DNA from: Candidatus Kaiserbacteria bacterium
Lineage (GTDB): Bacteria; Patescibacteriota; Minisyncoccia; Phycocordibacterales; Phycocordibacteraceae
Assembly (NCBI GenBank): GCA_023264445.1
Contig: JAHFMN010000001.1
Location: forward strand, 177,878 to 241,877
Direction: 5' to 3'
DNA length: 64,000 bases
Shown: one piece after another, positions 1 through 64,000 of the stretch
Layout of the letters: every line of letters starts with the position of its first letter
How positions within the stretch are numbered: position 1 is the first letter of the stretch
The notes under the pieces: model-generated
The model's input: the letters and a program-made list of their open reading frames with translations, nothing else
Databases searched by the model: none
Told to the model about the DNA's origin: nothing
Position numbers and translations under genes: made by a program

Positions 1-248
1 GGGCGACAGGAGTGATTGATGTAGCGCGCGACATTCTGGCGCATTGAACCATCAATAGTTTTACGGCTATTCACCTCAAAGAGATACTTGCTACGACTTG
101 TGTATTGCTCAGCGGTTGAGAGAGGGCGCCCGACATACTCGATGATGCGTTCCCCCTTCCTAAACGGACGCGCTGCAAAAAGCCCGAGCCCGGCACTCGC
201 ACGCTTCACAACGACATGCTCCGGATAGTCCGGTCTTTTTCTACGCAT
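1..248 (-). CDS. SET-domain protein (partial, C-terminus runs off window start)
   Basis: Hand-translated minus strand from ATG at 248: MRRKRPDYPEHVVVKRASAGLGLFAARPFRKGERIIEYVGRPLSTAEQYTSRSKYLFEVNSRKTIDGSMRQNVARYINHSCR. The GLGLFA...G and ARYINHSC(xPN) blocks are the SET-domain signature. Not in the ORF track because it is truncated. Confidence 0.5.
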   Translation of the reverse strand, partial: MRRKRPDYPEHVVVKRASAGLGLFAARPFRKGERIIEYVGRPLSTAEQYTSRSKYLFEVNSRKTIDGSMRQNVARYINHSCR

Positions 249-258
249 ATATTCAGTC

Positions 259-705
259 TTATGCTTCGGTAGTGGTGCCGTCAAAATGCTCCTCGTGCTC
301 GTCCGCCTTGGTCCGCTCGAGCGTACCGTCCTTATGCGCCGGAGGCGCATACACCGTATAGAGCTTCATGACGCCCGAGCCGGTATTGACGACATTGTGC
401 CGCGTGCCTTCAGGTACAACGACTGCATCGCCTCCCTTTACTTCATGCACGACGCCGTCCAGTATCGCCTGCCCCGCGCCCTCCTCGAACCGTATGAATT
501 GATCAAGTTCGTGTACTTCTTCTCCAATCTCCTCTCCTGGATTGAGACTCATAAGCACCAGCTGGCTGTGCTTGGCAGTGTAGAGGACACGGCGGTAATC
601 TGTGTTTTCTTTGGTCGCCTGCTCGATATCCGTAAGAAATCCTTTCATGTCCTTCGATTCTAACATGCGTGCCAAAAGAGCGTAAGGTATACTGCTGCCA
701 TTCAT
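259..705 (-). CDS. cupin-domain protein
   Basis: 148 aa ORF. G(x5)HxH...E...G / PxGxxH cupin motifs (GEEVHELDQFIRFEEGAG...VVVPEGTRHNVVNTG). Confidence 0.65.
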   Translation of the reverse strand: MNGSSIPYALLARMLESKDMKGFLTDIEQATKENTDYRRVLYTAKHSQLVLMSLNPGEEIGEEVHELDQFIRFEEGAGQAILDGVVHEVKGGDAVVVPEGTRHNVVNTGSGVMKLYTVYAPPAHKDGTLERTKADEHEEHFDGTTTEA

Positions 706-1426
706 GCTCGCCGAACTTGCTCCAAATCAAGGGAAAAAACTTGAGACTTTAGTTGCAGGCATTCCCTACCTGCGACTCCCTATAAAAACGCGGCTCATAA
801 CAGTTGCCGACAATCTGGACGCTCTCCTTGAGGAATACGTTCGGCCGCATCTGTTACCCGGGGACATCTTGTTCGTGAGCGAAAAGGTCGTCTGCATCAC
901 GCAGGGCCGCATCATCCACCGCGATGCCGTGAAGACCTCGTGGCTCGCGCGCCTCCTCTCGAGCAAGGTGAAGAATTATGCCGGCACGCCGCAATTCCGC
1001 GGTCTCGGGCACGGTACGGCACCGGCGATGCAGCTTCTCATTGAAGAGGCAGGATATCCTCGCACGGTTTTTGCAGCAGCGGTTTCGGCGATCACGCGCC
1101 CGCTCGGCATCAAGGGCGCTTTTTATTATCTCGTCGGCAAACAAGCAAAATCCATCGACTGTCCGATGTCGTGGACCATCGAAGAATTTAAAGACTACGC
1201 AAAGCGGGCGCCCCATGACCCGCACGGAGTGGCAAGGGACATCAAGGAGAAATTCGGAGTTGAAGCAGTCATCGTGGATGCGAACTACCGGGGTGCCTTC
1301 TCGCTCGGGAAATCGACTTCCGCAATTTCTGAAAAATTCATTCGCGAGCTTCTACACGACAACCCTGCCGGCCAAGACAGCGAAATGACGCCGTTTTTCA
1401 TCGTCCGCAAAGCGTCTGAAAATTAG
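704..1426 (+). CDS. F420-0:gamma-glutamyl ligase (CofE)-like family protein
   Basis: 240 aa. DILFVSEKVVCITQGR and downstream DAN/G-rich blocks resemble the CofE/F420-ligase fold. The assignment is tentative. Confidence 0.4.
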   Translation: MLAELAPNQGKKLETLVAGIPYLRLPIKTRLITVADNLDALLEEYVRPHLLPGDILFVSEKVVCITQGRIIHRDAVKTSWLARLLSSKVKNYAGTPQFRGLGHGTAPAMQLLIEEAGYPRTVFAAAVSAITRPLGIKGAFYYLVGKQAKSIDCPMSWTIEEFKDYAKRAPHDPHGVARDIKEKFGVEAVIVDANYRGAFSLGKSTSAISEKFIRELLHDNPAGQDSEMTPFFIVRKASEN

Positions 1427-2076
1427 GTTCGGGAATCGGTTTCAGGCCACTCGATAAGCCGGCCCGCCTTGAGTTCCATCGAGTCGGCTCCGCGGACATG
1501 GCGCCAGTTCCCTTTCGGGACGAGGAAGTAGTGCTTCCGCTCCGCGAGTGCATCATCAACCTCCCATACGTCTTTTTCTGTCGTTATCCAATCCGTACCG
1601 AAGCGGCGCATGTCGAGCGGCTTGCTGTAGCACTCAAGCGTCTTCTCTCCTGTGGAGTTCATGAACCATTCGTGGAAATACGAGAGTGCAAGTTCGCGCG
1701 GCGTACGGTAGACCGGGTCGCGGAAGCGGATAGTCGCATGATTCGTCTTGCTGATGGCGCCGTAGCGGCCCCCGCGCTTGTAGAGCGCCACGACATGATC
1801 ATCATCGCCTTTCCCCATCCGCGCAGAGAGATTCATGATGACAGGCGGCTCGCCGGCTATCCAGAGCGCCGTTGCGGCAAGGAGTGCACCCTCAATACAG
1901 TGAGCCTTCCCTTCCCGCAAGACCCGGCGCGGCGATAGATGCGTATCACCCTTTTTCTCCCAGTTCATAGGAAGTGAGTCAAGGAAATCCTGTATCTTGA
2001 TGGGAGTAGTGAGACGCGCGAGCTTCCGATACTCCTCTCGGGTAAGTCCCGATTGTTCAAGCGTGAGACGCCTCAT
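1423..2076 (-). CDS. transglutaminase-like cysteine peptidase superfamily protein
   Basis: 217 aa. GKAHCIEGALLAATALWIAG (Cys motif), then a DDDHVVAL His motif and a later Asp, consistent with a transglutaminase-core Cys-His-Asp arrangement. Confidence 0.4.
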   Translation of the reverse strand: MRRLTLEQSGLTREEYRKLARLTTPIKIQDFLDSLPMNWEKKGDTHLSPRRVLREGKAHCIEGALLAATALWIAGEPPVIMNLSARMGKGDDDHVVALYKRGGRYGAISKTNHATIRFRDPVYRTPRELALSYFHEWFMNSTGEKTLECYSKPLDMRRFGTDWITTEKDVWEVDDALAERKHYFLVPKGNWRHVRGADSMELKAGRLIEWPETDSRT

Positions 2077-2101
2077 GCGCTTAAGGATACCTCACAAAAA
2101 G

Positions 2102-2129
2102 AAAGGGCCCCGCTAAAGCGGGGCCCTTT
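2102..2129. terminator. rho-independent terminator (bidirectional hairpin)
   Basis: Perfect hairpin aaagggccccgc-taaa-gcggggcccttt. A T-run follows on the minus strand, downstream of the 3D-domain gene. Confidence 0.6.
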
Positions 2130-2142
2130 CTTAGGTAGTCAG

Positions 2143-2691
2143 TTATTTGACGGCAAGATCTTTACCCATACTATTCACTACTGCGACAAGCTCGGCCTGC
2201 GTCTTTGGAATGCGATTGATATTCACATGCCCCACAACGCGGACCGTAATACCCTTGCAGATGCCGAGTATCTCGGCTGCATTTTTCATACCCTTGTCAG
2301 TCGTAGCGTAATCGGCCTTCGTGTTGAAGAGTAGGTCGACACGCTTAGTGTAGCGGGCGTTCATCGTGTCGGCGATAACGCGATACCCGATGCGGCGAGC
2401 GACGACGTCGTAGCCGCACGTGTTTTCAGAAGAGATGTCGGATCCATCGATCTCGATGATGGTACCGAATGGCAACTCATCGCCGAGGTCTTGGGAACGT
2501 GCCGCGACAACCTCCGGATTCGAGTACGCGCCCGAGGCGGTCTCAAATGGATTGCTGTCAGTCTGTGACGGCACGGCGTTATAGGCGGTAAGCGTCACCG
2601 CATACGTCGGTAGCACTGACGCCACCGAGCGTGCGGGCTGCATGCCGCCGGACAAAAGCAAAAACCCCATAAGGGCTCCTAAGATAGTCAT
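2143..2691 (-). CDS. 3D-domain protein (YuiC/MltA-like cell-wall binding/lytic transglycosylase-like)
   Basis: 182 aa with an N-terminal signal/TM segment. TLTAYNAVPSQTDSNPFETASG...VAARSQDLGDELPFGTIIEI...YRVIADTMNARY...VDLLF match the 3D (Asp-Asp-Asp) domain. Confidence 0.7.
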   Translation of the reverse strand: MTILGALMGFLLLSGGMQPARSVASVLPTYAVTLTAYNAVPSQTDSNPFETASGAYSNPEVVAARSQDLGDELPFGTIIEIDGSDISSENTCGYDVVARRIGYRVIADTMNARYTKRVDLLFNTKADYATTDKGMKNAAEILGICKGITVRVVGHVNINRIPKTQAELVAVVNSMGKDLAVK

Positions 2692-2735
2692 TGGTGTAAG
2701 TTACCGAAATAGCTATTCGCTACCTCGTTATCTGA

Positions 2736-2764
2736 GATAGTAGCATATTGACATTATTTTGTCA
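2736..2764 (-). promoter_or_regulatory. sigma70-like promoter for the 3D-domain gene
   Basis: On the minus strand: TTGACA, 17 nt, TACTAT. It sits inside a palindrome, ttgacattattttgtcaa. Confidence 0.45.
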
Positions 2765-2770
2765 ATAGGT

Positions 2771-3310
2771 CTAATCAGTCGGTTTTGCTGCCATCCTGCT
2801 GGCAAAAAAATGGCTTACATACGCGCACAAAACACCTATTGCTGCTCCACCAAGAATATCCGATGGGTAGTGGACACCTGCGATGATGCGGCTCATCGTT
2901 ATAAGGCCGGTCGCTATGAGAAAGACGATTCCCCACCTTTTATTGTAGAAATAGAGCGCCATGGACAATGCGAAGAAGAACGTGGCATGCCCCGAAGGGA
3001 ACGACCATGCCGTGTCGGTAAATAGTTGGTGGACCGGGAGCGCATCGAAGGGTCGCGGGCGGTGGTAGAAGTAGCGGATGAGTTCGGTAATGCCGAGTCG
3101 TGCAATCACGCCCGATGCGAACACCACGAGGAAGATTTCGATCTTCTCGCGCCTGGAATAGGCGGAGAAGAACAGGAAGGCGATGAGAACTATGACGAGG
3201 ATATACGCCAGGTATGATGCGAAGAACACGATGATTCCATCAAGAACAGGTGATCGCCCCGCAAGACCATTTAGAAAAAAGAGAATTTGTGTGTCGACAG
3301 TCATAATCAT
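2771..3310 (-). CDS. PAP2-family phosphatase (undecaprenyl-diphosphatase/phosphatidic acid phosphatase type 2)
   Basis: 179 aa polytopic membrane protein. KxxxxxxRP (HRPRPF), PSGH, and SRxxxxxHxxxD (SRIIAGVHYPSD) motifs are present. Confidence 0.85.
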   Translation of the reverse strand: MIMTVDTQILFFLNGLAGRSPVLDGIIVFFASYLAYILVIVLIAFLFFSAYSRREKIEIFLVVFASGVIARLGITELIRYFYHRPRPFDALPVHQLFTDTAWSFPSGHATFFFALSMALYFYNKRWGIVFLIATGLITMSRIIAGVHYPSDILGGAAIGVLCAYVSHFFASRMAAKPTD

Positions 3311-3805
3311 TCAGACTACCGGCATGAACAAACCGATAGCGACTCCGAGGATGATTGCGCCGCCACCAAGGAGCGCCATCCGCGCACCACGCCAGAGCAT
3401 CGGCAATCGAGAGAAACGAGCGCTCGCCATCCCAACGATGAAAAGTCCCAGAACGGATGCCGATATCGATACTGTGAGCGCAGTGCCATCCGAGAAAAAG
3501 AAATACGGGATGATCGGGATGAAGGATGCGAGCACGCAGGAAACGAACATCATGACCGCCGCAATTATGGAAGGGCGGTCATTAACATCTTTCCCGCTCT
3601 CGTACTCTTCGGCCGATTCTTCGGAGAGGAAATCTCCCATCGCCATCGAGAACGCTTCTACGAATGCATACACGATGCCGGTCAGTATGATGGTTGCGCG
3701 TGGCACACCCGCAACACTGATACCGGCGAGGAATCCGACGGTGGAGACGAGACTGTCATTGATACCGAAAACGACGGTGCGGAGATAGAGCGAACTATTT
3801 TTCAT
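3311..3805 (-). CDS. VIT1/CCC1-family Fe/Mn transporter-like membrane protein
   Basis: 164 aa. GINDSLVSTVGFLAGISVA matches the VIT-family N-terminal motif. Multiple TM helices. Confidence 0.65.
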   Translation of the reverse strand: MKNSSLYLRTVVFGINDSLVSTVGFLAGISVAGVPRATIILTGIVYAFVEAFSMAMGDFLSEESAEEYESGKDVNDRPSIIAAVMMFVSCVLASFIPIIPYFFFSDGTALTVSISASVLGLFIVGMASARFSRLPMLWRGARMALLGGGAIILGVAIGLFMPVV

Positions 3806-3870
3806 AGCCCAATGGTAGCATGCAAAAAAAAGAAGCCGGCTGCCAAGAGGCAGCCGGTCGTCTGTAGTGC

Positions 3871-4917
3871 TTACGTATCAAGCACCGACAGTAAATCCGA
3901 CGGAGGCGATACCACCGAAAGTTCCTTTTTCTTGAGCTCGCCGAGATACAGCGAGAGGTACGGGCGGCAGTCATCCGGTCCAAACACCACCACCTGAATC
4001 TTCCCATCCTCCCTGTCCTTGAACTGGTCCAATGTCCCAGCGCTCTTATGTCTCCGGAGGAACCGGAACGCGCCGGCAATGCCTAAGCCAAAGCTAGGGC
4101 CCAGATGCGGCATGACAAACGGCCAGGTGAGAAAGCTAAGAAGGAAGGATTCATGCCGACTGCCGAACTGGAGGGCCTCTTCTTTGAAAAACAGACTCCA
4201 TGGCTGTCGGACGTCCTTCTTTACGCTCGCGAGAGTGCGCGCTCCGGGGATTTCTTCTCCCTCGGCGCACAATACCGGTATGACCGTGGGCTTGAGCGAA
4301 GCATCGGTACACGCATACGCTGCGAGACCCATACTCGTTCCCATGGTTCCTCCCGGAACGAAAAGCAGCGACATCCGGCCTGCCCGCGACCATAACTGCG
4401 GAGCAAGATGCTGCCGGTGTGCCTGCCAGTTCCACGCCCTATCGTACTGACAGGGGTTGTACCAGCCGTCCTGCGCACCAAGCCTGCGAGCATAGGCAAC
4501 CGTCGTTTCGTCGGCGTCGGAAAGCAAATGGACCTTGGTGCGGCGCCCGATCGTCCGTATCGCATCGATCTTGTCATGCGGCACATCGCTCGACATAACT
4601 GCAGTGAAGTCGAGGTCAAGCGCATTGCAGATCTTCGCCATAGCTTCGCCGGTGTTGCCGCTCGTTGCTTCGATGATGCGGGTGTCGCGATTGATATGCT
4701 CCAAGGCAATTCCCGTTCCGATTGCGGCACGAGCGATGATCCACTTGCTATGCTGCGCTTCGCCCGGAACGCCTGCTGCTCTGATGACGATGCCGTCGGG
4801 AGCAAAAGGGTTGAGTTCCGGCGGAAACTCGGGAGAAACCCGCACGAGACGTACGGTTGATGGGTCGGGAATCCTTTGAAGAAACCGTTCCATCAGTAAT
4901 TCCTGGTTTGTGTCCAT
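3871..4917 (-). CDS. PLP-dependent enzyme, cysteine synthase/tryptophan-synthase-beta (PALP) family, with C-terminal extension
   Basis: 348 aa. SGNTG PLP-loop and GTGGT-like glycine-rich loop (VPGGTMGTSMG). About 100 aa of extra C-terminus. Confidence 0.65.
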   Translation of the reverse strand: MDTNQELLMERFLQRIPDPSTVRLVRVSPEFPPELNPFAPDGIVIRAAGVPGEAQHSKWIIARAAIGTGIALEHINRDTRIIEATSGNTGEAMAKICNALDLDFTAVMSSDVPHDKIDAIRTIGRRTKVHLLSDADETTVAYARRLGAQDGWYNPCQYDRAWNWQAHRQHLAPQLWSRAGRMSLLFVPGGTMGTSMGLAAYACTDASLKPTVIPVLCAEGEEIPGARTLASVKKDVRQPWSLFFKEEALQFGSRHESFLLSFLTWPFVMPHLGPSFGLGIAGAFRFLRRHKSAGTLDQFKDREDGKIQVVVFGPDDCRPYLSLYLGELKKKELSVVSPPSDLLSVLDT

Positions 4918-4992
4918 GCGTGACTCCTTCCGAAAAAGAAAAAAGCCCTTTCTGATGTGAAAGAGCGGTCTGGCGGAAAGTGTACTCCTAAC

Positions 4993-5367
4993 CTAGTCCG
5001 GACGCCAACCTTTCTTTATCTTCGTAATCTTGTTCTTCTCATCCATAAAAATGACGGTCGGGCTCATCTTTGCCGCGTCTCTCGCCTCCACCCATGCCTC
5101 ACCGAGGATGATGACTTTGTCGCCCTTTTGGAAGAGGCGAGCAGGCGGACCATTGAGGATGATTTCTCCCTTCCCTTTCTTTCCTTTCACGATGTAGGTG
5201 CGCCAGAGGACGGCGTTGCTCACGTTTGTAATTTGTACCATCTGCCCGGGCAGGAGCCCCGCCGCTTCAAGCAGTGCCTCGTCTATCGTGATGGAACCGA
5301 CATAATTCAAATCGGCGTCCGTGACGGTCGCCCGATGCAGCTTCGCGAGACACACATTTACCAACAT
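4993..5367 (-). CDS. panD: aspartate 1-decarboxylase
   Basis: 124 aa. MLVNVCLAKLHRATVTDADLNYVGSITID includes the processing Gly-Ser site. Strong match to the PanD N-terminus. Confidence 0.85.
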   Translation of the reverse strand: MLVNVCLAKLHRATVTDADLNYVGSITIDEALLEAAGLLPGQMVQITNVSNAVLWRTYIVKGKKGKGEIILNGPPARLFQKGDKVIILGEAWVEARDAAKMSPTVIFMDEKNKITKIKKGWRPD

Positions 5368-5430
5368 ACCGGCGAATATAGCACACCGGGCGGTGCTTCG
5401 CGAATGGTATTGTAAAGATGCTTCTTTCTC

Positions 5431-7524
5431 ATGAGCTTTTCTTTTTTTGCAAATATCATTGCACTCCTTTTTTCCTTCTTCATCGTCGGCGCGATTCTGG
5501 GCGCCTTTTTTTACACGTCTCGGCGAGACAATTTCATCCTTAAGCGGGCGCGTGCAAATCCAATACTGAAACCGACTGAACGGGAATGGGAGAACCGGGC
5601 GGTCTTTAATCCAGCGGCGCTCGCCCTAGGCGGTCGAACGCACCTCCTGTATCGCGCAATCGGGCATGATGGCATCTCGCGTTTCGGATATGCATCGTCG
5701 AAAAACGGCATTACGTTTGATGAGCGGCTCGCAGACCCCAGCTATACAAGCGAATATCCTCACGCAGCGAAGGCACCCTCGCAGATGCGCTACGCACCGA
5801 GCCTGTATGCTTCCGGCGGGAGCTGGGGAGGGTGTGAGGATGGACGCATGGTCTTCATTGAAGGCCGGGTTTATCTCTCCTTCTATGCATTTGATGAGAG
5901 CGATATGATCCGGGTCGCTGTCGCCTCCATCGCTTCCGATGATTTTCTCGCACACCGTTTTGACCGCTGGAGCCCGCCCACCTTCCTTTCCCCACCGGGT
6001 CAGATACATAAAAACTGGGTTCTGTTTCCTGAAAAAATAAACGGGAAATTCGCCGTTCTTCATAGCATTGCACCAACGATTGAGATCGCATACCGGGATA
6101 ACCTTGAAGACGTCGGGGGAAAAGAACCGTTTATAGAAAGCTGGTCGGGGCCGCGTACAAACCTGCCACCCAGGGAGAGCGCATGGGATACCACCGTGCT
6201 CGGTGCCGGTCCTCCGCCCATACACACAGCTGCTGGCTGGCTTGTCTTCTATCATGCGCATGATTCGCTTGAACCAACACGCTACAAGCTAGGTGCATTG
6301 CTCCTTGACCTTGCCAACCCTTCCAACGTGCTTGCGCGCGCCGCCGGACCCGTGTTTGAACCAGACGCCCCTTATGAAAATGATTGGAAGCCTGGGATTG
6401 CTTACGCATGCGGTGCGACAGTCGTGAAGGGGATGCTCTATGTGTATTACGGAAGCGGAGAGATGACCGTCTCAGTTGCATCCGCTCCGCTTGATGCCTT
6501 TCTGCAGGCGCTTCTTCATGGAGAACACGCCTCACTGCAGAAAACTGCACACATCCCCGCTACTAACCAGTCGCGCACTGCCCCGCTGCAACGTGAGACA
6601 AAATCTTTGTGCGCCCGCTCGGTCCTGAATCCCATTCTGCGTCCGCAAGGCGAGAGCTTCGAGAATCTTGCGACCTTCAATGCCGCTGCTATCGATATCA
6701 ATGGCTCGGTTCATATTCTCTATCGAGCCATGAGCATCGACCATGTCTCGACAATCGGCTACGCTCGATCAAAGGACGGCATCCACATAGACGAACGTCT
6801 TTCGGAGCCGGTATATCGTCCGCGCGCAGACTTTGAACAGAAACATTCGCATGCGAATTCCGGCTGCGAAGATCCTCGCGTAGTTATGATTGACGACCGG
6901 ATACATATGACGTATGTCGCTGCCGGTGATGTCGGAAAGGTAAAGGGCGTTATTGCCTCGATCTCTCGCGAAGATTTCCTTGCGAAACGCTTTGACCGCT
7001 GGAGCATGCCTACACTCGTCACCATCGAAGGGATCGACGACAAGGATATCTGTCTCCTTCCCGAGAAAATAAACGGACGGTACGTGCTCTATCATCGAAT
7101 CGGGAACCAGATGTGCGCGGCGGTCATCGACGATCTTTCATTCAAAGAGCGCGTGGCCCGTTGTGTAGAAGTGCTCAAACCGCGCGATGGCGCGTGGGAT
7201 GACCTGAAAGTCGGCATCGCAGGACCACCAATCAAGATAAAAGATGACTGGCTCTTGATCTATCATGGCATCGGGAAAAATGGCGTATACGGGCTTGGCG
7301 TTGCCCGCCTCGACTCCTCCGGCTTGCAGGTAAAGGCTCGTCTTGATGCGCCCATTCTTGTTCCGGAGACAGTGTATGAGAAGCACGGCGAGCGCGATAA
7401 TGTCGTATTCTCGTGCGGACAGGTCGTCCGCGGCGATACGATCTTCATCTACTACGGCGCGGCCGATAAGGTGCTCGGCGTCGCAACCGTCTCGCTCTCG
7501 CATATTCTTGATTCTCTTTCATGA
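5431..7524 (+). CDS. membrane-anchored protein with two tandem GH130-family (DUF377 beta-propeller, mannoside phosphorylase/glycosidase-like) domains
   Basis: 697 aa. N-terminal TM helix, then two homologous halves: ILKPTEREWENRAVFNPAALALGGRTHLLYRAIGHDGISRFGYASSKNGITFDERL and ILRPQGESFENLATFNAAAIDINGSVHILYRAMSIDHVSTIGYARSKDGIHIDERL. Each is followed by DFL..RFDRWS and YYG blocks. Confidence 0.75.
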   Translation: MSFSFFANIIALLFSFFIVGAILGAFFYTSRRDNFILKRARANPILKPTEREWENRAVFNPAALALGGRTHLLYRAIGHDGISRFGYASSKNGITFDERLADPSYTSEYPHAAKAPSQMRYAPSLYASGGSWGGCEDGRMVFIEGRVYLSFYAFDESDMIRVAVASIASDDFLAHRFDRWSPPTFLSPPGQIHKNWVLFPEKINGKFAVLHSIAPTIEIAYRDNLEDVGGKEPFIESWSGPRTNLPPRESAWDTTVLGAGPPPIHTAAGWLVFYHAHDSLEPTRYKLGALLLDLANPSNVLARAAGPVFEPDAPYENDWKPGIAYACGATVVKGMLYVYYGSGEMTVSVASAPLDAFLQALLHGEHASLQKTAHIPATNQSRTAPLQRETKSLCARSVLNPILRPQGESFENLATFNAAAIDINGSVHILYRAMSIDHVSTIGYARSKDGIHIDERLSEPVYRPRADFEQKHSHANSGCEDPRVVMIDDRIHMTYVAAGDVGKVKGVIASISREDFLAKRFDRWSMPTLVTIEGIDDKDICLLPEKINGRYVLYHRIGNQMCAAVIDDLSFKERVARCVEVLKPRDGAWDDLKVGIAGPPIKIKDDWLLIYHGIGKNGVYGLGVARLDSSGLQVKARLDAPILVPETVYEKHGERDNVVFSCGQVVRGDTIFIYYGAADKVLGVATVSLSHILDSLS

Positions 7525-7535
7525 TGTGGAATATG

Positions 7536-7679
7536 CAATGGGGAAAATTGGAGACTCTCGGAGCCGGCGCAGCATGGCAATTGCGGCGCCGAGGGGAGGC
7601 TGCGCCGCAATTTGCGCTGGCGAGAGTGAGTGCGCTGCAGCGCTGGATGCAGCGACACGTGCTCCAATTTTCCCCATTG
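7536..7679. repeat. GC-rich nested-hairpin element closed by an 18-bp perfect inverted repeat
   Basis: caatggggaaaattggag (7536-7553) pairs with ctccaattttccccattg (7662-7679). Internal sub-stems: actctcg/cgagagt, gcaattgcggcgcc/ggcgccgcaatttgc, and the palindrome gcgctgcagcgc. It lies between the GH130 gene stop and the PMM-like gene start. Confidence 0.5.
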
Positions 7680-7692
7680 TGGGTGAATCGCT

Positions 7693-8442
7693 ATGACTAA
7701 ACTCATCATTTTTGACCTTGATGGTACGCTTGTAGAGAGTAAGCAACCGCTTACTGAACACATGGCGGCGCTTTTCGCACAACTGCTTGCCGTTACCCGC
7801 GTTGCGGTCATTTCCGGCGGCGCGCTCCCGCAATTCATGAAGCAAGTCATCGCACCACTTCCAGATGAAGCGAATCTCTCACATCTTTCTCTTCTTCCCA
7901 CGAGCGGCGCCGCGTTTTACGAATACCATGCGGGAGAATGGAAAAAAATATATGAAGAGCGCCTTTCGGAAAAAGAAGTCCATACTATCGAGACCGCAAT
8001 GCGTGAAGCCGCGAAGGAAACCGGTCTTATCGATTTTTCGACAAAGGCATGGGGGGAGCGCATTGAATATCGTGGCGGACAAATAACGCTTTCTGCTCTT
8101 GGACAGCAGGCACCCTTGGTTGAGAAAAAAGAATGGGACCCGACGCACACAAAGCGCCATGCACTTCAAGCGAATATCGCCGCACGACTGCCAGAGTTCT
8201 CGGTCGGTATCGGCGGTGCAACCTCAATCGATGTCACCAAGCGCGGTATCGACAAAGCGTATGGCATCCATAAACTCTGCGATCGGCTTGGCATTGCCGA
8301 GTCAGAAGCGCTATATGTCGGTGATGAATTGGTAAAAGGCGGCAATGACGAAGCCGTATACAAAACGGACATCCAGACGAAGAGCGTCAACAATCCAGCG
8401 GAGACCGTCAAACTTATTGAATCGTTTTTAACTACCGCATAA
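7693..8442 (+). CDS. HAD-IIB hydrolase, eukaryotic-type phosphomannomutase (PMM)-like
   Basis: 249 aa. IFDLDGTL at the N-terminus and YVGDELVKGGNDEAVYK at the C-terminus (PMM family FGDKT..GGND.EI motif). Confidence 0.55.
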   Translation: MTKLIIFDLDGTLVESKQPLTEHMAALFAQLLAVTRVAVISGGALPQFMKQVIAPLPDEANLSHLSLLPTSGAAFYEYHAGEWKKIYEERLSEKEVHTIETAMREAAKETGLIDFSTKAWGERIEYRGGQITLSALGQQAPLVEKKEWDPTHTKRHALQANIAARLPEFSVGIGGATSIDVTKRGIDKAYGIHKLCDRLGIAESEALYVGDELVKGGNDEAVYKTDIQTKSVNNPAETVKLIESFLTTA

Positions 8443-10099
8443 GCCGCACGAGGCGGATGGTCTCAAAAGAGTGGCGGCCATTAAGGGCGTGAAAAATAGG
8501 AGAGAGGCGATCGCCGTTCTCGCTCGCGAGCGCCTCGTGTATCTCATCGATGATATCAAGCGGAATAAGATGAGCGAAGTCGGCGCGGACAAGCTTCCCT
8601 ATCTCGGCAAGCTCCTCCAGGTGCGTCACGATAGTTGAAGCGACAAGACCGCGCTGCTTCGCTGCTTCTTTTAACGTTTTTGAATCCCGCACGGTTTGAA
8701 GCGTCTCGGCGAGACGACCGGGTAAACCAGCGGCAGATTTCCCCCTTGCCTTCTTCTGACTGTCGTCTGCCGCGTTCTCCATCCATGCGCCACCCATCGC
8801 CTTTACAAACTTTTTCTGCATCCCAATCACTTCAGCTTCCGGCATTGCCGCAAATGTCTCTTGCGCCGCCTCCGATGCCGCACGGAAATTCCTATCTTTC
8901 TCTAATATTTCTGGATGCACCTCAAGCGCTCGTTGATTAAGGCCTGTGAGATACACGCCCGAGAGTCGCCGCACGCGCGAAAGCGCGACATACCCCTGTC
9001 CATATTCAAATGCCTTTGAGAGGTCCATTATCGCTGCATCCATGCTCATCCCTTGGCTTTTGTGCACTGTCATCGCGTAGGCAAGCCGGAGTGGTATCTG
9101 GGAGATACTGGCTCTTACCTTGCCCTGTTCCTCGAGCTGCCACTCCATTGGCTCGGCAGTTATGGTCAATCCATTCTTCGCCTCGATAACTGGCATGCCA
9201 TCAGCTCCCCAACCGGCCACAACACCAAGTGTGCCGTTGACGAATTTCCCTTGCGGGGAATTCTTGGTGAACATCACTGCGGCACCTTCTTTAAGCTCCA
9301 ACACTTCAGGAGAGAGACAACCACGTTTGAGTCCCTCGCAGAGCGAATCCTTCCCTTTTGAACTCATCAGGAACTTCTTTGACTTCCCCGGAAGTTTCCC
9401 GAGTTCCGCGCTATTGATGCGGTCGACGTCGGCATTATGCGAGAAGAGTTTCGGTGCATCTGTGGGATGCGTTTCCGCTCCCACATGGCGTGCCATAAGC
9501 TCCTCATAATGCAGTTCTTCAACCTGCCCCGCGCGTATTGCGGAGAGTACATCGAGGAACGTCGCATCATCCTGCCGATACTGCTCGGTCAGATAGCATG
9601 TAATCAGATTCAAATCGCGCCAGACGCTCGATGCATAGGCGAACTCGACCGCGCGCGCTCGCGAGACCGGCGGCAATTGGAAGAAATCGCCCACCAGGAC
9701 CACCGTAAGTCCACCGAATGGTTTGTCGACGCGTCGCACCTCACGACAGACCGCATCCGCCATCTCGAAGGTCGCGGAGGAGAGCATTGAGATTTCCTCA
9801 ATAATAAGCACGCTTGCCTTAGCTATCCTGCGGGCGATGTGTTCCTTGCCCGCAATATGATCTACATCCGCTTTCGAGAGTGATTCGCTTATACCGATAC
9901 CACTCCATGAGTGGAGCGTCATGCCGCCGACGTGCGTTGCCGCGATACCGGTCGCCGCCGTCACTGATGGTTCAACACCGGAGGCACGGAGCCAGTCAAC
10001 AAAAGCATTTATGGTATGTGTCTTCCCACTCCCCGGCTCGCCGGTGAGGTAGACATTCGCACCAGTCTTCAATATCGTGAGCGCCTCTGCCTGCGTCAT
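8432..10099 (-). CDS. PIF1/RecD-family ATP-dependent DNA helicase with C-terminal HTH
   Basis: 555 aa. Walker A in LTGEPGSGKTH, plus VLVGDFFQLPPV and QSQGMS...D helicase motifs. C-terminal HTH-like region. Confidence 0.8.
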   Translation of the reverse strand: MTQAEALTILKTGANVYLTGEPGSGKTHTINAFVDWLRASGVEPSVTAATGIAATHVGGMTLHSWSGIGISESLSKADVDHIAGKEHIARRIAKASVLIIEEISMLSSATFEMADAVCREVRRVDKPFGGLTVVLVGDFFQLPPVSRARAVEFAYASSVWRDLNLITCYLTEQYRQDDATFLDVLSAIRAGQVEELHYEELMARHVGAETHPTDAPKLFSHNADVDRINSAELGKLPGKSKKFLMSSKGKDSLCEGLKRGCLSPEVLELKEGAAVMFTKNSPQGKFVNGTLGVVAGWGADGMPVIEAKNGLTITAEPMEWQLEEQGKVRASISQIPLRLAYAMTVHKSQGMSMDAAIMDLSKAFEYGQGYVALSRVRRLSGVYLTGLNQRALEVHPEILEKDRNFRAASEAAQETFAAMPEAEVIGMQKKFVKAMGGAWMENAADDSQKKARGKSAAGLPGRLAETLQTVRDSKTLKEAAKQRGLVASTIVTHLEELAEIGKLVRADFAHLIPLDIIDEIHEALASENGDRLSPIFHALNGRHSFETIRLVRLMR

Positions 10100-10142
10100 C
10101 CAGACACTCTAGCAGATGACGCTCTCCCTTCGCGAATGCTCG

Positions 10143-10412
10143 TTAGCCGCGATGCGTTCGATTCCAGATACGTGCGAAAACAAAGCCGATGACGTATCCT
10201 GCGACCGCCGTCATGATGACTAGTATCACCGCCGTACCGAAATCAAAGGACTGGACGGCGTATGACACCTTGATCATGTGCGCCCACATAGAGAAATTAG
10301 CGAGCGACTGCGCCCATCCAAACGCAACGAGAACCGCCCACACGAGGTGTAGAAGACCCATAAACGTACCGACGGCAAGTCCGGCCTTCGAAGGATTAAT
10401 ATGATGGTTCAT
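10143..10412 (-). CDS. small membrane protein (hypothetical)
   Basis: 89 aa with 2-3 predicted TM helices and coherent codon usage. Confidence 0.45.
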   Translation of the reverse strand: MNHHINPSKAGLAVGTFMGLLHLVWAVLVAFGWAQSLANFSMWAHMIKVSYAVQSFDFGTAVILVIMTAVAGYVIGFVFARIWNRTHRG

Positions 10413-10504
10413 GAACGGTTATTACTGTTTTATGACTAATACCGTCAAGTATAGCGTCCTGAGGAGACTCCCTAGAGTCTCGAGTGCATAACGAATAATG
10501 GGTT

Positions 10505-11164
10505 CTAGAGCTTCCCGACGAGATCAAGTCCGGGTTCGAGCGTATCCTCCCCAGGTTCCCAAGAAGCCGGGCACACCTGACCTTTGTGCGTCTCCACATA
10601 CTGCGCGGCCTGAAGCTTACGCAGCGTCTCCGCTCCCTTGCGACCGATGGAATTGTCGTTTATCTCCATCGAACGAAGAATGCCTGCTGGGTCAATGATG
10701 AAGGTGCCGCGGAGCGCGAGCCCTTCGTCTGGAGTGAATGCCGCTTCGCCGCCCTCAATGAGCACACCAAACGCGTACGCGAGCTTGCCGGAAGGATCTG
10801 CCGCCATCGGATACTTGATCTCCTTGATGCCTGCCGATGTATCGTGCCACGCCTTGTGCGTGAAGACCGTATCAGAAGAGACTGAAATGATTTCGGCATT
10901 CGCGGCCTGGAATTTCGGATAGAGCTTCGCAAGTTCTTCAAGCTCGGTCGGGCAGATGAACGTGAAGTCTGCAGGATAGAAGACCAGTACGACCCACTTC
11001 CCACGCAGCTTTGACAAGCTCATTGTCTGTATCTCTTCGGCGTGATAGGCCTCAAATTCAAAATCAGGCACCGTCTCCCCTACTTTCACTTGCGAGGTAT
11101 AGTCGCGCACCGCATCATGGAACTCGCCGCAATTTTCGCAATAGTTGCTTTTTGTTTCTTTCAT
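10505..11164 (-). CDS. 2-Cys peroxiredoxin (AhpC/TSA family) with short N-terminal CxxC extension
   Basis: FTFICPTE peroxidatic Cys motif and VCPASW resolving Cys. Start taken at MKETKSNYCENCGEF. The ORF could extend to 11200, but that would overlap the divergent miaA. Confidence 0.8.
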   Translation of the reverse strand: MKETKSNYCENCGEFHDAVRDYTSQVKVGETVPDFEFEAYHAEEIQTMSLSKLRGKWVVLVFYPADFTFICPTELEELAKLYPKFQAANAEIISVSSDTVFTHKAWHDTSAGIKEIKYPMAADPSGKLAYAFGVLIEGGEAAFTPDEGLALRGTFIIDPAGILRSMEINDNSIGRKGAETLRKLQAAQYVETHKGQVCPASWEPGEDTLEPGLDLVGKL

Positions 11165-11190
11165 AAGCGTTTTTGGATTACGTAGGGCAC

Positions 11191-12036
11191 ATGATACCAT
11201 CGCCGCTAATGCAAGTACAAATCCTCTGTATTGCCGGCCCTACTGCTTCTGGCAAGTCCTCTCGTGCCGTTCACGAGGCGCTTGCGCGGAGCGGCGAGGT
11301 TATTTCGGTCGACTCGCGGCAAGTATATCGCGGACTCGATATCGGTACCGAGAAGATTTCGCACGAAGAGATGCGGGGAATACCGCATCATCTCATTGAT
11401 ATCCGTGATCCGCAGGAGAACTATTCTGCCGGAGATTTCATAACTGATGCGAAGCGACTCATCGGCGAGATTATCGCTCGCGGCAAGCTGCCCATCCTCG
11501 TCGGGGGAACGCACTTTTATTTTGATGCGCTCCTGCATGGCCTCCCGATGATTGCAGAAGATCCTTTACTGCGAGAAAAGCTTGAAAAGCTTCCGACCGA
11601 GGAATTGTACGCGCGCATCCAAGAGATGGACGCACGCCGTGCGGCCGAGCTTGACCCGCAGAACCGGCGGCGACTCGTCCGCGCACTTGAGATTATCGAA
11701 ACGAAAGGAGAAGTTCCGGCTCGGACTCCGTCTGCGCCGGCATATGAAGCTGAATGGGTCATCATTGATCCCTCTCGCGAAGAACTGCGTGCGCGCATTG
11801 ACGCGCGGCTCACAAAAGCGCTTGAGCGCGGGCTCATAGACGAGGTGCGCCGTGTACGAGAAAAGGTCGGCGATATTCGCCTGAATGAGCTCGGGCTTGA
11901 ATACAAAATCGTCGGGGAATACCTGCGCGGAGAGCGCACCGAATCGTCCCTCCTCCCTACTCTTTCAGCGAAACTCTGGCAGTATGCGCGCCGCCAGAAA
12001 GCATGGCTCCGTAAATTAGGACATTCACTGTATTAA
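11191..12036 (+). CDS. miaA: tRNA dimethylallyltransferase
   Basis: GPTASGKS P-loop, VDSRQVYRGLDIGTEKI, and GGTHFYFDALLHGL. Start chosen at MIPSPLMQ; the ORF is open from 11173. Confidence 0.85.
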   Translation: MIPSPLMQVQILCIAGPTASGKSSRAVHEALARSGEVISVDSRQVYRGLDIGTEKISHEEMRGIPHHLIDIRDPQENYSAGDFITDAKRLIGEIIARGKLPILVGGTHFYFDALLHGLPMIAEDPLLREKLEKLPTEELYARIQEMDARRAAELDPQNRRRLVRALEIIETKGEVPARTPSAPAYEAEWVIIDPSREELRARIDARLTKALERGLIDEVRRVREKVGDIRLNELGLEYKIVGEYLRGERTESSLLPTLSAKLWQYARRQKAWLRKLGHSLY

Positions 12037-12969
12037 TCAGAACGAACAAGAAGACTGCACATAGATGTCCGTATGATTCCCCTCCCAAGTATAAATATTC
12101 CCACATCTATCCCTTACTTGTGATTGACCAAACGAAGGAGGATTGACGGATGCACTACCATTGGTTCCTAGAATGCAGGATATTACATTTTGACCGATAT
12201 CCACCTTTACTCCACTGCTGTGCGAACCTGCTCCTCCTTCACTTGAATGCCCCACTTCGGTACCGCCAGTAACAGTAGTTGCACCACATCTATTTTTTAC
12301 ATTAACGATTTGGGAAATTGTTGCGGCAGACATGCCTGCAAGAGAGGTACAACTACCATTATTTCGATCACAACAATTACCGCTTGATGACACATTGATC
12401 CCCGGCAGAACACTCGCGTATGAAGCTTGGCAGTCTGCTGTCGGTACTACTTGCACGCCCGGTGGAGGCGTTACAGCGGGAGCAAAACTTCCTGCAAGTG
12501 GAATACAGAGATTGCTTGGGTTGCCGGTGACAAGCTCTGACCATGTACCAAGCGTAGAGGTACCGATTGGGGCATTTGCGTTATACAGCGCTGCCATGAT
12601 GGCATCCACGATGAGCCAGCCCGCAAGAGCAATGACGATGCCGACAATGGTACTGGTAAGAATTCCCTTCGCTTTACTGATGCCGCCTGAATTCACTGGG
12701 TTCACGACAAATAGGAATCCGGAATAGGCGAGCATGAGTGGCATGACAAAGACGATGGCAAGCGTGATGAAAAGACTGATGATGTTGTTGATGACAATGA
12801 TGAGCATGGTCCAACTTGCGGCACACACATTCTGATTGGTGACAACGTCGTTAACGGTAATTTGTTCGTTTGGAATGATGGGGCCGAAAAACGGTATGCC
12901 CGCATGCGCAGCATGCGGCAATGCGAACGAGCCCGCTATGAATACAACGGCAAGGAGAGAAAAACGCAT
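12037..12969 (-). CDS. pilin-like (TrbC/VirB2 / T4SS-pilin-like) membrane protein with Cys-rich C-terminal ectodomain
   Basis: 310 aa. Signal peptide, then a two-helix hydrophobic core (IIVINNIISLFITLAIVFVMPLML...GILTSTIVGIVIALAGWLIVDAI) paralogous to the 23.7-26.1 kb array. A Cys-rich tail (NCCDRNNGSC...) follows. Confidence 0.6.
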   Translation of the reverse strand: MRFSLLAVVFIAGSFALPHAAHAGIPFFGPIIPNEQITVNDVVTNQNVCAASWTMLIIVINNIISLFITLAIVFVMPLMLAYSGFLFVVNPVNSGGISKAKGILTSTIVGIVIALAGWLIVDAIMAALYNANAPIGTSTLGTWSELVTGNPSNLCIPLAGSFAPAVTPPPGVQVVPTADCQASYASVLPGINVSSSGNCCDRNNGSCTSLAGMSAATISQIVNVKNRCGATTVTGGTEVGHSSEGGAGSHSSGVKVDIGQNVISCILGTNGSASVNPPSFGQSQVRDRCGNIYTWEGNHTDIYVQSSCSF

Positions 12970-13057
12970 GTTGATATCATACCGCCCTTCACTACGTTCA
13001 GGAGAGCTTTTCCCCGAGATATTAAAGAAACGGTTCTATGCCTGCTATAATGGGTTC

Positions 13058-13720
13058 ATGAAGAGAAAAGAAAGAATGCATGCAATCCAACTTCGTCACG
13101 AAGGAATGACTTTGAATGAGATCACTGCGCGTGTCGGAGTTGCGAAAAGTTCTGTCTCACTCTGGGTTCGTGACCTCTCTCTTTCGCCTAAAGCTCGTGC
13201 CCGCATCATGAGTCTTCAAACAGCTGGCCAGAAAGCCGCACAAAAGACCAATGTTGAAAAGACGAGAACGAAACTTTCGGCTGCAAAAAATGAGGCGCAC
13301 GAGATGATTCAAACGCTGGATGTAACTCCCAATCTTGCACTTCTGTCCTGCGCATTACTTTACTGGTGCGAGGGAGAGAAAGACAAGAATGATACCACTT
13401 TCACATTTTCTAATTCCGATGCCCAATTAATACGGGCATTTATGAGACTGATGCGGTGCGCACTTGAGTTAGATGAACGGAAATTTAGAGTCCGAATGCA
13501 CCTCCACGAATACCACAATCAGACCCTGCAGAGAAAATTCTGGTCAGACGTAACCGGTATTCCGGAACAGCAATTCTCAAAAACTTATTGGAAACCGCAT
13601 ACAGCAAAAACAATAAAGAATGAATACCCTGGGTGCATACACATTGAATATTATGATGTGATAATCGCCCGAAAGATATATGCAACGGCACGAGCTTTTT
13701 TTGAGAATGTGATAAAGTGA
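13058..13720 (+). CDS. HTH plus LAGLIDADG-like (homing-endonuclease-like) domain protein
   Basis: N-terminal HTH (MTLNEITARVGVAKSSVSLWVRD). The C-terminal LLYWCEGEKDKNDTTFTFSNSDAQLIRAFMRLM fits the LAGLIDADG block pattern (acidic G-x-G, then F.F...D..L). A TATAAT box at 13044-13049 sits 8 nt before the ATG. The ORF is open from 12836 but overlaps the upstream gene. Confidence 0.45.
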   Translation: MKRKERMHAIQLRHEGMTLNEITARVGVAKSSVSLWVRDLSLSPKARARIMSLQTAGQKAAQKTNVEKTRTKLSAAKNEAHEMIQTLDVTPNLALLSCALLYWCEGEKDKNDTTFTFSNSDAQLIRAFMRLMRCALELDERKFRVRMHLHEYHNQTLQRKFWSDVTGIPEQQFSKTYWKPHTAKTIKNEYPGCIHIEYYDVIIARKIYATARAFFENVIK

Positions 13721-13729
13721 ACGCGCAAA

Positions 13730-13800
13730 GGGCCCATAGTTCAATGGTAGAATGCGCGGCTCCAAACCGCGTGATCCCTGTTCGAGTCAGGGTGGGCCCG
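13730..13800 (+). tRNA. tRNA-Trp (anticodon CCA)
   Basis: Cloverleaf by hand: acceptor GGGCCCA/TGGGCCC, anticodon stem CGCGG/CCGCG, loop CTCCAAA, T-arm CCCTG-TTCGAGT-CAGGG. Confidence 0.85.
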
Positions 13801-13810
13801 CCGTCAAATC

Positions 13811-13835
13811 AAAAACCGCCGAAGGGCGGTTTTTG
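13811..13835. terminator. bidirectional rho-independent terminator
   Basis: aaaaccgcc-gaag-ggcggtttt. It lies between the tRNA-Trp 3' end (+) and the rpmG 3' end (-). Confidence 0.6.
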
Positions 13836-13836
13836 A

Positions 13837-13992
13837 TTACTTCTTCGTCTCCTTGAAAAGGACGCGCTTGCGCAAGGTGGGATCGAACTTCATGAGTTCG
13901 ATTTTGCGTTCGGTGGTCTTCCGATTCTTACGCGTCCAGACGACATGACTGGACTTCGTAGACTTGAGCCGGAGCAGGCGGTCTTGTGACAT
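13837..13992 (-). CDS. rpmG: 50S ribosomal protein L33 (non-zinc-binding form)
   Basis: Hand-translated 51 aa: MSQDRLLRLKSTKSSHVVWTRKNRKTTERKIELMKFDPTLRKRVLFKETKK. It matches the L33 C-terminal consensus (TKN.RN.P.RLEL.K(F/Y)(D/C)P...R.H.L.KE.K). Below the ORF-track length cutoff. Confidence 0.7.
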   Translation of the reverse strand: MSQDRLLRLKSTKSSHVVWTRKNRKTTERKIELMKFDPTLRKRVLFKETKK

Positions 13993-14019
13993 GCGACTAC
14001 CGTAGCAGAAATGCCGGAT

Positions 14020-16707
14020 TTAGGCAACGACGCTCTCTTTGGCGCTTGCGCGCGCCGTCCGCGGCGCGCGCTTCTTGGTAACCTCAAAATGCGGCTCATC
14101 ATTCTTGATTGAAACCGTGACCGTACCCCCTTCCATGACCCCTTGGGCAATCATGAGCGAGGCAAGCGGCGTGAGTATCTTGTCCTGTATCGTGCGGCGG
14201 AGCGGACGCGCGCCATATTGCGGGTTATATCCCTTGTCCGCGAGCCAGGTATGCACAGCAGGGTCTATAGAGAGCGCGATTCGCTTCTGCGAGAGACGCT
14301 TCATCACCTCCTCCACCTGCGTATCCACGATCTTGGCAAGCGCTTCTTTCGCGAGCACATCGAAGATGATGATGTCATCAAGGCGATTGAGGAACTCGGG
14401 GCGGAAGTGCTGTTTCAGGGCCTCCATGACCTTCTCCTTCGTCTCCTCATAGCGGGATGCATCGGTCGCGCCGGCCGAGCCGAAGCCAATATGCGCGAGT
14501 CGGTCGATGAACTCGCCGCCGATATTGCTCGTGAGAACGACAATCGTATTCTTGAAATTGACCTTGCGTCCTTTCCCGTCGGTAAGATGACCTGAGTCAA
14601 GTACTTGAAGCAGGATATTGAAGACTTCCGGATGCGCCTTCTCGATTTCGTCAAAAAGCACGACTGCGTACGGGCGGTGCCGGATGCGCTCGGTCAGCGA
14701 ACCCGACTCTTCATAGCCCACATAGCCGGGCGGCGCGCCGATGAGCTTTGCGACCGAGTGCTTCTCCATGAACTCGCTCATGTCCACACGCACGAGTGCA
14801 TCGGCATCATTGAACATGAACTCCGCGAGCTTCCTCGAGAGCTCGGTCTTCCCTACGCCGGTCGGACCGAGAAAGAGGAAGGAACCGATGGGGCGGTTCG
14901 GGTCTGAAATGCCGACGCGTGAGCGCTTCACAGCATCGGTCACCTTCTTCACCGCCGCATCCTGGCCGATAACGCTCTTCTTGAGCTCCTCCTCCATGCG
15001 CGCGAGCTTCGCCACCTCCTCCTCAAGCATTCTTGAGACAGGGATGCCCGTCCAACGCGAGACGACTTCGGCAATGTCCTGTTCGGCTACTTCCTCATTC
15101 AGCACGCGCCGCGACTTCTGGAGCGTCTTCAAGCGCTTCAGCTTCGTCTCCAAATCCTTCTGGATGTGCGGGATACGGCCATAGCGGATTTCCGCGACGG
15201 TGCCGAGGTCGGCGGCGGCTTCCGCATTGTCGGCCTGCACCTTGAGCGACTCAAGCTCTGTCTTGTTGGAGCGGATGCTCGTGAGCACTTCTTTTTCATT
15301 CTTCCACTTGAGCTCGAGCTCGCTCGTCTTTTCTTTCAAATCTGCGACTTCGCTATCAATGGCCTTGATGCGCTCTTTGATTTCCTTTCCATGCTCTCCC
15401 TCCACGTCTTTCTGAAGCGCCTGCTTCTCAATTTCTAAGCGACGTATCTTGCGATCAGTCTCTTCCAAGAGCGGCGGCTTGTTCTCAAGCGCGATGCGCA
15501 GTCCGCTCGCGGCCTCATCGATGAGGTCAATGGCTTTGTCTGGCAGAAAACGGTCGCTGATGTAGCGCGAGGAGAGCTCGACTGCGGCAACGATAGCGCC
15601 GTCGGTGATGCGTACGCCGTGATAGAGCTCATACTTGTCGCGAAGCCCGCGAAGTATGGCAATACCGTCTTCCACCGAAGGTTCGCGCACGAAGACCGAC
15701 TGGAAACGGCGCGTAAGCGCAGCATCCTTCTCGATGTACTTCTGATATTCCTTCAGCGTCGTTGCGCCGATGACGCGGATTTCTCCGCGCGAGAGCGCAG
15801 GCTTGAGCATATTTGAGGCGTCCAGTGAGCCCTCGGCGCCTCCGGCGCCGACGAGCGTGTGCAATTCGTCAACAAAGAGAATCACCTTCCCTTCCGCGCG
15901 TTCTACTTCCTTCATCACGTTCTTCATGCGCTCTTCAAATTCGCCACGGTATTTAGTGCCGGCAATCATGAGTCCGAGATCAAGCGAAAGCAATTCCTTT
16001 CCTTTCAGCGATTCTGGGACGTCGCCTGCCGCCATCCGTGCGGCCAGCCCTTCAGCGATAGCAGTCTTTCCCACGCCTGCTTCACCGATGAGCACCGGAT
16101 TGTTCTTCGTGCGCCGCGCAAGTATCTGGATAACGCGGTTGATTTCAAGATCGCGGCCGATGACTGGGTCAAGCTTATTCTCGGATGCGAGCTTCGTGAG
16201 GTTGCGAGCATACTTAGCAAGGGCACGGAAGCGCTTCGGCTCTGCGGTCTGACCATCTTTTGAGGTCTTGAGTTCCTTGAGTATGGCAAGTGCTGCATCA
16301 CGCCCGATGCCGAAACGCGCAAGGATATCGTTTGCAGGACCTGGATGTTCTATGACGGCGAGAAACAAATGCTCGGTGCCGACAAACGTGTCATTCATCC
16401 GCGCTGCAATCTTTCCGGACGCCTCAAGCGCCTGCGCGAGGTCCGGCGTGAGGTAGATCTGATAGGAAGGCGAGAGTACCGATGCGCTCTCGGGCGCCTC
16501 GAGGTTCTCCAGTACCGAGTCGGCAAGCATGATGGTGTCGACTTCCATGCGATCAAGCATGGAAAAGACGAGAGATTCTTCCTGAAGCACGAGTGCGGCA
16601 AGCAGGTGGAGCGGAGACACATGATTCTGCCCGCGCTCTATCGCGAGTTCGTGCGCTCTACGCACGGCTTCTTTTGCTTTGGTAGTGAAGTTATTGAAAG
16701 GAGGCAT
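14020..16707 (-). CDS. clpB: ATP-dependent chaperone ClpB
   Basis: 895 aa. Clp N domain, two AAA+ modules (GEAGVGKT, GPTGVGKT) and a long coiled-coil M-domain between NBD1 and NBD2. Confidence 0.9.
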   Translation of the reverse strand: MPPFNNFTTKAKEAVRRAHELAIERGQNHVSPLHLLAALVLQEESLVFSMLDRMEVDTIMLADSVLENLEAPESASVLSPSYQIYLTPDLAQALEASGKIAARMNDTFVGTEHLFLAVIEHPGPANDILARFGIGRDAALAILKELKTSKDGQTAEPKRFRALAKYARNLTKLASENKLDPVIGRDLEINRVIQILARRTKNNPVLIGEAGVGKTAIAEGLAARMAAGDVPESLKGKELLSLDLGLMIAGTKYRGEFEERMKNVMKEVERAEGKVILFVDELHTLVGAGGAEGSLDASNMLKPALSRGEIRVIGATTLKEYQKYIEKDAALTRRFQSVFVREPSVEDGIAILRGLRDKYELYHGVRITDGAIVAAVELSSRYISDRFLPDKAIDLIDEAASGLRIALENKPPLLEETDRKIRRLEIEKQALQKDVEGEHGKEIKERIKAIDSEVADLKEKTSELELKWKNEKEVLTSIRSNKTELESLKVQADNAEAAADLGTVAEIRYGRIPHIQKDLETKLKRLKTLQKSRRVLNEEVAEQDIAEVVSRWTGIPVSRMLEEEVAKLARMEEELKKSVIGQDAAVKKVTDAVKRSRVGISDPNRPIGSFLFLGPTGVGKTELSRKLAEFMFNDADALVRVDMSEFMEKHSVAKLIGAPPGYVGYEESGSLTERIRHRPYAVVLFDEIEKAHPEVFNILLQVLDSGHLTDGKGRKVNFKNTIVVLTSNIGGEFIDRLAHIGFGSAGATDASRYEETKEKVMEALKQHFRPEFLNRLDDIIIFDVLAKEALAKIVDTQVEEVMKRLSQKRIALSIDPAVHTWLADKGYNPQYGARPLRRTIQDKILTPLASLMIAQGVMEGGTVTVSIKNDEPHFEVTKKRAPRTARASAKESVVA

Positions 16708-16715
16708 GTGAATTA

Positions 16716-17483
16716 TTACTTCGCTGTACTGGTGGAAGTTGCAGTCGTCGAAGTTGCAGTAAGCAGCGCAGTTATCCTGTCCGTGCTGATGAGGAATCCG
16801 GCAATTCCACCGGCACCGATACCGATGAGATTGCCCGAGAGATCAACTGCCGCGCTTCCGGCGCCTATATCCGGCAGCGTGGTGAAGATGCCTTTTGAGC
16901 TTATGCGGGCGACAATGCCAGTCGCAGCGGAGCCGTCGGCAGTAATCGCAAGCGCGGTCGCGCCAAGGCGCAATTCGCCTGACGGTATAAGGATCGGCAC
17001 GCTCACCTTCGGCAATGCTGCGGTGTCTGAAAAACCATAGATCGTGATGCCACCGCCTTCGTGCGCAAGCGACGCAGGAATGTATGAGCCGTTGGAGAAT
17101 TCAATAAGCGCCTCTTTCGGCAACGCATCAAGCGCAGCGGTGGCGACCGCACGCGACTTGGGAAGATAGGTGCCGACAGTAATAGCTGGCGATGAAGTAC
17201 CGGTCGTCGCCGCATAGATGGCGACCGCCCGAGTTGCACCTGCTCCGATAGCTGCCGTCACGAGGTCTTGATTTGAAGGCGCGGGCGACTGAATGATCGA
17301 AGTTGGCGCAGCCGCGACAGTCTCGATGGTGTGCTCAACGACACGGTTCACCGTCTGCGTCACAAAAGCCGGCGCATGGTCAAGAAGCGAAACCGTAAGG
17401 ATACCCGTTGCAACCGAGGTCACAAAGTTCACGAGGATGGTGAGCAATATGAGCTGAGATTTTGACAGTTCCTCGATGTTCAT
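16716..17483 (-). CDS. membrane-anchored Ala/Gly/Thr-rich protein (hypothetical)
   Basis: 255 aa. N-terminal TM helix. Tightly packed between the cysteine desulfurase and clpB on the same strand. Confidence 0.5.
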   Translation of the reverse strand: MNIEELSKSQLILLTILVNFVTSVATGILTVSLLDHAPAFVTQTVNRVVEHTIETVAAAPTSIIQSPAPSNQDLVTAAIGAGATRAVAIYAATTGTSSPAITVGTYLPKSRAVATAALDALPKEALIEFSNGSYIPASLAHEGGGITIYGFSDTAALPKVSVPILIPSGELRLGATALAITADGSAATGIVARISSKGIFTTLPDIGAGSAAVDLSGNLIGIGAGGIAGFLISTDRITALLTATSTTATSTSTAK

Positions 17484-17495
17484 ATAGCTATGATG

Positions 17496-18626
17496 CTACC
17501 TTTGACCGCTACTGTCAATAAACGACACCTCGCGCGCAAGCGTCTTCGCAAAACGTGTTAATTCACTGCGCTTGACGCCCGGTCCCCAGGAGATTCGCAA
17601 GGTCGCGCGAGCACGTTCATGGTCGCCAGTCAGGGTGAACACTGCCCGTGAGCCCTCCTCTGAATCCGTTTCGCATGCGCTCTTCGTCGAGACGGCGAAT
17701 CCTTTTTCATCGAGAAGCGCCACCAGATAGTCGGTGTCGCGGTCCATGAACGAAAGATTAAGGATATGTGGTGCCTGCGCGCGACCTTCATTTATAAAGA
17801 CACGCGGAATATCATGCATCACTGTCTCCATGAATTCTGCACGCATTGACGCGGCAGAGATGCGAAATGCTTCCCGACTGGCCGCGGCCGCGCGGAGCGC
17901 GGCCGCGAACTTCGCCGCACGTTCTGGCGCTTCGCTCCCTGGACGAAGTCCTCGTTCCTGCCCGCCGCCTTTATATAGAGGAATAAGCGGAATAGTGCGA
18001 TGTGCGATAAGAGCGCCAATACCGCGAAGTGCACCTACTTTTGAACCATCAAACGTAAGGAGGTCCGCACCGAAGTGCGCGCGAAGCATCTTCTCGGTGA
18101 GAGCTGCTTGGCTGGCGTCCACATGCAAGAGTACGTCCGGCCCGATTGCATGCTTCACCTCTCTCGTATTCCAGATAACACCCGTCTCGCCGCAGACTGC
18201 ATCCATTGAGACAAGGAATGTTTCCTTCCGGAGCATTTTTGTGAGCTGCTCGATATCAACCTGAGCATCGCGTATCGGCAACTCCTCTATGGCAACACCT
18301 TCTTCGGCGAGTAATTTCATATTCTCCACCACCGACGCATGCGCGCTTGGCAGGTAGAGAGCGTGAATCTTGCCTGTGCCTCGCGCGCTTCGTGCGCGAG
18401 CGGACCCCAGTATTGCAAGAGCATTCGCTTCCGTCGCCCCACTTGTGAAGATAATATCGTCGCTCTGCACTTCAAGAAGCCGTGCAATGCTCGTACGCGC
18501 CTCTTCAAGCACCTGCTTCGCATGCCTTCCTTCCTCGTGAGGTGAAGACGGATTACCTCTTACGCCAGCGGCGTTATCAAGATATGTTCTTGCTTCCTTA
18601 ATTCGTTGCCACCACATTAATTTCAT
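17496..18626 (-). CDS. cysteine desulfurase (NifS/IscS-like class V aminotransferase)
   Basis: 376 aa. YLDNAA...GNPSSPH, PLP-Lys region FDGSKVGALRGIGALI, and a C-terminal SACETDSEE active-Cys region. Confidence 0.8.
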   Translation of the reverse strand: MKLMWWQRIKEARTYLDNAAGVRGNPSSPHEEGRHAKQVLEEARTSIARLLEVQSDDIIFTSGATEANALAILGSARARSARGTGKIHALYLPSAHASVVENMKLLAEEGVAIEELPIRDAQVDIEQLTKMLRKETFLVSMDAVCGETGVIWNTREVKHAIGPDVLLHVDASQAALTEKMLRAHFGADLLTFDGSKVGALRGIGALIAHRTIPLIPLYKGGGQERGLRPGSEAPERAAKFAAALRAAAASREAFRISAASMRAEFMETVMHDIPRVFINEGRAQAPHILNLSFMDRDTDYLVALLDEKGFAVSTKSACETDSEEGSRAVFTLTGDHERARATLRISWGPGVKRSELTRFAKTLAREVSFIDSSGQR

Positions 18627-18646
18627 TCTAGCGTAATTTGACAGAA

Positions 18647-18868
18647 TCAGCTCTTTTTCTTACCCTTTGTATGGTCCGATCCCGGCGCTGGCCGCTTCTT
18701 CTCTGAAGTCCTCGGGCGAGGCTTCATCGTTGGAGCTTTCGCTGGCACCTCCCTAGCCGGGATCGGATGCAGTTCTGTACCGTACCTTTGTTTCAAAATC
18801 TGACATCGTTCGGAAATACCGAGCGGTGTTTTCATTTCATAGGGCCAGAGCAATTGCACATAAGTCAT
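18647..18868 (-). CDS. hypothetical small basic protein
   Basis: 73 aa ORF 20 nt upstream of the desulfurase, with a Lys/Arg/Pro-rich tail. Weak support. Confidence 0.3.
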   Translation of the reverse strand: MTYVQLLWPYEMKTPLGISERCQILKQRYGTELHPIPAREVPAKAPTMKPRPRTSEKKRPAPGSDHTKGKKKS

Positions 18869-18891
18869 TTTTGTGATGAAATAGAGCCATT

Positions 18892-20361
18892 ATGGCGCGG
18901 CAGACACGACCGCCCATCATCGCGGTGATGGGCCATATAGACCACGGCAAGTCTTCCCTTCTCGATTACATCCGAAAGGCGAATATCGTTGCCGGCGAAG
19001 CGGGAGGCATCACCCAGCATGTCGCCGCCTACATAGCGCTCCACAACGACCGCGCCGTCACCTTCCTGGACACGCCCGGGCATGAGGCATTCAAGACACT
19101 GCGTACGCGCGGTGCGGCTGCCGCCGACATTGCCATTCTCGTCGTTGCTGCGGACGAAGGCGTGATGCCGCAGACCCTTGATGCCCTCGCCGCGATTAAG
19201 GAGGCAGGAATCCCTTTCATAGTCGCCATCACAAAAATAGATAAGAACAATGCGGATATTGACCACACGAAAAATTCTTTGCTTGAGCACGAGATATTTA
19301 TTGAAGGCATGGGCGGCGACATTCCCTATGCACTCGTTTCCTCCAAGACAGGCGAAGGCATACCAGGACTTCTTGATCTGGTTCTCCTCGCTTCCGATCT
19401 CGCTGAGGTAACCGCCGACCCCTCACTTCCCGCAACTGGTTTCGTACTAGAGTCTACACAAGACCCAAAACGCGGTGCTTCCGCGACGCTTATCGTAAAG
19501 GACGGCACGCTCACGCTTGAAGGATTCGTCGTTGCAGGTGATGCGTATGCACCGATACGCTTCATTGAAGACTTCCGCGGCAAGCGAATTGAACAAGCAG
19601 GGCCCTCAGAGCCAGCGCGCATTTCCGGATTCAGCAAGTTGCCCGCAGCCGGTTCGCTTTTCAGCATCGCACAAACAAAAAAGGAAGCCGAAGCACGTGC
19701 GCAGACAAATGCAAAAGAACTCGCAGTGGGGCCTGAACGCAGTGCGGCGGTGGAGGGTATCGTCGAGCTTCCGCTTGTGGTGAAGGCGGACGTCGCCGGC
19801 TCCGTCGATGCTATCGAACATGAACTCGCAAAGATAACCCACGAGCGCGCTTCCATCCGCATCGTTTCTTCGGGCGTAGGATCCATCTCGGAAAATGACG
19901 TCAAGCTTGCGCATGCTTCGGGTGCGATCATCATCGCATTCAATGTCGGGACAGATGCCATTGCCCGCGAGCTTGCCGAACGCGATGCGATTACCATTGA
20001 GACGTTTTCCATCATTTATGAATTATCAGCGAAGGTAGTGGAGCTGCTTGCACAGCGCGTGCCGAAGGTAGCGAGCGAGCAAGAGCTCGGACGCGCGCGC
20101 ATATTGAAGCTGTTTTCTTCAGGTGCGAAGAAGCAGGTACTCGGCGCGCGCCACACATCAGGCATACTTACCGTCGGTAATCGCGTGAAGATACTGCGGG
20201 GCGAGATTGAAGTCGCACGAGGAAGCATCAAGAACCTCCAGCAGGCGCGGGCGGATGTAAAGGAGATAAAAACCGAGGGTGATTTCGGTACTGAAATCGA
20301 AGCACGCGAGCACGCCGCTCCGGGCGATGATCTCGTCGCCTTTACCATCATCGAATCATGA
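18892..20361 (+). CDS. infB: translation initiation factor IF-2 (short form lacking N-terminal domains)
   Basis: 489 aa. [23 protein letters not shown]...[10 protein letters not shown]...DTPGHEAF are G-domain motifs typical of IF-2. Confidence 0.9.
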
Positions 20362-20717
20362 TTCCCAGGAGAGAAACGGGAGGCGGGCGCTCCTCGCAGA
20401 ATCGCGCACTAGAAATCGTGGCGCGCGAGGCGGCGCAGTTTATCGCCCGCGAGGCCGGAACTGAATCGCTTATCACAGTTATCCGTGCAGAAAGTGCCGC
20501 GCATGGCCCCAAAGGGGCCCCCTTCGGGGGCGAACGCATGATGGTCTTCGTAAGTGTCTTCCCTGTAGAGAAGGCTCAGGCGGCGCTTGCCTTTCTGGAA
20601 CGCCAACGTGAAGCGTTCTCGGATTATTTAAAAACGCATGCGCGACTGCGCCTCCCACGCATCGACTTCCTCCTTGATAACGGCGAGCAGTCGCTTTCGG
20701 AAGGAAGCGTACAGTAG
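20358..20717 (+). CDS. rbfA: ribosome-binding factor A
   Basis: 119 aa. ATGA overlap with the infB stop gives the canonical infB-rbfA order. R..R...I..E.A.FI.RE and LRLPRIDFLLD resemble RbfA. Confidence 0.6.
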   Translation: MIPRRETGGGRSSQNRALEIVAREAAQFIAREAGTESLITVIRAESAAHGPKGAPFGGERMMVFVSVFPVEKAQAALAFLERQREAFSDYLKTHARLRLPRIDFLLDNGEQSLSEGSVQ

Positions 20718-20731
20718 TATCATCTAGCGAC

Positions 20732-20803
20732 GGCCCGGTGGTGAAGTGGTAACACAGCGGTCTGCAAAACCGCGATGCGCGGGTTCAATTCCCGCCCGGG
20801 CCT
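20732..20803 (+). tRNA. tRNA-Cys (anticodon GCA)
   Basis: Acceptor GGCCCGG/CCGGGCC, anticodon stem GCGGT/ACCGC, loop CTGCAAA, T-arm GCGGG-TTCAATT-CCCGC. Confidence 0.8.
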
Positions 20804-20833
20804 CAAGCACGAAACGTTGTATCCTGGAGAAAT

Positions 20834-20922
20834 GCCGAGGTGGCGGAATGGTAGACGCACAGGACTTAAAATCCTGAGAGAGCCTAAAAACTCTCATGTG
20901 AGTTCGAGTCTCACTCTCGGTA
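20834..20922 (+). tRNA. tRNA-Leu (anticodon TAA), type II with long variable arm
   Basis: GCCGAGGTGGCGGAATGGTAGACGC, anticodon stem CAGGA/TCCTG, loop CTTAAAA, long variable arm, T-arm GTGAG-TTCGAGT-CTCAC. Confidence 0.85.
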
Positions 20923-20939
20923 CTGATATAGTAGTGAAC

Positions 20940-21779
20940 ATGATGCCTGACGCAATTTGCTATTTCAATGGTTCCTTGGTGCCTTTAAAAGACGCCCGGG
21001 TGAGTCTCATAGACCTCGGGCTTACGCGCGGTTTCGGTATCTACGAGGGCATCACCGCGTTTCAGGGTGAACCGTTCCGCTTCAGCGATCATTGGAAACG
21101 GTTTGAAAATTCTGCACGAGCGCTTCGCCTCTCCCTTCCCTTCTCCGAACAGGAAGTGCTTGAAGCGATGCGTGCAGTCATCGCCGCCAACTCCCCTGGA
21201 GCACGCGCGACGATCCGGATGATTCTTACGGGAGGAGAGGCCGATGGCGGCATTGAGCACGTTGTGGGGCGCGAGACGATCTTCATCACTGCTGAACCAG
21301 CAGTGCCGCTCCCGGAAGCGTTTTACACAAAGGGTGCGTCCATGCAGACGCATGAGCATCAACGATTCCTGCCGGAATACAAAACAACGAATTACATCAC
21401 CGCCGTGCTTCTGCAACAAAAGCGGAAGGAAGCGGGCGCAGTCGAAATATTGTATATCGCAAACGACTCCGTGCTTGAATGCACCGGCAGTAATGTCTTC
21501 ATTGTGAAAGATGGACGGCTCATAACGCCAAAGGATGGCATACTGCACGGCATCACGCGCAAGGTCGCCCTGGAGCTCGCGCAAGGTGCGTATCCGGGAG
21601 AGGAACGTGTAATACCGCTTGATGAACTATTCGACGCAGATGAAGTGTTCATCACCTCGTCGTTTAAAGATATCGTGCCCATCATCACTGTGGATGGAAA
21701 GACTATCGGCTCCGGAGCGCCAGGTCCGATTACTCTTGATTTGATGAAGCGCTTCGCGGAATACGCAAAAACATATTGA
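20940..21779 (+). CDS. class IV aminotransferase (branched-chain amino acid / D-amino acid aminotransferase family)
   Basis: 280 aa from MMPDAICYFNGSLVPLKDARVSLIDLGLTRGFGIYEG. The longer ORF from 20775 would read through the two upstream tRNAs and is rejected. Confidence 0.8.
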   Translation: MMPDAICYFNGSLVPLKDARVSLIDLGLTRGFGIYEGITAFQGEPFRFSDHWKRFENSARALRLSLPFSEQEVLEAMRAVIAANSPGARATIRMILTGGEADGGIEHVVGRETIFITAEPAVPLPEAFYTKGASMQTHEHQRFLPEYKTTNYITAVLLQQKRKEAGAVEILYIANDSVLECTGSNVFIVKDGRLITPKDGILHGITRKVALELAQGAYPGEERVIPLDELFDADEVFITSSFKDIVPIITVDGKTIGSGAPGPITLDLMKRFAEYAKTY

Positions 21780-21893
21780 AGCGAGTGCGTTCATCGTGTA
21801 CTGTTCAAAGCATTGCGCCTATATGTAAGCATATATGCGCTGCGTTCGGCGCAAAAGAATGTTAGATTACTAACGTTCTTTTGACCTCACTTT

Positions 21894-21966
21894 GCGCCTA
21901 TAGCTCAGTTGGTAGAGCAGCTCCCTCTTAAGGAGACGGTCCCTGGTTCGAGCCCAGGTAGGCGCA
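21894..21966 (+). tRNA. tRNA-Lys (anticodon CTT)
   Basis: GCGCCTATAGCTCAGTTGGTAGAGCA..., loop CTCTTAA, T-arm CCTGG-TTCGAGC-CCAGG, acceptor TAGGCGC. There is one G-A mismatch at the top of the anticodon stem. Confidence 0.75.
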
Positions 21967-22077
21967 CAAAAGGGTTCGACTTGCTATAGTTTCAATACGC
22001 TGGGGTATGTAAGCATACTCCAGTCTCGTTCGGGCGATGAGGAAGAATGAAGACATTCTTCCTCATTCCCTCACTTC

Positions 22078-22159
22078 GCTGGGGTGGCGAAATTGGTAGA
22101 CGCACTAGCCTTAGGAGCTAGCGGGGCAACCCATGGAGGTTCGAGTCCTCTCCCCAGCA
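22078..22159 (+). tRNA. tRNA-Leu (anticodon TAG), type II
   Basis: Acceptor GCTGGGG/CCCCAGC, anticodon stem CTAGC/GCTAG, loop CTTAGGA, long variable arm, T-loop TTCGAGT. Confidence 0.85.
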
Positions 22160-22255
22160 CTTGACTTTTCTATAGTTTCGTGTATTATAGTGTGCAGTAA
22201 CAAGGTCTTTTCATTGCAATTCCCAATCAACGTCGATGAGACAGGAGAGATAATC

Positions 22256-23215
22256 ATGACACCGATCGAAAACTTCATTCAGGCTTTCGCGAGCCGGAAA
22301 GCATTCTTCTTCTTCTTCGTGTCCGTGTGCGCAGGACTTATCATCGTCACTGCAATCACGATTCCCGCAGCGTTCTTTCTCAAGCACTATTTGGTGCTGG
22401 GACTTGGTCTCGGGACGGCTTTATGGCTGTACTCAAATGGGAAGGTATTGAAGTTCTTCATGGTTTCGGTTCCTGAAGTAACGGGACTCGTAGCTGTCAA
22501 CCTCCTTACAGGAGATATGAACGCCTACGGGACGGGACTCCATTTCCGTTTCCCATGGGAACAAGTCAAGGAGAGCAACTATATCAATCTGCGGACGATG
22601 AAAACGGACGACAAGCAGGAGACATTTCCCTGCAAAGACGGTCCCGTTATCATCGTTAAGTGGTCGCTCCAGTACCGTTCGTCGGTGGAACAATTGCCTG
22701 CCTATATCGCGGTTGACGAAGAGACCATCAACAAGGGTCTCAACGAGGTGGCAAGCAGTTTCCTAGCCCTCAAGATTCGTGACATGAACTCGGAAGAAAT
22801 CCGAGAGAGGGCAAAAAAAGCCGAGCTCGAGGAAGATCTGTTTAAGCACTTCCGGGAAGAAGCCACCGTCCCGATAAAGATGTCAGACGGGTCAACGGGC
22901 AAGGAAGAGCTGGAGGCGTTCTACGGCATCAGCATCATGTTGGTCACCATCGCCGACGTTGATTTCGAGGTGGACTACCAGAAGGCCCGCTCGACCGATC
23001 AGGTCATGAAAAAGTACAAGGAAACGGCCGAGGCGATCAAGCAGGGCGACGGCAGTATCACAAGCAAGGATGCCCTTGACGGTGTCTTGATGGTTGCTGG
23101 TAAAGGGGTAACGAAAAACGTGATTCAGGAAACCAAGGTGCTGGACGTCACCCCTGCGCTTGCAGACGTTCTGAAAGCAGTGGCAGGAGCATTCTCAAGC
23201 CGCGAAAGGAGCTGA
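22256..23215 (+). CDS. SPFH/band-7 (stomatin/flotillin-like) domain membrane protein
   Basis: 319 aa from MTPIENF, with SD acaGGAGAgataatcATG. N-terminal TM helices, then an SPFH-like region and a charged coiled-coil tail. The ORF is open from 22133 but overlaps the tRNA 3' end. Confidence 0.65.
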   Translation: MTPIENFIQAFASRKAFFFFFVSVCAGLIIVTAITIPAAFFLKHYLVLGLGLGTALWLYSNGKVLKFFMVSVPEVTGLVAVNLLTGDMNAYGTGLHFRFPWEQVKESNYINLRTMKTDDKQETFPCKDGPVIIVKWSLQYRSSVEQLPAYIAVDEETINKGLNEVASSFLALKIRDMNSEEIRERAKKAELEEDLFKHFREEATVPIKMSDGSTGKEELEAFYGISIMLVTIADVDFEVDYQKARSTDQVMKKYKETAEAIKQGDGSITSKDALDGVLMVAGKGVTKNVIQETKVLDVTPALADVLKAVAGAFSSRERS

Positions 23216-23217
23216 AC

Positions 23218-23661
23218 ATGACCACAAGAGCAAAACCGAAGGAAATTGTCGCTGAGAGTCAGAAGATTTTCGGCGTCGTGGAAAAGGGTTCCACGTGGAT
23301 TGCACTTCCGCTTGCGGTCGTAACCATCCTTGCTGTGATCATCTGGGAGCCGGGCACTCCGTCTAAGCCTCCCGAACGTGCAACGCGTTCAGAGGTTCCG
23401 CTCGCGAGTGCGCCGCGGTCGACGTGGCTGAAACTCGTTGTGGATCCCGGAGGAACTTCCAAACGGATACCGCTACCGCTTCGCATGCATCATATCGTGG
23501 TTGCTGGAAACAAGTATCAGCTTCACACGGTATATGCAGACGGACGTGAGTGTGCTTCGTTCGGTAAGGAGACGTGTCCCGAAGGAGCAGTCACGGAATA
23601 CTACGTGACGAACGAGGCACAGGACAAAGACATCCTTTCCTATGCTTTTGTCTCGAAGTAA
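23218..23661 (+). CDS. membrane protein, possible NfeD-like partner of the SPFH protein (hypothetical)
   Basis: 147 aa. Start codon 2 nt after the SPFH stop. One TM helix and a C-terminal beta-rich domain. Confidence 0.45.
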   Translation: MTTRAKPKEIVAESQKIFGVVEKGSTWIALPLAVVTILAVIIWEPGTPSKPPERATRSEVPLASAPRSTWLKLVVDPGGTSKRIPLPLRMHHIVVAGNKYQLHTVYADGRECASFGKETCPEGAVTEYYVTNEAQDKDILSYAFVSK

Positions 23662-23684
23662 GTTCTTTGCTGGAAGTCCAGCGC

Positions 23685-23718
23685 AAAAGCCGACCGATTC
23701 CCGGTCGGCTTTTTTCTT
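23685..23718. terminator. bidirectional rho-independent terminator
   Basis: aaaagccgaccg-attcc-cggtcggcttttttcttttt, between the convergent 23218-23661 (+) gene and the pilin array (-). Confidence 0.65.
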
Positions 23719-23721
23719 TTT

Positions 23722-24003
23722 CTACTGACCGCCTATGGTCCCGGGAGTAAGCGCAGGCAGACTGAAAGAACCGAGCGCGATATTGATAACGCCGTATGCG
23801 CCGAAGATGATGACAAGTCCCAAAAGACCCCAGAGAATGGCGCGGCGACCTTCTACGCGCTTCGTTTCATCGCCAGCACCCTTGATGAATTCAAACACAC
23901 CCCAGAGGAAGACGACGAACGCCGCTGCTGCCAGAAGCAGGATAATGGGATTAATTATCTGAACGACGACCCTCGAGAGAAACGAGTTGAGAGCGTCAAA
24001 CAT
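23722..24003 (-). CDS. pilin-like small membrane protein (TrbC/VirB2 / T4SS-pilin-like), paralog 1
   Basis: 93 aa. IINPIILLLAAAAFVVFLWGVFEF...ILWGLLGLVIIFGAYGVINIAL two-helix core is shared with 5 neighbours. Confidence 0.6.
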   Translation of the reverse strand: MFDALNSFLSRVVVQIINPIILLLAAAAFVVFLWGVFEFIKGAGDETKRVEGRRAILWGLLGLVIIFGAYGVINIALGSFSLPALTPGTIGGQ

Positions 24004-24389
24004 TAGTGAACCTGGACACCAGCTGAAGGAGTACCGCCTGTAGGGCCGGTATTGTTGCCGAAGCTGACCGTGCCGCTAAAGATATTCACGAGGCCCCAGA
24101 CGGAGACCATCACGAAGAAACCGATAAGGCCCCAAAGCATGAGATTCTTACCCTTCTCCTTCACGTCCTCACTATTTGCTCCCCAGATAAACGTCTCAAA
24201 AGCACCCCAGAGGAAGACGATGAACGCCACCGCGAAGAGGACCGGGACGAGGATATTGTTGATGGTATTGATGACGAAGGAACCGACATCGGAGACATTG
24301 CTGATGGCGGCAGACGAGACGAGCGGCAGCGCAAGAGCTGCGAGCGTTCCGGAAGTAAGGGCAGTAACTTTTATCAGAGCTTTTTTCAT
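24003..24389 (-). CDS. pilin-like membrane protein, paralog 2
   Basis: 128 aa. Signal peptide, then NNILVPVLFAVAFIVFLWGAFETF...LMLWGLIGFFVMVSVWGLVNI. Confidence 0.65.
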   Translation of the reverse strand: MKKALIKVTALTSGTLAALALPLVSSAAISNVSDVGSFVINTINNILVPVLFAVAFIVFLWGAFETFIWGANSEDVKEKGKNLMLWGLIGFFVMVSVWGLVNIFSGTVSFGNNTGPTGGTPSAGVQVH

Positions 24390-24472
24390 AGTAAGGGTAA
24401 GTGGATAACGCTGTTATTGTATCGCCCCTAGGGGCAGGGTCAATCGTGCTCCGAGGATTTGTGTGGACAATC

Positions 24473-24964
24473 CTAGATCCTCGGCGCCGGAGGCGCGTTG
24501 TTGCTCACCCCCGTAGCGGGAATGAGGGTACCCTTCACGATATTGACGAGTCCCCACAAGGAGCCAATGATGACGAAACCGATAACGCCCCAAAGGACGA
24601 ACTGCCGACCGGATTTGCGGTCTTCGTCGCTGGCAGCGCCAAGGATGAAATATTTGTAGACACCGTAGAGGAAGACAATGAAGGAAACGGCGATGAGAAT
24701 GGGGACAAGGATTTCGTTAATGAACGACGTAATGAGATCTTTGTAAAAAGTAGCCCATTGTAGGTTCGCACTGCCCGCGCCTGTCGTACTATCTGGCTGG
24801 CAGATACCGGAAACGTTGCAGTGACCGGCCACTGAAGATTGGATGCACTGATTCCCTGTCGCACCGGGATAATCGCAACTTGCATCAACCGCGAAGGCCG
24901 CAATTGGGGCGCCGAAGGCACCTATAAGCGTGAAGAGTGCTACGAGTCTCGAGATTTTTTTCAT
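24473..24964 (-). CDS. pilin-like membrane protein, paralog 3 (Cys-containing ectodomain)
   Basis: 163 aa. Signal peptide, Cys-rich segment CDYPGATGNQCIQSSVAGHCNVSGICQPD, then the conserved core NEILVPILIAVSFIVFLYG...FVLWGVIGFVIIGSLWGLVNI. Confidence 0.65.
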   Translation of the reverse strand: MKKISRLVALFTLIGAFGAPIAAFAVDASCDYPGATGNQCIQSSVAGHCNVSGICQPDSTTGAGSANLQWATFYKDLITSFINEILVPILIAVSFIVFLYGVYKYFILGAASDEDRKSGRQFVLWGVIGFVIIGSLWGLVNIVKGTLIPATGVSNNAPPAPRI

Positions 24965-24975
24965 AGTGTAGTGAT

Positions 24976-25413
24976 TTAGAACGACCTCGGAGTCGGGGGC
25001 GCGTACGAGCCGGCGAGGCCGAAGGTGTTCGCGACGACGTTGACCAGCCCCCAGAGCGATACCATGACGACGAAACCGATAATACCCCAGAGGATAAGCT
25101 TATGTCCGCGCTTGACTGCCTCTTCATCCCCCCTACTGAATATGTAGGCATCCGCGACGCCATACAGGAAGACGATGAATGCCAGAGCGAAAAGCACTGG
25201 TACGAGTATGCCGTTGATGATGTAGAGGATATTCTGTGCGACGCCGCAGATAGTGGTCGTGCAGACGCCGAAGCCGGTACCGGCGTTATAAAAGATGCCC
25301 CAGGTTCCCCCGGAATTTTGTTGAACAATCCCTACACCCTGCGCGAGCGCAGCTACCGGAGTAAAGGCGGCGAGAAATGCGAGAGCGGTGCGGGTGATTG
25401 ATGTAGTAGTCAT
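24976..25413 (-). CDS. pilin-like membrane protein, paralog 4
   Basis: 145 aa. Signal peptide, then core INGILVPVLFALAFIVFLYG...LILWGIIGFVVMVSLWGLVNV. Confidence 0.65.
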   Translation of the reverse strand: MTTTSITRTALAFLAAFTPVAALAQGVGIVQQNSGGTWGIFYNAGTGFGVCTTTICGVAQNILYIINGILVPVLFALAFIVFLYGVADAYIFSRGDEEAVKRGHKLILWGIIGFVVMVSLWGLVNVVANTFGLAGSYAPPTPRSF

Positions 25414-25434
25414 AGATAGGGTAAGTATGACACG

Positions 25435-25722
25435 TCAGGCAGCAGGTGCGACGCCGAGCGTGGATAACAGTATATTCACGAATCCCCAGACCGAAAAGAG
25501 AACTACCATCCCGATAAGGCCCCAGAGGACGAAGTACCGCCCTTCCGCTCGCTTCTTCTCATCGTCGACGTGGAGGAAGAAATAGTTCATAATGCCCCAG
25601 ACGAATGCCGCGAAAGCGAAGGCAAAAATGACGGGCACAACGAAGTTGTTAACCAAACCGATGATGCCGGTATTGCCGCTTCCAACCCAATCCTTGAAGC
25701 TCGTGCCGCCAGAGAGATTCAT
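25435..25722 (-). CDS. pilin-like membrane protein, paralog 5
   Basis: 95 aa from MNLSGGTSFKDW. Core NNFVVPVIFAFAFAAFVWG...FVLWGLIGMVVLFSVWGFVNI. The Arg-rich upstream ORF extension to 25962 is rejected. Confidence 0.6.
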   Translation of the reverse strand: MNLSGGTSFKDWVGSGNTGIIGLVNNFVVPVIFAFAFAAFVWGIMNYFFLHVDDEKKRAEGRYFVLWGLIGMVVLFSVWGFVNILLSTLGVAPAA

Positions 25723-25724
25723 AA

Positions 25725-26147
25725 TTAGCCGCCAAGCGCTTGCACAGTTGCCTTGATGGCCATGGCTATCGCCTGCGACCCGAGCAATACAAGGGAGCCA
25801 ATAACCGTCCAGAGAAGTGCTTTTCGTGCTTCGATAATCTTCGTTTCGTTCCCTTGTGCAACGACAAATAGGTACCCCACATACACCACCATCAGGACGA
25901 CGACGATGCTGCCGATTCGAATCACGAAGGCAAGAATGTTGAGGAGAAATGATTCCAAGCAATTTCCATTACTCTGGCTACAATCGACTCCACTCAATGG
26001 GTTAATGAGGCGAATGCTGGAACCGTTATTACTTCCGCCTCCACTCGTAACGGTCTGATTATTTCCGCCTCCACTCGTAACGGTCTGGGCAAATGCGAAG
26101 GGGGCAAATGCGAGAAAGAAAATAGCAATGATGAAAGAGCGTGTCAT
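25725..26147 (-). CDS. pilin-like membrane protein, paralog 6 (with internal 30-bp tandem duplication)
   Basis: 140 aa. Signal peptide, QTVTSGGGNN/QTVTSGGGSN repeat, then core LNILAFVIRIGSIVVVLMVVYVGYLF...ALLWTVIGSLVLLGSQAIAMAI. Confidence 0.6.
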   Translation of the reverse strand: MTRSFIIAIFFLAFAPFAFAQTVTSGGGNNQTVTSGGGSNNGSSIRLINPLSGVDCSQSNGNCLESFLLNILAFVIRIGSIVVVLMVVYVGYLFVVAQGNETKIIEARKALLWTVIGSLVLLGSQAIAMAIKATVQALGG

Positions 26148-27448
26148 TGTTGCAGTAGAGCGTTTAAGGAACGCTCGGCGGAGGCGAGTGCGGTTTCAAG
26201 CGAGGAGCGACCACTTATCACATCCCCAATCATACCCGAGAAGACAGCGTCCGTAGCCGCAGGCGCTGGGGACAGCCATCCGCGTGTGTAGAGTGCTTCA
26301 GCATATCCGATGGCTGCTATCGGATCGGCAGGAGTAGTAGCAAGTTCTGCGAGAGCTGCTGGTGCGAGTCCGGTTGAAGCCGCAACAGCTGCTTGTGCAG
26401 CTTGGTTTGCAAGCAGTATCGCCGCTTGGTACGCACCGGGGGCATTCTTCGCCCCGCGCGGCATCATAAATGCATACATGAGGCCGTAGGCGCTTTTTAT
26501 ACTTGCTGTTGCCGGCTGCGGCAGGAATGCGACATCGAAATTAAGATTTGGATTCGCAGCGTGCAGGAAGCGCGCTTCAGAAATATATCCGAGGTAGAGC
26601 GCCAAGTCTCCTGCAAGGAATGCCTGCTGCGAATTAGGGAGCGATGCATTCCAGGTGTACGAGACTTTTGAAGGGTCGGTGAACTGCGTGTAGAAGCCGA
26701 CTACGGGCGGTCCGTGAGGCAGGCCGCTCGTCTGTGCCGTTACGCCGAGACTTGCCGAGAGGACACCACTTGCCGCATATGAAGAGAGAGGGACTCCCTG
26801 CTGCAGAAAGAGCGCAGAGAGTATTCCGCGCGCATTGTGGACATTGTCATAGGTGCCAAGTGCAATCAGACCGCGCGTCACTTGCCGCGTCGGGGTGAGC
26901 TCCGCAATTTTCGGGACGAGGCCGACCAGCGCTTCCCAGGTCGTGGGCGGCTGCGCTATGCCGCTACTTGAAAGAATGGAGCGGTTAGAAAAGAGCACAA
27001 GCGGGTCGACGAGAAACGGCACGCCGTAGTAGCCGCCCGGCGCGGTGAAGATGCTGCCCCCTTCGAGGAAGGCGCTTGTAAAGGTGCGCACGGGGAGCGT
27101 TGAGAGATCGATAGGCGTGATGAATTTCGCAAGCGTGCGCAGTTGTTCCTGCGAAGCGAGGACGAGGTCGGGCGCATTACCGGTAGCAATGGCGGCGGCG
27201 AGATCTGACGGAAGCGATGACGGATCCTTCTGTACATACGAGACCGACTTGAGCGATTGGTCAGCGCGTGTAGCGGCTGCGAGAGCCGATTCCATTCCTG
27301 CTTTCGGCAGAGTCCCCCAGATGACGACGGTTCCTACGGCATTTGCATTGCCATTGTTACTCGTATAGGTGGCGAAGACGAAGAGACCGACGAGCGCGGC
27401 GAGACCGAATATGCCGAATAGGATGCCTTGGAAAAGAGAAATTTTCAT
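26144..27448 (-). CDS. extracellular solute-binding protein (ABC-transporter SBP family 1-like), membrane-anchored
   Basis: 434 aa. N-terminal TM anchor, then GTVVIWGTLP...; the length and composition are typical of sugar-type SBPs. No cognate permease in the window. Confidence 0.5.
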   Translation of the reverse strand: MKISLFQGILFGIFGLAALVGLFVFATYTSNNGNANAVGTVVIWGTLPKAGMESALAAATRADQSLKSVSYVQKDPSSLPSDLAAAIATGNAPDLVLASQEQLRTLAKFITPIDLSTLPVRTFTSAFLEGGSIFTAPGGYYGVPFLVDPLVLFSNRSILSSSGIAQPPTTWEALVGLVPKIAELTPTRQVTRGLIALGTYDNVHNARGILSALFLQQGVPLSSYAASGVLSASLGVTAQTSGLPHGPPVVGFYTQFTDPSKVSYTWNASLPNSQQAFLAGDLALYLGYISEARFLHAANPNLNFDVAFLPQPATASIKSAYGLMYAFMMPRGAKNAPGAYQAAILLANQAAQAAVAASTGLAPAALAELATTPADPIAAIGYAEALYTRGWLSPAPAATDAVFSGMIGDVISGRSSLETALASAERSLNALLQQ

Positions 27449-27981
27449 GGCGCTGTAAATATAATACCGTAGTGATGCGCTCCCGCTCTAAATGATTTCG
27501 TCTTGTGGAAGCCCCCGCCGATGAAGAAATCCTCGGCCTCATGCTCGGTAATGACCTGCTCGGGTACCGGACCCATGCCGCCATAGCTGCCGGCCCAGTC
27601 CACGAGCATGAGCTTGCCGCCCGGCTTCAGGACCCGCTTAATCTCCGCGAGAAGCCCGGCACGATTCTCTACCTGAAAGAGTGTGTTTGCGAGGATAACG
27701 GCATCGAGTGATTGGTCGCGCAGGTGCGTGCCGCCCGGCTTCTCGATATCCCCCCAGACCGTATTGATAATGTTCTGGTGGTGCTGGTGCGCATTCAACT
27801 TCAGATGCTTGAGCACGTCTTCCTGGATATCAACGGCATACACTTTTCCACCGTGTCCGATGATGGGTGCTATGGCGCGCGCGTAGTGGCCTGAACCTGC
27901 ACCGAAATCACCGACCTTCATGCCGTCCCGCAGACCAAGCTGAAGGACGTTCTCTTTTGGAGAACTAAACGTAGCGCTCAT
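27445..27981 (-). CDS. class I SAM-dependent methyltransferase
   Basis: 178 aa from MSATFSS. VGDFGAGSGHYA (motif I), VYAVDIQ, and LKPGGKLMLVDW (post-II). The upstream extension to 28194 is rejected. Confidence 0.75.
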   Translation of the reverse strand: MSATFSSPKENVLQLGLRDGMKVGDFGAGSGHYARAIAPIIGHGGKVYAVDIQEDVLKHLKLNAHQHHQNIINTVWGDIEKPGGTHLRDQSLDAVILANTLFQVENRAGLLAEIKRVLKPGGKLMLVDWAGSYGGMGPVPEQVITEHEAEDFFIGGGFHKTKSFRAGAHHYGIIFTAP

Positions 27982-28003
27982 ATGTATAAAATAGCACGCG
28001 CCC

Positions 28004-28063
28004 TCTTCCGAGGGCGCGCAATTAACATATGAAAATGATTCAGGCCGCTCCTCCGGGCGGCCT
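28004..28063. terminator. tandem GC hairpins downstream of the gyrA operon
   Basis: gcgcgccctc-ttcc-gagggcgcgc followed by ggccgc-tcctccgg-gcggcc. No strong T-run. Confidence 0.35.
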
Positions 28064-28069
28064 GTGTGC

Positions 28070-28336
28070 TTAGTGCACCATCTTACTTCGTGACACGCTT
28101 GGCTGACTGGTCTGGCTGCGCATGCTCCACCGAATGTGCGCTTTCTTCTCGAGAGCCACCGCAGCTGCCTCCTCGGGCGTGTGCCCGTACGCAAAGGTAT
28201 CCATCGTCTGCCCCGTGTGCAGACGATCCAGCGAGCCGGTGCCGGGTGTCACAACCCGAACCAGATACGGCATCGGACAGTTCGGGGAGTGTTCAATCAT
28301 ATACGTTTCCCCTGCGAGCATTTCGAAGGCGTTCAT
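28070..28336 (-). CDS. hypothetical small protein
   Basis: 88 aa ORF immediately downstream of gyrA on the same strand. No recognisable domain. Confidence 0.3.
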   Translation of the reverse strand: MNAFEMLAGETYMIEHSPNCPMPYLVRVVTPGTGSLDRLHTGQTMDTFAYGHTPEEAAAVALEKKAHIRWSMRSQTSQPSVSRSKMVH

Positions 28337-28403
28337 GCGGTTCTCCCTTGGGAAAGTTCGGACCGTCTAGATAATACTTCCTAGGTTAGGGTTAGACAAT
28401 GCT

Positions 28404-30881
28404 CTATAACGCAACCATCGAGGCGATAGAATCGCCCTCGCGCATCTTCATGATGCGCACGCCCTGGGTCGCGCGCGAGATTGAAGGGATTTCTGCGACG
28501 CTCGTGCGTATCACCTGCCCTTTCTTGGAGACGACGACAAGCTCTTCATCTTCAAGATTACCGGAAACCACTTTCGCACCGATGATTTCTCCCGTCTTCG
28601 CCGTCACTTCCGCAGTCTTGATACCGGAACCGCCACGACCCTGGATTTTGTATTCAGAAAGTTTAGTACGCTTGCCGTAGCCCTTGCTCATGATAACCAG
28701 AAGTGATGCATCTTTTGCCGCCGCCGGAATCACTTCCGCTGAGACCACTTTGTCACCTTTCTTCACGCTCATGCCGCGCACGCCGCCAGCGGTGCGGCCC
28801 ATCTCGCGCACATCTCCCGCCTCGAAACGAATGCTCTGCCCTTTTGCGGTTACTACCGAGACCGTGTCATCTCTACCCGCAAGATTCGCAGAGACCAGTG
28901 TGTCGCCCTTCTTGAGGTTGATGGCGATGATGCCGGAGCGGCGTACGTCTGCAAAACTCTTTGCCGCCACGCGCTTTGCGGCACCCTCTCGCGTCACGAA
29001 GACGATGGATGACGCTTCAAGCGCCGCGCCCTTAGGCACAGCAAGCACGCCGGTCACCGACTCCTCGCCGGCGAGCGGGAGGAAATTCATGATGGACTTG
29101 CCCTTGGTCGCGCGCTTCCCCTCCGGAATGTCATACATCTTTATCTGATATGCCTTGCCGAAGTTGGTGAAGAATAGGAGGTCGCTGTGTGCCGAGGCGA
29201 CAAGGAAGTGCGTCACGACATCTTCTTCCTTCGTCGCGATGTCGACGACGCCGACGCCGCCGCGCTTCTGCCGGCGATACTCGCTCGGATTCGTACGCTT
29301 CACGTACCCGCCTTGGGTCAGCACGAGCATGGACTCTTCGTCCGGCACGAGATCCTCCGCAGAAATATTCTGCACGCCACCCTTCACGATTTTCGTGCGC
29401 CGATCATCGCCGTATTTCTCCGCAAGTTCCTCAAGCTCTCTCTTTACCACTGCGAGAATCTTCTTCGCGGAAGAGAGAATGTCCTTCAGTTTTGCGATAA
29501 GCGCCTGCACTTCGGTAAGCTCGTCCTCTATCTTCTTGCGCTCAAGCCCGGCGAGCTTGGAAAGGCGCATTTCGAGAATCGCCGCCGCCTGGAGTTCTGA
29601 AAAGCCAAATTTCTTCTGGAGTGCGAGCGATGCGGCGGGGACATCCGCCGCCTTCTTGATAATCGCGATGACTTCATCGATGTGATCGAGTGCTTTGGAA
29701 AGCCCAAGAAGAATATGCTCGCGTGCTTCTGCTTGTCGGAGATCAAATTCGGTGCGGCGCTTTACCACCACCTGACGATGCGTAAGGAAATGACCGAGCA
29801 TGCCCGAGAGTGACAGCATCTCAGGGACGCCATCGACGAGTGCAAGCATGTTGTAGTGAAACGTGCTCTCGAGCGACGTGTGTTTATAGAGCGCATTCAA
29901 AACGGCCTGCGGATGCGCAGTACCTTTCAGTTCAACCACGATGCGGATGTCGCCGCCGGCCGATTCGTCGCGCAAGTCGCGGATACCTTCGAGCTTTTTC
30001 TCGCCGACGAGTTCGGCCATGCGAATGATGAGTTCGCTTTTATTGACGCGATAAGGAATGGAACTGATGATGATGCTCGTATCTTTCTTGCCGTCGTCAA
30101 TGATTTCCGCTTCCCCACGCACCACGACAGGGCCTTTGCCGGTGCTGTAGGCATGCCGGATGTCGGTTTGATTGAAAGCGACGCCGCCGAGTGGGAAATC
30201 AGGACCCTTGATGTGCTGCAGGAGGTCTTCCGTCGTTGCGTCCGGATTCTCGATGAGATGCACGGTCGCCGCGACTACCTCGCGGAGATTGTGTGGCGGG
30301 ATTTCGGTCGCCATACCGACCGCGATGCCAAATGTCCCGTTCAAAAGCAAGTTCGGCAATGCCGAGGGGAGCACACTCGGCTCTTCGCGCGTCGCGTCGT
30401 AGTTGGGATTCCATGCAACAGTCTCTTTCTCAAGATCAGCAAGGAGCGCCTCAGCGATACGCGAGAGCTTCGCTTCGGTGTAGCGCATCGCCGCCGGAGA
30501 ATCGCCATCAATAGAACCGAAGTTGCCCTGTCCGAGCACGAGCGGGTAGCGGTGAGAGAAATCCTGCGCCATCTTCGTCATCGAGTCGTAGACGGCAGAG
30601 TCGCCGTGCGGGTGGTACTTACCGAGCACGTCGCCGACCACGAGCGCACTCTTGCGGAATTTCGCGCCCGGCAGAAGTCCGAGCTCTTTCATCGCATAGA
30701 GGATGCGGCGATGCACCGGCTTCAATCCATCGCGCACGTCCGGCAGAGCACGCCCGGTGATGACCGACATCGCGTAGTCCACATACGACGTGCGCATCTC
30801 GCTCACGATCGATTGACTGATGACGTTTGCAGCAACGGGAGCTACTCCATCCTTATTCATGTCTTCTTTCCCGCGCGCCAT
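28404..30881 (-). CDS. gyrA: DNA gyrase subunit A
   Basis: 825 aa. [29 protein letters not shown] includes the active-site Tyr region. C-terminal beta-pinwheel repeats. Confidence 0.95.
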
Positions 30882-30899
30882 GATAATTCGATGAACCTA

Positions 30900-31247
30900 T
30901 TAAAAAGGTATCGTCGTCTGCTCCGCTTGCTTCTTCACTGATGGAGATGCGGCGTCGATAATTTCGATGTGCGCAGGCGTATTTACAGACTCTGGGAGCG
31001 CGGAAGCGGCGCCCACACCTGCAAGATTCTGGTTCCCGGGCTCCCCCGCCACCGCGCTCGGTTCCTGCCCCGTTGCTCCGGCAAATGAAGATTCCTGGAT
31101 GGAGAACACGCCCGTACTTAAAGAACCCGCGAGCCATACAAGCGCGATGAATGCTGCGCCGACAGTCGCTGAAGCAAACGCAACTTGCTTGCGGATGTGA
31201 TGCGGCTTCCCCTTCACGAGCTCAATGTGATCAAAAATAGTTTTCAT
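30900..31247 (-). CDS. hypothetical membrane protein
   Basis: 115 aa. One TM helix. Sits between the MBL-fold hydrolase and gyrA in the same orientation. Confidence 0.45.
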   Translation of the reverse strand: MKTIFDHIELVKGKPHHIRKQVAFASATVGAAFIALVWLAGSLSTGVFSIQESSFAGATGQEPSAVAGEPGNQNLAGVGAASALPESVNTPAHIEIIDAASPSVKKQAEQTTIPF

Positions 31248-31253
31248 GGCCGA

Positions 31254-31895
31254 TTAGGGTGTTACCACCAGTATACTTCCATCCAGCCCGGCCAAATCCT
31301 TTTTCTTCAGGGTGAGCTTGTCTACTTTCTGGCTCCCGTTCCCCGCCTCTTTCAGGAAGGCATCGAGCGCTTTCGGCTCTCCTATGCCGCTCCAGTGCAT
31401 CGGGACGATGATTTTTGGCTCAAGCGACACTGCAAGCTCATGCGCTTTTGCAGGAGAGAGCACTCCATCGCCGCCGATCGGCACAAAAAGCACATCTATC
31501 TCATCAATACTTTCGCGGGCCTCTTTGGAAAGTTCAGCATCGGCAAGCGCGCCCAGATGCACGAGTGTCATGTCCTCCAGTTCTACGCTGTAGATGGTAT
31601 TGACGGCCTCGGTCTCGCCTTTTCCAAGGCCGTATTTGCTTTTTGAAAGGAATCCTTGAATGACGACACCCTGCCGCTCGTATTCGCCGGGGCCGGTAAT
31701 CGCGAACGGTTTCTTCTCGCCGTAGCTCACCTCTTCAATACCGTTCATGTCTGGGTGGTCGCGCGAGACAAGCGCGATGTCCGTGCCGAAACGGACAGCA
31801 GGGAGCGAAGCGCCCTTGGCTATGGGATCAAAGACGAGCGTGAGGTCGCCAAACGTCACCTTAAAACACTGCCCGCCGTGGTGGGTTATGACCAT
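31254..31895 (-). CDS. MBL-fold metal-dependent hydrolase (beta-lactamase-like, UlaG/Lactamase_B_3 type)
   Basis: 213 aa. ITHHGGQCF...SRDHPDMNG...VPMHWS metal-ligand blocks. Confidence 0.7.
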   Translation of the reverse strand: MVITHHGGQCFKVTFGDLTLVFDPIAKGASLPAVRFGTDIALVSRDHPDMNGIEEVSYGEKKPFAITGPGEYERQGVVIQGFLSKSKYGLGKGETEAVNTIYSVELEDMTLVHLGALADAELSKEARESIDEIDVLFVPIGGDGVLSPAKAHELAVSLEPKIIVPMHWSGIGEPKALDAFLKEAGNGSQKVDKLTLKKKDLAGLDGSILVVTP

Positions 31896-31976
31896 ATAAT
31901 TGCCCCTATTTTAGCATAAAACTCGCGTGTATGAAAGCGCCTTTTGATCTTCTTTTATAAGACCATTTGGGGGCTA

Positions 31977-32004
31977 TTGACAATAGACGAGGTGGGTGTA
32001 TAAT
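31977..32004 (+). promoter_or_regulatory. strong sigma70-type promoter
   Basis: TTGACA (31977-31982), 16 nt, TATAAT (31999-32004). Confidence 0.55.
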
Positions 32005-32078
32005 GTCTAGCAGACGTTTCGAGGAACATTTCGAAAACTTTGGGCTCGTCTCCCGCAAATTAAAAAGGAGAAAGTCTC

Positions 32079-32210
32079 ATGCACGGACCTTCGATGACGA
32101 ATCAACTGAGCGCAACGCGCAATACCTTTATGGACATCCAGGGCGACAAGGACGCGATCGACAACGCGCTCGGCCACGGCGGCCGCGCGGTCAAGACCGG
32201 CGCCGGCTGA
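32079..32210 (+). CDS. orphan 43-aa small protein (hypothetical)
   Basis: MHGPSMTNQLSATRNTFMDIQGDKDAIDNALGHGGRAVKTGAG. SD AAAGGAGAaagtctcATG. Promoter upstream and terminator downstream. Not in the ORF track (shorter than 60 aa). Confidence 0.4.
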   Translation: MHGPSMTNQLSATRNTFMDIQGDKDAIDNALGHGGRAVKTGAG

Positions 32211-32274
32211 CCATCGCCGGGCGGCGCGGGGCTGACAACGCAATACGGCAACACTGCCAGCCCTAACCAAGAAC

Positions 32275-32308
32275 GCGGCCATCCTACGGGATGGCCGCTT
32301 TTCCTTTT
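32275..32308 (+). terminator. rho-independent terminator
   Basis: gcggccatcc-tacg-ggatggccgc + ttttcctttt. Confidence 0.65.
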
Positions 32309-32496
32309 GTGCACAAGACTTGCGAAACGCAGTTGAGCCGAAAAATAACTCTGATACAGTCAAATGTGGATGCCCCCTTACCAAGGATCGGCGTCCACCG
32401 CTATACCTTCTAACAAGGAGGTGTCGATGAAACGCGAGCGACAGCCGGGGCAGGCGAAGAGCGCCTGAATCCCGAGCCATCAGATCTTCCCTCTTC

Positions 32497-32524
32497 AAGG
32501 GGTCCGTGAGGACCCCTTTTTTTA
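32497..32524 (+). terminator. rho-independent terminator
   Basis: aaggggtcc-gtga-ggacccc + ttttttt. Confidence 0.65.
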
Positions 32525-32529
32525 TTCTA

Positions 32530-32558
32530 TTGAGAATCAACCTCTCCTATGCTATAGT
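32530..32558 (+). promoter_or_regulatory. sigma70-type promoter of rpsA
   Basis: TTGAGA, 17 nt, TATAGT, about 95 nt upstream of the rpsA ATG. Confidence 0.5.
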
Positions 32559-32651
32559 CCCCACATCGCGTGCAGGAAAAGTAGATACTGGCTAACCCTC
32601 GGCGCTGCAAGGCACGAGTACCAGCTTCGAAAATCCGCACCGCTTTAATAC

Positions 32652-33770
32652 ATGTCTGAAGAGAAGAAGGCCGCTGTGCCTACTCCGACTATTCATTTGC
32701 CCGAAGGCCACCCGATGGCTGGCCTTGTTGATTCCATCCCGACTCCGCCATCCTCGGGCGACCTCGTCGAGGGCACTATCATCGCGATGAATCGCGGCCG
32801 CGTTTACATCGACCTGCCGCCGTTCGGTACCGGCCTTATTTATGGCCGCGAATATCTAAACGCCGCCGACGTCTTGCGCAAGGCGAATCCGGGGGACGTT
32901 ATCAGTGCAAAGGTCGTGGATCCTGCTGGGCGCGATGGCTACATCGAGCTCTCCCTGAAGGAAGCACGCCAAGCGGCTATCTGGGGCGAGGCGGAAACGG
33001 CGATTCTTTCGCAGACGGCATACTCGCTCACGGTGGAAGAAGCGAACAAGGGCGGACTCATCCTCTCCTGGCAAGGCATCCAAGGATTCCTCCCCGCTTC
33101 ACAACTCTCCAAGGAGCACTACCCGCGCGTGCCGGAGGGCGATAAGGACAAGATTCTCGGTGAACTCATGCAGCTCGTCGGCAAGCCGCTTTCGGTGCGC
33201 ATCATCACTGCGGACGCAAAGGAAGGAAAGCTCATTTTCTCGGAACGCACTGAAAACGAGGCCGAAGAGAAGGCGTCTCTCATTGATAAGTATCAGGTCG
33301 GCGACATCGCGGAGGGAGAAGTGACCGGCGTCGTAGACTTCGGCGTCTTCGTGAAGCTTGAGCCGGGGCTTGAAGGCCTCGTGCACATCAGCGAGCTTGA
33401 TTGGGGTCTCGTGGAGGATCCGCACATGTTCTGCAATGTCGGCGACAAGGTCAGGGTCAAGGTCATTGAGATAAAGGATGGAAAGATCTCCCTCTCCATC
33501 AAGGCACTGAAAGAGAATCCGTGGCACACCGCCGCCGAACGCTACTCGAAGGGTATGGAAGTGCCGGGCGTCATCATCAAGTACAACAAGCACGGCGCGC
33601 TTGCATCTATTGAAGAAGGTGTCGCGGGCCTCGTGCACGTGAGCGAGTTTGAATCACCCGCACAACTGCGCGAGACGCTCGAGCTTGGTAAGACGTATCC
33701 CTTCACCATCGCTCTCTTTGAGCCGAAGGAGCAGCGCATGACGCTCACATACGCAGGAAAGAAGAAATAA
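32652..33770 (+). CDS. rpsA: 30S ribosomal protein S1 (four S1 domains, short form)
   Basis: 372 aa with repeated S1-domain blocks (GDVISAKVV..., GDIAEGEVTGVVDFGVFVKL, GDKVRVKVIEI..., GVIIKYNKHGALASIEEGVAGLVHVSE). Confidence 0.85.
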   Translation: MSEEKKAAVPTPTIHLPEGHPMAGLVDSIPTPPSSGDLVEGTIIAMNRGRVYIDLPPFGTGLIYGREYLNAADVLRKANPGDVISAKVVDPAGRDGYIELSLKEARQAAIWGEAETAILSQTAYSLTVEEANKGGLILSWQGIQGFLPASQLSKEHYPRVPEGDKDKILGELMQLVGKPLSVRIITADAKEGKLIFSERTENEAEEKASLIDKYQVGDIAEGEVTGVVDFGVFVKLEPGLEGLVHISELDWGLVEDPHMFCNVGDKVRVKVIEIKDGKISLSIKALKENPWHTAAERYSKGMEVPGVIIKYNKHGALASIEEGVAGLVHVSEFESPAQLRETLELGKTYPFTIALFEPKEQRMTLTYAGKKK

Positions 33771-33778
33771 ACGCTCCG

Positions 33779-33920
33779 GTGAGTGCGATTTCGGAGTACG
33801 CGTCGGCCTCCCCTGCGGGAGGCCGCGCTCGCTCTCAGCTCGCAAATTTTCGCGCAGACCCTTACGGCGCAAAAATTGCCGTGCTGCTTCGCTTCCGAGA
33901 GCCTCCGAAATCGCACTCAC
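33779..33920. repeat. GC-rich nested-hairpin element closed by an 18-bp perfect inverted repeat
   Basis: gtgagtgcgatttcggag (33779-33796) pairs with ctccgaaatcgcactcac (33903-33920). An inner hairpin ggcctccc-ctgc-gggaggcc and gcaa(a)tt(t)gc-type motifs resemble those in the element at 7536-7679. Confidence 0.45.
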
Positions 33921-33939
33921 ACTCCGCTAGGGGAAATGA

Positions 33940-33967
33940 CGCGGCGCCTTCGGCGCCGCGTTTCTTT
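33940..33967 (+). terminator. rho-independent terminator after rpsA
   Basis: cgcggcgcc-ttcg-ggcgccgcg + tttcttt. Confidence 0.55.
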
Positions 33968-34030
33968 ACATATTGGAAATAAAGATGTATGGTGAGCCCG
34001 GCGTTTTTGCCCTTTTGATGCGAGGTTACG

Positions 34031-34891
34031 ATGGACAGAGCTACAGAGCTCGAGCGGCGCAGACTGCTCGAAGAAGTACGAGGTTTCCTTTCGCCATCTT
34101 CTCCTGGTTTTAGCGGCGAAGAATCGCCGAAGCAGGCGATGGAGCTTTCCGTCGCGCTTGCGACGCGTCTGCTCGTCGATGCGGGGAAAGTCGGTGCGAT
34201 TGCGCTCCTCCGACAAGCGATCAACGACGCTCTCGCGAAGTGCGAGAAAGCGCGGCATCGCGACGTCTGGGAAAACGCGGACGCCGTGTGCTTCCAGGCG
34301 CTCTCGTTGTATCTGAAACTGGCCGATGAGAGCGGTCTCGGATGGCCCGAGCGGCAGGCGGTCATTCTTCCGCAGCTCATCGACATCTACTGGCGCTTGC
34401 CGGACAGGTTCGTGGGACAGCGGGAAGAAAAGACCAACTGCATGTCGTACCTGGAGAACGAGCTCTGCATGCAGAAGTCCAAGAAGCTCATCTTCTCGTG
34501 GGTGGTAGGACGCTGGACGCTCGACCTTCGCCCGTTTGAAGCGGCAAAGGGAAATATCGTCACGGCGTTTGCCTTCATCTGCGATGTGTTCAAGCAGGAA
34601 GAGCAGTCGTCAGGCCGAAAAACGACTCCGCGAAACATCAAGCTCCTCACGAGCCATTCATCCGGCCATGCATTGGTCAATGAGCGACGCAAGCTCATGC
34701 CGGAAGAAAAATCGCTCTACGTGCACATCCTAATGCAGCACTGCGAGCGGGCGAAGCCCGAACAGCTTCGGCCGTGGGTGAAGGACGATCTGCCGGTTGA
34801 AATCATCGAGCTCTTCCAGGGAGTACTCATCCGGACTGGAGATACATCCATCGCTCTGCAGCTCTTGAAGAGCATTCCGGTACCGGCCTAA
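34031..34891 (+). CDS. hypothetical protein
   Basis: 286 aa, coherent ORF with no recognisable motif. Followed by a terminator. Confidence 0.5.
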   Translation: MDRATELERRRLLEEVRGFLSPSSPGFSGEESPKQAMELSVALATRLLVDAGKVGAIALLRQAINDALAKCEKARHRDVWENADAVCFQALSLYLKLADESGLGWPERQAVILPQLIDIYWRLPDRFVGQREEKTNCMSYLENELCMQKSKKLIFSWVVGRWTLDLRPFEAAKGNIVTAFAFICDVFKQEEQSSGRKTTPRNIKLLTSHSSGHALVNERRKLMPEEKSLYVHILMQHCERAKPEQLRPWVKDDLPVEIIELFQGVLIRTGDTSIALQLLKSIPVPA

Positions 34892-34908
34892 TCACAGGCC
34901 CACACCAC

Positions 34909-34935
34909 AACCCCGCCCCCGCGGGGTGTTTTTTT
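34909..34935. terminator. bidirectional rho-independent terminator
   Basis: ccccgc-cccc-gcgggg + tgttttttt, between the convergent hypothetical gene (+) and pth (-). Confidence 0.55.
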
Positions 34936-34956
34936 ACCTGGCAATCAAATTAAAAA

Positions 34957-35553
34957 TTAACGGGTATTTGCAAACTGGGTGGCAGATTCAATCCCTTCAG
35001 CGGCGAAGAGACGCGCCGCTTCGGCGGCTTTCTTCAATATTTTTTTTACCACTGCTTCTTCGCCCGGCTTCCATTTCCCTATCACGTGTTTAATCACTTT
35101 TTCTTCGCCTGATACTTTCTTCGCCTGATTCTTCTTCCCTGTTCCTGAAATGCCGATACGAATGCGTGCGAAGTCCTGTGTCTTTACCGTGCGCATGATG
35201 CTCTCTACTCCCTTGTGCCCGCCGCTTCCGCGACCGAACACCATCTTGAGCGTACCGAGCGGCAAATCGAGATCGTCGTGTATGACTAAAAGATTTTTTG
35301 CCGCCTTCGGGCTCTTCACAAATGCCGCGACTGCTTTCCCAGAAAGATTCATCATTGTCTCCGGCAGGACAAGCGTCGCATTTCCTCCGCCGACCGTGCC
35401 TTTGGCGACAAGCGCCTTCGCAGTTTTATTCAAAACGAACCCATCAACGCCTTCTTGCTTCGCAAGAAGCTCCACTGTGCTTCGTCCGGCATTGTGCCGC
35501 GTCTTTTCATATTCTTTTCCCGGGTTCCCGAGCCCGACGATGACGAGTGCCAT
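34957..35553 (-). CDS. pth: peptidyl-tRNA hydrolase
   Basis: 198 aa from MALVIVGLGNPGKEYEKTRHNAG...HDDLDLPLG...GHKG. The upstream ORF extension to 35772 is rejected. Confidence 0.85.
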   Translation of the reverse strand: MALVIVGLGNPGKEYEKTRHNAGRSTVELLAKQEGVDGFVLNKTAKALVAKGTVGGGNATLVLPETMMNLSGKAVAAFVKSPKAAKNLLVIHDDLDLPLGTLKMVFGRGSGGHKGVESIMRTVKTQDFARIRIGISGTGKKNQAKKVSGEEKVIKHVIGKWKPGEEAVVKKILKKAAEAARLFAAEGIESATQFANTR

Positions 35554-35650
35554 GCGAAAAATACTACCATATGCCGCTCGCAGACTCGCGACACCTCCGG
35601 CAATTATGCCTCCGGCTTGCGTACTACAAACGAACGAGTACAATGCCTCC

Positions 35651-36229
35651 ATGTCTGACACTTGGAAAGGTCTGCTAAAAGATCTTTTCACGCTCGTGCT
35701 CCTTATCATCGTTGTCGTCATCCCCATCCGCGCCTTCATCGTCTCGCCGTTCATCGTGGATGGCGAATCCATGCATCCGACATTTGAGAATCTTGATTAT
35801 CTCATCGTCGACGAGATTCTCTACCGATTCAGCGCGCCCAAGCGCGGCGACGTCATCGTCTTCCGCTATCCGGGCGACCCTTCCATCTTCTTTATCAAGC
35901 GCATCATCGCACTCCCCGGAGAAACGGTCTTCATCAAAAGCGGTGTTGTCTCCGTCCTCACCGCCGACGGGCAACGACTGGCGCTTACCGAGCCCTACAT
36001 CGTGAACGAAGATGCGACCTATACCAAAAACGTCGTCTTGAATCCGGAAGAATATTTCGTCATGGGCGACAATCGGCCAAACTCTTCCGACAGCCGTGTC
36101 TGGGGACCGTTGCCGAAGAAAGACATCATCGGCCGCGTCGACCTGCGGCTCTTGCCGATCGCAAAGAGCGGATTCTTCCCCGGTGCTACACAGTATGCGA
36201 CGAGTACGACGTTCGCAATAGCATCATGA
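35651..36229 (+). CDS. lepB: signal peptidase I
   Basis: 192 aa from MSDTWKG. TM helix, GESMHPT (Ser box), GDNRPNSSDSRVWG (Lys/box E). Confidence 0.85.
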   Translation: MSDTWKGLLKDLFTLVLLIIVVVIPIRAFIVSPFIVDGESMHPTFENLDYLIVDEILYRFSAPKRGDVIVFRYPGDPSIFFIKRIIALPGETVFIKSGVVSVLTADGQRLALTEPYIVNEDATYTKNVVLNPEEYFVMGDNRPNSSDSRVWGPLPKKDIIGRVDLRLLPIAKSGFFPGATQYATSTTFAIAS

Positions 36230-37371
36230 TGCGAGAAAGTATTCCGGCTGAGGAACTTTTCAATAAAGCTCATGCCGTCGGCCAATACTATGGCTTTACA
36301 CCGCTCTCGATGCTCACGGTAAAGAAGCGCGGGAAGCAGCGCGCGAAGCCCGGAATGCCGGAAGCCCTTTCTTCTCTCTCGCTTGATTCGACTGGGGAGA
36401 CAATCGCAAGCTTCCTGAAGCAGTGCCAGAACATCGAGTTCGCACCGAACCCGCGCCAGCCGCTCTTCATCTGGCATACGAACATCGCCCCCGGACGCGC
36501 CGCGCAGAAAAAAGCGACCATACAGTTCCACGCGCTCGGGACCGATCGCGCGCTCGCAGACGCCGTCATCATCCGCGCACTCATCGCGCTTACGCGCGAC
36601 CTCTTCCACGAGGAGCCGGTGGTCCGCATCAATTCCATGGGCGACAAGGAGACGCGAGCGCGCTATGCGCGCGAGCTTGGGAACTTTTTTAAGAAACGCG
36701 CGCACACGCTTCCGGAAGAATGCGTCGCCTGTGCTAAGCACGATTCATTTGCGGCAGCCGAGCTCGCCATCGCGCGGGAATGTGCCGATGATTTGCCGGC
36801 ACCGACCGAACATCTCTCGGATGCGAGCCGCAAACGCTTTGAAGACTTGCTCGAATATCTGGAGATGACCGAGACGCCATACGAGCTTGCGCGCAGCCTT
36901 ATCAGTCGTGGCGGCATCTGGAACGATACCTGCTTCGAAATCCTCGCAGGTGGGCGACGCGTCGCCTGGGGCTCCCGCTATAACGATCTTGCGCGCCACT
37001 TCTTCCCTTCTGCGCCGGTGAGCGCGACCGGCGCCGTCTTCTCAATAGCGAGCGAGGGTATGGCACTGGCGAAAACCAAGCATCCCCGACTACGTTTTTC
37101 CTTCGTACATATCGGCGATGAAGCAAAGCGACTTTCTATCCGCCTCGCAGAAGATTTCAGGCGCGTACGACTCTCGCTCACGCAGGACATCGGCATAGAA
37201 TCGCTCACAGAGCAGCTCCACAAGGTTGAGCGTCGCGATAGCCCGTACCTCCTCATCATGGGACGCAAGGAAGCACTTGAAGGCTCCGCCATCCTCCGCA
37301 ATCGCAAGACACAAGAAGAGACCACTCTTCCACTTGCCGGCCTCGCCGAACGCCTAAAGTCGTTTGCCTGA
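36226..37371 (+). CDS. histidine--tRNA ligase-like class II aaRS-family protein (divergent)
   Basis: 381 aa. HisRS-specific blocks ISRGGIWNDTCFEI (RGLDYY..FE) and GGRRVAWGSRYNDL (GGRYD.L), plus a C-terminal HGPT anticodon-binding-like domain YLLIMGRKEALEGSAILRN. The motif-2 arginine region is degenerate (GRAAQKKATIQFHALG). Confidence 0.5.
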   Translation: MMRESIPAEELFNKAHAVGQYYGFTPLSMLTVKKRGKQRAKPGMPEALSSLSLDSTGETIASFLKQCQNIEFAPNPRQPLFIWHTNIAPGRAAQKKATIQFHALGTDRALADAVIIRALIALTRDLFHEEPVVRINSMGDKETRARYARELGNFFKKRAHTLPEECVACAKHDSFAAAELAIARECADDLPAPTEHLSDASRKRFEDLLEYLEMTETPYELARSLISRGGIWNDTCFEILAGGRRVAWGSRYNDLARHFFPSAPVSATGAVFSIASEGMALAKTKHPRLRFSFVHIGDEAKRLSIRLAEDFRRVRLSLTQDIGIESLTEQLHKVERRDSPYLLIMGRKEALEGSAILRNRKTQEETTLPLAGLAERLKSFA

Positions 37372-37387
37372 GAATGCATCGCTCGAA

Positions 37388-37417
37388 TGGACAATGTCCA
37401 CTTCGCTGTGCTAGAAT
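37388..37417 (+). promoter_or_regulatory. sigma70-type promoter of rpsU (near-leaderless)
   Basis: TGGACA, 18 nt, TAGAAT. The -10 box ends 10 nt before the ATG. Confidence 0.45.
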
Positions 37418-37427
37418 CTTTTTCATC

Positions 37428-37694
37428 ATGACCGCAGGCACACGAGTCGAGGTACGGCGCGGAAAGAACGAGAGTTCTACCGCGCTTATCCGCCGCTTTA
37501 CCCGCAGAGCGCAGGGGCTTGGTCTCGTGCGCGAAATGCGCGACCGCCGCTACTTCGAGCGCTCCAAGTCGAAGAACGTGGGCCACAAGCGCGCCCTCAT
37601 TTCAAAAGTCCGCCGCGAGAAGTACAACGAGCTCGTGAAGCTCGGCAAGATAGATCCGGCAGCCAAGAAGACGCGCAAGGGCGGAAAGCGCTAA
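37428..37694 (+). CDS. rpsU: 30S ribosomal protein S21 with basic C-terminal extension
   Basis: 88 aa from MTAGTRVEVRRGKNESSTALIRRFTRRAQGLGLVREMRDRRYFERSKSK (S21 consensus V.VR.NE..D.ALRRFKR...G...E.RRR.YFEKPS). The ORF is open from 37374. Confidence 0.7.
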   Translation: MTAGTRVEVRRGKNESSTALIRRFTRRAQGLGLVREMRDRRYFERSKSKNVGHKRALISKVRREKYNELVKLGKIDPAAKKTRKGGKR

Positions 37695-37698
37695 ACGG

Positions 37699-38181
37699 AT
37701 GGCAGGAGTTTCCATACAGAACACGACGCGGCGCCTGCGGGCGCCGCGTACTGCGTTTACGGCTATTGCCAAGCAGCTGCTCCCCGGCTGGGACATCTCG
37801 CTTGCCTTCGTCGGCCCGACACAGGCACGCGCACTAAATAAAAAGCTTCGCAATAAAACATACATTCCGAACGTGCTTTCCTATGTAGTTGGAAAGAAGA
37901 GCGGGGAAATCATCATCTGTCCGAGCGAAGCGGCGAAGCAGGCTCCTGATTTTCAACTCTCCTCCTCTGACTTCCTGCTCCTTTTGTTTATCCACGGTGT
38001 ACTGCATATAAAAGGAAGGGTGCATAGTGGTACGATGGAACGATGGGAACGAAAAGTCTTGGCACAATTCGCCAAGGGTAGCGAGCGCGTATATCCGCTT
38101 CATGGCACGACGCATCGCAACCGGCATCGACATCGGGACGTACCAAGTAAAAGTGGTCGTCGTCGAGGAACTCTCCGATAA
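37699..38181 (+). CDS. ybeY: rRNA maturation endoribonuclease YbeY
   Basis: 160 aa. H3xH5xH zinc motif FIHGVLHIKGRVH. The 3' end overlaps ftsA by about 80 nt in another frame. Confidence 0.65.
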   Translation: MAGVSIQNTTRRLRAPRTAFTAIAKQLLPGWDISLAFVGPTQARALNKKLRNKTYIPNVLSYVVGKKSGEIIICPSEAAKQAPDFQLSSSDFLLLLFIHGVLHIKGRVHSGTMERWERKVLAQFAKGSERVYPLHGTTHRNRHRHRDVPSKSGRRRGTLR

Positions 38182-39259
38182 ACGCGGCGGGCGGCAGCTC
38201 CGCATCCTCGGCACCGGCCTCGCCGAGTCAAAGGGCCTACGGCATGGCTACATCGTCAATAAGGAAGAAGTGTCCGCGAGCATCCTTAAAGCAAAGAAGG
38301 AGGCGGAGTATGCTGCCCGCGTCCCGATACACTCCGCCTTCCTCGCCGTCGGCGGCATCTCACTAGATGAGGCGCGCGCGACCGGCAGCACCATCATCTC
38401 CCGCGCAGACCAAGAAATTACGGCGCTTGATATCGAGAAGGCAGGGCAAGCGGCCCGGGAGGCGGCAGCGCCCGGTTTCCTCAATCGTCATGTCCTCCAC
38501 AGCATTCCGCTTGAATACCGAATTGATAATGGCAAAGTGCTCGGCGACCCGCTCGGCATGAAAGGCGTCCGACTTGAAGTGGACTACTTATTCATCACTT
38601 GCCTCGCCCAGCATGAAGATGTGCTTGCCAAGGCGATTGAAGATGCCGATATCGAGGTCATCGATCAGATGGCGTCTCCCCTTGCGGGCTCCTACGTCCT
38701 CCTTGAAGGCGATCAGAAGATGAAAGGATGCGTGCTCGCGAACATCGGCTCGGAGACAGTCTCCATCGTCGTCTACGACGAGGGTATTCCGGTGTCGGTC
38801 AAGGTATTTCCGATGGGCTCGAGCCACATCACCGACGACATCGCACTTGGATTTCGCATCTCACTTGAGGAAGCAGAGCGCGTGAAGCTTGGACGTCTTT
38901 CCGGGCAAATGTATCCGCGCAAAAAAGTGGACGATCTTATCGTGAGCCGTCTGAATACGATGTTCGCACTCATCGACAAACATTTGAAATCGCTGAACCG
39001 CCGGGGTCCTCTGCCCGCCGGCATCATCATCTCCGGTGGCGGCGCCGGCGTAGGTTCCATCAGTGACATTGCGCGCGGTTCACTCAAGCTTCCATCACGC
39101 CTCGCAGAGTTCCGCATCACCACCGATACGAAGATTCGTGACGCGACATGGGCGGTCGCATACGGTCTTGCACTCTGGGGGCTCACCGGTGATACGAACG
39201 CACCGAAACGAAGCATCGGGGCTTCATTCGGGAAGTTTTTTCAACAATTCCTGCCTTAA
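38102..39259 (+). CDS. ftsA: cell division protein FtsA
   Basis: 385 aa from MARRIATGIDIGTYQVKVVVVE (actin-fold phosphate-1 motif)...IISGGGAG. Confidence 0.85.
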   Translation: MARRIATGIDIGTYQVKVVVVEELSDKRGGRQLRILGTGLAESKGLRHGYIVNKEEVSASILKAKKEAEYAARVPIHSAFLAVGGISLDEARATGSTIISRADQEITALDIEKAGQAAREAAAPGFLNRHVLHSIPLEYRIDNGKVLGDPLGMKGVRLEVDYLFITCLAQHEDVLAKAIEDADIEVIDQMASPLAGSYVLLEGDQKMKGCVLANIGSETVSIVVYDEGIPVSVKVFPMGSSHITDDIALGFRISLEEAERVKLGRLSGQMYPRKKVDDLIVSRLNTMFALIDKHLKSLNRRGPLPAGIIISGGGAGVGSISDIARGSLKLPSRLAEFRITTDTKIRDATWAVAYGLALWGLTGDTNAPKRSIGASFGKFFQQFLP

Positions 39260-39329
39260 ACGAGGATTTGCTTCCTCGGATTGTCAATATTTGCATATAG
39301 CGCAAGTCTGATACTATTGCCTGCACAGT

Positions 39330-40580
39330 ATGTCCAAACGCGTTGAACCGGAGATTGAGACATTCGCACGGATTCGCGTCGTTGGTGTTGGCGGTTCCGG
39401 CAAGAACGCCATCAACCACATGATCAATTCAAAGGTGCGCGGCGTTGAATTCATCGCCGTCAACTCCGACGCACAGGACCTCCACCGCTCGCTTGCAAAG
39501 CGAAAGATCCACATCGGCAAGAATCTCACACGTGGGCTCGGCACCGGTATGAATCCCGAGCTCGGCAAGCGTGCTGCAGAAGAGACACGGCAAGAAATCC
39601 AGGAAGCGCTTTCCGGAAGCGATATGGTGTTCATCACGTGCGGCATGGGCGGCGGCACCGGCACCGGCGCATCCGCCATCGTCGCAAAAATTGCGAAAGA
39701 AATCGGCGCGCTCGTCATCGCAGTCGTCACGAAGCCATTCTCCTTTGAGGGCGCACAGCGCAAAGAGATTGCCGAGCGCGGTCTTGCCGAACTGAAGAAA
39801 GAAGTGGATGCGTTCATCGTTATTCCAAACGATAAACTGCTCTCCATCGTTGATACGGAGACCTCCGCAAAGCATGCCTTCGCGATGTGCGACGAGATTC
39901 TGCGTCAGGCGGTGGAAGGTGTCTCCGATATCATCACGACGCCGGGCGAGATTAATACCGACTTCAACGACATCAAGGCCATCATGGAGGGTGCCGGCCC
40001 GGCACTCATGGGCATCGGTATCGCCGAGGGCGACGGGCGCGCCACGGCAGCCGCCCAGATGGCCGTCAATTCCCCGCTCTTGGATGTCTCTATTTCCGGT
40101 GCAAAAGGCATCCTCTTCGTCGTCGCCGGCTCCGACGACCTCGGCATCATGGAGGTGCAAGAGGCTGCAAAGGTCGTGAACGAATCAGTGGACAAGAATG
40201 CGAAGGTCATCTTCGGCATCATGCGCGACGAGAAGCTCAAGAAAGGACAATTGCGCATCATTGTCATCGCGACCGGTTTCCCGGAGAGTCCTTCTCACTC
40301 TGCGCATGCTGGCCCAGAGCGCTCCCTCTTCTCCATGCCAGTGGAAAAGCGTGAGGAAGAGCGCGGTCGTATTTACCATGAGATTCTCTCCGTCAAAGGC
40401 AGTCCTGCTGGTAGCAAGCACGAGGAGAAAGAAGATGAGCCGAAAAGCTCCAAAAAGCAGGAGAAAGAAGACCCTATCGTCACCGCAACGCCCCAGAAGC
40501 GAGAAGAGATTCCTCCTGCTCCAGAAGATGACGAGACCTGGGGAGCGATTCCTGCATTCCTACGCAGACACAAGAAATAA
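39330..40580 (+). CDS. ftsZ: cell division GTPase FtsZ
   Basis: 416 aa. Tubulin signature GGGTGTG (CGMGGGTGTGA), T7 loop, and an acidic/basic C-terminal tail. Confidence 0.95.
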   Translation: MSKRVEPEIETFARIRVVGVGGSGKNAINHMINSKVRGVEFIAVNSDAQDLHRSLAKRKIHIGKNLTRGLGTGMNPELGKRAAEETRQEIQEALSGSDMVFITCGMGGGTGTGASAIVAKIAKEIGALVIAVVTKPFSFEGAQRKEIAERGLAELKKEVDAFIVIPNDKLLSIVDTETSAKHAFAMCDEILRQAVEGVSDIITTPGEINTDFNDIKAIMEGAGPALMGIGIAEGDGRATAAAQMAVNSPLLDVSISGAKGILFVVAGSDDLGIMEVQEAAKVVNESVDKNAKVIFGIMRDEKLKKGQLRIIVIATGFPESPSHSAHAGPERSLFSMPVEKREEERGRIYHEILSVKGSPAGSKHEEKEDEPKSSKKQEKEDPIVTATPQKREEIPPAPEDDETWGAIPAFLRRHKK

Positions 40581-40655
40581 GGGCCGCTCGCAATCAATCA
40601 TTTCGAACAGCAGAAAACCGCCCCTGCCGGCGGTTTTCTGATATAATCTTCTATA

Positions 40656-41579
40656 ATGTACGACCTCATCATCATCGGCGGCGGGCCCGCCGGCGTCGCG
40701 GCAGGAGTGTATGCGGCCCGTAAGCACCTGAAGACTGTCCTCATCGCGGAAGAAATCGGTGGGCAATCGGTCGTATCGGAAGGCATTGAGAACTGGATAG
40801 GGTCGCCGAGAGTCCATGGGGGTGAACTCGCGAAGCTCTTCCGAGCGCATCTGGATGCGGTAAAGGGCGATATCGTCACGCTCGCCCTTGGCGAGCGTGT
40901 CTCCTCGCTTGCAAAGATTGAAGGCGCTTTTAAAGCAACGGTGAAAAATGGCGACGGGTACCGCGCAAAAGCGGTGTTAGTCGCCACAGGTGCTGGGCGC
41001 CGCAAGCTTGATGTACCGGGCGCGGAGAAATTCGAGAATAAGGGCGTCACCTATTGCGCATCCTGTGATGGACCGCTCTTTTCTGGAATGGACGTCGCGG
41101 TGGTCGGCGGAGGCAATGCCGGCTTTGAAACAGCGCTTCAGCTTCTTGCCTATGCAAAATCGGTCACGCTCATCCATCGGCATGAGGAATTCAAAGCTGA
41201 TGCCGTCACTGTTAAAAAGGCATCTGCACATCCAAACATGCACCTCATCAGGAACGCCGAACCGACCGAGGTCATGGGCGAACAATTCGTGACTGGCATG
41301 AAATACCGCGATAAGGATTCGGGCGAGGTAAAAGAACTTCCTGTTACCGGTATTTTTGTAGAAGCAGGGGTCATCCCGAATACCGATTTCGCCGAAGGAC
41401 TTGTGGAGCTTGATTCGATAAAGCGCATCAAGGTCGACCCGCATAATCAGCGTACGAGTGTTGAAGGCGTGTGGGCTGCGGGCGATTGCACGGACGAGCT
41501 CTACCACCAAAACAACATCGCCGCCGGAGACGGCGTCAAAGCGCTTGAAGATATCTATCTCTGGATCAAGGTGCAGTAA
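40656..41579 (+). CDS. trxB: thioredoxin-disulfide reductase
   Basis: 307 aa. GGGPAG FAD motif, CASCDG redox-active disulfide, GGGNAG NADPH motif. Confidence 0.85.
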   Translation: MYDLIIIGGGPAGVAAGVYAARKHLKTVLIAEEIGGQSVVSEGIENWIGSPRVHGGELAKLFRAHLDAVKGDIVTLALGERVSSLAKIEGAFKATVKNGDGYRAKAVLVATGAGRRKLDVPGAEKFENKGVTYCASCDGPLFSGMDVAVVGGGNAGFETALQLLAYAKSVTLIHRHEEFKADAVTVKKASAHPNMHLIRNAEPTEVMGEQFVTGMKYRDKDSGEVKELPVTGIFVEAGVIPNTDFAEGLVELDSIKRIKVDPHNQRTSVEGVWAAGDCTDELYHQNNIAAGDGVKALEDIYLWIKVQ

Positions 41580-41584
41580 TCATC

Positions 41585-42310
41585 ATGCCCGTCATTTCAA
41601 TCATCATCCCGACACTAAAAGAAGAACAATTCCTCGAGCGTACGCTCGAAAATCTAAAGACGCTCCAGGTGCCGCACGAAATCATCATCACCGATGGCGG
41701 CAGTACCGATAGGACACTGGACATCGCGCGCGCCCACGGCGCGAAGACAACTGTGTGGAGTGAATCGCGCCGCCAGACCTTCGGCGAAGCAAAGAATGCC
41801 GGCGCCGCGCGCGCCACGGGAACGTATCTGATCTTCATTGACGCCGATGTACTTATTCCCGAACCAGAGGCATTCTTTACCGAGATGGTAGCGGCGTTTG
41901 AGAAAAATAAGAAACTGGTCGGGATGACTGTCCCGCTCAAGCCATGGCCCGAGAACCATTCCTTTGTAGATGCGTTCTTCAGCGCGCCGCTCAACTGGTT
42001 CTATATCATTTCAAATAATGTCTTTCGCTCGGGAAACTCCTCCGGCGAGTTCCAGATGATGCGCGCGGATGTCTTTAGAAAGGCCGGCGGATTTGGCGAG
42101 CAGCTCGCCGCCGGAGAAGACAATGAGATGTTCCGGCGGCTTGCGTCCTTCGGCCGTACATTCTCCTACTACAAGCTCTGCGTGCGGCACTCCCTCCGGC
42201 GCCCGCACAAAATCGGCTGGCTCCGCACGTATGGCATCTGGATGAAGAATGGGCTTTCGGTCGCACTCCGCGGTAAGGCCGCATACAAGGAGTGGTCCGT
42301 CGTGCGATAA
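41585..42310 (+). CDS. glycosyltransferase family 2
   Basis: 241 aa. ISIIIPTLKEE...DGGSTD...IFIDADV (DxD). Confidence 0.8.
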   Translation: MPVISIIIPTLKEEQFLERTLENLKTLQVPHEIIITDGGSTDRTLDIARAHGAKTTVWSESRRQTFGEAKNAGAARATGTYLIFIDADVLIPEPEAFFTEMVAAFEKNKKLVGMTVPLKPWPENHSFVDAFFSAPLNWFYIISNNVFRSGNSSGEFQMMRADVFRKAGGFGEQLAAGEDNEMFRRLASFGRTFSYYKLCVRHSLRRPHKIGWLRTYGIWMKNGLSVALRGKAAYKEWSVVR

Positions 42311-42354
42311 AAAAGAGAGAACCGCCGAGAGAAGCGAGGCGCTTCTCTCGGCGG

Positions 42355-42723
42355 TCAGTCCTTGTTCGGTAAGAGGACAATAGATACCATGACGATCCAT
42401 CCGACGAACCATCGACCAGTCACATATAGAAGGCCGAATAGGTTCCCGTAGAGCGCGAGCGACTTCCCCACCTTGATGAGCTCGCCCAGACTCCACTCAC
42501 TGTACCTCTCCGAGCCGGCGACAATCAAAAGCCAGATCCATACCAAGAGGGGCACACCGAAGACGTTGAAATACAGCACTCCGACCGTCGTCAGCCAGAC
42601 GTCGAAACCCGGCAAAAGATACACGAGCGGCAACACGGTGAGGTTGAAAAACGGCACCACACCACCGACCAGACTCCAGAACGCCTCCCAATACAGTGCA
42701 TTACGTTTCACCCGGTCCCCCAA
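42355..42723 (-). CDS. polytopic membrane protein (hypothetical)
   Basis: 122 aa with 3-4 TM helices. Confidence 0.5.
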   Translation of the reverse strand: MGDRVKRNALYWEAFWSLVGGVVPFFNLTVLPLVYLLPGFDVWLTTVGVLYFNVFGVPLLVWIWLLIVAGSERYSEWSLGELIKVGKSLALYGNLFGLLYVTGRWFVGWIVMVSIVLLPNKD

Positions 42724-42792
42724 AATAGAAAGGTCTCTTTGGAATCAAAGAGCAGCCGAGTTTTTTATACCTTAGAGGTATACAACTGTCAA

Positions 42793-43797
42793 TCAGCGCA
42801 CGGCGAGGTTGTGTATAAACATATCGGTCGCATGTTCCCAAGAGTATTGTTCTGCTTTTGCGCGACAATTGTCACGCGAAAGCGAGAGACATTTGAGCGC
42901 GGCTTCCTGAAGATTATCGCTTAAGTAGCCGTCCTTCCCTTCTGTAATGATGTCGCGCGGGCCCATGACATTGTGCGCCGCTACCGGGATGCCGCAGGCA
43001 AGCGCTTCGAGAGACACGAGGCCGAAGGTCTCGGTTCTTGAAGGAAAGACAAACACATCGGCAAGCGAGATCCAGTCCACAAGCTCCTGGCCATGCTTGT
43101 AGCCGACAAACATATTTTTCTTTCCGTAGCGTGCTTCAAGCTTCGCTCGGCTGGGGCCATCTCCGATGACCAGTTTCGTTCCGGGCAAATCAAGCGTGAG
43201 GAATTCCTCCGGATTTTTCTCCGGCGCAAGGCGACTAAAGAAGAGGAAGACCGGCGCAGGCAGTGGAGGCAAAGGAGGATTCGGATTGCGAGTGAAGAGG
43301 TCCACATCGACACCAAGCGGTACGACCACGACATTTGTGTAGCCAACCGATTCCAATTCCCTCTTCAGACTTTCGGTTGAGACCATCGTGCGAACAGCGG
43401 CAAAATGGAACCGCCGCAGAGCGGCAAGGACGGGCCACAAGAGCCCGCGCAATCGTAAGTCTATATAGAGCTGGAAATGGCTGTGGTACCAGGTCGTAAA
43501 GGGTATGCCCCGCGCACGGCATACCGAGCGCGCCGCCCACCCGAGCGGGCCTTCGGTCGTGATGTGAATCGCATCCGGCTGGAGCTCCTCGATCATTCGC
43601 GCAACATGGCGGCGAGGAAGAAGTGCCAGGCGGATTTCCGGATAGAACGGCAACGGCAGCGTCATAAATTGCCCCGGCTCGATGAGCATGACGTCATACC
43701 CGCCTGCCTTGAGGAAGCGCACATGCGCATCAAGCACGCGCACCACGCCGTTGACTTGCGGCTTCCACGCATCCGTCACGAACAAGATGCGCTTCAT
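42793..43797 (-). CDS. glycosyltransferase family 4 (GT-B, RfaB-like)
   Basis: 334 aa. C-terminal FVFPSRTETFGLVSLEALACGIPV (E-x7-E motif). Confidence 0.8.
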   Translation of the reverse strand: MKRILFVTDAWKPQVNGVVRVLDAHVRFLKAGGYDVMLIEPGQFMTLPLPFYPEIRLALLPRRHVARMIEELQPDAIHITTEGPLGWAARSVCRARGIPFTTWYHSHFQLYIDLRLRGLLWPVLAALRRFHFAAVRTMVSTESLKRELESVGYTNVVVVPLGVDVDLFTRNPNPPLPPLPAPVFLFFSRLAPEKNPEEFLTLDLPGTKLVIGDGPSRAKLEARYGKKNMFVGYKHGQELVDWISLADVFVFPSRTETFGLVSLEALACGIPVAAHNVMGPRDIITEGKDGYLSDNLQEAALKCLSLSRDNCRAKAEQYSWEHATDMFIHNLAVR

Positions 43798-44408
43798 GAT
43801 TCCGTCTTCTCTACTTCCTTACTCTTCAGAAGGTTTCTGCGCATGCGCCAACTGATGAGATAGTAGCCGGAGATGACGAGAGCGGCGAAAGCGATGACAT
43901 ACTGCACATTGCTGATCATATGCGCGATGCTTCCTCCGAAGCTTTCACCCAGATAATATCCGAGGAACAGGAGCGTGCCGTACTGGAGCACGGCGACGAT
44001 GCTCGCGTATTTGAAAAAGGTACGGAGCGGCATGCTGACCGTTCCAGCGACCACGATAAACGCTGACGCGATGCCATAGGAGAGCTTGCCGATAAACATG
44101 GTCCAGCCGGGGCGCTTCTCCCACAAGATTCGCACCCGCTCTAGATCATCCGGCGTGATGCCAAGCTTCTTAAGCATGCGCTGGACGAAAGCGGTGCGGG
44201 AGCCGAAATGACCGATTGCGTAGTACACGCCGTCCAGACCGACATCGCGGACGAAAAATAATGCCGCAAGGAAATACAGATTGAAATAGTGGAGCGAGGC
44301 GAGCATGCCGGCGACAAATGCGACCACAGGCCCTTCTATGAGAGAAAGCGGGATCAGTATCCAATAGCGATACTGCAGAATAAGCTCCGTAAGGAAGTCA
44401 ATCGACAT
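43794..44408 (-). CDS. DedA/SNARE-associated (VTT-domain) membrane protein
   Basis: 204 aa. LIPLSLIEGPVVAFVAG...F..R...G VTT-domain pattern. Confidence 0.75.
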   Translation of the reverse strand: MSIDFLTELILQYRYWILIPLSLIEGPVVAFVAGMLASLHYFNLYFLAALFFVRDVGLDGVYYAIGHFGSRTAFVQRMLKKLGITPDDLERVRILWEKRPGWTMFIGKLSYGIASAFIVVAGTVSMPLRTFFKYASIVAVLQYGTLLFLGYYLGESFGGSIAHMISNVQYVIAFAALVISGYYLISWRMRRNLLKSKEVEKTES

Positions 44409-44433
44409 TGTTTCCGGTCAGTATACAACGATG

Positions 44434-44520
44434 CGGAGAGGGTGGGATTTGAACCCACGAGGAGCTTTCGCCCCTGCTGGTTTTCGAAACCAGTGCATTC
44501 GACCACTCTGCCACCTCTCC
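44434..44520 (-). tRNA. tRNA-Ser (anticodon CGA), type II
   Basis: Minus strand GGAGAGGTGGCAGAGTGGTCGAATGCA-CTGGT-TTCGAAA-ACCAG-(long variable arm)-GTGGG-TTCAAAT-CCCAC-CCTCTCC-G. Confidence 0.85.
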
Positions 44521-44660
44521 GTGTGCCGCGATTCTAGCATTTCAGCCCGAAAATGATAAGGTTTCATTGAGGCCCTACAATCAAGCCGAACGAGAGAACA
44601 AGCGAGATTTTTGCTTGTTCCGAGAGAGGCGAAGAGTGTATGGCCGTGTGCAAGCAACAC

Positions 44661-44732
44661 GGCCCTATCGTCTAACGGTTAGGACGAGAGCTTTTCAAGC
44701 TCTAAACCCGGGTTCGACTCCCGGTAGGGTCA
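44661..44732 (+). tRNA. tRNA-Glu (anticodon TTC)
   Basis: GGCCCTATCGTCTAACGGTTAGGACG-AGAGC-TTTTCAA-GCTCT-...-CCGGG-TTCGACT-CCCGG-TAGGGTC-A. Confidence 0.85.
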
Positions 44733-44791
44733 CAAATCAAAACTTTATCCAGAGTGAGGACGAATGAGAATCAACTGATATACTTAGATGT

Positions 44792-45364
44792 ATGAATAGG
44801 ACGCTTCTCGTTATTGGAGCCGTTGCCCTCATCGGAGGATTGTTTTTTCTCAATGTACGCTCCCATAGCGAGAAACGGCTTGCTGTGGAGGCCGACTATA
44901 GAGACGCTGTGTATACCATCGAAGGCCAGCAGGTGAGGCTTGAAGACGGTGTCGCTGAAACGGAAGCTGCACCCGGCTCGGCTTCCAAGGTTGTCACGAG
45001 ATATTTCGGTAATGAACTCAAGACCGATCTCGACGGTGACGGCCGCGAAGACATTGCATTTATTCTGACCCAAGAGAGGGGTGGTTCGGGAACATTCTTT
45101 TATGCAGTTGCCGCACTCAACACCAATCAAGGATACGTGGGCTCGGATTCGTATTTGCTGGGAGACCGGATAGCTCCCCAATCTACAAATGTAAGCCAAA
45201 ATCCAAAACACAAGTATGTAGTGGTCTTCAATTATGCCGATCGCGCTTCCGGCGAAGCGATGACGACACGGCCATCAATTGGTAAAAGTGTATACCTGAA
45301 GCTTAACCCTGTGAGCATGCAGTGGGGTATTGTGGAACCAGATTTTAGCGGCGAGTCCAGATAG
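44792..45364 (+). CDS. secreted/membrane-anchored hypothetical protein
   Basis: 190 aa with N-terminal signal-anchor. No recognisable domain. Confidence 0.5.
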   Translation: MNRTLLVIGAVALIGGLFFLNVRSHSEKRLAVEADYRDAVYTIEGQQVRLEDGVAETEAAPGSASKVVTRYFGNELKTDLDGDGREDIAFILTQERGGSGTFFYAVAALNTNQGYVGSDSYLLGDRIAPQSTNVSQNPKHKYVVVFNYADRASGEAMTTRPSIGKSVYLKLNPVSMQWGIVEPDFSGESR

Positions 45365-45408
45365 ATCTTCTCGCTTTCAGAGCAGAGCGCGTATGTATGG
45401 CGGGTGAC

Positions 45409-45437
45409 TTGTCTTTTCGCACATCATAGGTTATAGT
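45409..45437 (+). promoter_or_regulatory. sigma70-type promoter
   Basis: TTGTCT, 17 nt, TATAGT. An imperfect hairpin plus a T-run (45444-45478) follows. Confidence 0.4.
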
Positions 45438-45498
45438 GCAAGGACAAAAGGACCAGCGATGGCCTCTTTTGTTTTTTTAGCTCTTTCAAAGCGAGGGA

Positions 45499-45666
45499 AT
45501 GATGAATGAGGAGGTTGTCAGTAACTTCTTGGAGCCGCTTAGGCAGATAGTCAGGAAAGCGGCAACGCCCGATCAGCAAACGCCGGCGAATGATGGTCAG
45601 GACCGACACATCACATTCGACTGGGCGAGAATCATGGAAGAGGAGAAGGTTCCGGTCCGACCCTGA
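45499..45666 (+). CDS. orphan 55-aa small protein (hypothetical)
   Basis: MMNEEVVSNFLEPLRQIVRKAATPDQQTPANDGQDRHITFDWARIMEEEKVPVRP. GAGGGA 2-5 nt upstream of the ATG pair. A strong terminator lies right after it. Not in the ORF track. Confidence 0.3.
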   Translation: MMNEEVVSNFLEPLRQIVRKAATPDQQTPANDGQDRHITFDWARIMEEEKVPVRP

Positions 45667-45682
45667 ATCTCGCGAGCAGTGC

Positions 45683-45716
45683 CACACGCATCCTTCGGGG
45701 TGCGTGTCCTTTTTTA
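45683..45716 (+). terminator. rho-independent terminator
   Basis: cacgcatcc-ttcg-gggtgcgtg + tcctttttt. Confidence 0.6.
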
Positions 45717-45762
45717 TCCTCGTGTTTCAAGAGAAGTTGTGTCGTGGTATAGTCCCGAGAAC

Positions 45763-45838
45763 GCGCGGTTAGCTCAGTTGGTAGAGCGCTACATTGACGT
45801 TGTAGATGTCGGGGGTTCGAATCCCTCACCGCGCACCA
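45763..45838 (+). tRNA. tRNA-Val (anticodon GAC), CCA encoded
   Basis: GCGCGGTTAGCTCAGTTGGTAGAGCG-CTACA-TTGACGT-TGTAG-...-GGGGG-TTCGAAT-CCCTC-ACCGCGC-A-CCA. Confidence 0.85.
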
Positions 45839-46641
45839 TGCGACCAAAACGGCATTCAAAACACGCCCCAAGGCGTACTTCAGAACATAGGAAAGCTTCC
45901 CAAGGGAAGGTCTATATCTACGGCAAGCACGCGCTTCTGGAAGCGCTCCAGAATGCCCCGCAGGTCATCCGGAAGGTTTTTCTTGCCCCTGACTTGCGGG
46001 ACACGGAGCTGCGCGTGCTCCTGACGAAACACGACATTCCTACTACCTCGCTTACCTCGGGCTCTGGCAAGGTGCTGGTCGGCAGGGACGCTGTGCATCA
46101 AGGAGTCATCGCCCTCATGGATCCCGCTGCCCTTCTCATATCGCTTGATGATTTCCTAGCGACGCTGCACACCAAGGCGAACCCGGCGCTTGCCGTTCTT
46201 GGCGAAGTGCAGGATCCGCATAACGTCGGTGCCATTATTCGCTCCGCCGCCGCTTTCGGTCTCTCGGGCGTCCTCATTCCTGAGCACAATCAGGCGGGCA
46301 TTACCGGAGCGGTTGTGAAGGCGTCTGCGGGAATGGTTTTCCGCGTTCCGCTTGTTTCAATCGGGAACGTGAACCAGACGCTCCACGTGCTGAAGGAAAA
46401 GGGATTCTGGATTTACGGCCTTGCCATGAAGGGGTCGGTCTCGCTCGGAACTGATGTATTTGATGCTCCCACTGCTTTTGTCGTCGGGAACGAGGGGGCC
46501 GGCATTCGAGAAAAGACACTTCAGGTATGCGATGCAACGCTTTCCATTCCCATGCATAAGCGAACCGAATCGCTGAATGCCGCCGTCTCCGCCGCAGTCG
46601 TTTTTTATGAATGGTCAAAGAAGCACCCGGAGGCGTTATGA
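45838..46641 (+). CDS. rlmB: SpoU/TrmH-family rRNA/tRNA 2'-O-methyltransferase (RlmB-like)
   Basis: 267 aa from MRPKRHSK...KVYIYGKHALLEAL. The ATG shares its A with the terminal A of the tRNA-Val CCA. SPOUT motifs VLGEVQDPHNVGAIIRSA, VVGNEGAGI, SLNAAVSAAV. Confidence 0.75.
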   Translation: MRPKRHSKHAPRRTSEHRKASQGKVYIYGKHALLEALQNAPQVIRKVFLAPDLRDTELRVLLTKHDIPTTSLTSGSGKVLVGRDAVHQGVIALMDPAALLISLDDFLATLHTKANPALAVLGEVQDPHNVGAIIRSAAAFGLSGVLIPEHNQAGITGAVVKASAGMVFRVPLVSIGNVNQTLHVLKEKGFWIYGLAMKGSVSLGTDVFDAPTAFVVGNEGAGIREKTLQVCDATLSIPMHKRTESLNAAVSAAVVFYEWSKKHPEAL

Positions 46642-46678
46642 AAATTGCGGCTTATCTGATTGGAGGTAGACTGTTTAT

Positions 46679-47530
46679 ATGAACAGGAAGGAGATAGTCG
46701 TCCTCTATCACAAGAATTGTCCCGATGGTTTCGGCGCCGCTTACGCGGCGTGGAAGCGGTATGGCGACATGGCCGAATACATCCCCGTCGGCTACGGAGA
46801 TTCCGTTCTTGAAAACGTCGATGGGCGTGAGGTCTTCTTGCTCGATTTCTGCTATGAGCTCCCGGGTGAGCTTGAACGGCTCAAGCAGATAACGAAACGA
46901 TTCGTCGTTCTCGACCACCACGAAAGCGCCCGTACGCGGGTCGAGGGCATACCGGAGCACGTGTTCGACGAGAAACATTCTGGTGCAACTATCGCATGGA
47001 GCTACTTCCACCCCGACACGCCGATTCCTCGTCTTCTCCAGCATCTTGAGGATGGCGATCTGTATCGATACGAGCTTCCGGACACGCGCGATGTGTTCTC
47101 GTATCTTGAGGTTCAGCCATATGATTTCAAAGTATGGGACCAGATTGTTCACGCACTTGACTCGGAAATATCGCGCAAACGACTCCTTAAAAAAGCATCC
47201 GAATATACGGAGTATTTTGAAGCACTCGCACAACTCTCGGTTGATGCGGCCAAGAAAGTGCGCTTTGAAGGATACGAATGCTATTTTGCCACGACGCTCC
47301 CCTCTATCACCATGCGTTCCTACGTGGCGCATGAACTGTATGCGAAACTGCCACCTATTGCGCTTGTCGTGACCGCGCATCCAGACGGTTTTGGCGTATC
47401 CATACGAGCCGACGAAACGGTAGACGTCTCAAAAATAGCGGAGAAATACCATGGTGGCGGGCACCCGGGCTCCGCCGGTTTCTTTATTCGAAATGGCACA
47501 GAGATGCCATGGATTGAGATCGAAGAATGA
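46679..47530 (+). CDS. DHH/DHHA1-family phosphoesterase (NrnA-like oligoribonuclease/pAp phosphatase)
   Basis: 283 aa. HKNCPDGFGAA, VLDHH, GGGHPGSAG. Confidence 0.8.
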   Translation: MNRKEIVVLYHKNCPDGFGAAYAAWKRYGDMAEYIPVGYGDSVLENVDGREVFLLDFCYELPGELERLKQITKRFVVLDHHESARTRVEGIPEHVFDEKHSGATIAWSYFHPDTPIPRLLQHLEDGDLYRYELPDTRDVFSYLEVQPYDFKVWDQIVHALDSEISRKRLLKKASEYTEYFEALAQLSVDAAKKVRFEGYECYFATTLPSITMRSYVAHELYAKLPPIALVVTAHPDGFGVSIRADETVDVSKIAEKYHGGGHPGSAGFFIRNGTEMPWIEIEE

Positions 47531-48726
47531 GAATTCTTTCTATCGAGACCTCCTGCGACGAGACGGCCATAGCCATTGTCGAAGCAGAAGGTGATGAACA
47601 GCATGCCGAGTTTACCGTACTCGGGAATGCGCTTCTCTCGCAGATAGACATACATAAGGAATACGGCGGTGTCTTCCCTGCTCTTGCAAAACGCGAGCAC
47701 GCGAAGAATCTCGTGCCGATTCTTGAAGCAGCGCTCGAAGAGGCGGAACTTCTGCACGAAGATATGCAGGTAATTCCGGAAGAGATGCGTTCGGCCATTG
47801 CGAAGATTCTTGAGCGTGAACCCGGGCTCGAGGAGCAATTCTTTGCATTTGTTTCTGAATGCGAACCGCCCGCCATTGACGCAATAGCCGTCACAGCGGG
47901 TCCCGGGCTTGAGCCGGCGCTCTGGGTCGGGATTAATTTTGCAAAAGCGCTTGGACTCCTCTGGGATACGCCTCTCGTGGCGATCAATCACATGGAGGGT
48001 CACATCCTTTCTGCTCTCGCTTCAGAAAGGTCCGACCTTAATGCACGTTTCCAAGGTCGAACCTTGGAAATTAAAGATGCACAGTTGCCCGTGCTTGCGC
48101 TCCTCATCTCGGGTGGACACACCGAGCTCGTGCTGATGCAGGAGTGGCTGCAGTACGAAATCATCGGTCAGACGCGGGACGACGCCGTGGGAGAGGCATT
48201 CGATAAGGTCGCGCGCATGCTTAATCTGCCCTATCCGGGCGGTCCCGAAGTCTCGCGTCTCGCTGAAACAGTGCGCACCGAAGGGCGCACGCACGACATC
48301 ACGCTTCCGCGGCCAATGCTGCATGATGCGACGTGCGACTTCTCGTTTGCAGGGCTCAAGACCGCAGTTCTATATATGCTCAAAGCGAAAACGGATATCA
48401 CCGCGAAGGAAAAAGAACACATCGCACACGAGTTTGAAAATGCCGTCGCTGATGTGTTGTGGAAGAAAACATCGCGCGCGCTTACTGAAACAAACGCACG
48501 TACGCTCGTCATCGGCGGCGGCGTTTCCGCTAATACGCACATCCGCCGCACGTTCGCAGAGAAAATGAGCCAAGAATATCCAAGCGTCGCGCTTCATATC
48601 CCTGCAGCTTCCCTCACGACCGACAACGCCATCATGATTGCGCTTGCCGGTTTTTATCGTGCGCGACGTGAAGACGTGGCGAAAGATATCTTGGCAAGTG
48701 GCAACCTCTCGCTTGCATCAAAATAA
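47527..48726 (+). CDS. tsaD: tRNA N6-adenosine threonylcarbamoyltransferase
   Basis: 399 aa. MRILSIETSCDETAIAIV, HMEGH, and GGVSAN motifs of the Kae1/TsaD family. Confidence 0.9.
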   Translation: MRILSIETSCDETAIAIVEAEGDEQHAEFTVLGNALLSQIDIHKEYGGVFPALAKREHAKNLVPILEAALEEAELLHEDMQVIPEEMRSAIAKILEREPGLEEQFFAFVSECEPPAIDAIAVTAGPGLEPALWVGINFAKALGLLWDTPLVAINHMEGHILSALASERSDLNARFQGRTLEIKDAQLPVLALLISGGHTELVLMQEWLQYEIIGQTRDDAVGEAFDKVARMLNLPYPGGPEVSRLAETVRTEGRTHDITLPRPMLHDATCDFSFAGLKTAVLYMLKAKTDITAKEKEHIAHEFENAVADVLWKKTSRALTETNARTLVIGGGVSANTHIRRTFAEKMSQEYPSVALHIPAASLTTDNAIMIALAGFYRARREDVAKDILASGNLSLASK

Positions 48727-48764
48727 TGACCGGCAGGGAATCCCTGCCGGTTACATCGAAGCCG

Positions 48765-48986
48765 TCACCGCTGAAGATCGCAGATGACGCTGTGAAGATC
48801 GCCATTTGGCGGGCGGATGAAAACTTCGCATTGCAGGCCTTTGTGCACCACCCAGACGAGCGGCTCGGGAGAAAACTGCCCCATCACATTCCGTCTTGCC
48901 TCGACGGTGGTACGGCTCTTTCCCGCCGCATCTTTGATGATGCGCTCCAGTTCTGCTGCGCTTACTGCATTCGAATCCTTCGCCAT
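48765..48986 (-). CDS. hypothetical small protein
   Basis: 73 aa from MAKDSNAV with strong SD aaGAGGAGGgaatgacATG. Divergent from valS. Confidence 0.45.
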   Translation of the reverse strand: MAKDSNAVSAAELERIIKDAAGKSRTTVEARRNVMGQFSPEPLVWVVHKGLQCEVFIRPPNGDLHSVICDLQR

Positions 48987-49055
48987 GTCATTCCCTCCTC
49001 TTAGGCCGGAAGTACCCGATACCACTATGCCTTAATTCGGCCAATCGTTCAAGGA

Positions 49056-51239
49056 ATGCTATATTTTGAGTCAATGGACGAGAAATTCCTGAAGCCGTAC
49101 GACCCGGCAGCAACCGAGTCGCGCATCTACAAAGAGTGGGAGAAAAGCGGGCTTTTCAACCCAGATGAGTGCGTGAAGCAGGGGGCCACAGAAGCAACCG
49201 CGCCAGCGTATTCCATCGTTCTCCCGCCACCAAACGTCACTGGGCGGCTCCATATGGGCCATGCACTTATGCTTGCGATCGAGGACGTGTTTATCCGTTT
49301 CAAGCGCATGCGGGGCTTTCGCACACTCTGGGTTCCCGGTACCGATCATGCCGCTATCGCGACGCAGTCAGTCGTGGAGAAGCAGATAAAGAAAGAGGAG
49401 GATAAAAGCCGTCACGATCTCGGGCGCGAAGAATTGCTGAAGCGTATTGAAACGTTTGCTGCCGAAAGCCACGATACCATCGTGGGCCAACTGAAGACGA
49501 TGGGGGCCTCGCTTGATTGGTCGCGCGAGGCATTCACACTTGATGAGACCCGCACTCGCGCGGTACGCGCGGTGTTCAAGCAGATGTATGATGCGGGACT
49601 CATTTACCGAGGACTCCGCATTGTAAACTGGGACCCGAAAGGCCAGACGACTATCTCGGACGATGAAATCGTATATGAGGAACGGGCCGGAAAGCTTTAC
49701 ACATTCCGTTATGCGAAGGACTTCCCTATCCCTATCGCTACGACCCGCCCTGAAACAAAGGTGGGCGACGTCGGCATCGCCGTCCATCCGGACGACGTTC
49801 GTTATCAGTCCTTTGTCGGAAAAGAATATGATGTCGTCTTTTGCGACGTACCTATCCATATAACGGTAGTAGCTGATACAGCGGTCGATCCTGCCTTCGG
49901 CACCGGCGCAGTTGGACTCACCCCCGCTCATAGCCAGACCGACTGGGATATCGCCGATCGGCATGAGCTCTCGCACGAGGTTATCGTCATAAATGAGATT
50001 GCCAAGATGACTGTCCCCGGTCGACTCAACGGGAAGAAGGTCGCGGAGGCGCGCGAATTGGTCGTGCAATGGCTCAAAGATGAGGGCCTTCTTGAAAAAG
50101 AAGAGGATACCGTACAAAACATCGCGACGGCAGAGCGCACGGGAGGCGTGGTAGAACCTTTGCCAAAATTGCAGTGGTGGGTTGATGTAAACAAAGAAGT
50201 TCCTGGTCGTGGGAAAACGCTCAAGGAGCTCATGCTAGAACCCGTACGTTCCGGGGCTATCAAGATTATTCCCGAGCATTTTGAGAAAACATACTTCCAT
50301 TGGATAGAGAATCTGCGCGACTGGTGCATCAGCCGACAGATCTGGTATGGACACCGCATCCCCGTATGGTATCGAGACGAGGAGGTGCAGATCGGCATCG
50401 AACCAAAGGAAAGCGGGTGGGTGCAGGATGAAGATACGCTTGATACGTGGTTTTCTTCGGGTCTTTGGACCTTCTCCACGCTTGGCTGGCCGGAACAAAC
50501 AGATGATCTCACCACATATCATCCGACCGACCTTCTTGAGACGGGGTACGAAATACTTTTTTTCTGGGTCGCACGCATGATTCTCATGACCGAATTCACG
50601 CTGGGTACGATTCCCTTTAAGACCGTGTACTTGCACGGCACCGTTCGTGATGCAAAAGGCCGCAAAATGAGTAAATCACTTGGTAACGGCATTGACCCGA
50701 TCGATATCGCCGCGAGATTCGGCGCGGACGCCGCGCGGATGGCGCTCATCGTCGGCAATACGCCCGGCACCGATATGCGCATCAGCGAAGAGAAGATAAA
50801 GGGCTATAAGCACTTCGCGAACAAGCTCTGGAACGTCGCTCGGTTTATTTTAGAAAATACACAAGGAGCATCTATCGAGGCATCACTGACCCCCAAGGAT
50901 GCACAACTGGCTGCCGATGTTGAAGCGCTCACAAAAGAAATTACTGATGATATTGAAAATTATCGGGTGTATCTGGCCGCTGAAAAAATCTACCACTATG
51001 TGTGGCACGAACTCGCTGATAAAATCCTAGAGGAATCAAAGCCAATTTTTGCGGGAACTGATGGAGGTGCTACACAATCTCGTGCTGCCTTGCTCCTGCT
51101 CCTGCTCACTCGGATTCTGAAACTCCTTCACCCCTTCATGCCCTTCATCACAGAAGAAATCTGGCAATCGATGCCGACCAAAGATTCGGCTTTCCTCATG
51201 GTTGCACGATGGCCGGAGTCGGCTGCCGGTGTGCGATAG
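49056..51239 (+). CDS. valS: valine--tRNA ligase (compact form)
   Basis: 727 aa. PPPNVTGRLHMGHA (HIGH), KMSKSLGN (KMSKS), editing-domain blocks. Shorter than typical ValRS, with no C-terminal coiled coil. Confidence 0.9.
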   Translation: MLYFESMDEKFLKPYDPAATESRIYKEWEKSGLFNPDECVKQGATEATAPAYSIVLPPPNVTGRLHMGHALMLAIEDVFIRFKRMRGFRTLWVPGTDHAAIATQSVVEKQIKKEEDKSRHDLGREELLKRIETFAAESHDTIVGQLKTMGASLDWSREAFTLDETRTRAVRAVFKQMYDAGLIYRGLRIVNWDPKGQTTISDDEIVYEERAGKLYTFRYAKDFPIPIATTRPETKVGDVGIAVHPDDVRYQSFVGKEYDVVFCDVPIHITVVADTAVDPAFGTGAVGLTPAHSQTDWDIADRHELSHEVIVINEIAKMTVPGRLNGKKVAEARELVVQWLKDEGLLEKEEDTVQNIATAERTGGVVEPLPKLQWWVDVNKEVPGRGKTLKELMLEPVRSGAIKIIPEHFEKTYFHWIENLRDWCISRQIWYGHRIPVWYRDEEVQIGIEPKESGWVQDEDTLDTWFSSGLWTFSTLGWPEQTDDLTTYHPTDLLETGYEILFFWVARMILMTEFTLGTIPFKTVYLHGTVRDAKGRKMSKSLGNGIDPIDIAARFGADAARMALIVGNTPGTDMRISEEKIKGYKHFANKLWNVARFILENTQGASIEASLTPKDAQLAADVEALTKEITDDIENYRVYLAAEKIYHYVWHELADKILEESKPIFAGTDGGATQSRAALLLLLLTRILKLLHPFMPFITEEIWQSMPTKDSAFLMVARWPESAAGVR

Positions 51240-51288
51240 TAAGACTTGGCTTAGCGGCCCGGAGCGCTATCGCACACCGGCAGCCGAC
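51218..51288. terminator. 22-bp perfect inverted repeat hairpin enclosing the valS stop codon
   Basis: gtcggctgccggtgtgcgatag (51218-51239) pairs with ctatcgcacaccggcagccgac (51267-51288), leaving a 27-nt loop. A TACAAT box 7 nt before the prsW-like ATG follows. Confidence 0.45.
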
Positions 51289-51314
51289 GAAAGGCCTGCT
51301 ACAATACGAGAGAC

Positions 51315-52025
51315 ATGACGGTCACTACGCTCGGCTACGCATTCTTGGGCGGGCTTCTACCCTCGTTCATCTGGCTCTATTTCCTCCTAAAAGAAGACTC
51401 TCGTTGCCCGGAGCCGCGTACGCTTATCGCGCTTGCCTTCGTCGCTGGGATGCTAGCGGTACCCTGCGCGCTCCCGCTCGAGCAGTATGCGAAGGCACAC
51501 CTGGGAAGCAATACCTCGATTCTGACCGCATGGGCGCTTATTGAGGAATTATTGAAATACGTCATGGCTGCGATATTCATCCTATGGAGACATGCGGTCG
51601 ACGAGGCGCCTGATTATGTCATCTATCTGATTACGGTGGCGCTTGGCTTTGCCGCCGCAGAGAATATGCTCTTTTTGCTTGCGCCGCTCTCAGACGGGCA
51701 CTTCGCGGCAAGCTTCTTCACGGGCGACTTGCGTTTCCTCGGCTCCACGCTACTTCATGTCGTCGCTTCTTCCATAATCGGTTTCTCTCTGGCTTTCTCC
51801 ACAACCTATCATCCTGTCGGACGTGCCGGCGCTGCGGCACTCGGACTTATCCTCGCCATAGCATTGCACACTGCGTTTAACACGCTTATCATACAAGCAG
51901 GTGCTTCGACCGCGCTCGCTGCGTTCTTCCTCGTCTGGATGGTCGCCGTTGTCTTTTTTGCGACATTCGAAGTGCTTAAATATTTCCAGTACCACAATCT
52001 TCCTAATAATTCGCAGTCATTATGA
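51315..52025 (+). CDS. PrsW-family intramembrane metalloprotease
   Basis: 236 aa. EELLKY (EExxK), AAAEN (FxxxE-like), and LHTAFN (HxxxN) motifs within TM helices. Confidence 0.7.
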   Translation: MTVTTLGYAFLGGLLPSFIWLYFLLKEDSRCPEPRTLIALAFVAGMLAVPCALPLEQYAKAHLGSNTSILTAWALIEELLKYVMAAIFILWRHAVDEAPDYVIYLITVALGFAAAENMLFLLAPLSDGHFAASFFTGDLRFLGSTLLHVVASSIIGFSLAFSTTYHPVGRAGAAALGLILAIALHTAFNTLIIQAGASTALAAFFLVWMVAVVFFATFEVLKYFQYHNLPNNSQSL

Positions 52026-52504
52026 ACAAAAAGCCTTCATTCTTTGAACGTCTTTCCGGCAGTGCTTCGGCTAATGATCCTTTCGATTCGTTTGAAGACG
52101 AAACGCCAGCCTCCTCTTCGACTGCACGCAAGGAATCGCGGCCAGCGCCGCTCGAGGATGATGCTCCAGGAAGCGAGGGTCAGCTCCCTATCGATGTACA
52201 TCAGACTGCAAATGAAATCATCATTCGCGCCTTCGTCGCAGGTGTCCGACCTGATGAACTCAATATTTCCATAAGCCGCGACCGAGTTGAGCTCGAGGGC
52301 TCGCGCATGGAGCGCGAGCAAGTCTCCGGTCCTGATTATTTCACTCGTGAACTATTCTGGGGTTCGTTTTCGCGCGCGGTCATGCTCCCGCAAGAAGTAG
52401 ACGTCGAGGGTTCCTCCGCAAACGCTAAGGATGGCCTTCTGACCATCATCCTCCCAAAACTCGATAAAGCAAAACAGACCAAACTGCGCGTAAAGTCAGG
52501 ATAA
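52022..52504 (+). CDS. Hsp20/alpha-crystallin family small heat-shock protein
   Basis: 160 aa. Alpha-crystallin domain with GLLTIILPK. Confidence 0.85.
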   Translation: MNKKPSFFERLSGSASANDPFDSFEDETPASSSTARKESRPAPLEDDAPGSEGQLPIDVHQTANEIIIRAFVAGVRPDELNISISRDRVELEGSRMEREQVSGPDYFTRELFWGSFSRAVMLPQEVDVEGSSANAKDGLLTIILPKLDKAKQTKLRVKSG

Positions 52505-52515
52505 ATGCGGAGGAA

Positions 52516-53601
52516 TTATTTGAGCGTAACGGTCGTTTGAAGCGGCCGTTCTGTTTGTATGACAACCGTGAAAGATAATCGCTCGATGACACGTCCGTCA
52601 ACGGTCTCGACATCCACCCGCCACTTCCCCGCCTCGGTTATCGGAAGCGAGGAATAGCCACGATATCCGTTGTCGCGACCCCCGGCGATTGAGTAGGCAA
52701 TTGATGCCTTGATTATCCACTGCTTCTTGACCTCATCATATCGCTGCCAGCGATGCACGATATCCGTTCGAAGCGTCGTCGGTGCGAAGACAGAACTGTA
52801 GGCGGAAAGCGAATCCCCAAGGAAAAGATGCATGGTCGGCGAGAAACCTAGGTACCGGACCTGCCAGGGCTCTGGTTCGCTCGTTGCAAGATACGCGCCC
52901 GGGACCCGCCACACCGAGTGGTAAATGCCGGCCGCCGAGGAAGAGAGTGGCAAAGGTGGTAGGAGGTTGGTGAAGTAGAAGAGGTTGATAAGGACTAGTA
53001 CGACGCATGCGCCCACGCGAACCCGCCAGACATCAGCAAGGAAACGATCACGCGCGAGTCTTCGGAGTAAGGCGGTGAAGATCGCAAACACGACGACTGC
53101 GAGCACGCCGCTCTCGAGAAACGTCAATGTCCCTATGGTACCGGTATATATCGGCACAGTAAAAATCGCATAGGAGTAGAGTGCGAAGAAGAAAAGGACG
53201 CTCGTAAACACGAGCCGGGCGTGATATTGGTGAAAGTATTCGCTTCCGAGGAATACGAGGAAAAGGAAGAGAAGAAAGGGCCATGAGGCACCGAGGACCG
53301 CGGAACGCCCATAGAAAATAACAAAGCCGCTCCAGAATCCGCCAAGCGCAAACTGGACCGCGATGGGGAGCAGGAGACGCAGACGAGAAAGTATAAGGCC
53401 CGGATCTGGACGCGATTCTATCCAATGCAGAACCGGAATCGAGATGAAGCACACGGCAGCATACGCAGCGAAGAGTACTTGCGTCTGCCAGAGATCGACA
53501 CGCACGAAGACCAGATTATCGACAATGAATCCGGCAACCATCGCGCCCCCGGAGAGATGCCGCTCGTACTGCCGTATCCATGCAAAGAGTCCTTGAAACA
53601 T
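52516..53601 (-). CDS. polytopic membrane protein with C-terminal soluble domain (hypothetical)
   Basis: 361 aa with about 8 TM helices. The start codon is 3 nt from tRNA-Phe. Confidence 0.55.
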   Translation of the reverse strand: MFQGLFAWIRQYERHLSGGAMVAGFIVDNLVFVRVDLWQTQVLFAAYAAVCFISIPVLHWIESRPDPGLILSRLRLLLPIAVQFALGGFWSGFVIFYGRSAVLGASWPFLLFLFLVFLGSEYFHQYHARLVFTSVLFFFALYSYAIFTVPIYTGTIGTLTFLESGVLAVVVFAIFTALLRRLARDRFLADVWRVRVGACVVLVLINLFYFTNLLPPLPLSSSAAGIYHSVWRVPGAYLATSEPEPWQVRYLGFSPTMHLFLGDSLSAYSSVFAPTTLRTDIVHRWQRYDEVKKQWIIKASIAYSIAGGRDNGYRGYSSLPITEAGKWRVDVETVDGRVIERLSFTVVIQTERPLQTTVTLK

Positions 53602-53604
53602 GGT

Positions 53605-53677
53605 GTGCTTGGACCCGGGCTCGAACCGGGGACCCCTTCCTCTTCAGGGAAGTGCTCTACCAACTGAGCTATCCAAG
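53605..53677 (-). tRNA. tRNA-Phe (anticodon GAA)
   Basis: Minus strand GCTTGGATAGCTCAGTTGGTAGAGCA-CTTCC-CTGAAGA-GGAAG-GGGTC-CCCGG-TTCGAGC-CCGGG-TCCAAGC-A. Confidence 0.85.
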
Positions 53678-53691
53678 CGCTCTAAAGCGGC

Positions 53692-53976
53692 TTATTGACC
53701 GCCTTTATAGGAGTTTATCAGCTTTTGTAATTCAGCGTAAGTCGGGAAACCGAAGGGACCAGAATTCTGTATCCCGATAGTGGAAGAGAATTGCGAGACG
53801 AACGGCTGCAGGTATTGCTGATAGAGATAGAGCGGCAGAGCGAGCACGATGATCCAAACGACGACTCTCCCCACAAAACCGAGCCACTGATCACGGCGGA
53901 TGGCACGGAGCATCTGATGGTTGTCTTTTGTCAGTACGCGGAGCTCCTCAAGCGTCCGTTTCAGTTCAGGATCCAT
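53692..53976 (-). CDS. hypothetical small membrane protein
   Basis: 94 aa. One TM helix. Sits between the giant repeat protein and tRNA-Phe. Confidence 0.4.
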   Translation of the reverse strand: MDPELKRTLEELRVLTKDNHQMLRAIRRDQWLGFVGRVVVWIIVLALPLYLYQQYLQPFVSQFSSTIGIQNSGPFGFPTYAELQKLINSYKGGQ

Positions 53977-53991
53977 ATGATATGAGCAGCA

Positions 53992-56970
53992 TTAGAGTCC
54001 AAGCTCGGCTTTTAATGCTTCGAGTTTCTGTATCGTAGAAGATCCTATATAGCCAGTGCCCTTGGTTCGACCATTCGGCACGAGTATCTCATCACGGTAC
54101 TTCTCTTGGAATTTTATGACGGCAAATCTTGTGCGAGGACCGAAGTACGTTATCTCATTTCCGGGAGAGCCGGGGCCCGAATCAGCGATTTGCGTCGCGG
54201 GATCACTATTGAGAATCTTCTGAAGGATGAGCACGTTATTACCTTCAGAACCCACTCTCATATCGGTGAAGATGCTTGGAGTAGTGGTGGTCTCATTTGC
54301 CCGATTGTTTGTTTCCGATGCTGATGGAGCGCGTGGAGTCTCTGGTGTCGGCGGTGTTGATGCGTCTGTGGATTTTGGTGGTTTGGTTGCCGTTTGGGTA
54401 GAAACAGGGACCTTGAGAGATACTTTTGCACTCTGGCCGCCACCCATGCACGAGAGAGTAAATACTTTTGTTGAAGTAATGTTGCCGAACTGATGCAGAC
54501 CTGAAGTAGGCAAGAAGATGCCGTTCCAATCCCCCGTTGCGGTACAGGAAGTCGCAGGAGATGTCGCATTCCACGAGAGGATAGTGGAACCGCCGGGAGA
54601 AACAGAGGAAGGGTTCGCAGTTAATTGTACTTCGATAGATGAACGCGCCCGTTCAGCGACAGCAACCGTTATGCTTTTCGTAAATTGATATCCATTTGCA
54701 CCGGTACAGGTGAGTGTATAGGTCTGATCGTCAGTTAAGTTACCCGTAGAGAAGGTGCCACTCCTCGTTTTGGTGCCGCTCCATGCCCCCGAGGCCGTAC
54801 AGGAAGTCGCACTTGCGACCGACCACAAGAGCGTGGATGCACCATTGTAGCGAATGGAGGATGGGGACGCAGAAAATGCTGGGGTGGGGAGAGTTTTTTG
54901 CAAGGAAATGGCACTTACAGAGGTTATCTCCGGGGATGCACAGCTTGTATCACTGGGCTTCTGTGCAGAACAGGAACCGTTGCATTGTATGGCACCCGTA
55001 CTAATCTGGCCGCAGGCGTTCGGGCTGGAGGTGCAGGCCGCACCGTAGCCGGCTGGAACATCCGGTGTTTCCGCATCACATACTCCCTCATCCATCGTAC
55101 CGGAATTGGTCTGCCCGCAGGCGTTCGGGGCGGAAGTACAAGATTGAGAGATATTTACTAACGTTACTATTGGACACTCCAAATCAGAGGGTTCAACTGC
55201 AGAACAGGAACCATTGCAACTGATAGTGCCGACATCGGTCATGCCGCAGGCGTTCGGGCTGGAGGTGCAGGCCGCACCGTAGCCGGCTGGAGTCGCCGGT
55301 ACGTCTGCATTACAAACACCATGTACTACCGTACCGGTACTGGTGGAGCCGCAGGCATTTGCAGCGGAGATACAGGATTGGGCGGCAGTAGGTGCAGCGG
55401 TAGCGGCAGTAGATGCAGTAGGAGTAGAGGCCGGACAAGAAGCGTTGGAAGGCCTTCTGGCCGAGCAGGAGCCGTTGCATTTTATCGTACCGGAATTGGT
55501 CTGCCCGCAGGCGTTCGGGCTAGAGGTGCAGGCCGTGCCATAGCTCGCAGGGGTCGCAGGTGTTCGCGCACTGCACAAACTGTTGCATCCGATGGTGCCG
55601 GTACTCCTTTGTCCGCAGGCGTTCGGGCTGGAGGTGCAGGCCGCACCGTAGCCGGCTGGATTCGCAGGAATTGAAGCGCTGCACGAGCCATTGATGACGG
55701 TCCCGGTGTTGGTCTGTCCGCACGCATTTGCGGCGGAGGTACAAGAAACAACTGCGAGAGGTGTCACCGGACAACTTGCATCTGATGGCTTTGCTGCCGT
55801 ACAAGAGCCATTACACCCAGTCGTGCCGGAATTGGTCTGCCCGCAGGCGTTCGGGGCGGAAGTACAACTGGAACCATAGGTAGGAGGATTGGCGGGAGTT
55901 GAGACATTGCACGAACCATTACAACCGATAGTGCCGCTGTTTCTCTGACCGCACGCATTTGCGGCGGAGGTACAGACCGTGTCGTAGCCGGCTGGATTCG
56001 CAGGAATTGAAGCGCTGCACGAGCCATTGATGACGGTCCCGGTGTTGGTCTGTCCGCAAGCATTTGCGGCGGAGGTGCAGGACTGAGGAGCGGTAAGTAT
56101 TGATTGAGTATCTGCTTGAACCGTTACGGTTGGTGCCTGCAAGAAAGGTACGCTTACTATTTTTTTAACCTGCACCAGCTGAAAATTAACGGTGTTATTG
56201 CACATAATCCAGAAGTTTATGAACCTCGTCTGGATAGGATTAAAAAAAGTTCCTAAGAGCTTCATCGAGACGGTGCCAGAAGTCGGACGTTGTGCAATAG
56301 CGATACTGGAACCAACATTCGAGTTGTACACGAGCTCATAATCGGCGTACGCGTTCAGTACGCAGTAGGCCGCATTGCTTGTAGACCAGCTTATGGTTGC
56401 CGTATCTCCGACGGAGATTCCTGACGATGGAGAAACAGTAAAGCTATCTATGGTCGGCGGATTCGCTCCTATGGTCGTCGTCGTGGGCGGTGGAGAAGAT
56501 GGAGGATTAGCAACCGTAAATGTTCTCGGTGTTCCTTGATAGATTGCACCTTGGCTGATTCCGGCAAAGAAAATCTTGTGATCGCCAGGCGCCAATACTC
56601 CTAAGTTTGCTGTAAAGGCGTTTGCGGGCGCAATTTGGTGTCGGTACGCACTACATGCTTCAAAATTGCTTTCCTGCAGGGTGGTCGCTAACGGGCAGTC
56701 GAGCACATACCACATCACGAGGAAGTTGTATGCGGGATTGATATTTCCAGAGATGGTGACCGGGGATCCGGTAGGATATGGGTTGAGTAGCGAATAGGAG
56801 AGTACGCCGCTCACCGTTGTCGCCCCACCTATATTGACTCCTCCCGTCACGGCGCCTCCTATTTGCGCTTTGGCGGTAATTGGCAAGAAACTGAAGAAAA
56901 GAATCGGGAGGATAACAAGAAAAGGCTGTGCTGACCTCCCAAACTTGCTTGCAAAAAATTTCCTACTCAT
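53992..56970 (-). CDS. large secreted Cys-rich tandem-repeat surface protein with Ig-like domains and C-terminal peptidoglycan-binding (PG_binding_1-like) domain
   Basis: 992 aa. Signal peptide, then about 10 copies of CTS[AS][AP]NACGQxxxGT...C...P(A/S)xY modules. Ig-like segments follow (…SC.A.G.W.G…T..Y.L.C.G). The C-terminus DMRVGSEGNNVLILQKILN...ITYFGPRTRFAVIKFQEKY matches the PG-binding fold. Confidence 0.8.
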   Translation of the reverse strand: MSRKFFASKFGRSAQPFLVILPILFFSFLPITAKAQIGGAVTGGVNIGGATTVSGVLSYSLLNPYPTGSPVTISGNINPAYNFLVMWYVLDCPLATTLQESNFEACSAYRHQIAPANAFTANLGVLAPGDHKIFFAGISQGAIYQGTPRTFTVANPPSSPPPTTTTIGANPPTIDSFTVSPSSGISVGDTATISWSTSNAAYCVLNAYADYELVYNSNVGSSIAIAQRPTSGTVSMKLLGTFFNPIQTRFINFWIMCNNTVNFQLVQVKKIVSVPFLQAPTVTVQADTQSILTAPQSCTSAANACGQTNTGTVINGSCSASIPANPAGYDTVCTSAANACGQRNSGTIGCNGSCNVSTPANPPTYGSSCTSAPNACGQTNSGTTGCNGSCTAAKPSDASCPVTPLAVVSCTSAANACGQTNTGTVINGSCSASIPANPAGYGAACTSSPNACGQRSTGTIGCNSLCSARTPATPASYGTACTSSPNACGQTNSGTIKCNGSCSARRPSNASCPASTPTASTAATAAPTAAQSCISAANACGSTSTGTVVHGVCNADVPATPAGYGAACTSSPNACGMTDVGTISCNGSCSAVEPSDLECPIVTLVNISQSCTSAPNACGQTNSGTMDEGVCDAETPDVPAGYGAACTSSPNACGQISTGAIQCNGSCSAQKPSDTSCASPEITSVSAISLQKTLPTPAFSASPSSIRYNGASTLLWSVASATSCTASGAWSGTKTRSGTFSTGNLTDDQTYTLTCTGANGYQFTKSITVAVAERARSSIEVQLTANPSSVSPGGSTILSWNATSPATSCTATGDWNGIFLPTSGLHQFGNITSTKVFTLSCMGGGQSAKVSLKVPVSTQTATKPPKSTDASTPPTPETPRAPSASETNNRANETTTTPSIFTDMRVGSEGNNVLILQKILNSDPATQIADSGPGSPGNEITYFGPRTRFAVIKFQEKYRDEILVPNGRTKGTGYIGSSTIQKLEALKAELGL
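54930..56079 (-). repeat. intragenic tandem DNA repeats (about 105-120 bp units, higher-order ~324 bp) encoding the Cys-rich modules
   Basis: Recurrent strings such as ggccgcaccgtagccggctgga and ctgcccgcaggcgttcgggc on the plus strand. The protein repeat spans about aa 298-680. Confidence 0.7.
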
Positions 56971-57173
56971 TGTGGAGTGGTGGGAGTTAGCATGGGAGCT
57001 AGCTGTGCACGCTCTTCTGCAGAAAGCGAGTTAAGAACCGCCGCCGCCGTTTGACTGTTAAGCGGCTGCAGTATTCCTGAATCCGTCACTATGTGGCTAT
57101 TCTTATAATTAAGAAGGTAGATGACAAGCGCTAATGCGAGAAGGAAGATACATGCACTGGAGACGTATTTCAT
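56967..57173 (-). CDS. hypothetical small membrane protein
   Basis: About 68 aa from MKYVSSACIFLLALALVIYLL; the alternative start at 57224 is possible. Stop overlaps the giant-protein start. Confidence 0.35.
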   Translation of the reverse strand: MKYVSSACIFLLALALVIYLLNYKNSHIVTDSGILQPLNSQTAAAVLNSLSAEERAQLAPMLTPTTPQ

Positions 57174-57301
57174 AATTACCTGCCCCGTCGATAGATCTTC
57201 GGGTTCCATGGATACCAAGATCATAGCCCGGTTTTTTTGATAAAAATAAGTTATTAACAGGCCTTTTTGACGTAAAAAGTCACAGAATTGCACACTGACA
57301 G

Positions 57302-57373
57302 TGCCCCCTCCAGGAGTCGAACCTGAATCAGCTCGTTAGGAGTGAGCCGTTCTATCCATTGAACTAAGGGGGC
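57302..57373 (-). tRNA. tRNA-Arg (anticodon CCT)
   Basis: Minus strand GCCCCCTTAGTTCAATGGATAGAACG-GCTCA-CTCCTAA-CGAGC-TGAT-TCAGG-TTCGACT-CCTGG-AGGGGGC-A. There is one A-C mismatch at the base of the anticodon stem. Confidence 0.65.
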
Positions 57374-57378
57374 TAGGG

Positions 57379-57621
57379 CTATGCGGTAATGCCGAGGGAG
57401 GACACGAGCCTCTCCTTATCAAAACCGATGATCATGTCGTTTCCGACAAAAATGACCGGTACGCCCATCTGGCCGGATTTCTGTATCATTTCCTGGCGCT
57501 TTTCCAGATCTTGCGCAACATTATAATCAGTATAGGCAATTCCCTTTTCCTTTAGGAAATCCTTGGTCATCTGGCAGAAGTGACAAGTCGGTGTGCTGTA
57601 AATAGTAATGGTTTTGTCCAT
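57379..57621 (-). CDS. glutaredoxin-like protein (NrdH/Grx family)
   Basis: 80 aa from MDKTITIYSTPTCHFCQ (CxxC) and GVPVIFVGNDMIIGFD. Confidence 0.7.
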   Translation of the reverse strand: MDKTITIYSTPTCHFCQMTKDFLKEKGIAYTDYNVAQDLEKRQEMIQKSGQMGVPVIFVGNDMIIGFDKERLVSSLGITA

Positions 57622-57742
57622 GTTCGTAGTGTTATGCGGGAAGTATACCACCTACAGTTATCCACAGAAATAGCAGTGCGGGTACCGGGAATCGGACTCG
57701 GGTCTCAACCCTTGCCCCGTTAGATATTCATCTATTTATCTG

Positions 57743-57813
57743 TGCGGAATGGGAGAATCGAACTCCCGCCCGTTGCTTGGGAAGCAACTGTTCTACCACT
57801 AAACCAATTCCGC
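57743..57813 (-). tRNA. tRNA-Gly (anticodon CCC)
   Basis: Minus strand GCGGAATTGGTTTAGTGGTAGAACA-GTTGC-TTCCCAA-GCAAC-GGGC-GGGAG-TTCGATT-CTCCC-ATTCCGC-A. Confidence 0.8.
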
Positions 57814-57869
57814 ATCTATCTAACGGGGTTGGAAGTCGGTCGACTTCTACCACTAAACCATACCCGCAA

Positions 57870-58208
57870 TTAGAACCAGTCAAATATCTTCTGCCACCAC
57901 GGGGGTGTCGTTGTCGGCGCTTTTTGCTCAGGCGGCACTACCACGATAACCTCTTCTCCGGGCCTCGCAACCCCAAAGGCCGTCCGGATGGCTGCATCCT
58001 TCCCGCGCTCGGTTTGCAGTGATGCGACGTTCGCTTGAAGCATTGCTTTGCGCTCCTCAAGCGTTTCGTATTGCCACTTTGCGTCGTTTGCCTGCGTGAC
58101 CGCTATCTGTGCCTTTCCGACGAGCCCCCAGATGAGCGAGAGCAGCCAGAAAGCGACGAGCAGCAGGATGCCGATGAGAACCCCTTGTCGCCACTGTTTT
58201 GCGCGCAT
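57870..58208 (-). CDS. septum-formation initiator-like (FtsB/DivIC/FtsL-type) bitopic protein
   Basis: 112 aa. One TM helix followed by a coiled coil (LEERKAMLQANVASLQTERGK). Confidence 0.45.
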   Translation of the reverse strand: MRAKQWRQGVLIGILLLVAFWLLSLIWGLVGKAQIAVTQANDAKWQYETLEERKAMLQANVASLQTERGKDAAIRTAFGVARPGEEVIVVVPPEQKAPTTTPPWWQKIFDWF

Positions 58209-58229
58209 CCTTTTTAGTATACCAAGTCC

Positions 58230-60041
58230 TCATTCGGCGGAGGATTGCACCATTTTCATGAATACTTCTTCAGGAATATTGACCGAGCCGGTCCCCCGCT
58301 CCAGCAATTTCTTCTTCCCACGCTTCTGCTTCTCGAGAAGCTTCTTCTTGCGCGAGACGTCGCCGCCATAGAGATACCCGGTCACGTCCTTGCGCATCGC
58401 GGAGAGTGTCCTCGACGCTATGATGCGTCCACCGGATCTCGCCTGAATCTTCGTGACAAAGAGCTGCTTTGGAAGAAGTCCGTGCAGCTTCTCCACCATC
58501 TTCTCTGCCTCCTCCTGGACTCGCTTGCGCGCAACCACGCGCGCAAACGCCAGCACCGGTTCGTCCGCAACGAGCACATCGAGCCGGACGACATCGGCGC
58601 TCCGTTCGGGAAGAATATCGTACGAGAGCGATGCATACCCCGAGGAAATACTTTTCAACTTATCAAAGAAGCCGCGCATGAGTTCTCTAAGCGGCATCTC
58701 CGCAATAATCTCGATGCGACCGTCGTGATACGTCTCGGTGCCGATGGTAATCGCCTCATGGTCGTAGAGCATCTGTACTAGCGCGCTGACTGCGTGTGCG
58801 GGGGTAATGATGATGACGCGCGCCCACGGTTCTTCTACCTGCGTGATTTCGCCGTGCTCGGGAAACCGCGATGGCGTGTAAATGACTTCGCGCGTTCCGT
58901 TTGCCATCGTCACCACGTAGGAAATCGTCGGTATCGTCACGACAAGCGAAAGGCCAAATTCCCTCTTCAAGCGCTCGGTGACGATTTCAAGATGCAGAAG
59001 CCCGAGGAAGCCGCAACGGAATCCCCTGCCAAGCACACCTGAAGACTCCTCTTCAAACGAGAGCGACGAATCAGAAAGCCGTAGGCGCAGAAGCGATTGC
59101 CGGAGTATGGGAAGATCGTCCTGACTCTCTGGATACACCGAGGCCCAGACGACCGGACGCGGCCGCTCATACCCGGGAAGTGTCGGAAGAGCGCCCTTTG
59201 CCGTACCGATAGTGTCGCCAACTGCCACGACGCCCGGCTCTTTGATGCCCGTCACGATGTAGCCGATTTCTCCGGCCGACAACGCGTCGGCCGGACGTTC
59301 CTCCGGAGCAAAGATGCCGACCTCAAGCGCGACGAATTCTTTTCCTGCCGCATGGAAGGCAAGCGACTGCCCTTTCCTAAAGGTGCCATCGAACACGCGC
59401 AAGTACACCGCAACACCGCGATGTTTGGAAAAAGAAAAATCAAAGATGAGTCCCCGCGGTTCCTCGCCTCCGGCGACTGCCCCCTCGCCTCCTTCGCGCG
59501 GAGGCGGCACGCGCTTGATGATGGCTTCTAACAATTCATCCACGCCGTCTCCTGTCCTTCCTGACACCATAAGCACCTCTGCGGGTGCAATATTCAGGAG
59601 TTGCGCGAGTTCGCTTTTTACCTCGTCAGTGCGTGCGGCAGGCGAATCAATTTTTGAAACGACGGGGATGACGGTGCACCCTTGCGCCCGCGCGGCCGCG
59701 AGCGTCGTCAGGGTCTGCGCCTGAATGCCCTGTGTGGAGTCAACGAGGAGAAGGACTCCTTCAACTGCATGGAGTGCGCGCGAGACTTCGTAGGAGAAAT
59801 CGATATGTCCGGGCGTATCAATTAAATTGAGGACGTACTCGCGATATTGCATCCGTACGGGCTGCATCTTGATGGTGATGCCGCGTTCACGCTCAAGATC
59901 CATCCGGTCAAGCACCTGGTCGCGCATCATCCGTTCTGGAATGGTCCCCGTGCGCTCCAGTAAACGGTCGGCTAGGGTCGACTTGCCATGATCCACATGG
60001 GCGATGATTGAAAAATTGCGGATGAGTTTCGGGTTTATCAC
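58230..60041 (-). CDS. lepA: elongation factor 4
   Basis: 603 aa. IRNFSIIAHVDHGKSTLADRLL...DTPGHIDF, and the LepA-specific C-terminal domain. Confidence 0.95.
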   Translation of the reverse strand: MINPKLIRNFSIIAHVDHGKSTLADRLLERTGTIPERMMRDQVLDRMDLERERGITIKMQPVRMQYREYVLNLIDTPGHIDFSYEVSRALHAVEGVLLLVDSTQGIQAQTLTTLAAARAQGCTVIPVVSKIDSPAARTDEVKSELAQLLNIAPAEVLMVSGRTGDGVDELLEAIIKRVPPPREGGEGAVAGGEEPRGLIFDFSFSKHRGVAVYLRVFDGTFRKGQSLAFHAAGKEFVALEVGIFAPEERPADALSAGEIGYIVTGIKEPGVVAVGDTIGTAKGALPTLPGYERPRPVVWASVYPESQDDLPILRQSLLRLRLSDSSLSFEEESSGVLGRGFRCGFLGLLHLEIVTERLKREFGLSLVVTIPTISYVVTMANGTREVIYTPSRFPEHGEITQVEEPWARVIIITPAHAVSALVQMLYDHEAITIGTETYHDGRIEIIAEMPLRELMRGFFDKLKSISSGYASLSYDILPERSADVVRLDVLVADEPVLAFARVVARKRVQEEAEKMVEKLHGLLPKQLFVTKIQARSGGRIIASRTLSAMRKDVTGYLYGGDVSRKKKLLEKQKRGKKKLLERGTGSVNIPEEVFMKMVQSSAE

Positions 60042-61720
60042 GGTTGTGCGGGCTCTTCGGCAGAAGGTGCAAGTGCGCTCGTGCGATTCATCGGTACGCG
60101 AATGAGGCGCGAAATAGAATCGGCAACGATGAGAAATTCTTTATTTTCGAGAAAAAATAACGTCAGTCCCGCAGCACAAAGACCGACGATGCCCGCAATA
60201 CACCCTTCTGTGAAGACAGCGGCGAGCGTCGTCAGAGGCGCAATACCTCCTTCGATAACGAGTGTGCCGTATGCAGCGGCACCGGCTGTAAGAGCGGCGA
60301 CACCGCCATCAGTGAGCGGCCGAATAAGCGTACGCGCGAGGCCGGGAGAAATAGCCCAAGTTGCCACAAGTGAAAGGAGGGCAAGAAATATCTGCCCGAG
60401 CGTCGCTGCGAGCGCGACGAGCAGAATAGCCGTACCGGGAACGTCGCCGACCTTGAGGAAAGCGGCAAATGTAGCGGGAAACCCTGCTGCCGGCATTGAA
60501 AGAAAGAACATAGCGAGCAGCACGGAAAGAACGCCCCCAGCGATCTGATATGCGAGCGGCCGCCAGGACTGCCGCACTGCGTAGAGCGCGCGCGAAAAAA
60601 GAAGCACAAGTCCTTGCGCCGCAAGTCCTACCGCAAGAACGGCAAGAAGAGCAGCAGTCAGACGCGTTGCATTCCAATCAAATGCACCAGTCCCAAGAAT
60701 CACGCGCACGATATGCGCCCGCAAGACCACGATGAGGCCGAGCGATACCATTGACCAGAGAATGACGTGCCGCGCGCTCGCTGAAAGGATGCCGGTAAAC
60801 TCTTCGCGCCGCTCGAGAGCAGACGCTTCGGAGAGCGCTGGGAATGCCGCCACTGCGTAGGAGGAGCCTATAAGCGCAAGTGGCACTGCCTGTAAATTTC
60901 CGGCAAAGGTGAAGACAGATACTGCACCCGTGCCGATTCTTGAAGCAAATGCTGTCAGAACTAGTGCCGTGATGGAACCCATCCCGAGCGCAAGCGAACG
61001 CGGTACGGAATCTCGTATGACCGGCATCATGAGTGCGAACCGCGGCAAACGAAAGCGCGGTATGACCCCTGCGTCCATAATCACTGGAATATTGACGAGG
61101 AGATACGCGAGCGCGCCGATGATGACTCCGGCACCAATACCGGGAAGCCCCCACACGGGGTAGAAGAATACCGCTCCCATAATGATGCCGAGGTTGTAGA
61201 GGACCGGCGAGATTGCAAAAAGCATGAAGCGCCGATGTACCTGTGTCACGCTTCCGAGGATGCCCGAGAGCCCGAGCAAAAGCGGCTGCAAGAGCAGCAT
61301 GCGCGCGAGCAGGATGAATTCGGATTGCTGTGTGGATGCCGCAAAGCTCGGATAGAGGAAGGTGAGAAATTGCGGCATGAAGACTGCAAGCACTACACAG
61401 ACAAGCCCTCCGATACCGAAGAGGAAGGTCGCGGATTCGGAAAGAAGTCGCCGCACTGCTTCCCGATCCATGCCGGTAATGCGGGGGATGAGCACGTAGG
61501 CGCTCACGAGCGAAGAGACGAGCGCGAAGACAAGGTCTGGCACGCGAAACGCAGCGTAATAGAGGTCAAGCACCTGGCCTGCGCCGAAAGCGTGCGCGAA
61601 CGCCCGATCGCGCAGAAGAGCGAGTACTTGCGAAGCGAGCGTGAGCGCCGCGAGCAAGTACGCGGCCTGATGCAGGCCGCGTACAGGTGCCGCGATACGC
61701 TCGAAAATCCATCGAACCAT
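60038..61720 (-). CDS. murJ: lipid II flippase MurJ (MviN family)
   Basis: 560 aa with about 14 TM helices. An N-terminal LLRDRAFAHAFGAG...DLYYAAFRVPDL signature. Confidence 0.8.
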   Translation of the reverse strand: MVRWIFERIAAPVRGLHQAAYLLAALTLASQVLALLRDRAFAHAFGAGQVLDLYYAAFRVPDLVFALVSSLVSAYVLIPRITGMDREAVRRLLSESATFLFGIGGLVCVVLAVFMPQFLTFLYPSFAASTQQSEFILLARMLLLQPLLLGLSGILGSVTQVHRRFMLFAISPVLYNLGIIMGAVFFYPVWGLPGIGAGVIIGALAYLLVNIPVIMDAGVIPRFRLPRFALMMPVIRDSVPRSLALGMGSITALVLTAFASRIGTGAVSVFTFAGNLQAVPLALIGSSYAVAAFPALSEASALERREEFTGILSASARHVILWSMVSLGLIVVLRAHIVRVILGTGAFDWNATRLTAALLAVLAVGLAAQGLVLLFSRALYAVRQSWRPLAYQIAGGVLSVLLAMFFLSMPAAGFPATFAAFLKVGDVPGTAILLVALAATLGQIFLALLSLVATWAISPGLARTLIRPLTDGGVAALTAGAAAYGTLVIEGGIAPLTTLAAVFTEGCIAGIVGLCAAGLTLFFLENKEFLIVADSISRLIRVPMNRTSALAPSAEEPAQP

Positions 61721-61807
61721 CGCTCTATAGTACCGTCATTCTTGGCTAGCACCAAGTGAACGGAAAGTGAGTTTACTTGTCCGGAGCGAACGCAGGAAGG
61801 AATCTTT

Positions 61808-63964
61808 TTATGGCGTCGAGGGTATCGTGAGCAGATTCGCTGGGAATGGATTCTTGCCCGACTTTAGGGCTGTGATCTGGGGAGCGATTGTTGTTGCATT
61901 CTCGCTTGAGAGCGCAGCGATTGCCTGCAGTTGTGCAAGCGCAGCCGACATATTCCCCTGCTTCGCATAGACTGCTGCCAGGAAGTAGCGAGCATTCGCG
62001 AATTCTCCATTCGCCGAGATGGAAGCGGAAAGGGCTTCGACGGCACCCGGGAGGTCGTTCGACGCCGCTCGCAAGATACCGACCTGGAGGAGAATGCTCG
62101 GATCGTTCGGCGTGAAGTACGCAGCGGCAAGTGCGGCATCGAGCGCCTCTTTTACATTGCCGTCCTGGACCTCAAGCTGTGAGAGAAGGAAGATGGCGGG
62201 AGTGTAGTCCTGCTTGAGCGTGATGGCCGCTTTGAGGTCTTCCTTGGCTGCTTTGATATCTCTGTGGGCGACATCGAGCTGTGCAAGGATGAACGGTATC
62301 TGCGGATTCGTCGGATTGAGCTCCTGCGCTTTTGCGTACGCAGCCTTGGCACTGTCATATGCGCCAGTTACTCCGAGTGGGACCGCTTGACTGTACAAGT
62401 TCCCGAGCACGAGCCAATTCTGGTAATCGGAAGGAGCAAGATTTGTTGCGGTAAGAGCGACACTGATGCCGGAAGAGAGCGTTGTTTGAAATGCTTTCTG
62501 AGCCTCCGCAAGCGGCATCGTCGTAGAATTGACTATCTGACCGAGACGTTCGCGCGCGGTGCTCGCAGAAATCTGATACGCCCCAGCAGAAGGTGCAAAC
62601 GAGATTGCAGTCTGCGCTGCTGCATCGGCTGCATCAAGATTGCCGGAAGCAAAAGCGGCTCTCGCCGATGCGAGCTGGGTCGTGGCGATATAGTGTCCGA
62701 CGAGCGCATAGGCGGTCACGACTGACGCCAGGAGCAGAATCGTCAGTGAGAAGACGATGATGAAGCCGAGTCGCGGACTTCGCGAGAAGATGACGCCGAA
62801 CTGACTGCTTCCGGTGCCGAAGCGAGTCATCGATATGAACACGCCGGCGAAGAGGAACATGAGCGCCAATATGATGACGTTCGGCAGATCAAAGATCGCG
62901 AGAACGAAGAGATAGATTGATGCAATGAAGGAAAGCAGTGCCGCATAGCGGGCAAACGTGTCTTGTGGAGTGCGCAGGACGAGCATCCGTACGCCGTAAA
63001 AGATAAACAGCGCGAAGAATGCGATCCATGCGAGTACGCCCACGAGCCCGGTCGTCGCTACGGATGTCGGGATGAAGCCGATACCGGAGGAAAAGTCGAG
63101 GTTCCAGAAGACGGTTGAGTTGAGCGCCGCATCGCGGTATTTCAGCCATTCTACTCCAAACGTGCCCGGGCCCGTACCGAAGACCGGAGCGGTGGAAAAC
63201 GTCTTTTGTGCGACTAGGTAGGTCGACTGCCAGGACGGACGGACGTTCAGTTCATTCACATGGAGCGTCTGCGCGAGAGCGCTGCCGAGCGTCCCGCCAA
63301 TGAGAAAGAACAGGGAAATGGCGAGTATGGCGAGCGGCAAGACGAGCGAACGGCTTCCCTCCTCACTTGTGAGCGGCTGTTCGTCAATGACCGTGATGTC
63401 GTCGAGGTCGCTGTCTGCCGTGTGAGATCTTCGTTGCATCACCGACTCAACGAAGAGTCCAAGCGATGCGAGGGCGAGCAACACCCAGACGAGAGAGACG
63501 TTTGCACTGGCAATAAGGACGAGCGCGCCGGCACCGCTTATAAGAAGCATGCGACGCGTACGCTCAGAAAGTTCCACCTCGCGCAGCGTGATGAGAATGC
63601 CGATAACGCCAAGACCGAGGAGAGAGGCGAGGTCTCTGAAGGAGCCGACGACCGAGAAGGACGGGGAGATGGTGCTTGGAGCGACTTGTCCGACAATGAC
63701 GATCAAGAGCTCGACGGCGACCACCGCACCAAACGCCCAGGCACAGACTTGTAGGAAGAAGCGTATCTGTTCGAGGTGTCGCAGCATGAGTGCGGCGAGG
63801 GTGCCGAGAACGGCCGCGATGAGCATGAAGCCGAGCGTATCCGACTCAAGCATCGTTCCCCAGAGTGCACTCGTAAACGGAATGCCGGAAAAAACAGATG
63901 AAAGTACGTAGGCGAGGACAGGAAGCCAGAGTGCACCGATAAGTATGGATGGCGGAAGAATCAC
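61808..63964 (-). CDS. O-antigen ligase (Wzy_C)-domain membrane protein fused to C-terminal TPR repeats
   Basis: 718 aa. N-terminal polytopic region with a large loop, then TPR-like A/L-rich repeats (AYAKAQELNP..., LGNLYSQ...). Confidence 0.65.
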   Translation of the reverse strand: MILPPSILIGALWLPVLAYVLSSVFSGIPFTSALWGTMLESDTLGFMLIAAVLGTLAALMLRHLEQIRFFLQVCAWAFGAVVAVELLIVIVGQVAPSTISPSFSVVGSFRDLASLLGLGVIGILITLREVELSERTRRMLLISGAGALVLIASANVSLVWVLLALASLGLFVESVMQRRSHTADSDLDDITVIDEQPLTSEEGSRSLVLPLAILAISLFFLIGGTLGSALAQTLHVNELNVRPSWQSTYLVAQKTFSTAPVFGTGPGTFGVEWLKYRDAALNSTVFWNLDFSSGIGFIPTSVATTGLVGVLAWIAFFALFIFYGVRMLVLRTPQDTFARYAALLSFIASIYLFVLAIFDLPNVIILALMFLFAGVFISMTRFGTGSSQFGVIFSRSPRLGFIIVFSLTILLLASVVTAYALVGHYIATTQLASARAAFASGNLDAADAAAQTAISFAPSAGAYQISASTARERLGQIVNSTTMPLAEAQKAFQTTLSSGISVALTATNLAPSDYQNWLVLGNLYSQAVPLGVTGAYDSAKAAYAKAQELNPTNPQIPFILAQLDVAHRDIKAAKEDLKAAITLKQDYTPAIFLLSQLEVQDGNVKEALDAALAAAYFTPNDPSILLQVGILRAASNDLPGAVEALSASISANGEFANARYFLAAVYAKQGNMSAALAQLQAIAALSSENATTIAPQITALKSGKNPFPANLLTIPSTP

Positions 63965-64000
63965 ATTTCCGCGCGCCAGGCGCGCGAGGATATAGAGTGC

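What the first reader, a model, noticed from the sequence alone, without database searches (positions are those of the whole stretch)
23722..26147. Tandem array of six pilin-like paralogs (TrbC/VirB2 or CPR T4SS-pilin-like) with hypervariable ectodomains
Six consecutive minus-strand genes of 93-175 aa share a conserved two-helix hydrophobic core (I/LxxILVPxxFAxAFIVFLxG ... ILWGxIGxVxxxSxWGxVNI). A seventh gene at 12037-12969 has the same core. Their N-terminal secreted segments are unrelated to each other: some Cys-rich, one with a Gly-rich internal duplication, and the seventh with a 150-aa Cys-rich C-terminal tail. This is the architecture of conjugative/T4SS pilins and of the pilin family that Pfam associates with CPR bacteria. 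A diversified tandem array suggests a variable cell-surface filament or adhesin repertoire, possibly used for host attachment. No cognate T4SS or T4P ATPase is in this window.
Basis: partly seen in the sequence, partly recalled or inferred. Interest (0 to 1): 0.7.

Follow-up and report, generated by a model that had tools for sequence, protein, structure and literature searches.

The report
Six-gene T4SS-type pilin set, Kaiserbacteria
The six small tandem genes are real VirB2-like "type IV secretion pilin" paralogs of an ultrasmall (Patescibacteria/CPR) bacterium; such arrays were already described in 2023-2025, but here the six form a fixed, anciently conserved set rather than a shuffling repertoire.

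Summary
Six tandem minus-strand genes (23722-26147) share a signal-peptide plus two-helix hairpin design. Five pass Pfam T4SS_pilin (PF18895). The sixth (g6) and the distant seventh (g7, 12037-12969) miss it themselves, but their orthologs match it. The window is a Candidatus Kaiserbacteria chromosome with no VirB4, VirB6 or VirD4 in it or within 10 kb beyond. Six relatives that carry the same array are listed as VirB4-positive in a published survey.

VirB2-like pilin arrays of 2-11 genes are already reported in 383 Patescibacteria assemblies, and a six-pilin array is essential in Southlakia epibionticum. This is therefore a new member of a known kind.

What the comparison adds:
- 42 of 45 complete syntenic loci keep exactly six genes in the same order, with position-specific orthology and no concerted evolution.
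- Length and sequence variation is confined to the outward-facing ends of three positions. It is often C-terminal, not only N-terminal.
- A conserved TTGACC-N16-TACAAT promoter precedes the two most conserved genes (g2, g1). This suggests major versus minor subunits.
- The array is tightly coupled to an orphan solute-binding-protein gene.
- g7 is a pilin module fused to a probable cell-wall hydrolase domain that is swapped among relatives.

The "variable repertoire" reading is only partly supported.

The parts
25725..26147 (-). g6, position 1 of the array. It is a divergent T4SS_pilin paralog of 140 aa with a signal peptide, a 30-nt tandem duplication (TVTSGGGxNN twice), two Cys, and then a two-helix hairpin.
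   Evidence: PF18895 scores 21.2 bits, below the 26.6 cut-off. Same-position orthologs L014_p1 and L019_p1 score 34.6 and 34.4 bits. The start codon overlaps the stop of the SBP gene (ATGA). The tandem repeat is at 26028-26087.
25435..25722 (-). g5, position 2. It is a 95-aa hairpin-only pilin paralog with no signal peptide.
   Evidence: PF18895 scores 34.6 bits. The ATG at 25722 lies two bases after the g6 stop. Public gene calls give 95 aa. Orthologs are 83-95 aa and Cys-free.
24976..25413 (-). g4, position 3. It is 145 aa, with a signal peptide, a variable N-terminal ecto-segment (2 Cys) and the hairpin.
   Evidence: PF18895 scores 32.8 bits. Between orthologs the core is 68% identical and the N-region 23%, with N-region length 12-77 aa.
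24473..24964 (-). g3, position 4. It is 163 aa, with a signal peptide, a 4-Cys N-terminal ecto-segment and the hairpin. This is the most length-variable position in relatives (95-466 aa).
   Evidence: PF18895 scores 28.6 bits. Orthologs carry C-terminal tails of up to 389 aa with up to 28 Cys.
24416..24443 (-). Internal sigma-70-type promoter, TTGACC-N16-TACAAT, ending 26 nt upstream of the g2 ATG.
   Evidence: It is the best promoter-like site of the region, 10 of 12 matches. The same hexamers and spacing occur in 40 of 42 syntenic loci, while the spacer sequence differs.
24003..24389 (-). g2, position 5. It is 128 aa, with a signal peptide, a short conserved N-segment and the hairpin. It is the most conserved paralog and the candidate major subunit.
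   Evidence: PF18895 scores 38.6 bits. Mean core identity between species is 81%. The AF2 model gives helices 32-69 and 74-107 with pLDDT 84-92.
23722..24003 (-). g1, position 6. It is a 93-aa hairpin-only paralog whose start overlaps the g2 stop (TAATG).
   Evidence: PF18895 scores 28.9 bits. Mean core identity between species is 75%. The overlap is read from the sequence.
23685..23713 (.). GC-rich hairpin between the convergent genes g1 (-) and the 147-aa ORF (+). It probably ends the array's transcript.
   Evidence: The terminator scan finds 12 pairs plus a T-run on the + strand. On the - strand the same hairpin is followed by only TTTT.
26144..27448 (-). Membrane-anchored orphan solute-binding protein (SBP_bac_8 / SBP_bac_1), immediately upstream of the array and translationally coupled to it.
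   Evidence: Pfam scores are 76.7 and 70.1 bits. It is 56-75% identical in 51 species. It is always followed by the array. The gap from its stop to the position-1 start has a median of 1 nt, and 40 of 43 are 5 nt or less.
27445..28194 (-). Class I SAM methyltransferase gene, overlapping the SBP start. It is the probable first gene of the same transcription unit, with a promoter-like site at 28399-28371.
   Evidence: Methyltransf_11 scores 66.9 bits. The order MT-SBP-array is conserved in all loci. The promoter-like site has 9 of 12 matches. A functional link to the pilins is not shown.
12037..12969 (-). g7, 310 aa. It has a signal peptide, a conserved IPFFGPII motif, a g6-type pilin hairpin (about residues 50-130), a linker, and a folded C-terminal domain with the invariant residues H250, D257 and H299. 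This domain is probably a LAS (Hedgehog/DD-peptidase) type cell-wall peptidase.
   Evidence: - g7 has no Pfam hit of its own, but 50 of 56 orthologs hit PF18895.
- A profile of position-1 orthologs matches it at E 4e-6.
- Relatives with the same N-module carry SLT, SLT_3, CHAP-like or VanY-like domains instead.

Best explanation
The locus encodes a fixed set of six non-redundant VirB2-like (Pfam T4SS_pilin) hairpin proteins of a Candidatus Kaiserbacteria cell.

Shown:
- family membership;
- a two-helix hairpin with a short K/R/D/E-rich loop;
- cleavable-looking signal peptides on four of the six;
- strict six-gene order and position-specific orthology across more than 40 species;
- variation limited to the ends that would face outward in three positions;
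- a conserved consensus-like promoter in front of the two most conserved genes;
- tight coupling to an SBP gene.

Inferred mechanism:
1. The proteins are inserted by Sec with both termini outside and the charged loop in the cytoplasm.
2. They are then extracted and assembled by the MPF-FATA-like T4SS (VirB4, TrsD, VirB3, VirB6) that relatives encode elsewhere in the chromosome. The product is a wall-spanning or extracellular pilus or conduit.
3. g2 and g1, expressed from their own promoter, would be the bulk (major) subunits.
4. g6, g5, g4 and g3, co-translated with the SBP at a lower level, would be minor, initiating or tip subunits. Their lineage-specific Cys-rich ends would contact the host cell.
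5. The separate g7 protein uses the same kind of hairpin to carry a peptidoglycan hydrolase to the same site. There it would open the cell wall, its own or the host's, in a VirB1-like role.
For: Family:
- PF18895 is above its cut-off for g1-g5, for g6 orthologs, and for the top 120 database relatives of g2.
- NCBIfam NF045849, the Mycoplasma ICE pilin-like conjugal transfer protein, matches g1-g5 at E 1e-9 to 1e-5 over the full 80-residue model, though below the equivalog cut-off.

Fold: AF2 gives a hairpin with pLDDT 84-92. The g7 hairpin aligns to 81 of 84 residues of an archaeal conjugation pilin.

Fixed set: 42 of 45 complete loci read 1-2-3-4-5-6. Identity at the same position is 51-81%, against 17-50% across positions, and within-genome values equal between-species values.

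Variable ends: core identity is 61-68% against 18-24% in the N-regions of positions 1, 3 and 4. Tails reach 389 aa with 28 Cys. Positions 2, 5 and 6 are length-invariant and Cys-free.

Promoter. SBP coupling.

T4SS present in relatives: six genomes with this locus are VirB4-positive in Table S1 of PMC12102498.

Precedent:
- Pilin arrays occur in 383 Patescibacteria assemblies.
- Six divergent pilins are essential in S. epibionticum.

g7.
Against: - No T4SS gene lies in the 64-kb window or in 10 kb beyond either end. The link to a T4SS therefore rests on relatives and on the literature.
- TrbC/VirB2 Pfam is not matched significantly (E 0.17).
- Profile searches of PDB sequences find no solved pilin.
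- No pilus has been seen for any Patescibacteria T4SS.
- The major/minor assignment rests on a promoter motif and on conservation, not on expression data.
Confidence: 0.6

Rival explanations
1. First reader's reading. The array is a diversified repertoire of alternative pilins or adhesins, used interchangeably or varied between strains for host attachment or antigenic variation, as proposed for the VirB2 paralog arrays of Bartonella and Anaplasma.
For: - Paralogs are only 17-50% identical in the core, and their ecto-segments are unrelated.
- Three positions show large lineage-specific changes in ecto-segment length and Cys content.
- g6 carries a recent 30-nt duplication.
- The literature suggests that such versatility might aid adaptation to different host strains.
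Against: - Copy number and order are nearly invariant over more than 40 species.
- Every paralog is kept as its own ortholog lineage under conservation, with no sign of gene conversion or recent duplication.
- Three of the six have no exposed variable part.
- A repertoire under diversifying selection would be expected to show gain, loss and homogenisation.
Confidence: 0.15
2. The hairpins do not polymerise into a pilus. They form a membrane-embedded hetero-oligomer, or act as two-helix anchors that display ecto-modules (Cys-rich binders, wall hydrolases) on the cell surface. They would work with the co-translated solute-binding protein in capture or uptake of host-derived compounds, with or without the T4SS.
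For: - The SBP gene is fused into the same translational unit in 40 of 43 species, and no ABC permease or ATPase was found among the ORFs scanned.
- The same hairpin module is fused to many different ecto-domains.
- The locus lies far from any T4SS gene.
- No Patescibacteria T4SS pilus has been observed.
Against: - The three most conserved members are bare hairpins with nothing to display. The hairpin itself is therefore the functional part, as in a polymer subunit.
- According to the literature the family sits next to virB4 in 1135 assemblies.
- The SBP may share the operon for reasons of expression only.
Confidence: 0.2
3. The genes encode holin-like or other phage- or mobile-element-derived small membrane proteins unrelated to secretion.
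For: They are small two-helix membrane proteins. No positive evidence was found beyond that.
Against: - No PHROGs family matches any of the seven.
- The locus is a vertically inherited core-genome neighbourhood, MBL-GyrA-MT-SBP-array-IF2, in 50 species.
- Four members have signal peptides.
- PF18895 is matched above its cut-off.
Confidence: 0.01

Closest known systems
VirB2-like pilin arrays of Patescibacteria. Examples are the six essential pilins in the T4SS cluster SEML1_0006-0019 of Southlakia epibionticum ML1, the 'Sec-secreted array' of six putative effector genes of Nanosynbacter lyticus TM7x, and 441 arrays of 2-11 genes in 383 assemblies.
   Same: - Same Pfam family (PF18895).
- Tandem arrangement, with low identity between paralogs: the literature reports an average of 25% and a maximum of 54%, and here it is 17-50%.
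- Monoderm ultrasmall host.
- Six members, as in ML1 and TM7x.
   Different: - This array is not inside or near a T4SS cluster. No T4SS gene lies within at least about 33 kb on one side and 48 kb on the other.
- It is embedded in housekeeping genes and translationally coupled to an SBP gene.
[quoted passage not shown]
- Whether the six are one-to-one orthologs of the Saccharibacteria six was not tested.
VirB2 / TrbC / TraA conjugative pilins of diderm T4SS (Agrobacterium T-pilus, F-pilus; Pfam PF04956)
   Same: The design is the same: a signal peptide, two hydrophobic helices and a short charged loop. By analogy, both termini would sit on the outer face and the loop toward the lumen. This rests on established knowledge of those pili. 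The fold is consistent.
   Different: - No significant sequence match: TrbC gives E 0.17 for g2, and one g7 ortholog gives E 0.003.
- The cell envelope is monoderm.
- There are six obligatory paralogs instead of one major pilin.
- Long ecto-extensions occur on some members.
Mbov_0395 family pilin-like conjugal transfer protein of Mycoplasma ICEs (NCBIfam NF045849)
   Same: It is significant by E-value (1e-9 to 1e-5) over the full 80-residue model for g1-g5. It belongs to the conjugation machinery of monoderms, the class to which Patescibacteria VirB4 is reported to be related.
   Different: - Scores of 24.6-37.7 bits are below the equivalog cut-off of 40.
- It is a single gene on a mobile element, not a chromosomal six-gene set.
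VirB2 paralog arrays of Bartonella and Anaplasma
   Same: They show tandem amplification and divergence of the pilin gene (cited).
   Different: Those arrays are read as antigenic or host-range variation. Here the paralogs are ancient, fixed in number and individually conserved.
VirB1-type wall hydrolases of monoderm T4SS (PrgK of pCF10, TraG of pIP501, TcpG of pCW3), for g7
   Same: These are membrane-anchored proteins carrying interchangeable peptidoglycan-hydrolase domains (SLT, CHAP, metallopeptidase). This rests on established knowledge.
   Different: The anchor here is a T4SS_pilin-type two-helix hairpin rather than a single helix. The gene sits at a conserved ClpB-miaA locus, not in a T4SS cluster.
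Major/minor pilin organisation of type IV pili
   Same: This is a functional analogy only. One or two abundant conserved subunits are joined by several low-abundance subunits that carry binding functions.
   Different: The protein family is unrelated. There is no class III (prepilin peptidase) signal sequence here, as the sequences show directly.

Membership tests
Pfam T4SS_pilin (PF18895) | HMM score at or above the gathering cut-off of 26.6 bits | tested here: met
   g1 scores 28.9, g2 38.6, g3 28.6, g4 32.8 and g5 34.6 bits. g6 scores 21.2 bits (not met), but its positional orthologs score 34.4-34.6. g7 has no hit, but 50 of 56 orthologs match at E 0.1 or better, the best at 2.4e-8.
Pfam T4SS_pilin (PF18895) | Two long hydrophobic helices joined by a short polar loop, usually after a signal peptide | tested here: met
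   The AF2 model of g2 has helices 32-69 and 74-107 with pLDDT 84-92, and helix 3-26 is the signal peptide. The g7 model has helices 53-89 and 94-128. g1 and g5 lack the signal peptide.
VirB2/TrbC conjugative pilin (PF04956) and T4SS pilus subunit | Significant sequence similarity to TrbC/VirB2 | tested here: not met
   The best is g2, at E 0.17 and 12.6 bits against a cut-off of 27.9. No PDB pilin is found by profile search.
VirB2/TrbC conjugative pilin (PF04956) and T4SS pilus subunit | Fold match to solved conjugative pilins, specific enough to exclude other hairpins | tested here: inconclusive
VirB2/TrbC conjugative pilin (PF04956) and T4SS pilus subunit | Encoded with, or in the same genome as, VirB4 and other T4SS parts | tested here: inconclusive
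   None was found in the window or within 10 kb beyond. Six relatives with the same locus are VirB4-positive in a published table. The rest of this genome could not be read.
VirB2/TrbC conjugative pilin (PF04956) and T4SS pilus subunit | Polymerises into a pilus (with bound lipid) in a VirB4-dependent way | not testable with these tools
   This needs microscopy or biochemistry. It has not been shown for any Patescibacteria system.
Patescibacteria VirB2-like pilin array (Wang 2023; Quinonero-Coronel 2025) | Two or more pilin genes in tandem (or separated by one gene) in a Patescibacteria genome, with low identity between them | tested here: met
   Six adjacent genes. The source is Kaiserbacteria. 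Core identity between paralogs is 17-50%.
Patescibacteria VirB2-like pilin array (Wang 2023; Quinonero-Coronel 2025) | Located inside the T4SS gene cluster (as in S. epibionticum) | tested here: not met
   Housekeeping neighbours only. The survey itself reports pilin genes away from virB4 in about 40% of assemblies, so this feature is not obligatory.
Holin / phage small membrane protein | Match to a phage family, or a neighbouring lysis or phage gene | tested here: not met
   No PHROGs hit for any of the seven. The locus is a conserved chromosomal neighbourhood.
LAS (Hedgehog/DD-peptidase, peptidase M15-like) zinc peptidase, for the g7 C-domain | Characteristic fold with H-x6-D and a distal H as metal ligands | tested here: inconclusive
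- H250, D257 and H299 are invariant in 56 orthologs.
- One ortholog hits VanY at E 0.0015.
- Against this, there is no Pfam hit for g7 itself, Foldseek on PDB finds nothing, and hhalign to the other tail types is not significant.

The most novel reading that the evidence does not exclude
A stoichiometrically fixed hetero-polymer of six VirB2-like subunits is an ancestral feature of the Patescibacteria T4SS. The same number is found in Saccharibacteria and here in Paceibacteria. It would have two promoter-boosted major subunits and four minor subunits whose Cys-rich ends set host specificity. It would work with a pilin-anchored wall hydrolase (g7) and a co-translated solute-binding protein as a host-piercing uptake device, rather than as an export or conjugation machine.
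Probability: 0.2. Interest if true: 0.75.

Novelty: new member of a known kind. Interest (0 to 1): 0.42.

Why it matters
The role of the essential T4SS and its pilin array in ultrasmall epibiotic bacteria is an open question. This locus does not change the picture that such arrays exist. The comparison across about 45 Kaiserbacteria species does give testable constraints:
- The six pilins are individually conserved and therefore probably all needed together. This argues against simple antigenic variation.
- Two of them have their own strong, conserved promoter.
- Variation is concentrated on the exposed ends of three members.
- The set is co-translated with an orphan solute-binding protein.
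- A seventh pilin-type hairpin carries exchangeable cell-wall hydrolase domains.

These points suggest concrete experiments on subunit stoichiometry, host-specificity determinants and wall breaching in tractable relatives.

Tried and rejected
2. Foldseek on PDB with the g7 model found no hit below E = 1.
3. Profile searches of PDB sequences with the g7 family and the g2 family found nothing.
4. Pfam on six long-tailed orthologs and on the g7 tail alone found no recognised domain apart from weak Cys-knot-like repeats in one protein.
5. hhalign between the different C-terminal tail types of g7 relatives was not significant, so common ancestry of the tail types is not claimed.
6. NCBIfam on the SBP, the 147-aa, 255-aa and 992-aa ORFs gave nothing specific.
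7. The motif CTATCCACA, conserved upstream of the internal promoter in relatives, is not enriched elsewhere in the window, so a regulon could not be proposed.
8. I extended the view 10 kb beyond both window ends to look for VirB4 and found none.
9. The cluster look-up to name the source genome returned no names.
10. The holin idea was rejected.
11. Type IV pilus (T4P) pilins were rejected because no class III signal sequence is present (direct reading).
12. An ATP-synthase c-subunit-like ring was considered. No such Pfam match appeared.


Full report
**What is there.** The region 23722-26147 holds six head-to-tail ORFs on the minus strand. They are g6 25725-26147, g5 25435-25722, g4 24976-25413, g3 24473-24964, g2 24003-24389 and g1 23722-24003.

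The ATG two bases after the g6 stop gives 95 aa. That agrees with public gene calls on two other assemblies of the same sequence and with orthologs of 83-95 aa.
- An HMM built from g1-g5 recovers these five at E 1e-37 to 1e-50 among all 899 six-frame ORFs of the window, g6 at 4e-4 and the distant gene g7 (12037-12969) at 0.059.
- The core is also visible as a 4-5-copy DNA repeat at 63-77% identity.
- The Gly-rich duplication in g6 is a 30-nt tandem repeat, two copies with 96% matches.

**Family.** Pfam T4SS_pilin (PF18895) is matched above its 26.6-bit cut-off by g1-g5, at 28.6-38.6 bits. g6 reaches 21.2 bits and g7 gets nothing.

- NCBIfam NF045849, the pilin-like conjugal transfer protein of Mycoplasma ICEs, matches g1-g5 at E 1e-9 to 1e-5 over its whole length, below its equivalog cut-off.
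- TrbC/VirB2 (PF04956) is not matched significantly (E 0.17).
- No phage family matches any of the seven.
- The family is very large. A profile of g2 with its paralogs and orthologs finds 13,980 representatives at 50% identity with E at or below 1e-3.

**Where it comes from, and the missing machinery.** Pfam scans of the large ORFs show an ordinary small-genome chromosome. They find GyrA, IF-2, ClpB, LepA, MurJ, FtsA, FtsZ, signal peptidase I, tRNA synthetases and 11 tRNA genes. They find no VirB4, VirB6, VirD4 or pilus ATPase.

- Extending 10 kb beyond each end on other assemblies of the same genome also shows none.
- The solute-binding protein (SBP) gene just upstream of the array has relatives at 56-75% identity in 51 species genomes. 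Most are named Candidatus Kaiserbacteria or Paceibacterota.
- Six of those genomes are in the dataset of Quinonero-Coronel et al. 2025 (PMC12102498), and all six are listed as VirB4-positive.
It could not be checked for this genome itself.

**What is already known.** That paper searched 3,035 Patescibacteria genomes with PF18895 and other pilin profiles.

- It found VirB2-like genes in 1,948 VirB4-positive assemblies, near virB4 in 1,135 of them.
- It found 441 arrays of 2-11 pilin genes in 383 assemblies, with an average identity of 25% within arrays.
- Wang et al. 2023 (PMC10633639) showed that a series of predicted pilins inside the T4SS cluster of Southlakia epibionticum is essential.
- A 2025 review (PMC12857230) counts six structurally conserved, sequence-divergent VirB2-like pilins there. 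It speculates about a pilus used as a conduit for uptake from the host.
- TM7x has six adjacent 'putative effector' genes in the same region. These are what the 2025 survey calls its Sec-secreted array and groups with the pilin arrays.

The finding is thus a new member of a described kind.

**What the comparison adds.** In the 51 related loci the order MBL-fold gene, GyrA, methyltransferase, SBP, pilin genes and (further on) IF-2 is conserved.

- Gene calling downstream of the SBP gives exactly six pilin genes in 42 loci, always with the same length pattern.
- By best position-specific profile, 42 of 45 complete loci read 1-2-3-4-5-6. The three exceptions have one extra or one missing gene. 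This classification is partly circular, because the profiles were built by position.
- The independent test is the identity matrix over 65 well-aligned core columns. Same-position identity between species is 51, 62, 69, 61, 81 and 75% for positions 1-6. Cross-position identity is 17-50%. Paralogs within one genome are exactly as different as paralogs from different species.
- The duplications therefore predate this radiation. There is no concerted evolution, and each paralog is kept.
- This does not fit a repertoire of interchangeable variants. It fits six non-redundant parts of one assembly.

**Where the variation is.**

- Positions 2, 5 and 6 (g5, g2, g1) are length-invariant and Cys-free. 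For position 5 even the flanks are 62-64% identical.
- Positions 1, 3 and 4 (g6, g4, g3) have cores 61-68% identical but N-regions only 18-24% identical. Their N-regions run 8-203 aa and their C-terminal tails up to 262-389 aa, with up to 24-28 Cys.
- In the longest orthologs the extension follows the hairpin rather than preceding it.
- With the charged loop inside the cell, both ends face outward. An extension at either end would therefore be displayed. This topology is inferred from the positive-inside rule and from analogy with VirB2.
- The tails have no recognised Pfam domain, apart from weak Cys-knot-like repeats in one protein.

**Operon structure.**

- Gaps between the genes are 1-19 nt (median), except between positions 4 and 5, where the median is 83 nt.
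- In the window that gap holds the best promoter-like site of the region, TTGACC-N16-TACAAT at 24443-24416 on the minus strand.
- The same hexamers and spacing, ending 26 nt before the ATG in nearly all loci that have them, occur in 40 of 42 species, while the spacer sequence varies.
- g2 and g1 overlap (TAATG), and a GC-rich hairpin follows them at 23685-23713.
- Upstream, the SBP stop and the g6 start overlap (ATGA). The median gap is 1 nt, and 40 of 43 species have 5 nt or less.
- I infer two units. The first is methyltransferase-SBP-g6-g5-g4-g3. The second, probably stronger, is g2-g1, which holds the two most conserved paralogs. That is the pattern expected for minor and major subunits. 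It is an inference without expression data.

**The seventh gene.**

- g7 is not a close relative of g1-g5. It matches a profile of position-1 (g6-type) orthologs at E 4e-6.
- Its own orthologs (40-69% identical to g7, about 300-540 aa) are often named 'pilin' by NCBI, and 50 of 56 match PF18895.
- Residues P18-P30, C49, C155, H250, D257 and H299 are invariant or nearly so.
- The AF2 model has mean pLDDT 78, and above 90 for most of the C-domain. It shows the hairpin, a disordered linker and a compact alpha/beta domain.
- The hedgehog N-domain shares its fold with LAS/DD-peptidases (established knowledge).
- The segment TGGTEVGH...SHSSGVKVD...NHTDI resembles, from memory, the metal-site segments of Shh and of VanY-type peptidases. 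I treat that as a lead only.
- One ortholog hits VanY at E 0.0015. Foldseek on PDB found nothing.
- More telling is a domain swap. Database proteins whose first 150 or so residues are 60-70% identical to g7 carry different C-domains. These are SLT (88 bits), SLT_3 (29.7 bits, above cut-off), CHAP-like (17 bits, weak) and VanY-like (13.9 bits, weak).
- The g7-type and SLT-type genes sit next to ClpB, and the two g7-type loci with sequence downstream show miaA on the other side. The SLT-variant contig ends at the gene, so miaA cannot be seen there.
- A pilin-type hairpin that carries exchangeable wall-hydrolase domains points to a VirB1-like function, or to attack on the host wall. I did not find this described in the papers I read.

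**Most likely mechanism and its weak points.** I take the six proteins to be Sec-inserted VirB2-like hairpins. The distal T4SS would assemble them into a wall-spanning or extracellular filament or conduit. g2 and g1 would be bulk subunits, and g6, g5, g4 and g3 minor subunits. The variable Cys-rich ends would contact the host, and g7 would supply local wall hydrolysis.

- Shown: family membership, fold type, fixed six-fold orthology, location of the variation, the conserved promoter, SBP coupling, and domain swapping in the g7 family.
- Inferred: the link to the T4SS of this genome, polymerisation, major/minor roles, the host-binding role of the tails, and the enzymatic activity of g7.

The main rival is a non-polymerising membrane complex, or a display anchor, working with the SBP in uptake.

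**Verdict.** The family assignment is right. The 'variable repertoire' reading is only partly right. The kind of system is already published, so novelty is modest. The fixed six-ortholog set, the internal promoter, the SBP coupling and the pilin-hydrolase fusion are useful new details.

Noticed in passing
window 12037-12969 (-); relatives P0230, P0201, P0213, P0153; loci L058-L060: g7 is a pilin-type hairpin fused to a probable LAS-type wall peptidase. Relatives with a near-identical N-module carry SLT, SLT_3, CHAP-like or VanY-like domains instead. The g7-type and SLT-type genes both sit next to ClpB, and miaA is seen on the other side in the two loci that extend that far. This looks like in-place swapping of cell-wall hydrolase domains.
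   Followed up: yes
window 24416-24443 (-); pos4-pos5 intergenic gaps of L003-L053: A consensus-like promoter, TTGACC-N16-TACAAT, ends 26 nt before the g2 start. It is conserved in 40 of 42 species although the spacer differs. A conserved CTATCCACA(C) motif lies upstream of the -35 in relatives, and a related TTATCCAC lies in the leader. This may be a regulator site.
   Followed up: partly
window 26144-27448 (-): An orphan membrane-anchored solute-binding protein (SBP_bac_8/1) has no ABC permease or ATPase among the ORFs scanned. It is translationally coupled to the first pilin gene in 40 of 43 species. Its ligand, and any functional tie to the pilins, are unknown.
   Followed up: partly
proteins P0241-P0243, P0245-P0247, P0332: Some database representatives of the family carry 2-3 pilin hairpins in one polypeptide, and one carries 7. 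These are either true tandem-pilin fusions or merged gene calls.
   Followed up: no
window 53992-56970 (-); L054 1-3476: A 992-aa ORF has no Pfam or NCBIfam match. A giant gene just beyond the right end of the window has a called product of 2178 aa, matches Gly_rich_2 and runs over the end of the locus. Both may be surface proteins.
   Followed up: no
window 12000-14000: This stretch has low GC (0.47 against about 0.55). It holds g7 and an HTH_23 ORF (12836-13720, whose long form overlaps the 5' end of g7) next to tRNA-Trp (13730-13802). The HTH gene is absent at this position in two relatives (L058, L060), so it is a variable islet.
   Followed up: partly
window 20732-22160: The longest-ORF calls for the class IV aminotransferase (20775-21779) and the SPFH protein (22133-23215) overlap tRNA genes (Cys, Leu-taa, Leu-tag). 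The true starts must lie further downstream, and public calls give 319 aa for the SPFH protein.
   Followed up: no
L009, L034, L049: These are the only departures from the six-gene pattern. L009 has an extra position-5-like gene, L034 has an extra position-3-like gene of 325 aa, and the most divergent locus, L049, has five genes reading 1-4-4-5-6.
   Followed up: partly

Follow-up and report, generated by a model that had tools for sequence, protein, structure and literature searches.

Many of the bacterial small proteins (50 amino acids or fewer) brought to light by ribosome profiling are taxon-restricted orphans. Some bacterial mRNAs carry a stabilising stem-loop at the 5' terminus, as seen in the hairpin of the E. 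coli ompA 5' UTR and in the B. subtilis aprE and ermC leaders, and dual-function small RNAs are exemplified by RNAIII/delta-haemolysin, SR1/SR1P and SgrS/SgrT. Hypervariable effector gene families, class II bacteriocin precursors and conotoxin-type families among them, combine conserved non-coding or leader parts with fast-evolving coding parts, and variable islands flanked by core genes are known as well. Here we describe a 43-codon gene of Candidatus Kaiserbacteria, designated unit 1, that shares certain properties with each of these systems and differs from each in others. A search of the full-text literature found nothing on cassettes of this kind in Patescibacteria.

Unit 1 came to attention in a first-pass annotation of a 64-kb window (the whole 64,000-nucleotide stretch of DNA that was analysed), where it was described as a self-contained transcription unit with near-consensus signals, consisting of a TTGACA-N16-TATAAT promoter, a Shine–Dalgarno (SD) sequence, an ATG start and a terminator. 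Every one of these elements is present, as follows:

31977-31982, plus strand: -35 hexamer TTGACA, read from the sequence
31999-32004, plus strand: -10 hexamer TATAAT, 16-nt spacer from the -35, read from the sequence
32012-32051, plus strand: predicted 5'-terminal stem-loop, from sequence, folding and covariation in relatives
32012-32016 with 32047-32051, plus strand: outer stem of the stem-loop, AGACG with CGUCU, read from the sequence
32017-32022 with 32031-32036, plus strand: inner hairpin, UUUCGA with UCGAAA, in both the MFE and the centroid fold
32065-32071, plus strand: SD sequence AAGGAGA, with an optimally spaced GGAG-to-start gap of 8 nt
32079-32210, plus strand: ORF of 43 codons and a stop, from the ATG at 32079 to the TGA ending at 32210, peptide MHGPSMTNQLSATRNTFMDIQGDKDAIDNALGHGGRAVKTGAG
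32211-32274, plus strand: 3' untranslated spacer with a predicted GGGCUG/CAGCCC hairpin, from sequence and folding
32275-32308, plus strand: intrinsic terminator with a 10-bp stem, loop UACG and tail UUUUCCUUUU

The description of a self-contained unit is supported by the quality of these signals. The promoter is the sole 12/12 match to the sigma-70 consensus in the 64-kb window, where 0.02 would be expected and where 2 of 100 shuffled sequences contain one; among 18 promoter-like sites between 24 and 42 kb, it is again the only 12/12 match. The geometry of the -10 hexamer would place the start of transcription at approximately 32011-32012. At the other end of the unit, the terminator stem (GCGGCCATCC-TACG-GGATGGCCGC at 32275-32298, with 8 of its 10 bp being G-C, followed by TTTTCCTTTT) is among the three strongest in the 24-42 kb region. 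The full transcript is predicted to fold more stably than its own shuffles (z = -2.8), with the SD sequence predicted to be paired (probability of being unpaired 0.01). We considered SD sequestration as a conserved riboregulatory device and rejected it, since over 22 cassettes the SD is paired no more strongly than in shuffled leaders (0.27 against 0.24, Wilcoxon p = 0.66). The first-pass annotation had also named a match to a known Rfam family of non-coding RNA as a result that would refute the gene, and the comparison revealed no such family: Rfam 15 at the gathering threshold gave zero matches across the whole spacer between the flanking MBL-fold hydrolase and rpsA genes, relaxing the cut-off to E values of up to 10 gave only terminator-like chance matches of at most 17.7 bits, and ARAGORN identified neither a tRNA nor a tmRNA at the locus. 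Nothing belonging to known RNA families was seen in 20 related loci either.

That the 43-codon ORF is coding, as originally claimed, is borne out by a strong frame-specific codon signal limited to that ORF. Its in-frame codon log-odds score is +21.7 bits, compared with -32 and -17 bits in the shifted frames, a value reached by none of 2000 shuffles; windows from real genes score 17.3±8.6, off-frame windows -25±12 and shuffles -11±10. Expressed per codon, the score is +0.52 bits, with other ORFs of the same (A) type in related species scoring 0.3-0.7. The description of its GC3 as typical of the genome does not hold, however: at 0.84, GC3 stands well above the genome mean of 0.62 and is unusually high, a value found in just 1.3% of 43-codon windows from real genes. 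The shift is in the same direction as that of rpsA (0.70). From its signals and codon bias, unit 1 would be expected to be strongly expressed. An in-frame TAA at 32061-32063 leaves no room for a longer N-terminus, and the gene callers used for public assemblies likewise called the 43-codon ORF. An identical locus is present in the assemblies ERZ27279942 and ERZ27279977 and in the runs SRR14366796 and SRR14366791. The longer overlapping ORFs, two of them antisense (177 and 70 aa) and one sense (99 aa), score negative on codon usage without exception and were rejected as real genes, the sole positive stretch of the 177-aa antisense ORF being the mirror image of the 43-aa ORF.

The encoded peptide is small (4.4 kDa, pI 6.7) and hydrophilic (GRAVY -0.59), and its tryptic fragments include NTFMDIQGDK and DAIDNALGHGGR. 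No signal peptide, membrane helix or hydrophobic stretch is apparent, and Pfam yielded zero matches. AlphaFold2, run on the single sequence, predicts a helix at residues 6-32 followed by a Gly-rich tail (pLDDT 76); a one-helix model of this kind holds too little information for a fold search.

The first-pass annotation had also proposed a search for conservation of the peptide, and here the outcome was negative. A word-indexed search of 5.8 billion proteins returned the query alone, and an exhaustive phmmer search of 1.84 billion representatives recovered the query together with three long repeat proteins (P0032-P0034), which we judge to be spurious because they were scored over 5-6 stretches of long repeat proteins. 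These three come from the FG-GAP/calcium-binding repeat proteins, membership of which was rejected, the 43-mer having no Pfam match and holding at most one partial motif. No matches were found when JGI metagenomes and IMG/VR were scanned with the peptide, in blastn searches of phage genomes, or in tblastn and blastn searches of 160 related loci using unit 1 and a neighbouring unit, unit 2 (see below). The best similarity in any relative is a weak one, 9 of 15 residues between GDKDAIDNALGHGGRA in the window and DGDGITNAIGGGGNA in locus L053 (tblastn E = 0.3). No credible homologue thus emerges from protein, metagenome or 160-locus searches, and in the orthologous spacers, where conservation of the reading frame was to be checked, relatives have either no insert or unrelated sequence. 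Selection on the 43-codon ORF is not directly measurable, because the ORF itself has no homologue.

What is conserved among relatives is the cassette architecture, not the peptide sequence. Unit 1 sits in a fast-changing hotspot adjoining rpsA in Kaiserbacteria, in a neighbourhood comprising gyrA, a 115-aa ORF, the MBL hydrolase gene and rpsA. The 115-aa ORF, the MBL gene and rpsA remain syntenic in nearly all of 160 relatives. Within the 756-bp MBL-rpsA spacer, by contrast, alignment to relatives is limited to roughly 27 bp at the start and ~105 bp at the end. Unit 1 is not isolated in this interval, a second mini-unit being found at 32330-32525:

31254-31895, minus strand: MBL-fold hydrolase gene
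31923-32544, no strand assigned: lineage-specific insert of ~620 bp holding units 1 and 2, from alignment to relatives
32330-32525, plus strand: second cassette, unit 2, from sequence and the family covariance model
Within unit 2, plus strand: promoter TTGAGC-N16-TGaTACAGT
32366-32374 with 32390-32398, plus strand: 5' stem of unit 2
32415-32421, plus strand: SD sequence of unit 2
32427-32468, plus strand: 13-codon ORF of unit 2, resembling the tiny ORF of L101
32497-32518, plus strand: terminator of unit 2
32530-32558: rpsA's own conserved promoter, kept by relatives along with a structured leader
32652-33770, plus strand: rpsA (ribosomal protein S1)

Across 112 distinct relatives, the length of the spacer ranges from 131 to 2382 bp. 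It is 200 bp or less in 62 of the 112, and the same number have no cassette in it at all, so the unit 1 gene is evidently dispensable. Cassettes have been gained and lost between close species. Approximately 20-25 relatives carry analogous cassettes at this position, invariably on the plus strand, each of which begins with a promoter and a 5'-terminal stem (RGACGY/RCGUCY), continues with an SD-ATG opening an ORF of 12-118 aa, and closes with a terminator. With a search pattern (one defined after unit 1 had been seen), 13 of 16 matches in relatives fell inside the spacer, which makes up 5% of the DNA, and all were on the plus strand. A covariance model of the promoter and 5' stem, built from relatives alone with the window left out, gave 24 matches in 505 kb, all of them in the hotspot and on the plus strand. 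The window's best match to this model is unit 2 (18.5 bits, E = 2e-4); a further match at 53285-53345 on the minus strand lies inside a 361-aa ORF and was dismissed as chance.

Unit 1 itself, which has TATAAT followed after 7 nt by AGACGU...CGUCU with 5 pairs, matches the model weakly (5.4 bits; E = 5.6 window-wide and 0.066 within the spacer), so that the case for its homology to the family is carried chiefly by position, order and a short motif; judged by sequence comparison, this homology is architectural only. The 7-nt gap between the -10 hexamer and RGACGY recurs in the relatives' cassettes, and unit 1 also shares the family's location (the MBL-rpsA spacer, on the strand of rpsA), SD-ATG, codon-biased ORF and terminator. 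The related cassettes all have their SD-ATG between +47 and +106, the unit 1 ATG being at +67, and the A-then-B order of the window (unit 1 followed by unit 2) is found again in L017, L010, L012, L118 and L008. Of 18 A-type ORFs with 25 aa or more, 17 score highest in the annotated frame, and the PDGDGIT and HSPP motifs are preserved through synonymous codon changes in the relatives' cassettes. The N-terminus of the window peptide reads MHGPS where other A-type products have M..HSPP, its counterpart of their P[DN]GDGIT motif is only degenerate, and it gave zero matches at E<0.05 when cassette peptides were compared by blastp-short. In some relatives, the same slot holds ORFs of 100-118 aa with clear signal peptides. 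All of the hotspot ORFs, the 118-aa L007 protein included, are orphans, with nothing found by either Pfam or PADLOC, the latter matching them to no known defence or toxin family.

Seen against this background, unit 1 resembles the small proteins known from ribosome profiling in having a short ORF below length cut-offs that comes with a promoter, SD and terminator of its own, and a product that lacks homologues and domains and is predicted to form a single helix. It differs from them in lying in a defined hotspot at which the equivalent cassettes of related species encode unrelated sequences, and its translation is predicted from sequence. The 5' stem invites comparison with the ompA, aprE and ermC stabilisers, being located at or next to the predicted +1 and conserved in its pairing. 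In 20 cassettes including unit 1, the outer stem is 90% paired with compensatory changes at 2 of 6 pairs, and its covariation score is 0.29 against 0.19±0.03 for shuffles (the 3' arms having been picked by complementarity). Unlike in those leaders, the 5' arm and the bases that follow it (GACGYUC) are conserved beyond the needs of pairing; the cassette stem is also short (5-6 bp) with a variable loop of 13-35 nt, and any stabilising role is putative. Two other readings of sequence motifs were examined and set aside. That the AGACG inverted repeat serves as a DNA operator is disfavoured by the variation in arm spacing (13-35 nt) and by the coexistence of AGACG/CGUCU and AGGCG/CGCC stems in the L017 genome, and CUAACC, considered as a motif common to cassette 3' ends and the rpsA leader that might act as a decoy, was rejected because it is not enriched in the inserts (6 observed, 7.1 expected).

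The rate at which cassette ORFs evolve sets them apart from their neighbours, with dN/dS values of 0.36-0.95 compared with 0.03-0.18 for flanking genes. In the closest pair, L098 and L101, dN is 0.32 and dS 0.34 (dN/dS 0.95), flanking genes giving 0.03-0.18 at equal dS; for L008 and L010, the ORF value is 0.36 against 0.06-0.09. Despite approximately 0.33 substitutions per site, the L098 and L101 ORFs have retained the same length, start and stop, with three indels, none of which disrupts the frame. Both the 5' and the 3' UTR of this pair are better conserved than the coding part, hinting that the RNA itself may matter. A near-neutral dN/dS in the family would also be expected of a functionless translated ORF. 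It is because cassette ORFs evolve almost neutrally that the 43-aa peptide is an orphan: the window's nearest relatives are at dS of at least 0.9, at which loss of recognisable similarity is expected.

On balance, we favour the view of unit 1 as a genuine small-protein gene with transcription and translation of its own, and consider it very probably a real, taxon-restricted one whose ORF is probably translated. That the transcript acts primarily as an RNA, whether regulatory or otherwise functional (an sRNA, or one of dual function in the manner of RNAIII or SR1), with the ORF secondary or incidental, seems unlikely to us. Unit 1 does have much in common with RNAIII, SR1 and SgrS, in its ~300-nt transcript, 43-codon ORF, structured UTRs and the greater conservation of UTRs than ORF in L098/L101; conservation across the cassettes is highest in non-coding sequence (the 5' stem close to the promoter, where GACGYUC is invariant), the transcript folds more stably than shuffles (z = -2.8), and the B-type units are RNA-like, with conserved nucleotides outside a tiny ORF whose codon score, in unit 2 as in the others, is about 0. 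Unlike those RNAs, however, unit 1 has no identified base-pairing target or seed and no sequence or structure match in Rfam, and the frame-specific codon bias is strong and confined to the 43 codons. Every cassette keeps a strong SD-ATG, ORFs stay open, clear signal peptides mark the long family members, and the dS of the L098/L101 ORF equals that of its neighbours, indicating no extra constraint on synonymous sites. We regard as similarly improbable the suggestion that the ORF is expressed but functionless, either as the decaying remnant of a longer secreted-protein gene or as a proto-gene riding on a conserved expression module. The approach of family dN/dS to 1 (0.95 for L098/L101), the gain and loss of cassettes between close species (62 of 112 relatives having none), the contrast between the relatives' signal-peptide ORFs of 100-118 aa and the 43 aa with a degenerate PDGDGIT-like motif seen here, and the orphan status of every hotspot ORF in Pfam and PADLOC all speak for it, but a perfect promoter, optimal SD and codon optimisation to a GC3 of 0.84 would not be expected to persist without selection, and the L098/L101 ORFs keep identical length, start and stop with three in-frame indels at ~0.33 substitutions per site.

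Two further possibilities are much less probable. Unit 1 lies upstream of rpsA in the same orientation, as do all the relatives' cassettes, which would suit a leader peptide or upstream regulatory ORF controlling rpsA transcription or translation, yet two strong terminators (32275-32308 and 32497-32525) intervene, rpsA has its own conserved promoter (32530-32558) and conserved structured leader, and most relatives have the same rpsA promoter and leader with no cassette; an attenuation-type leader peptide was rejected on the grounds of those terminators and the separate promoter, and we think any such role very unlikely. No more credible is a secreted-peptide precursor (double-glycine bacteriocin or RiPP) or a type I toxin, to which the small size of the peptide, the strong promoter, a GHGG sequence at residues 32-35 and the fast evolution of family members, as in effector peptides, might point. 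Cleavage after the GG at residues 34-35 would yield a core just 8 residues long, there is no Pfam match, and no C39-peptidase/ABC transporter, modification enzyme or immunity gene is present among the neighbours, so the 43-mer was not assigned to the bacteriocins or RiPPs; neither was it assigned to the type I toxins, as it is hydrophilic (GRAVY -0.59) with no membrane helix, and no convincing antisense promoter covers the ORF, a lone 9/12 site at 32009-31980 pointing away from it.

If unit 1 is indeed a small-protein gene, its expression might be pictured as follows. A perfect sigma-70-type promoter would initiate a monocistronic mRNA of ~300 nt at about 32011/32012, the AGACG...CGUCU stem-loop at the start of which most likely shields the 5' end and stabilises the message. 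The strong, optimally spaced SD would then drive translation of the codon-optimised 43-codon ORF, and the transcript would end at ~32305 by way of the strong intrinsic terminator. The predicted product is a hydrophilic 4.4-kDa peptide with one helix and a Gly-rich tail, presumably cytoplasmic, and might, at a guess, be an accessory, dispensable small protein that binds a partner, possibly in host or phage interplay. Unit 1 would occupy the first (A-type) slot of the Kaiserbacteria MBL-rpsA cassette family, in which promoter, 5' stem, SD-ATG and terminator are conserved and ORFs stay open and codon-biased, whilst amino-acid sequences drift at close to the neutral rate and whole cassettes come and go between close species.

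The family recalls both hypervariable effector families, such as the class II bacteriocin precursors and conotoxin-type families, and variable islands between core genes in its conserved flanking and expression elements, fast-evolving coding parts, cassette birth and death, tandem copies and secreted members. It is unlike them in that unit 1 has no signal or leader peptide, with no processing, export or immunity genes, and in that cassette dN/dS is about 1 or lower, not clearly above 1. We put forward only tentatively, as possible but rather doubtful, the idea that the MBL-rpsA spacer is a nursery or arms-race locus, in which a conserved expression module is duplicated, lost and reloaded with open, codon-optimised ORFs that drift or diversify near-neutrally. 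Were this so, some products would be secreted and others, that of unit 1 among them, cytoplasmic, the B-type RNA could belong to the same system as a partner, and unit 1 would offer a snapshot of how small genes continue to be born and die, or of how effectors diversify, in an episymbiotic CPR lineage.

CPR genomes are small, and what they encode is assessed for the most part from ORFs of more than about 60 aa; a 43-aa gene that is, by its signals, apparently strongly expressed is a reminder of CPR biology hidden in small genes. The more useful result is the comparative picture of a fixed hotspot beside rpsA with conserved expression signals and peptides that change almost freely, in which the cassette family, the 5' hairpin and the B-type units stand out as candidates for study. 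The hotspot bears on the origin, persistence and loss of small genes, and on factors through which these uncultivated episymbionts may interact with hosts or phages.

The micro-gene at 31977-32308 on the forward strand (unit 1) lies between the genes for an MBL-fold hydrolase (31254-31895, reverse strand) and ribosomal protein S1 (rpsA; 32652-33770, forward strand) of a Kaiserbacteria/Paceibacterota (CPR) bacterium. All the signals that the first-pass annotation had described (promoter, Shine-Dalgarno or SD sequence, ATG with 43-codon ORF, hairpin terminator) could be located.

Signals of unit 1, read from the sequence
31977-31982, forward: -35 element TTGACA
31999-32004, forward: -10 element TATAAT, after a 16-nt spacer
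32065-32071, forward: SD sequence AAGGAGA
32079-32210, forward: 43-codon ORF, ATG at 32079, TGA at 32208-32210
32275-32298, forward: terminator hairpin, 10 bp with eight G-C, then TTTTCCTTTT

An in-frame TAA at 32061-32063 excludes a longer N-terminus. The perfect promoter is the sole one in the 64-kb window, where 0.02 are expected by chance (two of 100 shuffles had one); its spacer sequence is unlike those of relatives, and it is nearer consensus than every relative's. Folding of the whole predicted transcript is somewhat better than that of its own shuffles (z = -2.8). The GC3 of the ORF had been called genome-typical, which proved wrong: genes average 0.62 and rpsA has 0.70, whereas the ORF has 0.84, a level attained by only 1.3% of real-gene windows of 43 codons.

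Unit 1 matches no known RNA family: Rfam at gathering thresholds returned 11 tRNAs only from the window, in the spacer a scan relaxed to E up to 10 gave short terminator-like chance matches only, and ARAGORN found no tmRNA. A codon model trained on 30 long ORFs from the window gives the 43-codon frame +21.7 bits and the two shifted frames -32 and -17 bits. For comparison, 43-codon windows in real genes score 17.3±8.6 bits, off-frame windows -25±12 and shuffles of the ORF -11±10, with +21.7 reached by none of 2000. The longer ORFs overlapping unit 1 (177 and 70 aa antisense, 99 aa sense) all score negatively, the 177-aa ORF being positive solely where it mirrors the 43-codon ORF. Gene callers also predict the 43-aa ORF in public assemblies, and the DNA of unit 1 is 100% identical on four assembled contigs. 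The ORF is thus probably coding. Its product is hydrophilic (GRAVY -0.59, pI 6.7), with no signal peptide or membrane segment, and AlphaFold2 (single sequence) predicts, with moderate confidence, a single helix spanning residues 6-32 together with a Gly-rich tail.

No credible homologue of the peptide was found. A word-indexed search of 5.8 billion proteins retrieves the peptide itself only, and its 90% cluster has one member (32 for the neighbouring S1, 26 for the MBL hydrolase). Beyond the query, exhaustive phmmer against 1.84 billion representatives returned only three long repeat proteins, judged spurious since they score over 5-6 stretches, including the FG-GAP-like 'TFVDIDGDGDFDAFVGHG'. 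Nothing matched in Pfam, in phage genomes searched with blastn, or in JGI metagenomes and IMG/VR when these were scanned with the peptide as a pattern. The proposal of a highly expressed small protein is supported in part: the unit is real, probably translated and outside the known RNA families, whereas its peptide is an orphan lacking conservation, and expression is predicted from the signals and codon bias.

We compared the region with 80 species-level relatives found via S1 (82-93% identity) and 80 metagenome loci found via the MBL hydrolase (80-92% identity). Gene order is near-universal (115-aa ORF and MBL hydrolase on the reverse strand, rpsA on the forward), whilst the MBL-rpsA spacer ranges from 131 to 2382 bp; among 112 distinct spacers, 62 do not exceed 200 bp and the other 50 have inserts. 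The window spacer (756 bp) can be aligned to relatives only over its first ~27 bp and its last ~105 bp, the latter being the rpsA promoter and leader. Unit 1 and a neighbouring cassette, unit 2 (together ~31923-32544), have no counterpart DNA in the related loci, and inserts from different species are mostly unrelated DNA. None of the ORFs tested from this hotspot has a Pfam or PADLOC match, and the 118-aa ORF of one related locus (L007) is also an orphan.

Larger inserts (igr, positions within the spacer) include five ORFs of 78-142 aa in L077 (igr 1-2382), two predicted membrane proteins of 221 and 210 aa in L080 (igr 1-1750) and a 281-aa ORF in L045 and L084 (igr about 135-980); those tested likewise lack Pfam or PADLOC matches. 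The 115-aa ORF beside the MBL hydrolase (30900-31247, reverse strand), with no recorded Pfam family, is syntenic in nearly all relatives and fast-evolving (identity 35-63%; dN/dS 0.13-0.34 against 0.03-0.06 for S1). At the left insert edge of L006 (igr 31-76) lies a perfect 20-bp inverted repeat, GCCCGCGCGATAGTGTTTTT...AAAAACACTATCGCGCGGGC, with degenerate copies near the MBL start in L017, L029, L046 and L064; similar 'CGCGCGACAGC...CTATCCCCACC' sequences are seen in further species, and the window has a faint remnant only. Possible identities are a repeat element and a bidirectional terminator.

Many of the relatives' inserts contain same-strand units that have the build of unit 1 but lack sequence similarity to it.

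Common layout of the cassettes
-35 element: TTGyAA form
-10 element: extended, TGnTATATT, then a 7-nt gap
5' motif: RGACGYUCY, its first 5-6 bases pairing with RCGUCY 13-35 nt downstream
SD-ATG: strong, 47-106 nt from the 5' arm
ORF: 12-118 codons
3' end: intrinsic terminator

This layout has 16 matches in 511 kb of related loci; 13 of them fall in the spacer (5% of the DNA), all 13 on the forward strand; the window has one, at unit 1, where ~0.75 are expected per shuffled window. In an alignment of 20 cassettes the six-pair 5' stem is paired in 90% of cells, falling to at most 55% when partner columns are slid, and two pairs show A-U to G-C exchanges. Its covariation is 0.29 against 0.19±0.03 in shuffles (reached by none of 500), the 3' arms having been picked by complementarity. 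A covariance model of promoter and stem, built from 19 relatives with the window left out, gave 24 matches at E<0.05 in 505 kb, all in the hotspot and on the forward strand, 11 of them outside the seed. Within the window the model matches unit 2 best, at its promoter and stem (32330-32397), with 18.5 bits and E 2e-4; unit 1 scores 5.4 bits, for an E of 5.6 over the window and 0.066 over the spacer. Because this score is only 5.4 bits, we base the membership of unit 1 on its position, its strand, the short motif AGACGU...CGUCU placed at the predicted +1, and an arrangement that recurs in L017, L010, L012, L118 and L008: A-type unit (the first slot), B-type unit, rpsA promoter. Such membership is probable, not proven.

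Features of unit 2
32330-32525, forward: whole unit, self-contained, with promoter TTGAGC-N16-TGaTACAGT
32366-32374 with 32390-32398, forward: 9-bp 5' stem
32427-32468, forward: 13-codon ORF MKRERQPGQAKSA, preceded by SD AAGGAGG
32497-32518, forward: strong terminator, with T7

The tiny ORF of unit 2 resembles MILHRRHRPGQAKGA of L101 and has a codon score of about 0. B-type units, which follow the A-type ORF, were located as follows.

B-type units in related loci (igr)
L010: 823-891
L151: 183-254
L012: 362-442
L017: 593-661
L118: 302-382
L008: 897-944 and 1273-1323

All carry a GGAGGAUG SD and a tiny ORF that includes HRMTK; the nucleotides CAUCGCAUGACCAAA are nearly invariant, a block CGAGCGAAAGCAGACC is conserved 3' of the stop in L010, L151 and L118, and codon scores are near zero or negative. 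B-type units may be small RNAs rather than peptide genes.

The rpsA promoter (32527-32567, forward strand; TTGAGA-17-TATAGT with upstream TG) aligns at 7.5 bits with that half of the cassette model which covers the promoter, and cassette promoters may therefore derive from it or share a lineage consensus. The conserved, structured leader that follows (32560-32651, forward strand) has a long 14-pair hairpin at 32585-32627, 85.7% paired in 22 relatives, with compensatory changes at ten pairs and covariation of 0.556 against 0.207±0.025 (reached by none of 500 shuffles). The internal-loop GCUAACCCU and AGUAC and the 3' stretch CGAAAAUCCGCACCGCU are invariant; the ATG at 32652 lacks a preceding SD, and Rfam gave nothing for the leader. 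The leader is a candidate S1 autoregulatory element.

Eighteen A-type ORFs have 25 codons or more; in 17 of these the best-scoring frame is the annotated one, which reaches 0.3-0.7 bits per codon, as real genes do. Several long members have clear N-terminal signal peptides (L007, L031, L015, L061, L132, L098). A fragment M..HSPP is common to the short members L027, L029, L046 and L155, and P(D/N)GDGIT to L007, L010, L053, L132 and L017, both preserved across synonymous codon differences. Two pairs of relatives have a recognisable ORF in common. In L008/L010 its dN is 0.38 and dS 1.06 (dN/dS 0.36; flanking genes 0.06-0.09). In L098/L101 the 59-codon ORF has dN 0.32 and dS 0.34 (dN/dS 0.95), against 0.03 for S1, 0.13 for the 115-aa ORF and 0.18 for MBL at the same dS (0.31-0.34); start, stop and length are identical and every indel is in frame. 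These two loci (flank dS about 0.33; spacers 1264 and 979 bp) differ by whole cassettes, a B-type unit being present in L101 only and a 115-aa signal-peptide unit in L098 only. The window's nearest relatives lie at dS of at least 0.9, where a protein evolving so fast would no longer be recognisably similar; this explains the orphan status, and recent horizontal origin is not needed. Of the fragments shared by short members the 43-residue peptide has only faint echoes: MHGPS, and GDKDAIDNALGHGGRA, which matches DGDGITNAIGGGGNA of L053 at 9/15 residues (E=0.3).

The best-supported reading of unit 1 is a four-step mechanism. A constitutive, very strong promoter would yield a ~300-nt monocistronic mRNA, probably stabilised by its 5'-end stem-loop. 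The leaders of ompA, aprE and ermC offer the analogy, having stabilising 5' stem-loops to which that of unit 1 can be likened. Thanks to the optimal SD and biased codons, a 43-residue and presumably cytoplasmic peptide would then be translated efficiently, and the strong terminator would insulate the unit from its neighbours. That unit 1 is instead a functional RNA with a secondary ORF seems to us unlikely, although the 5' and 3' UTRs of the cassette common to L098 and L101 are better conserved than the ORF, which favours it. We give equally little credence to an ORF that is expressed yet decaying or without function: this would account for dN/dS close to 1 and for the frequent losses, whereas the perfect signals, codon optimisation and maintained open frames speak against it.

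Several other roles were dropped. Against conserved SD sequestration, the leaders do not exceed their shuffles in pairing, and CUAACC, considered as a common decoy motif, is not enriched. A DNA operator is disfavoured by variable arm spacing and two stem variants in one genome. An rpsA leader peptide is at odds with two intervening terminators, the gene's own promoter and relatives without a cassette; a bacteriocin precursor or type I toxin, with the lack of partner genes and a hydrophilic peptide.

Dispensability, turnover and fast evolution point to an accessory rather than a housekeeping role for the peptide, perhaps by binding a partner in interactions with host or phage. Unit 1 is probably a taxon-restricted small-protein gene, and its analysis has also uncovered the hotspot with the family of cassettes there.

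What the first reader, a model, noticed from the sequence alone, without database searches (positions are those of the whole stretch)
53992..56970. 992-aa Cys-rich tandem-repeat surface protein with peptidoglycan-binding anchor
The protein has a signal peptide and about 10 copies of a ~35-aa module starting CTS(A/S)(A/P)NACGQ..GT. The modules fall into three subtypes arranged as a higher-order triplet repeat. Ig-like beta-sandwich segments follow, then a C-terminal PG_binding_1-like domain. The DNA contains near-identical ~100-300-bp repeats, so the locus is prone to recombinational expansion or contraction. I do not recognise the Cys-rich module as a described family. A cell-wall-anchored, Cys-knot-like repeat array is a plausible adhesin or S-layer-like component.
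Basis: seen in the sequence. Interest (0 to 1): 0.75.

Follow-up and report, generated by a model that had tools for sequence, protein, structure and literature searches.

The report
Wall-anchored protein with new cysteine repeat
A tiny uncultured (CPR/Patescibacteria) bacterium encodes a secreted, cell-wall-tethered surface protein. Its central stalk is ten copies of a 36-residue cysteine-rich module that no domain library names, and its cysteine pattern suggests that neighbouring modules are stapled together by disulfide bonds.

Summary
The 992-aa ORF at 53992-56970 (-) is real. It carries exactly ten ~36-aa modules (CTSxxNACGxTxxGT..C..C). These are followed by two Ig/PKD-like domains, a Ser/Thr/Pro linker and a divergent PG_binding_1 domain.

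Three details of the finding are off:
- Modules have 3, 4 or 5 Cys, not six.
- Their order is ABC-ABC-AC-AC, not pure triplets.
- Only one ~99-nt DNA pair is near-identical (96%). The 300-nt pair is 77% identical.

The module matches no Pfam or NCBIfam model and no PDB sequence. A confident AlphaFold model of one ABC unit (pLDDT 92) matches no solved fold. The family is modest in size: about 700 clusters at 50% identity, mostly Patescibacteria with some Myxococcota.

Across 192 proteins a parity rule holds. A module keeps its third Cys only when the upstream linker has 0 or 2 Cys (376:1). It lacks that Cys when the linker has 1 (19:1). This fits start, middle and cap variants joined by inter-module disulfides.

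Best reading: a rigid, wall-anchored stalk or adhesin. I found no strain variants, so repeat-number polymorphism is untested. Verdict: a new domain family inside an ordinary kind of surface protein, of moderate interest.

The parts
53992..56970 (-). Whole CDS, 992 aa plus stop
   Evidence: The identical product is called on 3 public contigs.
56866..56970 (-). Sec-type signal peptide, aa 1-35 (MSRKFFASKFGRS... LPITAKA|Q)
   Evidence: It is the only Kyte-Doolittle window above 1.6 (aa 13-37), followed by an AxA-type site. The cleavage site is inferred.
56476..56865 (-). N-terminal orphan domain, aa 36-165, 2 Cys (C92, C106); presumed distal tip
   Evidence: No homologue was found and there is no Pfam hit. 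The boundaries are approximate.
56101..56457 (-). Divergent, longer copy of the Ig-like domain, aa ~172-290 (C203, C257)
   Evidence: Partial match of the Ig-domain HMM at aa 176-207, E 1.6e-5 (1.1e-4). Weak BLAST matches to Ig-like regions of homologues.
55768..56079 (-). Module unit 1: A1-B1-C1, aa 298-401, 12 Cys
   Evidence: AF2 model of aa 292-408 has pLDDT 91.9.
55432..55743 (-). Module unit 2: A2-B2-C2, aa 410-513, 12 Cys
55171..55374 (-). Module unit 3: A3-C3, aa 533-600, 8 Cys
54937..55140 (-). Module unit 4: A4-C4, aa 611-678, 8 Cys
55981..56079 (-). A1 copy of the only near-identical DNA repeat (partner 55645-55743): 96% over 99 nt with a 76-nt exact run, 336 nt apart and in frame
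   Evidence: It has 2 synonymous and 1 non-synonymous codon differences, against 25 for B1/B2 and 20 for C1/C2.
55645..55743 (-). A2 copy of the near-identical repeat
54646..54891 (-). Ig/PKD-like domain 1, aa 694-775 (C724, C755)
   Evidence: AF2 pLDDT 91.1, eight strands. Foldseek top hits are Ig, CEACAM and PKD domains with TM 0.6-0.7.
54397..54630 (-). Ig/PKD-like domain 2, aa 781-858 (C809, C841)
   Evidence: HMM match E 2e-24. Paralogue of domain 1.
54265..54396 (-). Ser/Thr/Pro-rich linker, aa 859-902 (57% S+T+P)
54007..54264 (-). Divergent PG_binding_1 domain, aa 903-988; presumed wall anchor
   Evidence: PF01471 at 22.7 bits (cut-off 23) for the isolated domain. 23 of 24 orthologous copies hit it, best E 5.1e-10. 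The profile's top PDB matches are PG-binding domains, but weak.
56967..57293 (-). Small upstream ORF (85-108 aa, one hydrophobic helix); its stop overlaps the start of the 992-aa gene (ATGA)
   Evidence: No Pfam family. Functional link not shown.
53692..53976 (-). Small downstream ORF (94 aa, one hydrophobic helix), 15 nt after the stop
   Evidence: No Pfam family. Functional link not shown.

Best explanation
The gene encodes a secreted surface protein of a Paceibacteria-type (CPR/Patescibacteria) bacterium.

Proposed layout:
- The protein is held non-covalently in the cell wall by its C-terminal PG_binding_1-type domain.
- It projects outward through a flexible Ser/Thr/Pro linker, two Ig/PKD-like domains and a ~380-residue stalk of ten copies of an undescribed ~36-aa disulfide-rich module.
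- It ends in a third Ig-like domain and an orphan N-terminal domain, which would be the distal, ligand-contacting tip.

Proposed stalk construction:
- The stalk is four closed units (A-B-C, A-B-C, A-C, A-C).
- 'A' is a start module that lacks the third Cys. 'B' is a middle module with four Cys. 'C' is a cap module with an extra fifth Cys.
- Each module keeps one internal disulfide and donates one Cys to the third Cys of the next module.
- The last module's donor is satisfied by its own cap Cys, so every Cys in a unit is paired (12, 12, 8 and 8 Cys) and adjacent modules are covalently stapled into a stiff rod.

What is shown: the domain architecture, the module family and its grammar, the parity rule, confident fold predictions, and the absence of any named family.

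What is inferred: secretion, disulfide rather than metal chemistry, the inter-module pairing, wall anchoring, and the spacer/adhesin role.
For: Architecture and context:
- ORF, signal peptide and single hydrophobic segment.
- PG_binding_1: 23 of 24 orthologous domains hit PF01471, best E 5e-10; the window's own copy scores 22.7 bits against a cut-off of 23.
- The genome encodes the MurJ lipid II flippase nearby, so it makes peptidoglycan.
- Ig/PKD fold for aa 694-775.

Module family:
- The HMM finds 844 modules in 201 proteins, and an Ig-like domain directly follows the array in 55 of 103.
- The profile finds 701 clusters among 1.84 billion representatives.
- The AF2 model of one A-B-C unit has pLDDT 91.9, with two to three short strands per module.

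Grammar:
- Arrays read [A|B]B*C.
- Junction parity rule: linker with 0 Cys, next module has Cys3 in 328:0; linker with 1 Cys, next module lacks Cys3 in 19:1; linker with 2 Cys, next module has Cys3 in 48:1. Fisher p = 3e-30.
- Stand-alone modules in other proteins have six Cys, adding C0 about 8 residues before C1 and C5 after C4.
- 237 of 283 array-terminal modules carry the cap Cys.

Host: the neighbouring LepA is 85-87% identical to Patescibacteria, Paceibacterota and Kaiserbacteria proteins.
Against: - No coordinates were available, so no S-S distance was read. The inter-module pairing rests on sequence grammar alone.
- The junction counts come from related proteins and are not independent events.
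- pTM is only 0.59, so relative module orientation is uncertain.
- The window's own PG_binding_1 score is just under Pfam's cut-off, and the profile-to-PDB matches are weak (E 0.015-0.85).
- Among 201 module-bearing proteins, this is the only one with that anchor domain.
- No ligand, partner or expression data exist, and the N-terminal 'tip' has no homologues at all.
- About a dozen first modules keep Cys3 with no recognisable upstream partner.
Confidence: 0.6

Rival explanations
1. It is an S-layer-like or lattice-forming envelope component. The protein would self-assemble into a two-dimensional coat on the wall rather than act as an individual stalk or adhesin.
For: It is wall-anchored, abundant in Ser, Thr, Ala and Gly, and has Ig-like domains. 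From my own knowledge, CPR cells imaged by cryo-EM show surface layers.
Against: No SLH, lattice-forming or S-layer family was detected. The architecture (one anchor, long rod, unique tip) is that of a fibrillar protein. The gene has no close orthologues even in related genomes, unlike a core envelope protein.
Confidence: 0.1
2. The Cys modules are metal-binding (Zn knuckle or Cu, MopE-like) units, not disulfide-bonded ones. The protein would sequester or sense metals at the cell surface.
For: B modules have four Cys including a C-x3-C pair. There are weak hits to the SPRTN zinc-binding domain in 11 of 21 units (best E 0.0012). MopE and Dicty_CTDC domains co-occur in some homologues.
Against: The SPRTN_ZBD matches cover only 11-12 residues at 11-14 bits against a cut-off of 27. 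The MopE, CTDC and DUF4215 hits lie outside the module arrays. A modules have 3 Cys and C modules 5. The strict even-parity rule across junctions is what paired cysteines predict, not independent four-ligand sites. The protein has an export signal.
Confidence: 0.08
3. It is an array of small disulfide-rich protease-inhibitor domains (pacifastin-like or Kazal-like) displayed on the surface to block host or environmental proteases.
For: A 2026 study reports structure-only 'pacifastin-like' domains in Myxobacteria and CPR (PMC13388995). That is the same pair of phyla in which this module occurs.
Confidence: 0.05
4. The repeat number or order is an assembly artefact (collapse or chimera of repeats), so the 992-aa architecture is not real.
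For: It comes from a metagenome assembly. There is one 76-nt exact repeat and three 48-49-nt exact repeats inside the gene.
Against: Repeats are mostly 43-73% identical at DNA level, and the exact runs are shorter than a typical read. The reading frame is intact through all ten modules. Every unit obeys the family-wide Cys grammar. The identical 992-aa product is found on three contigs of different lengths (46.7 kb and 255 kb among them).
Confidence: 0.03

Closest known systems
Modular Gram-positive-type cell-wall-associated adhesins or stalk proteins with a non-covalent wall-binding domain (PG_binding_1, LysM, SLH, CWB classes)
   Same: Signal peptide, one wall-binding domain at a terminus, a low-complexity linker, Ig-like spacer domains, a tandem-repeat stalk and a unique distal domain.
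   Different: The stalk module is an unnamed Cys-rich unit. The anchor is a Patescibacteria-specific branch of PG_binding_1 that is usually N-terminal in other proteins.
Thrombospondin type-1 repeat (PF00090), including the bacterial copies in homologues P0013, P0028, P0036 and P0095
   Same: A small, elongated, disulfide-rich extracellular module. True TSRs sit immediately upstream of this module's arrays in some homologues.
   Different: No WxxW or CSxTCG signature. hhalign probability is 0.2%. There is no Pfam TSP_1 hit on the modules. It is a different domain.
TNF-receptor cysteine-rich domains and LRR N-/C-terminal caps (analogy from general knowledge, not tested)
   Same: Rods built from a small vocabulary of Cys-module subtypes, with distinct first, middle and last (cap) variants.
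   Different: No sequence or fold match. Here the grammar implies that a disulfide crosses each module boundary, which is not the rule in those families.
Myxococcus cysteine-rich repeat (DUF4215, PF13948), MopE Cu-binding motif (PF11617) and Dicty_CTDC (PF00526)
   Same: Cys-rich repeats of secreted proteins in Myxococcota and relatives. They co-occur in the same proteins (P0007, P0074).
   Different: Those Pfam hits map to other segments (aa 206-241 and 624-704 in the two proteins) than the module arrays (aa 754-1000 in P0007). No NCBIfam or Pfam hit falls on the modules.
Pacifastin-like domains reported in CPR and Myxobacteria (PMC13388995)
   Same: ~35-aa disulfide-rich unit, the same two bacterial groups, and tandem copies.
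   Different: The Cys number and spacing do not fit. The proteins there are short (77-238 aa). There is no sequence or structure match here.

Membership tests
PG_binding_1 (PF01471) | Profile match at or above Pfam's gathering score | tested here: inconclusive
   Whole protein: 13.7 bits, E 0.071. Isolated domain: 22.7 bits against a cut-off of 23, E 1.2e-4. 23 of 24 orthologous copies match at E<=0.01, best 5.1e-10.
PG_binding_1 (PF01471) | Relatives with solved structures are PG-binding three-helix domains | tested here: inconclusive
   Five of the nine matches are PG-binding or cell-wall-enzyme domains: 5tv7, 1lbu, phiKZ gp144 (listed under two entries, 9xps and 3bkh), 4xxt and SleB. All are weak, E 0.015-0.85. 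This domain was not modelled.
PG_binding_1 (PF01471) | Binds peptidoglycan | not testable with these tools
   Needs a sacculus pull-down with aa 896-992.
Ig-like / PKD beta-sandwich | Seven-to-eight-strand beta-sandwich fold | tested here: met
   AF2 pLDDT 91.1 with eight strands. Foldseek prob 1.00 and TM 0.6-0.7 to CEACAM, PKD (1l0q, 2y72, 4tn9) and Fc-receptor domains.
Ig-like / PKD beta-sandwich | Membership of a named Pfam Ig or PKD family | tested here: not met
   Only 3 of 26 copies give a weak K319L-like_PKD hit (E 0.01). The PDB sequence profile finds nothing.
Thrombospondin type-1 repeat (PF00090) | WxxW and CSxTCGxG motifs, ~50 aa, six Cys, profile match | tested here: not met
   No Trp in the modules. 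hhalign against bacterial TSRs from homologues gives probability 0.2%. No Pfam hit.
Pacifastin-like domain (PF05375) | Six Cys with the pacifastin spacing; bridges 1-4, 2-6 and 3-5 | tested here: not met
   The modules have 3-5 Cys spaced C-x6-C-x9-C-x3-C(-x9-C). No Pfam hit at E<=1. No PDB fold match. The bridge topology itself could not be read.
Myxococcus Cys-rich repeat / DUF4215 / MopE / Dicty_CTDC | Profile match on the repeat | tested here: not met
   No hit on the query or on 21 module triplets. In P0007 and P0074 these families map outside the module array.
Zinc-binding domain (SPRTN_ZBD, PF22934) | Profile match over the 48-position domain | tested here: not met
   11-14 bits against a cut-off of 27, covering only profile positions 4-16 (the C-x3-C stretch).
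Unnamed 'CTSxxNACG' module family (defined here) | ~36-aa unit with S3, N6, C8, G9, G14, C22 and P27 nearly invariant; arrays read [A|B]B*C; junction Cys parity | tested here: met
   All ten modules fit. The units read ABC, ABC, AC, AC. All nine of its junctions obey the parity rule.

The most novel reading that the evidence does not exclude
The module is a new small fold whose arrays are held together by an obligatory relay of disulfides crossing every module boundary. A 'donor' Cys of module i pairs with Cys3 of module i+1. Dedicated start (A) and cap (C) variants, or linker Cys C0 and C5, terminate the relay. That would be a distinct construction principle for rigid extracellular rods. It would be used mainly by CPR bacteria, which depend on cell-cell attachment, and shared with Myxococcota.
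Probability: 0.4. Interest if true: 0.6.

Novelty: new variant of a known kind. Interest (0 to 1): 0.5.

Why it matters
CPR/Patescibacteria are thought to live attached to other cells, yet almost nothing is known about the proteins that make contact. This finding contributes three things:
- It defines a recurrent, unnamed building block of their large surface proteins: about 700 clusters, with a confident predicted structure and no solved relative.
- It gives a simple sequence rule that predicts how the block is stapled into rods.
- It shows that a conserved PG_binding_1-type domain is probably the general wall anchor of such proteins.

All three can be turned into profile models for annotation. 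They can also be tested with one recombinant fragment. The gene itself is not extraordinary: it is a modular surface protein of a familiar kind.

Tried and rejected
- **Thrombospondin repeat.** Suggested by Pfam labels on homologues. The TSRs are separate domains next to the arrays, and hhalign probability is 0.2%.
- **SPRTN zinc-binding domain.** An 11-residue C-x3-C match far below the cut-off.
- **Myxococcus Cys-rich repeat, MopE, Dicty_CTDC.** These map elsewhere in the homologues.
- **Pacifastin-like.** The Cys spacing does not fit, and the sequences of the reported bacterial examples could not be obtained.
- **Relaxed module finder.** A relaxed regular expression created spurious overlapping modules, even in the query, and was discarded in favour of the strict one.
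- **N-terminal 255 aa.** The homologue search returned nothing, not even the parent protein. This shows no detectable relatives but also a limit of the word index.
- **Strain or length variants.** No orthologue above ~45% identity in GTDB genomes or JGI metagenomes, and the 90% cluster has one member.
- **Literature searches for a named CPR Cys-rich repeat.** These gave only the general remark that Peribacteria encode large Cys-rich extracellular proteins (PMC4736985).
- **Promoter and terminator scans.** At or below the shuffle expectation.
Full report
**1. The observation**

The ORF is at 53992-56970 on the minus strand, 992 aa, starting with ATG. It is the longest ORF in the window. The pattern C[TI]S[AS][AP]NACG occurs exactly ten times, at aa 298, 333, 369, 410, 445, 481, 533, 568, 611 and 646. 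40 of the protein's 48 Cys lie in this stretch. Each copy scores E 1e-16 to 1e-18 against a module HMM, and no other ORF in the window carries it.

There are three subtypes.

| Type | Length | Cys | Distinguishing feature |
|---|---|---|---|
| A | 35 aa | 3 | lacks the Cys at module column 18 |
| B | 36 aa | 4 | C-x6-C-x9-C-x3-C |
| C | 36 aa core | 5 | extra Cys at column 32, usually 'SCP' |

Their order is A-B-C, A-B-C, a 16-aa extra linker, then A-C, A-C. So the finding's 'triplet higher-order repeat' is only half right, and 'six Cys' is wrong for this protein.

At DNA level only A1/A2 is near-identical.
- A1/A2 is 96% identical over 99 nt, with a 76-nt exact run, 336 nt apart.
- Three 48-49-nt exact copies span the junction after A2, A3 and A4.
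- Other module pairs are 43-73% identical, and the 300-nt pair is 77%.
- Tandem Repeats Finder sees no array in the module region.
- A1/A2 differ at 3 codons, against 25 for B1/B2 and 20 for C1/C2. The ABC duplication is therefore old, and the A modules were probably homogenised by local gene conversion.

**2. Architecture**

- **Signal peptide.** The only hydrophobic segment is aa 13-37, followed by AKA|Q. This looks like a Sec signal peptide (cleavage site inferred).
- **N-terminal region, aa 36-290.** This stretch has no Pfam hit, and a homologue search with it returned nothing.
- **Third Ig-like copy.** Within that region, aa ~172-290 is a divergent copy of the Ig-like domain (HMM E 1.6e-5).
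- **Ig-like domains.** After the modules come two ~80-aa domains at aa 694-775 and 781-858. AlphaFold2 on a 26-sequence alignment of the first gives pLDDT 91.1 and eight strands. Foldseek's best PDB matches are Ig, CEACAM, PKD and Fc-receptor domains with TM 0.6-0.7. No named Pfam Ig or PKD family is matched.
- **Linker.** aa 859-902 is 57% Ser, Thr and Pro.
- **C-terminal domain, aa 903-988.** It scores 22.7 bits on PF01471 when scanned alone (cut-off 23). 23 of 24 orthologous copies from other genomes hit PF01471, best E 5.1e-10. Five of the nine matches of the domain profile in PDB are PG-binding or cell-wall-enzyme domains, though all are weak.
- **How common the anchor domain is.** Copies 50-67% identical occur in hundreds of Patescibacteria contigs. 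In most of 31 loci inspected it lies 65-95 residues into an ORF that runs on for about 1000 aa or to the end of the locus. In five it is C-terminal.

**3. The organism**

The neighbouring LepA is 85-87% identical to proteins labelled Patescibacteria, Paceibacterota or Kaiserbacteria. Neighbouring genes are housekeeping: ValRS, Hsp20, LepA, MurJ, ClpB, GyrA and IF-2. MurJ shows the cell makes peptidoglycan. GC content over the gene matches the window.

The gene sits between two small single-helix ORFs. The upstream one overlaps its start by ATGA. The three-gene block is bracketed by tRNA genes.

**4. The module family**

No library names the module.
- Pfam and NCBIfam find nothing on the modules.
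- A triplet profile finds no PDB sequence at E<=10.
- A whole-protein search returned 101 relatives that match mainly through the modules. Their source names are CARDB, PKD, PQQ propeller, TSP1, MopE-related or hypothetical. None refers to this repeat.
- An exhaustive HMM search of 1.84 billion representatives found 701 proteins at E<=1e-3, 299 at E<=1e-10 and 95 at E<=1e-30.

The hosts named are mostly Patescibacteria. Also named are Sandaracinus and another Deltaproteobacteria MAG, and single Dehalococcoidales, Acidobacteriota and Binatia records.

The consensus is CTSxANACGQTNSGTIQCNGSCSATTPANPAGYG. S3, N6, C8, G9, G14, C22 and P27 are almost invariant.

**5. Grammar and the disulfide model**

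- In 101 homologues, arrays read [A or B], then B repeated, then C.
- Stand-alone modules in other proteins (P0014, P0027) have six Cys. They add C0 about 8 residues before C1, and C5 after C4.
- With a strict module finder (712 modules in 192 proteins), the number of Cys in the linker predicts the next module.

| Cys in upstream linker | Next module has Cys3 | Next module lacks Cys3 |
|---|---|---|
| 0 | 328 | 0 |
| 1 | 1 | 19 |
| 2 | 48 | 1 |

- Fisher p is 3e-30. The sequences are related, so this overstates independence.
- 237 of 283 array-terminal modules carry C5.
- Nearly all 'first' modules with Cys3 but no C0 turned out to follow a degenerate module that the strict finder had missed.

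The simplest model has three rules.
- C0 pairs with Cys3.
- A donor Cys (one of C1, C2 or C4) pairs with C5.
- When two modules are fused, C5 and C0 are both dropped and the donor of module i pairs with Cys3 of module i+1.

Under this model A modules (no C0, no Cys3) start a unit and C modules (with C5) close it. That makes the four units here 12, 12, 8 and 8 Cys, all paired.

The alternative is that C0 and C5 clasp each other. That would require the two ends of arrays of 2 to 6 or more modules to meet, which is unlikely for a chain of separate mini-domains. I could not read coordinates, so which Cys is the donor, and the model itself, remain inference.

**6. Function**

- Shown: the domain architecture, the family, the grammar and the fold predictions.
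- Inferred: the protein is exported, tethered to the wall by its C-terminal PG_binding_1 domain, and extends a stiff, disulfide-stapled stalk that presents the orphan N-terminal domain. That is a spacer or adhesin of a bacterium that probably lives attached to other cells.
- The cassette 'module array then Ig-like domain' recurs: 55 of 103 proteins have the Ig-like domain directly after the array. The anchor domain is unique to this protein among 201 module-bearing proteins. Ten modules is at the high end (median 3; 14 proteins have ten or more).

**7. Rivals**

- **S-layer component.** No lattice domain was found, and the gene is not conserved among relatives.
- **Metal-binding modules.** The parity rule, the 3/4/5 Cys counts and the trivial SPRTN_ZBD matches argue against this.
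- **Protease-inhibitor array, pacifastin-like.** It is intriguing that PMC13388995 reports such domains in CPR and Myxobacteria. However, the Cys pattern does not fit and nothing matched here.
- **Assembly artefact.** The repeats are diverged, the frame is intact, every unit obeys the grammar, and the identical product lies on three contigs.

**8. Polymorphism**

In-frame exact repeats of 48-76 nt, spaced 234, 336, 369 and 603 nt apart, could support unequal recombination. No allele or close orthologue exists in the collections searched, so this remains untested.

**9. Verdict**

This is an ordinary kind of protein: a modular, wall-anchored surface protein. It is built around an apparently undescribed Cys-rich module family with a clear start, middle and cap grammar that predicts inter-module disulfides. 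I rate it a new variant of a known kind, of moderate interest.

Noticed in passing
In most of 31 loci inspected it sits 65-95 aa into an ORF that runs on for about 1000 aa or to the end of the locus; in five it is C-terminal. It looks like a general wall anchor of CPR giant surface proteins. Pfam's PF01471 only marginally recognises it.
   Followed up: partly
window 56967-57293 (-) and 53692-53976 (-): Two small ORFs (85-108 aa and 94 aa), each with one hydrophobic helix and no Pfam family, flank the big gene on the same strand. The upstream stop overlaps the big gene's ATG (ATGA), which suggests translational coupling.
   Followed up: partly
window 57302-57373 (-), 53606-53678 (-), 57743-57813 (-): tRNA genes bracket the three-gene block on the same strand. 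The window holds 11 tRNA genes in all.
   Followed up: no
window 57379-57651 (-): A glutaredoxin-family gene (CHFC motif, no signal peptide) lies just upstream of the block. It is probably cytoplasmic and unrelated to extracellular disulfide formation. No DsbA- or VKOR-like gene was looked for in the rest of the window.
   Followed up: no
window 55645-55743 vs 55981-56079 (-): A1 and A2 differ at 3 codons, while the B and C modules of the same two units differ at 25 and 20 codons. This points to a local gene-conversion tract of about 95 nt inside an old duplication.
   Followed up: yes
homologues P0013, P0028, P0036, P0095: Bona fide thrombospondin type-1 repeats (PF00090, E 1e-6 to 1e-8) occur in Patescibacteria proteins. 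In three of the four (P0028, P0036, P0095) the TSR lies directly upstream of the module array. An extra Cys a few residues before the first module follows the TSR in two (P0036, P0095), where the proposed C0 would be.
   Followed up: partly
homologues P0003, P0015: Some arrays interleave the module with a second short Cys unit (CGNACFNDGAKNCDNQC in P0003; C-x4-CC-x4-C in P0015). This gives compound repeats of 51-66 aa.
   Followed up: no
literature: PMC13388995 (Sci Rep 2026): The paper reports structure-only 'pacifastin-like' domains in Myxobacteria and CPR, the same phyletic pair as this module. Those are small proteins of 77-238 aa. Whether they are the same or a sister family could not be checked, because no sequences were held.
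   Followed up: partly
tool behaviour: the search for homologous proteins with aa 36-290 of the query returned no hit at all, not even the parent protein P0001. The absence of homologues for the N-terminal region is therefore weaker evidence than it looks.
   Followed up: no
window 5431-7524 (+): A 697-aa protein with a GH130 (beta-1,4-mannooligosaccharide phosphorylase) domain in its C-terminal half. The N-terminal ~400 aa are unassigned.
   Followed up: no
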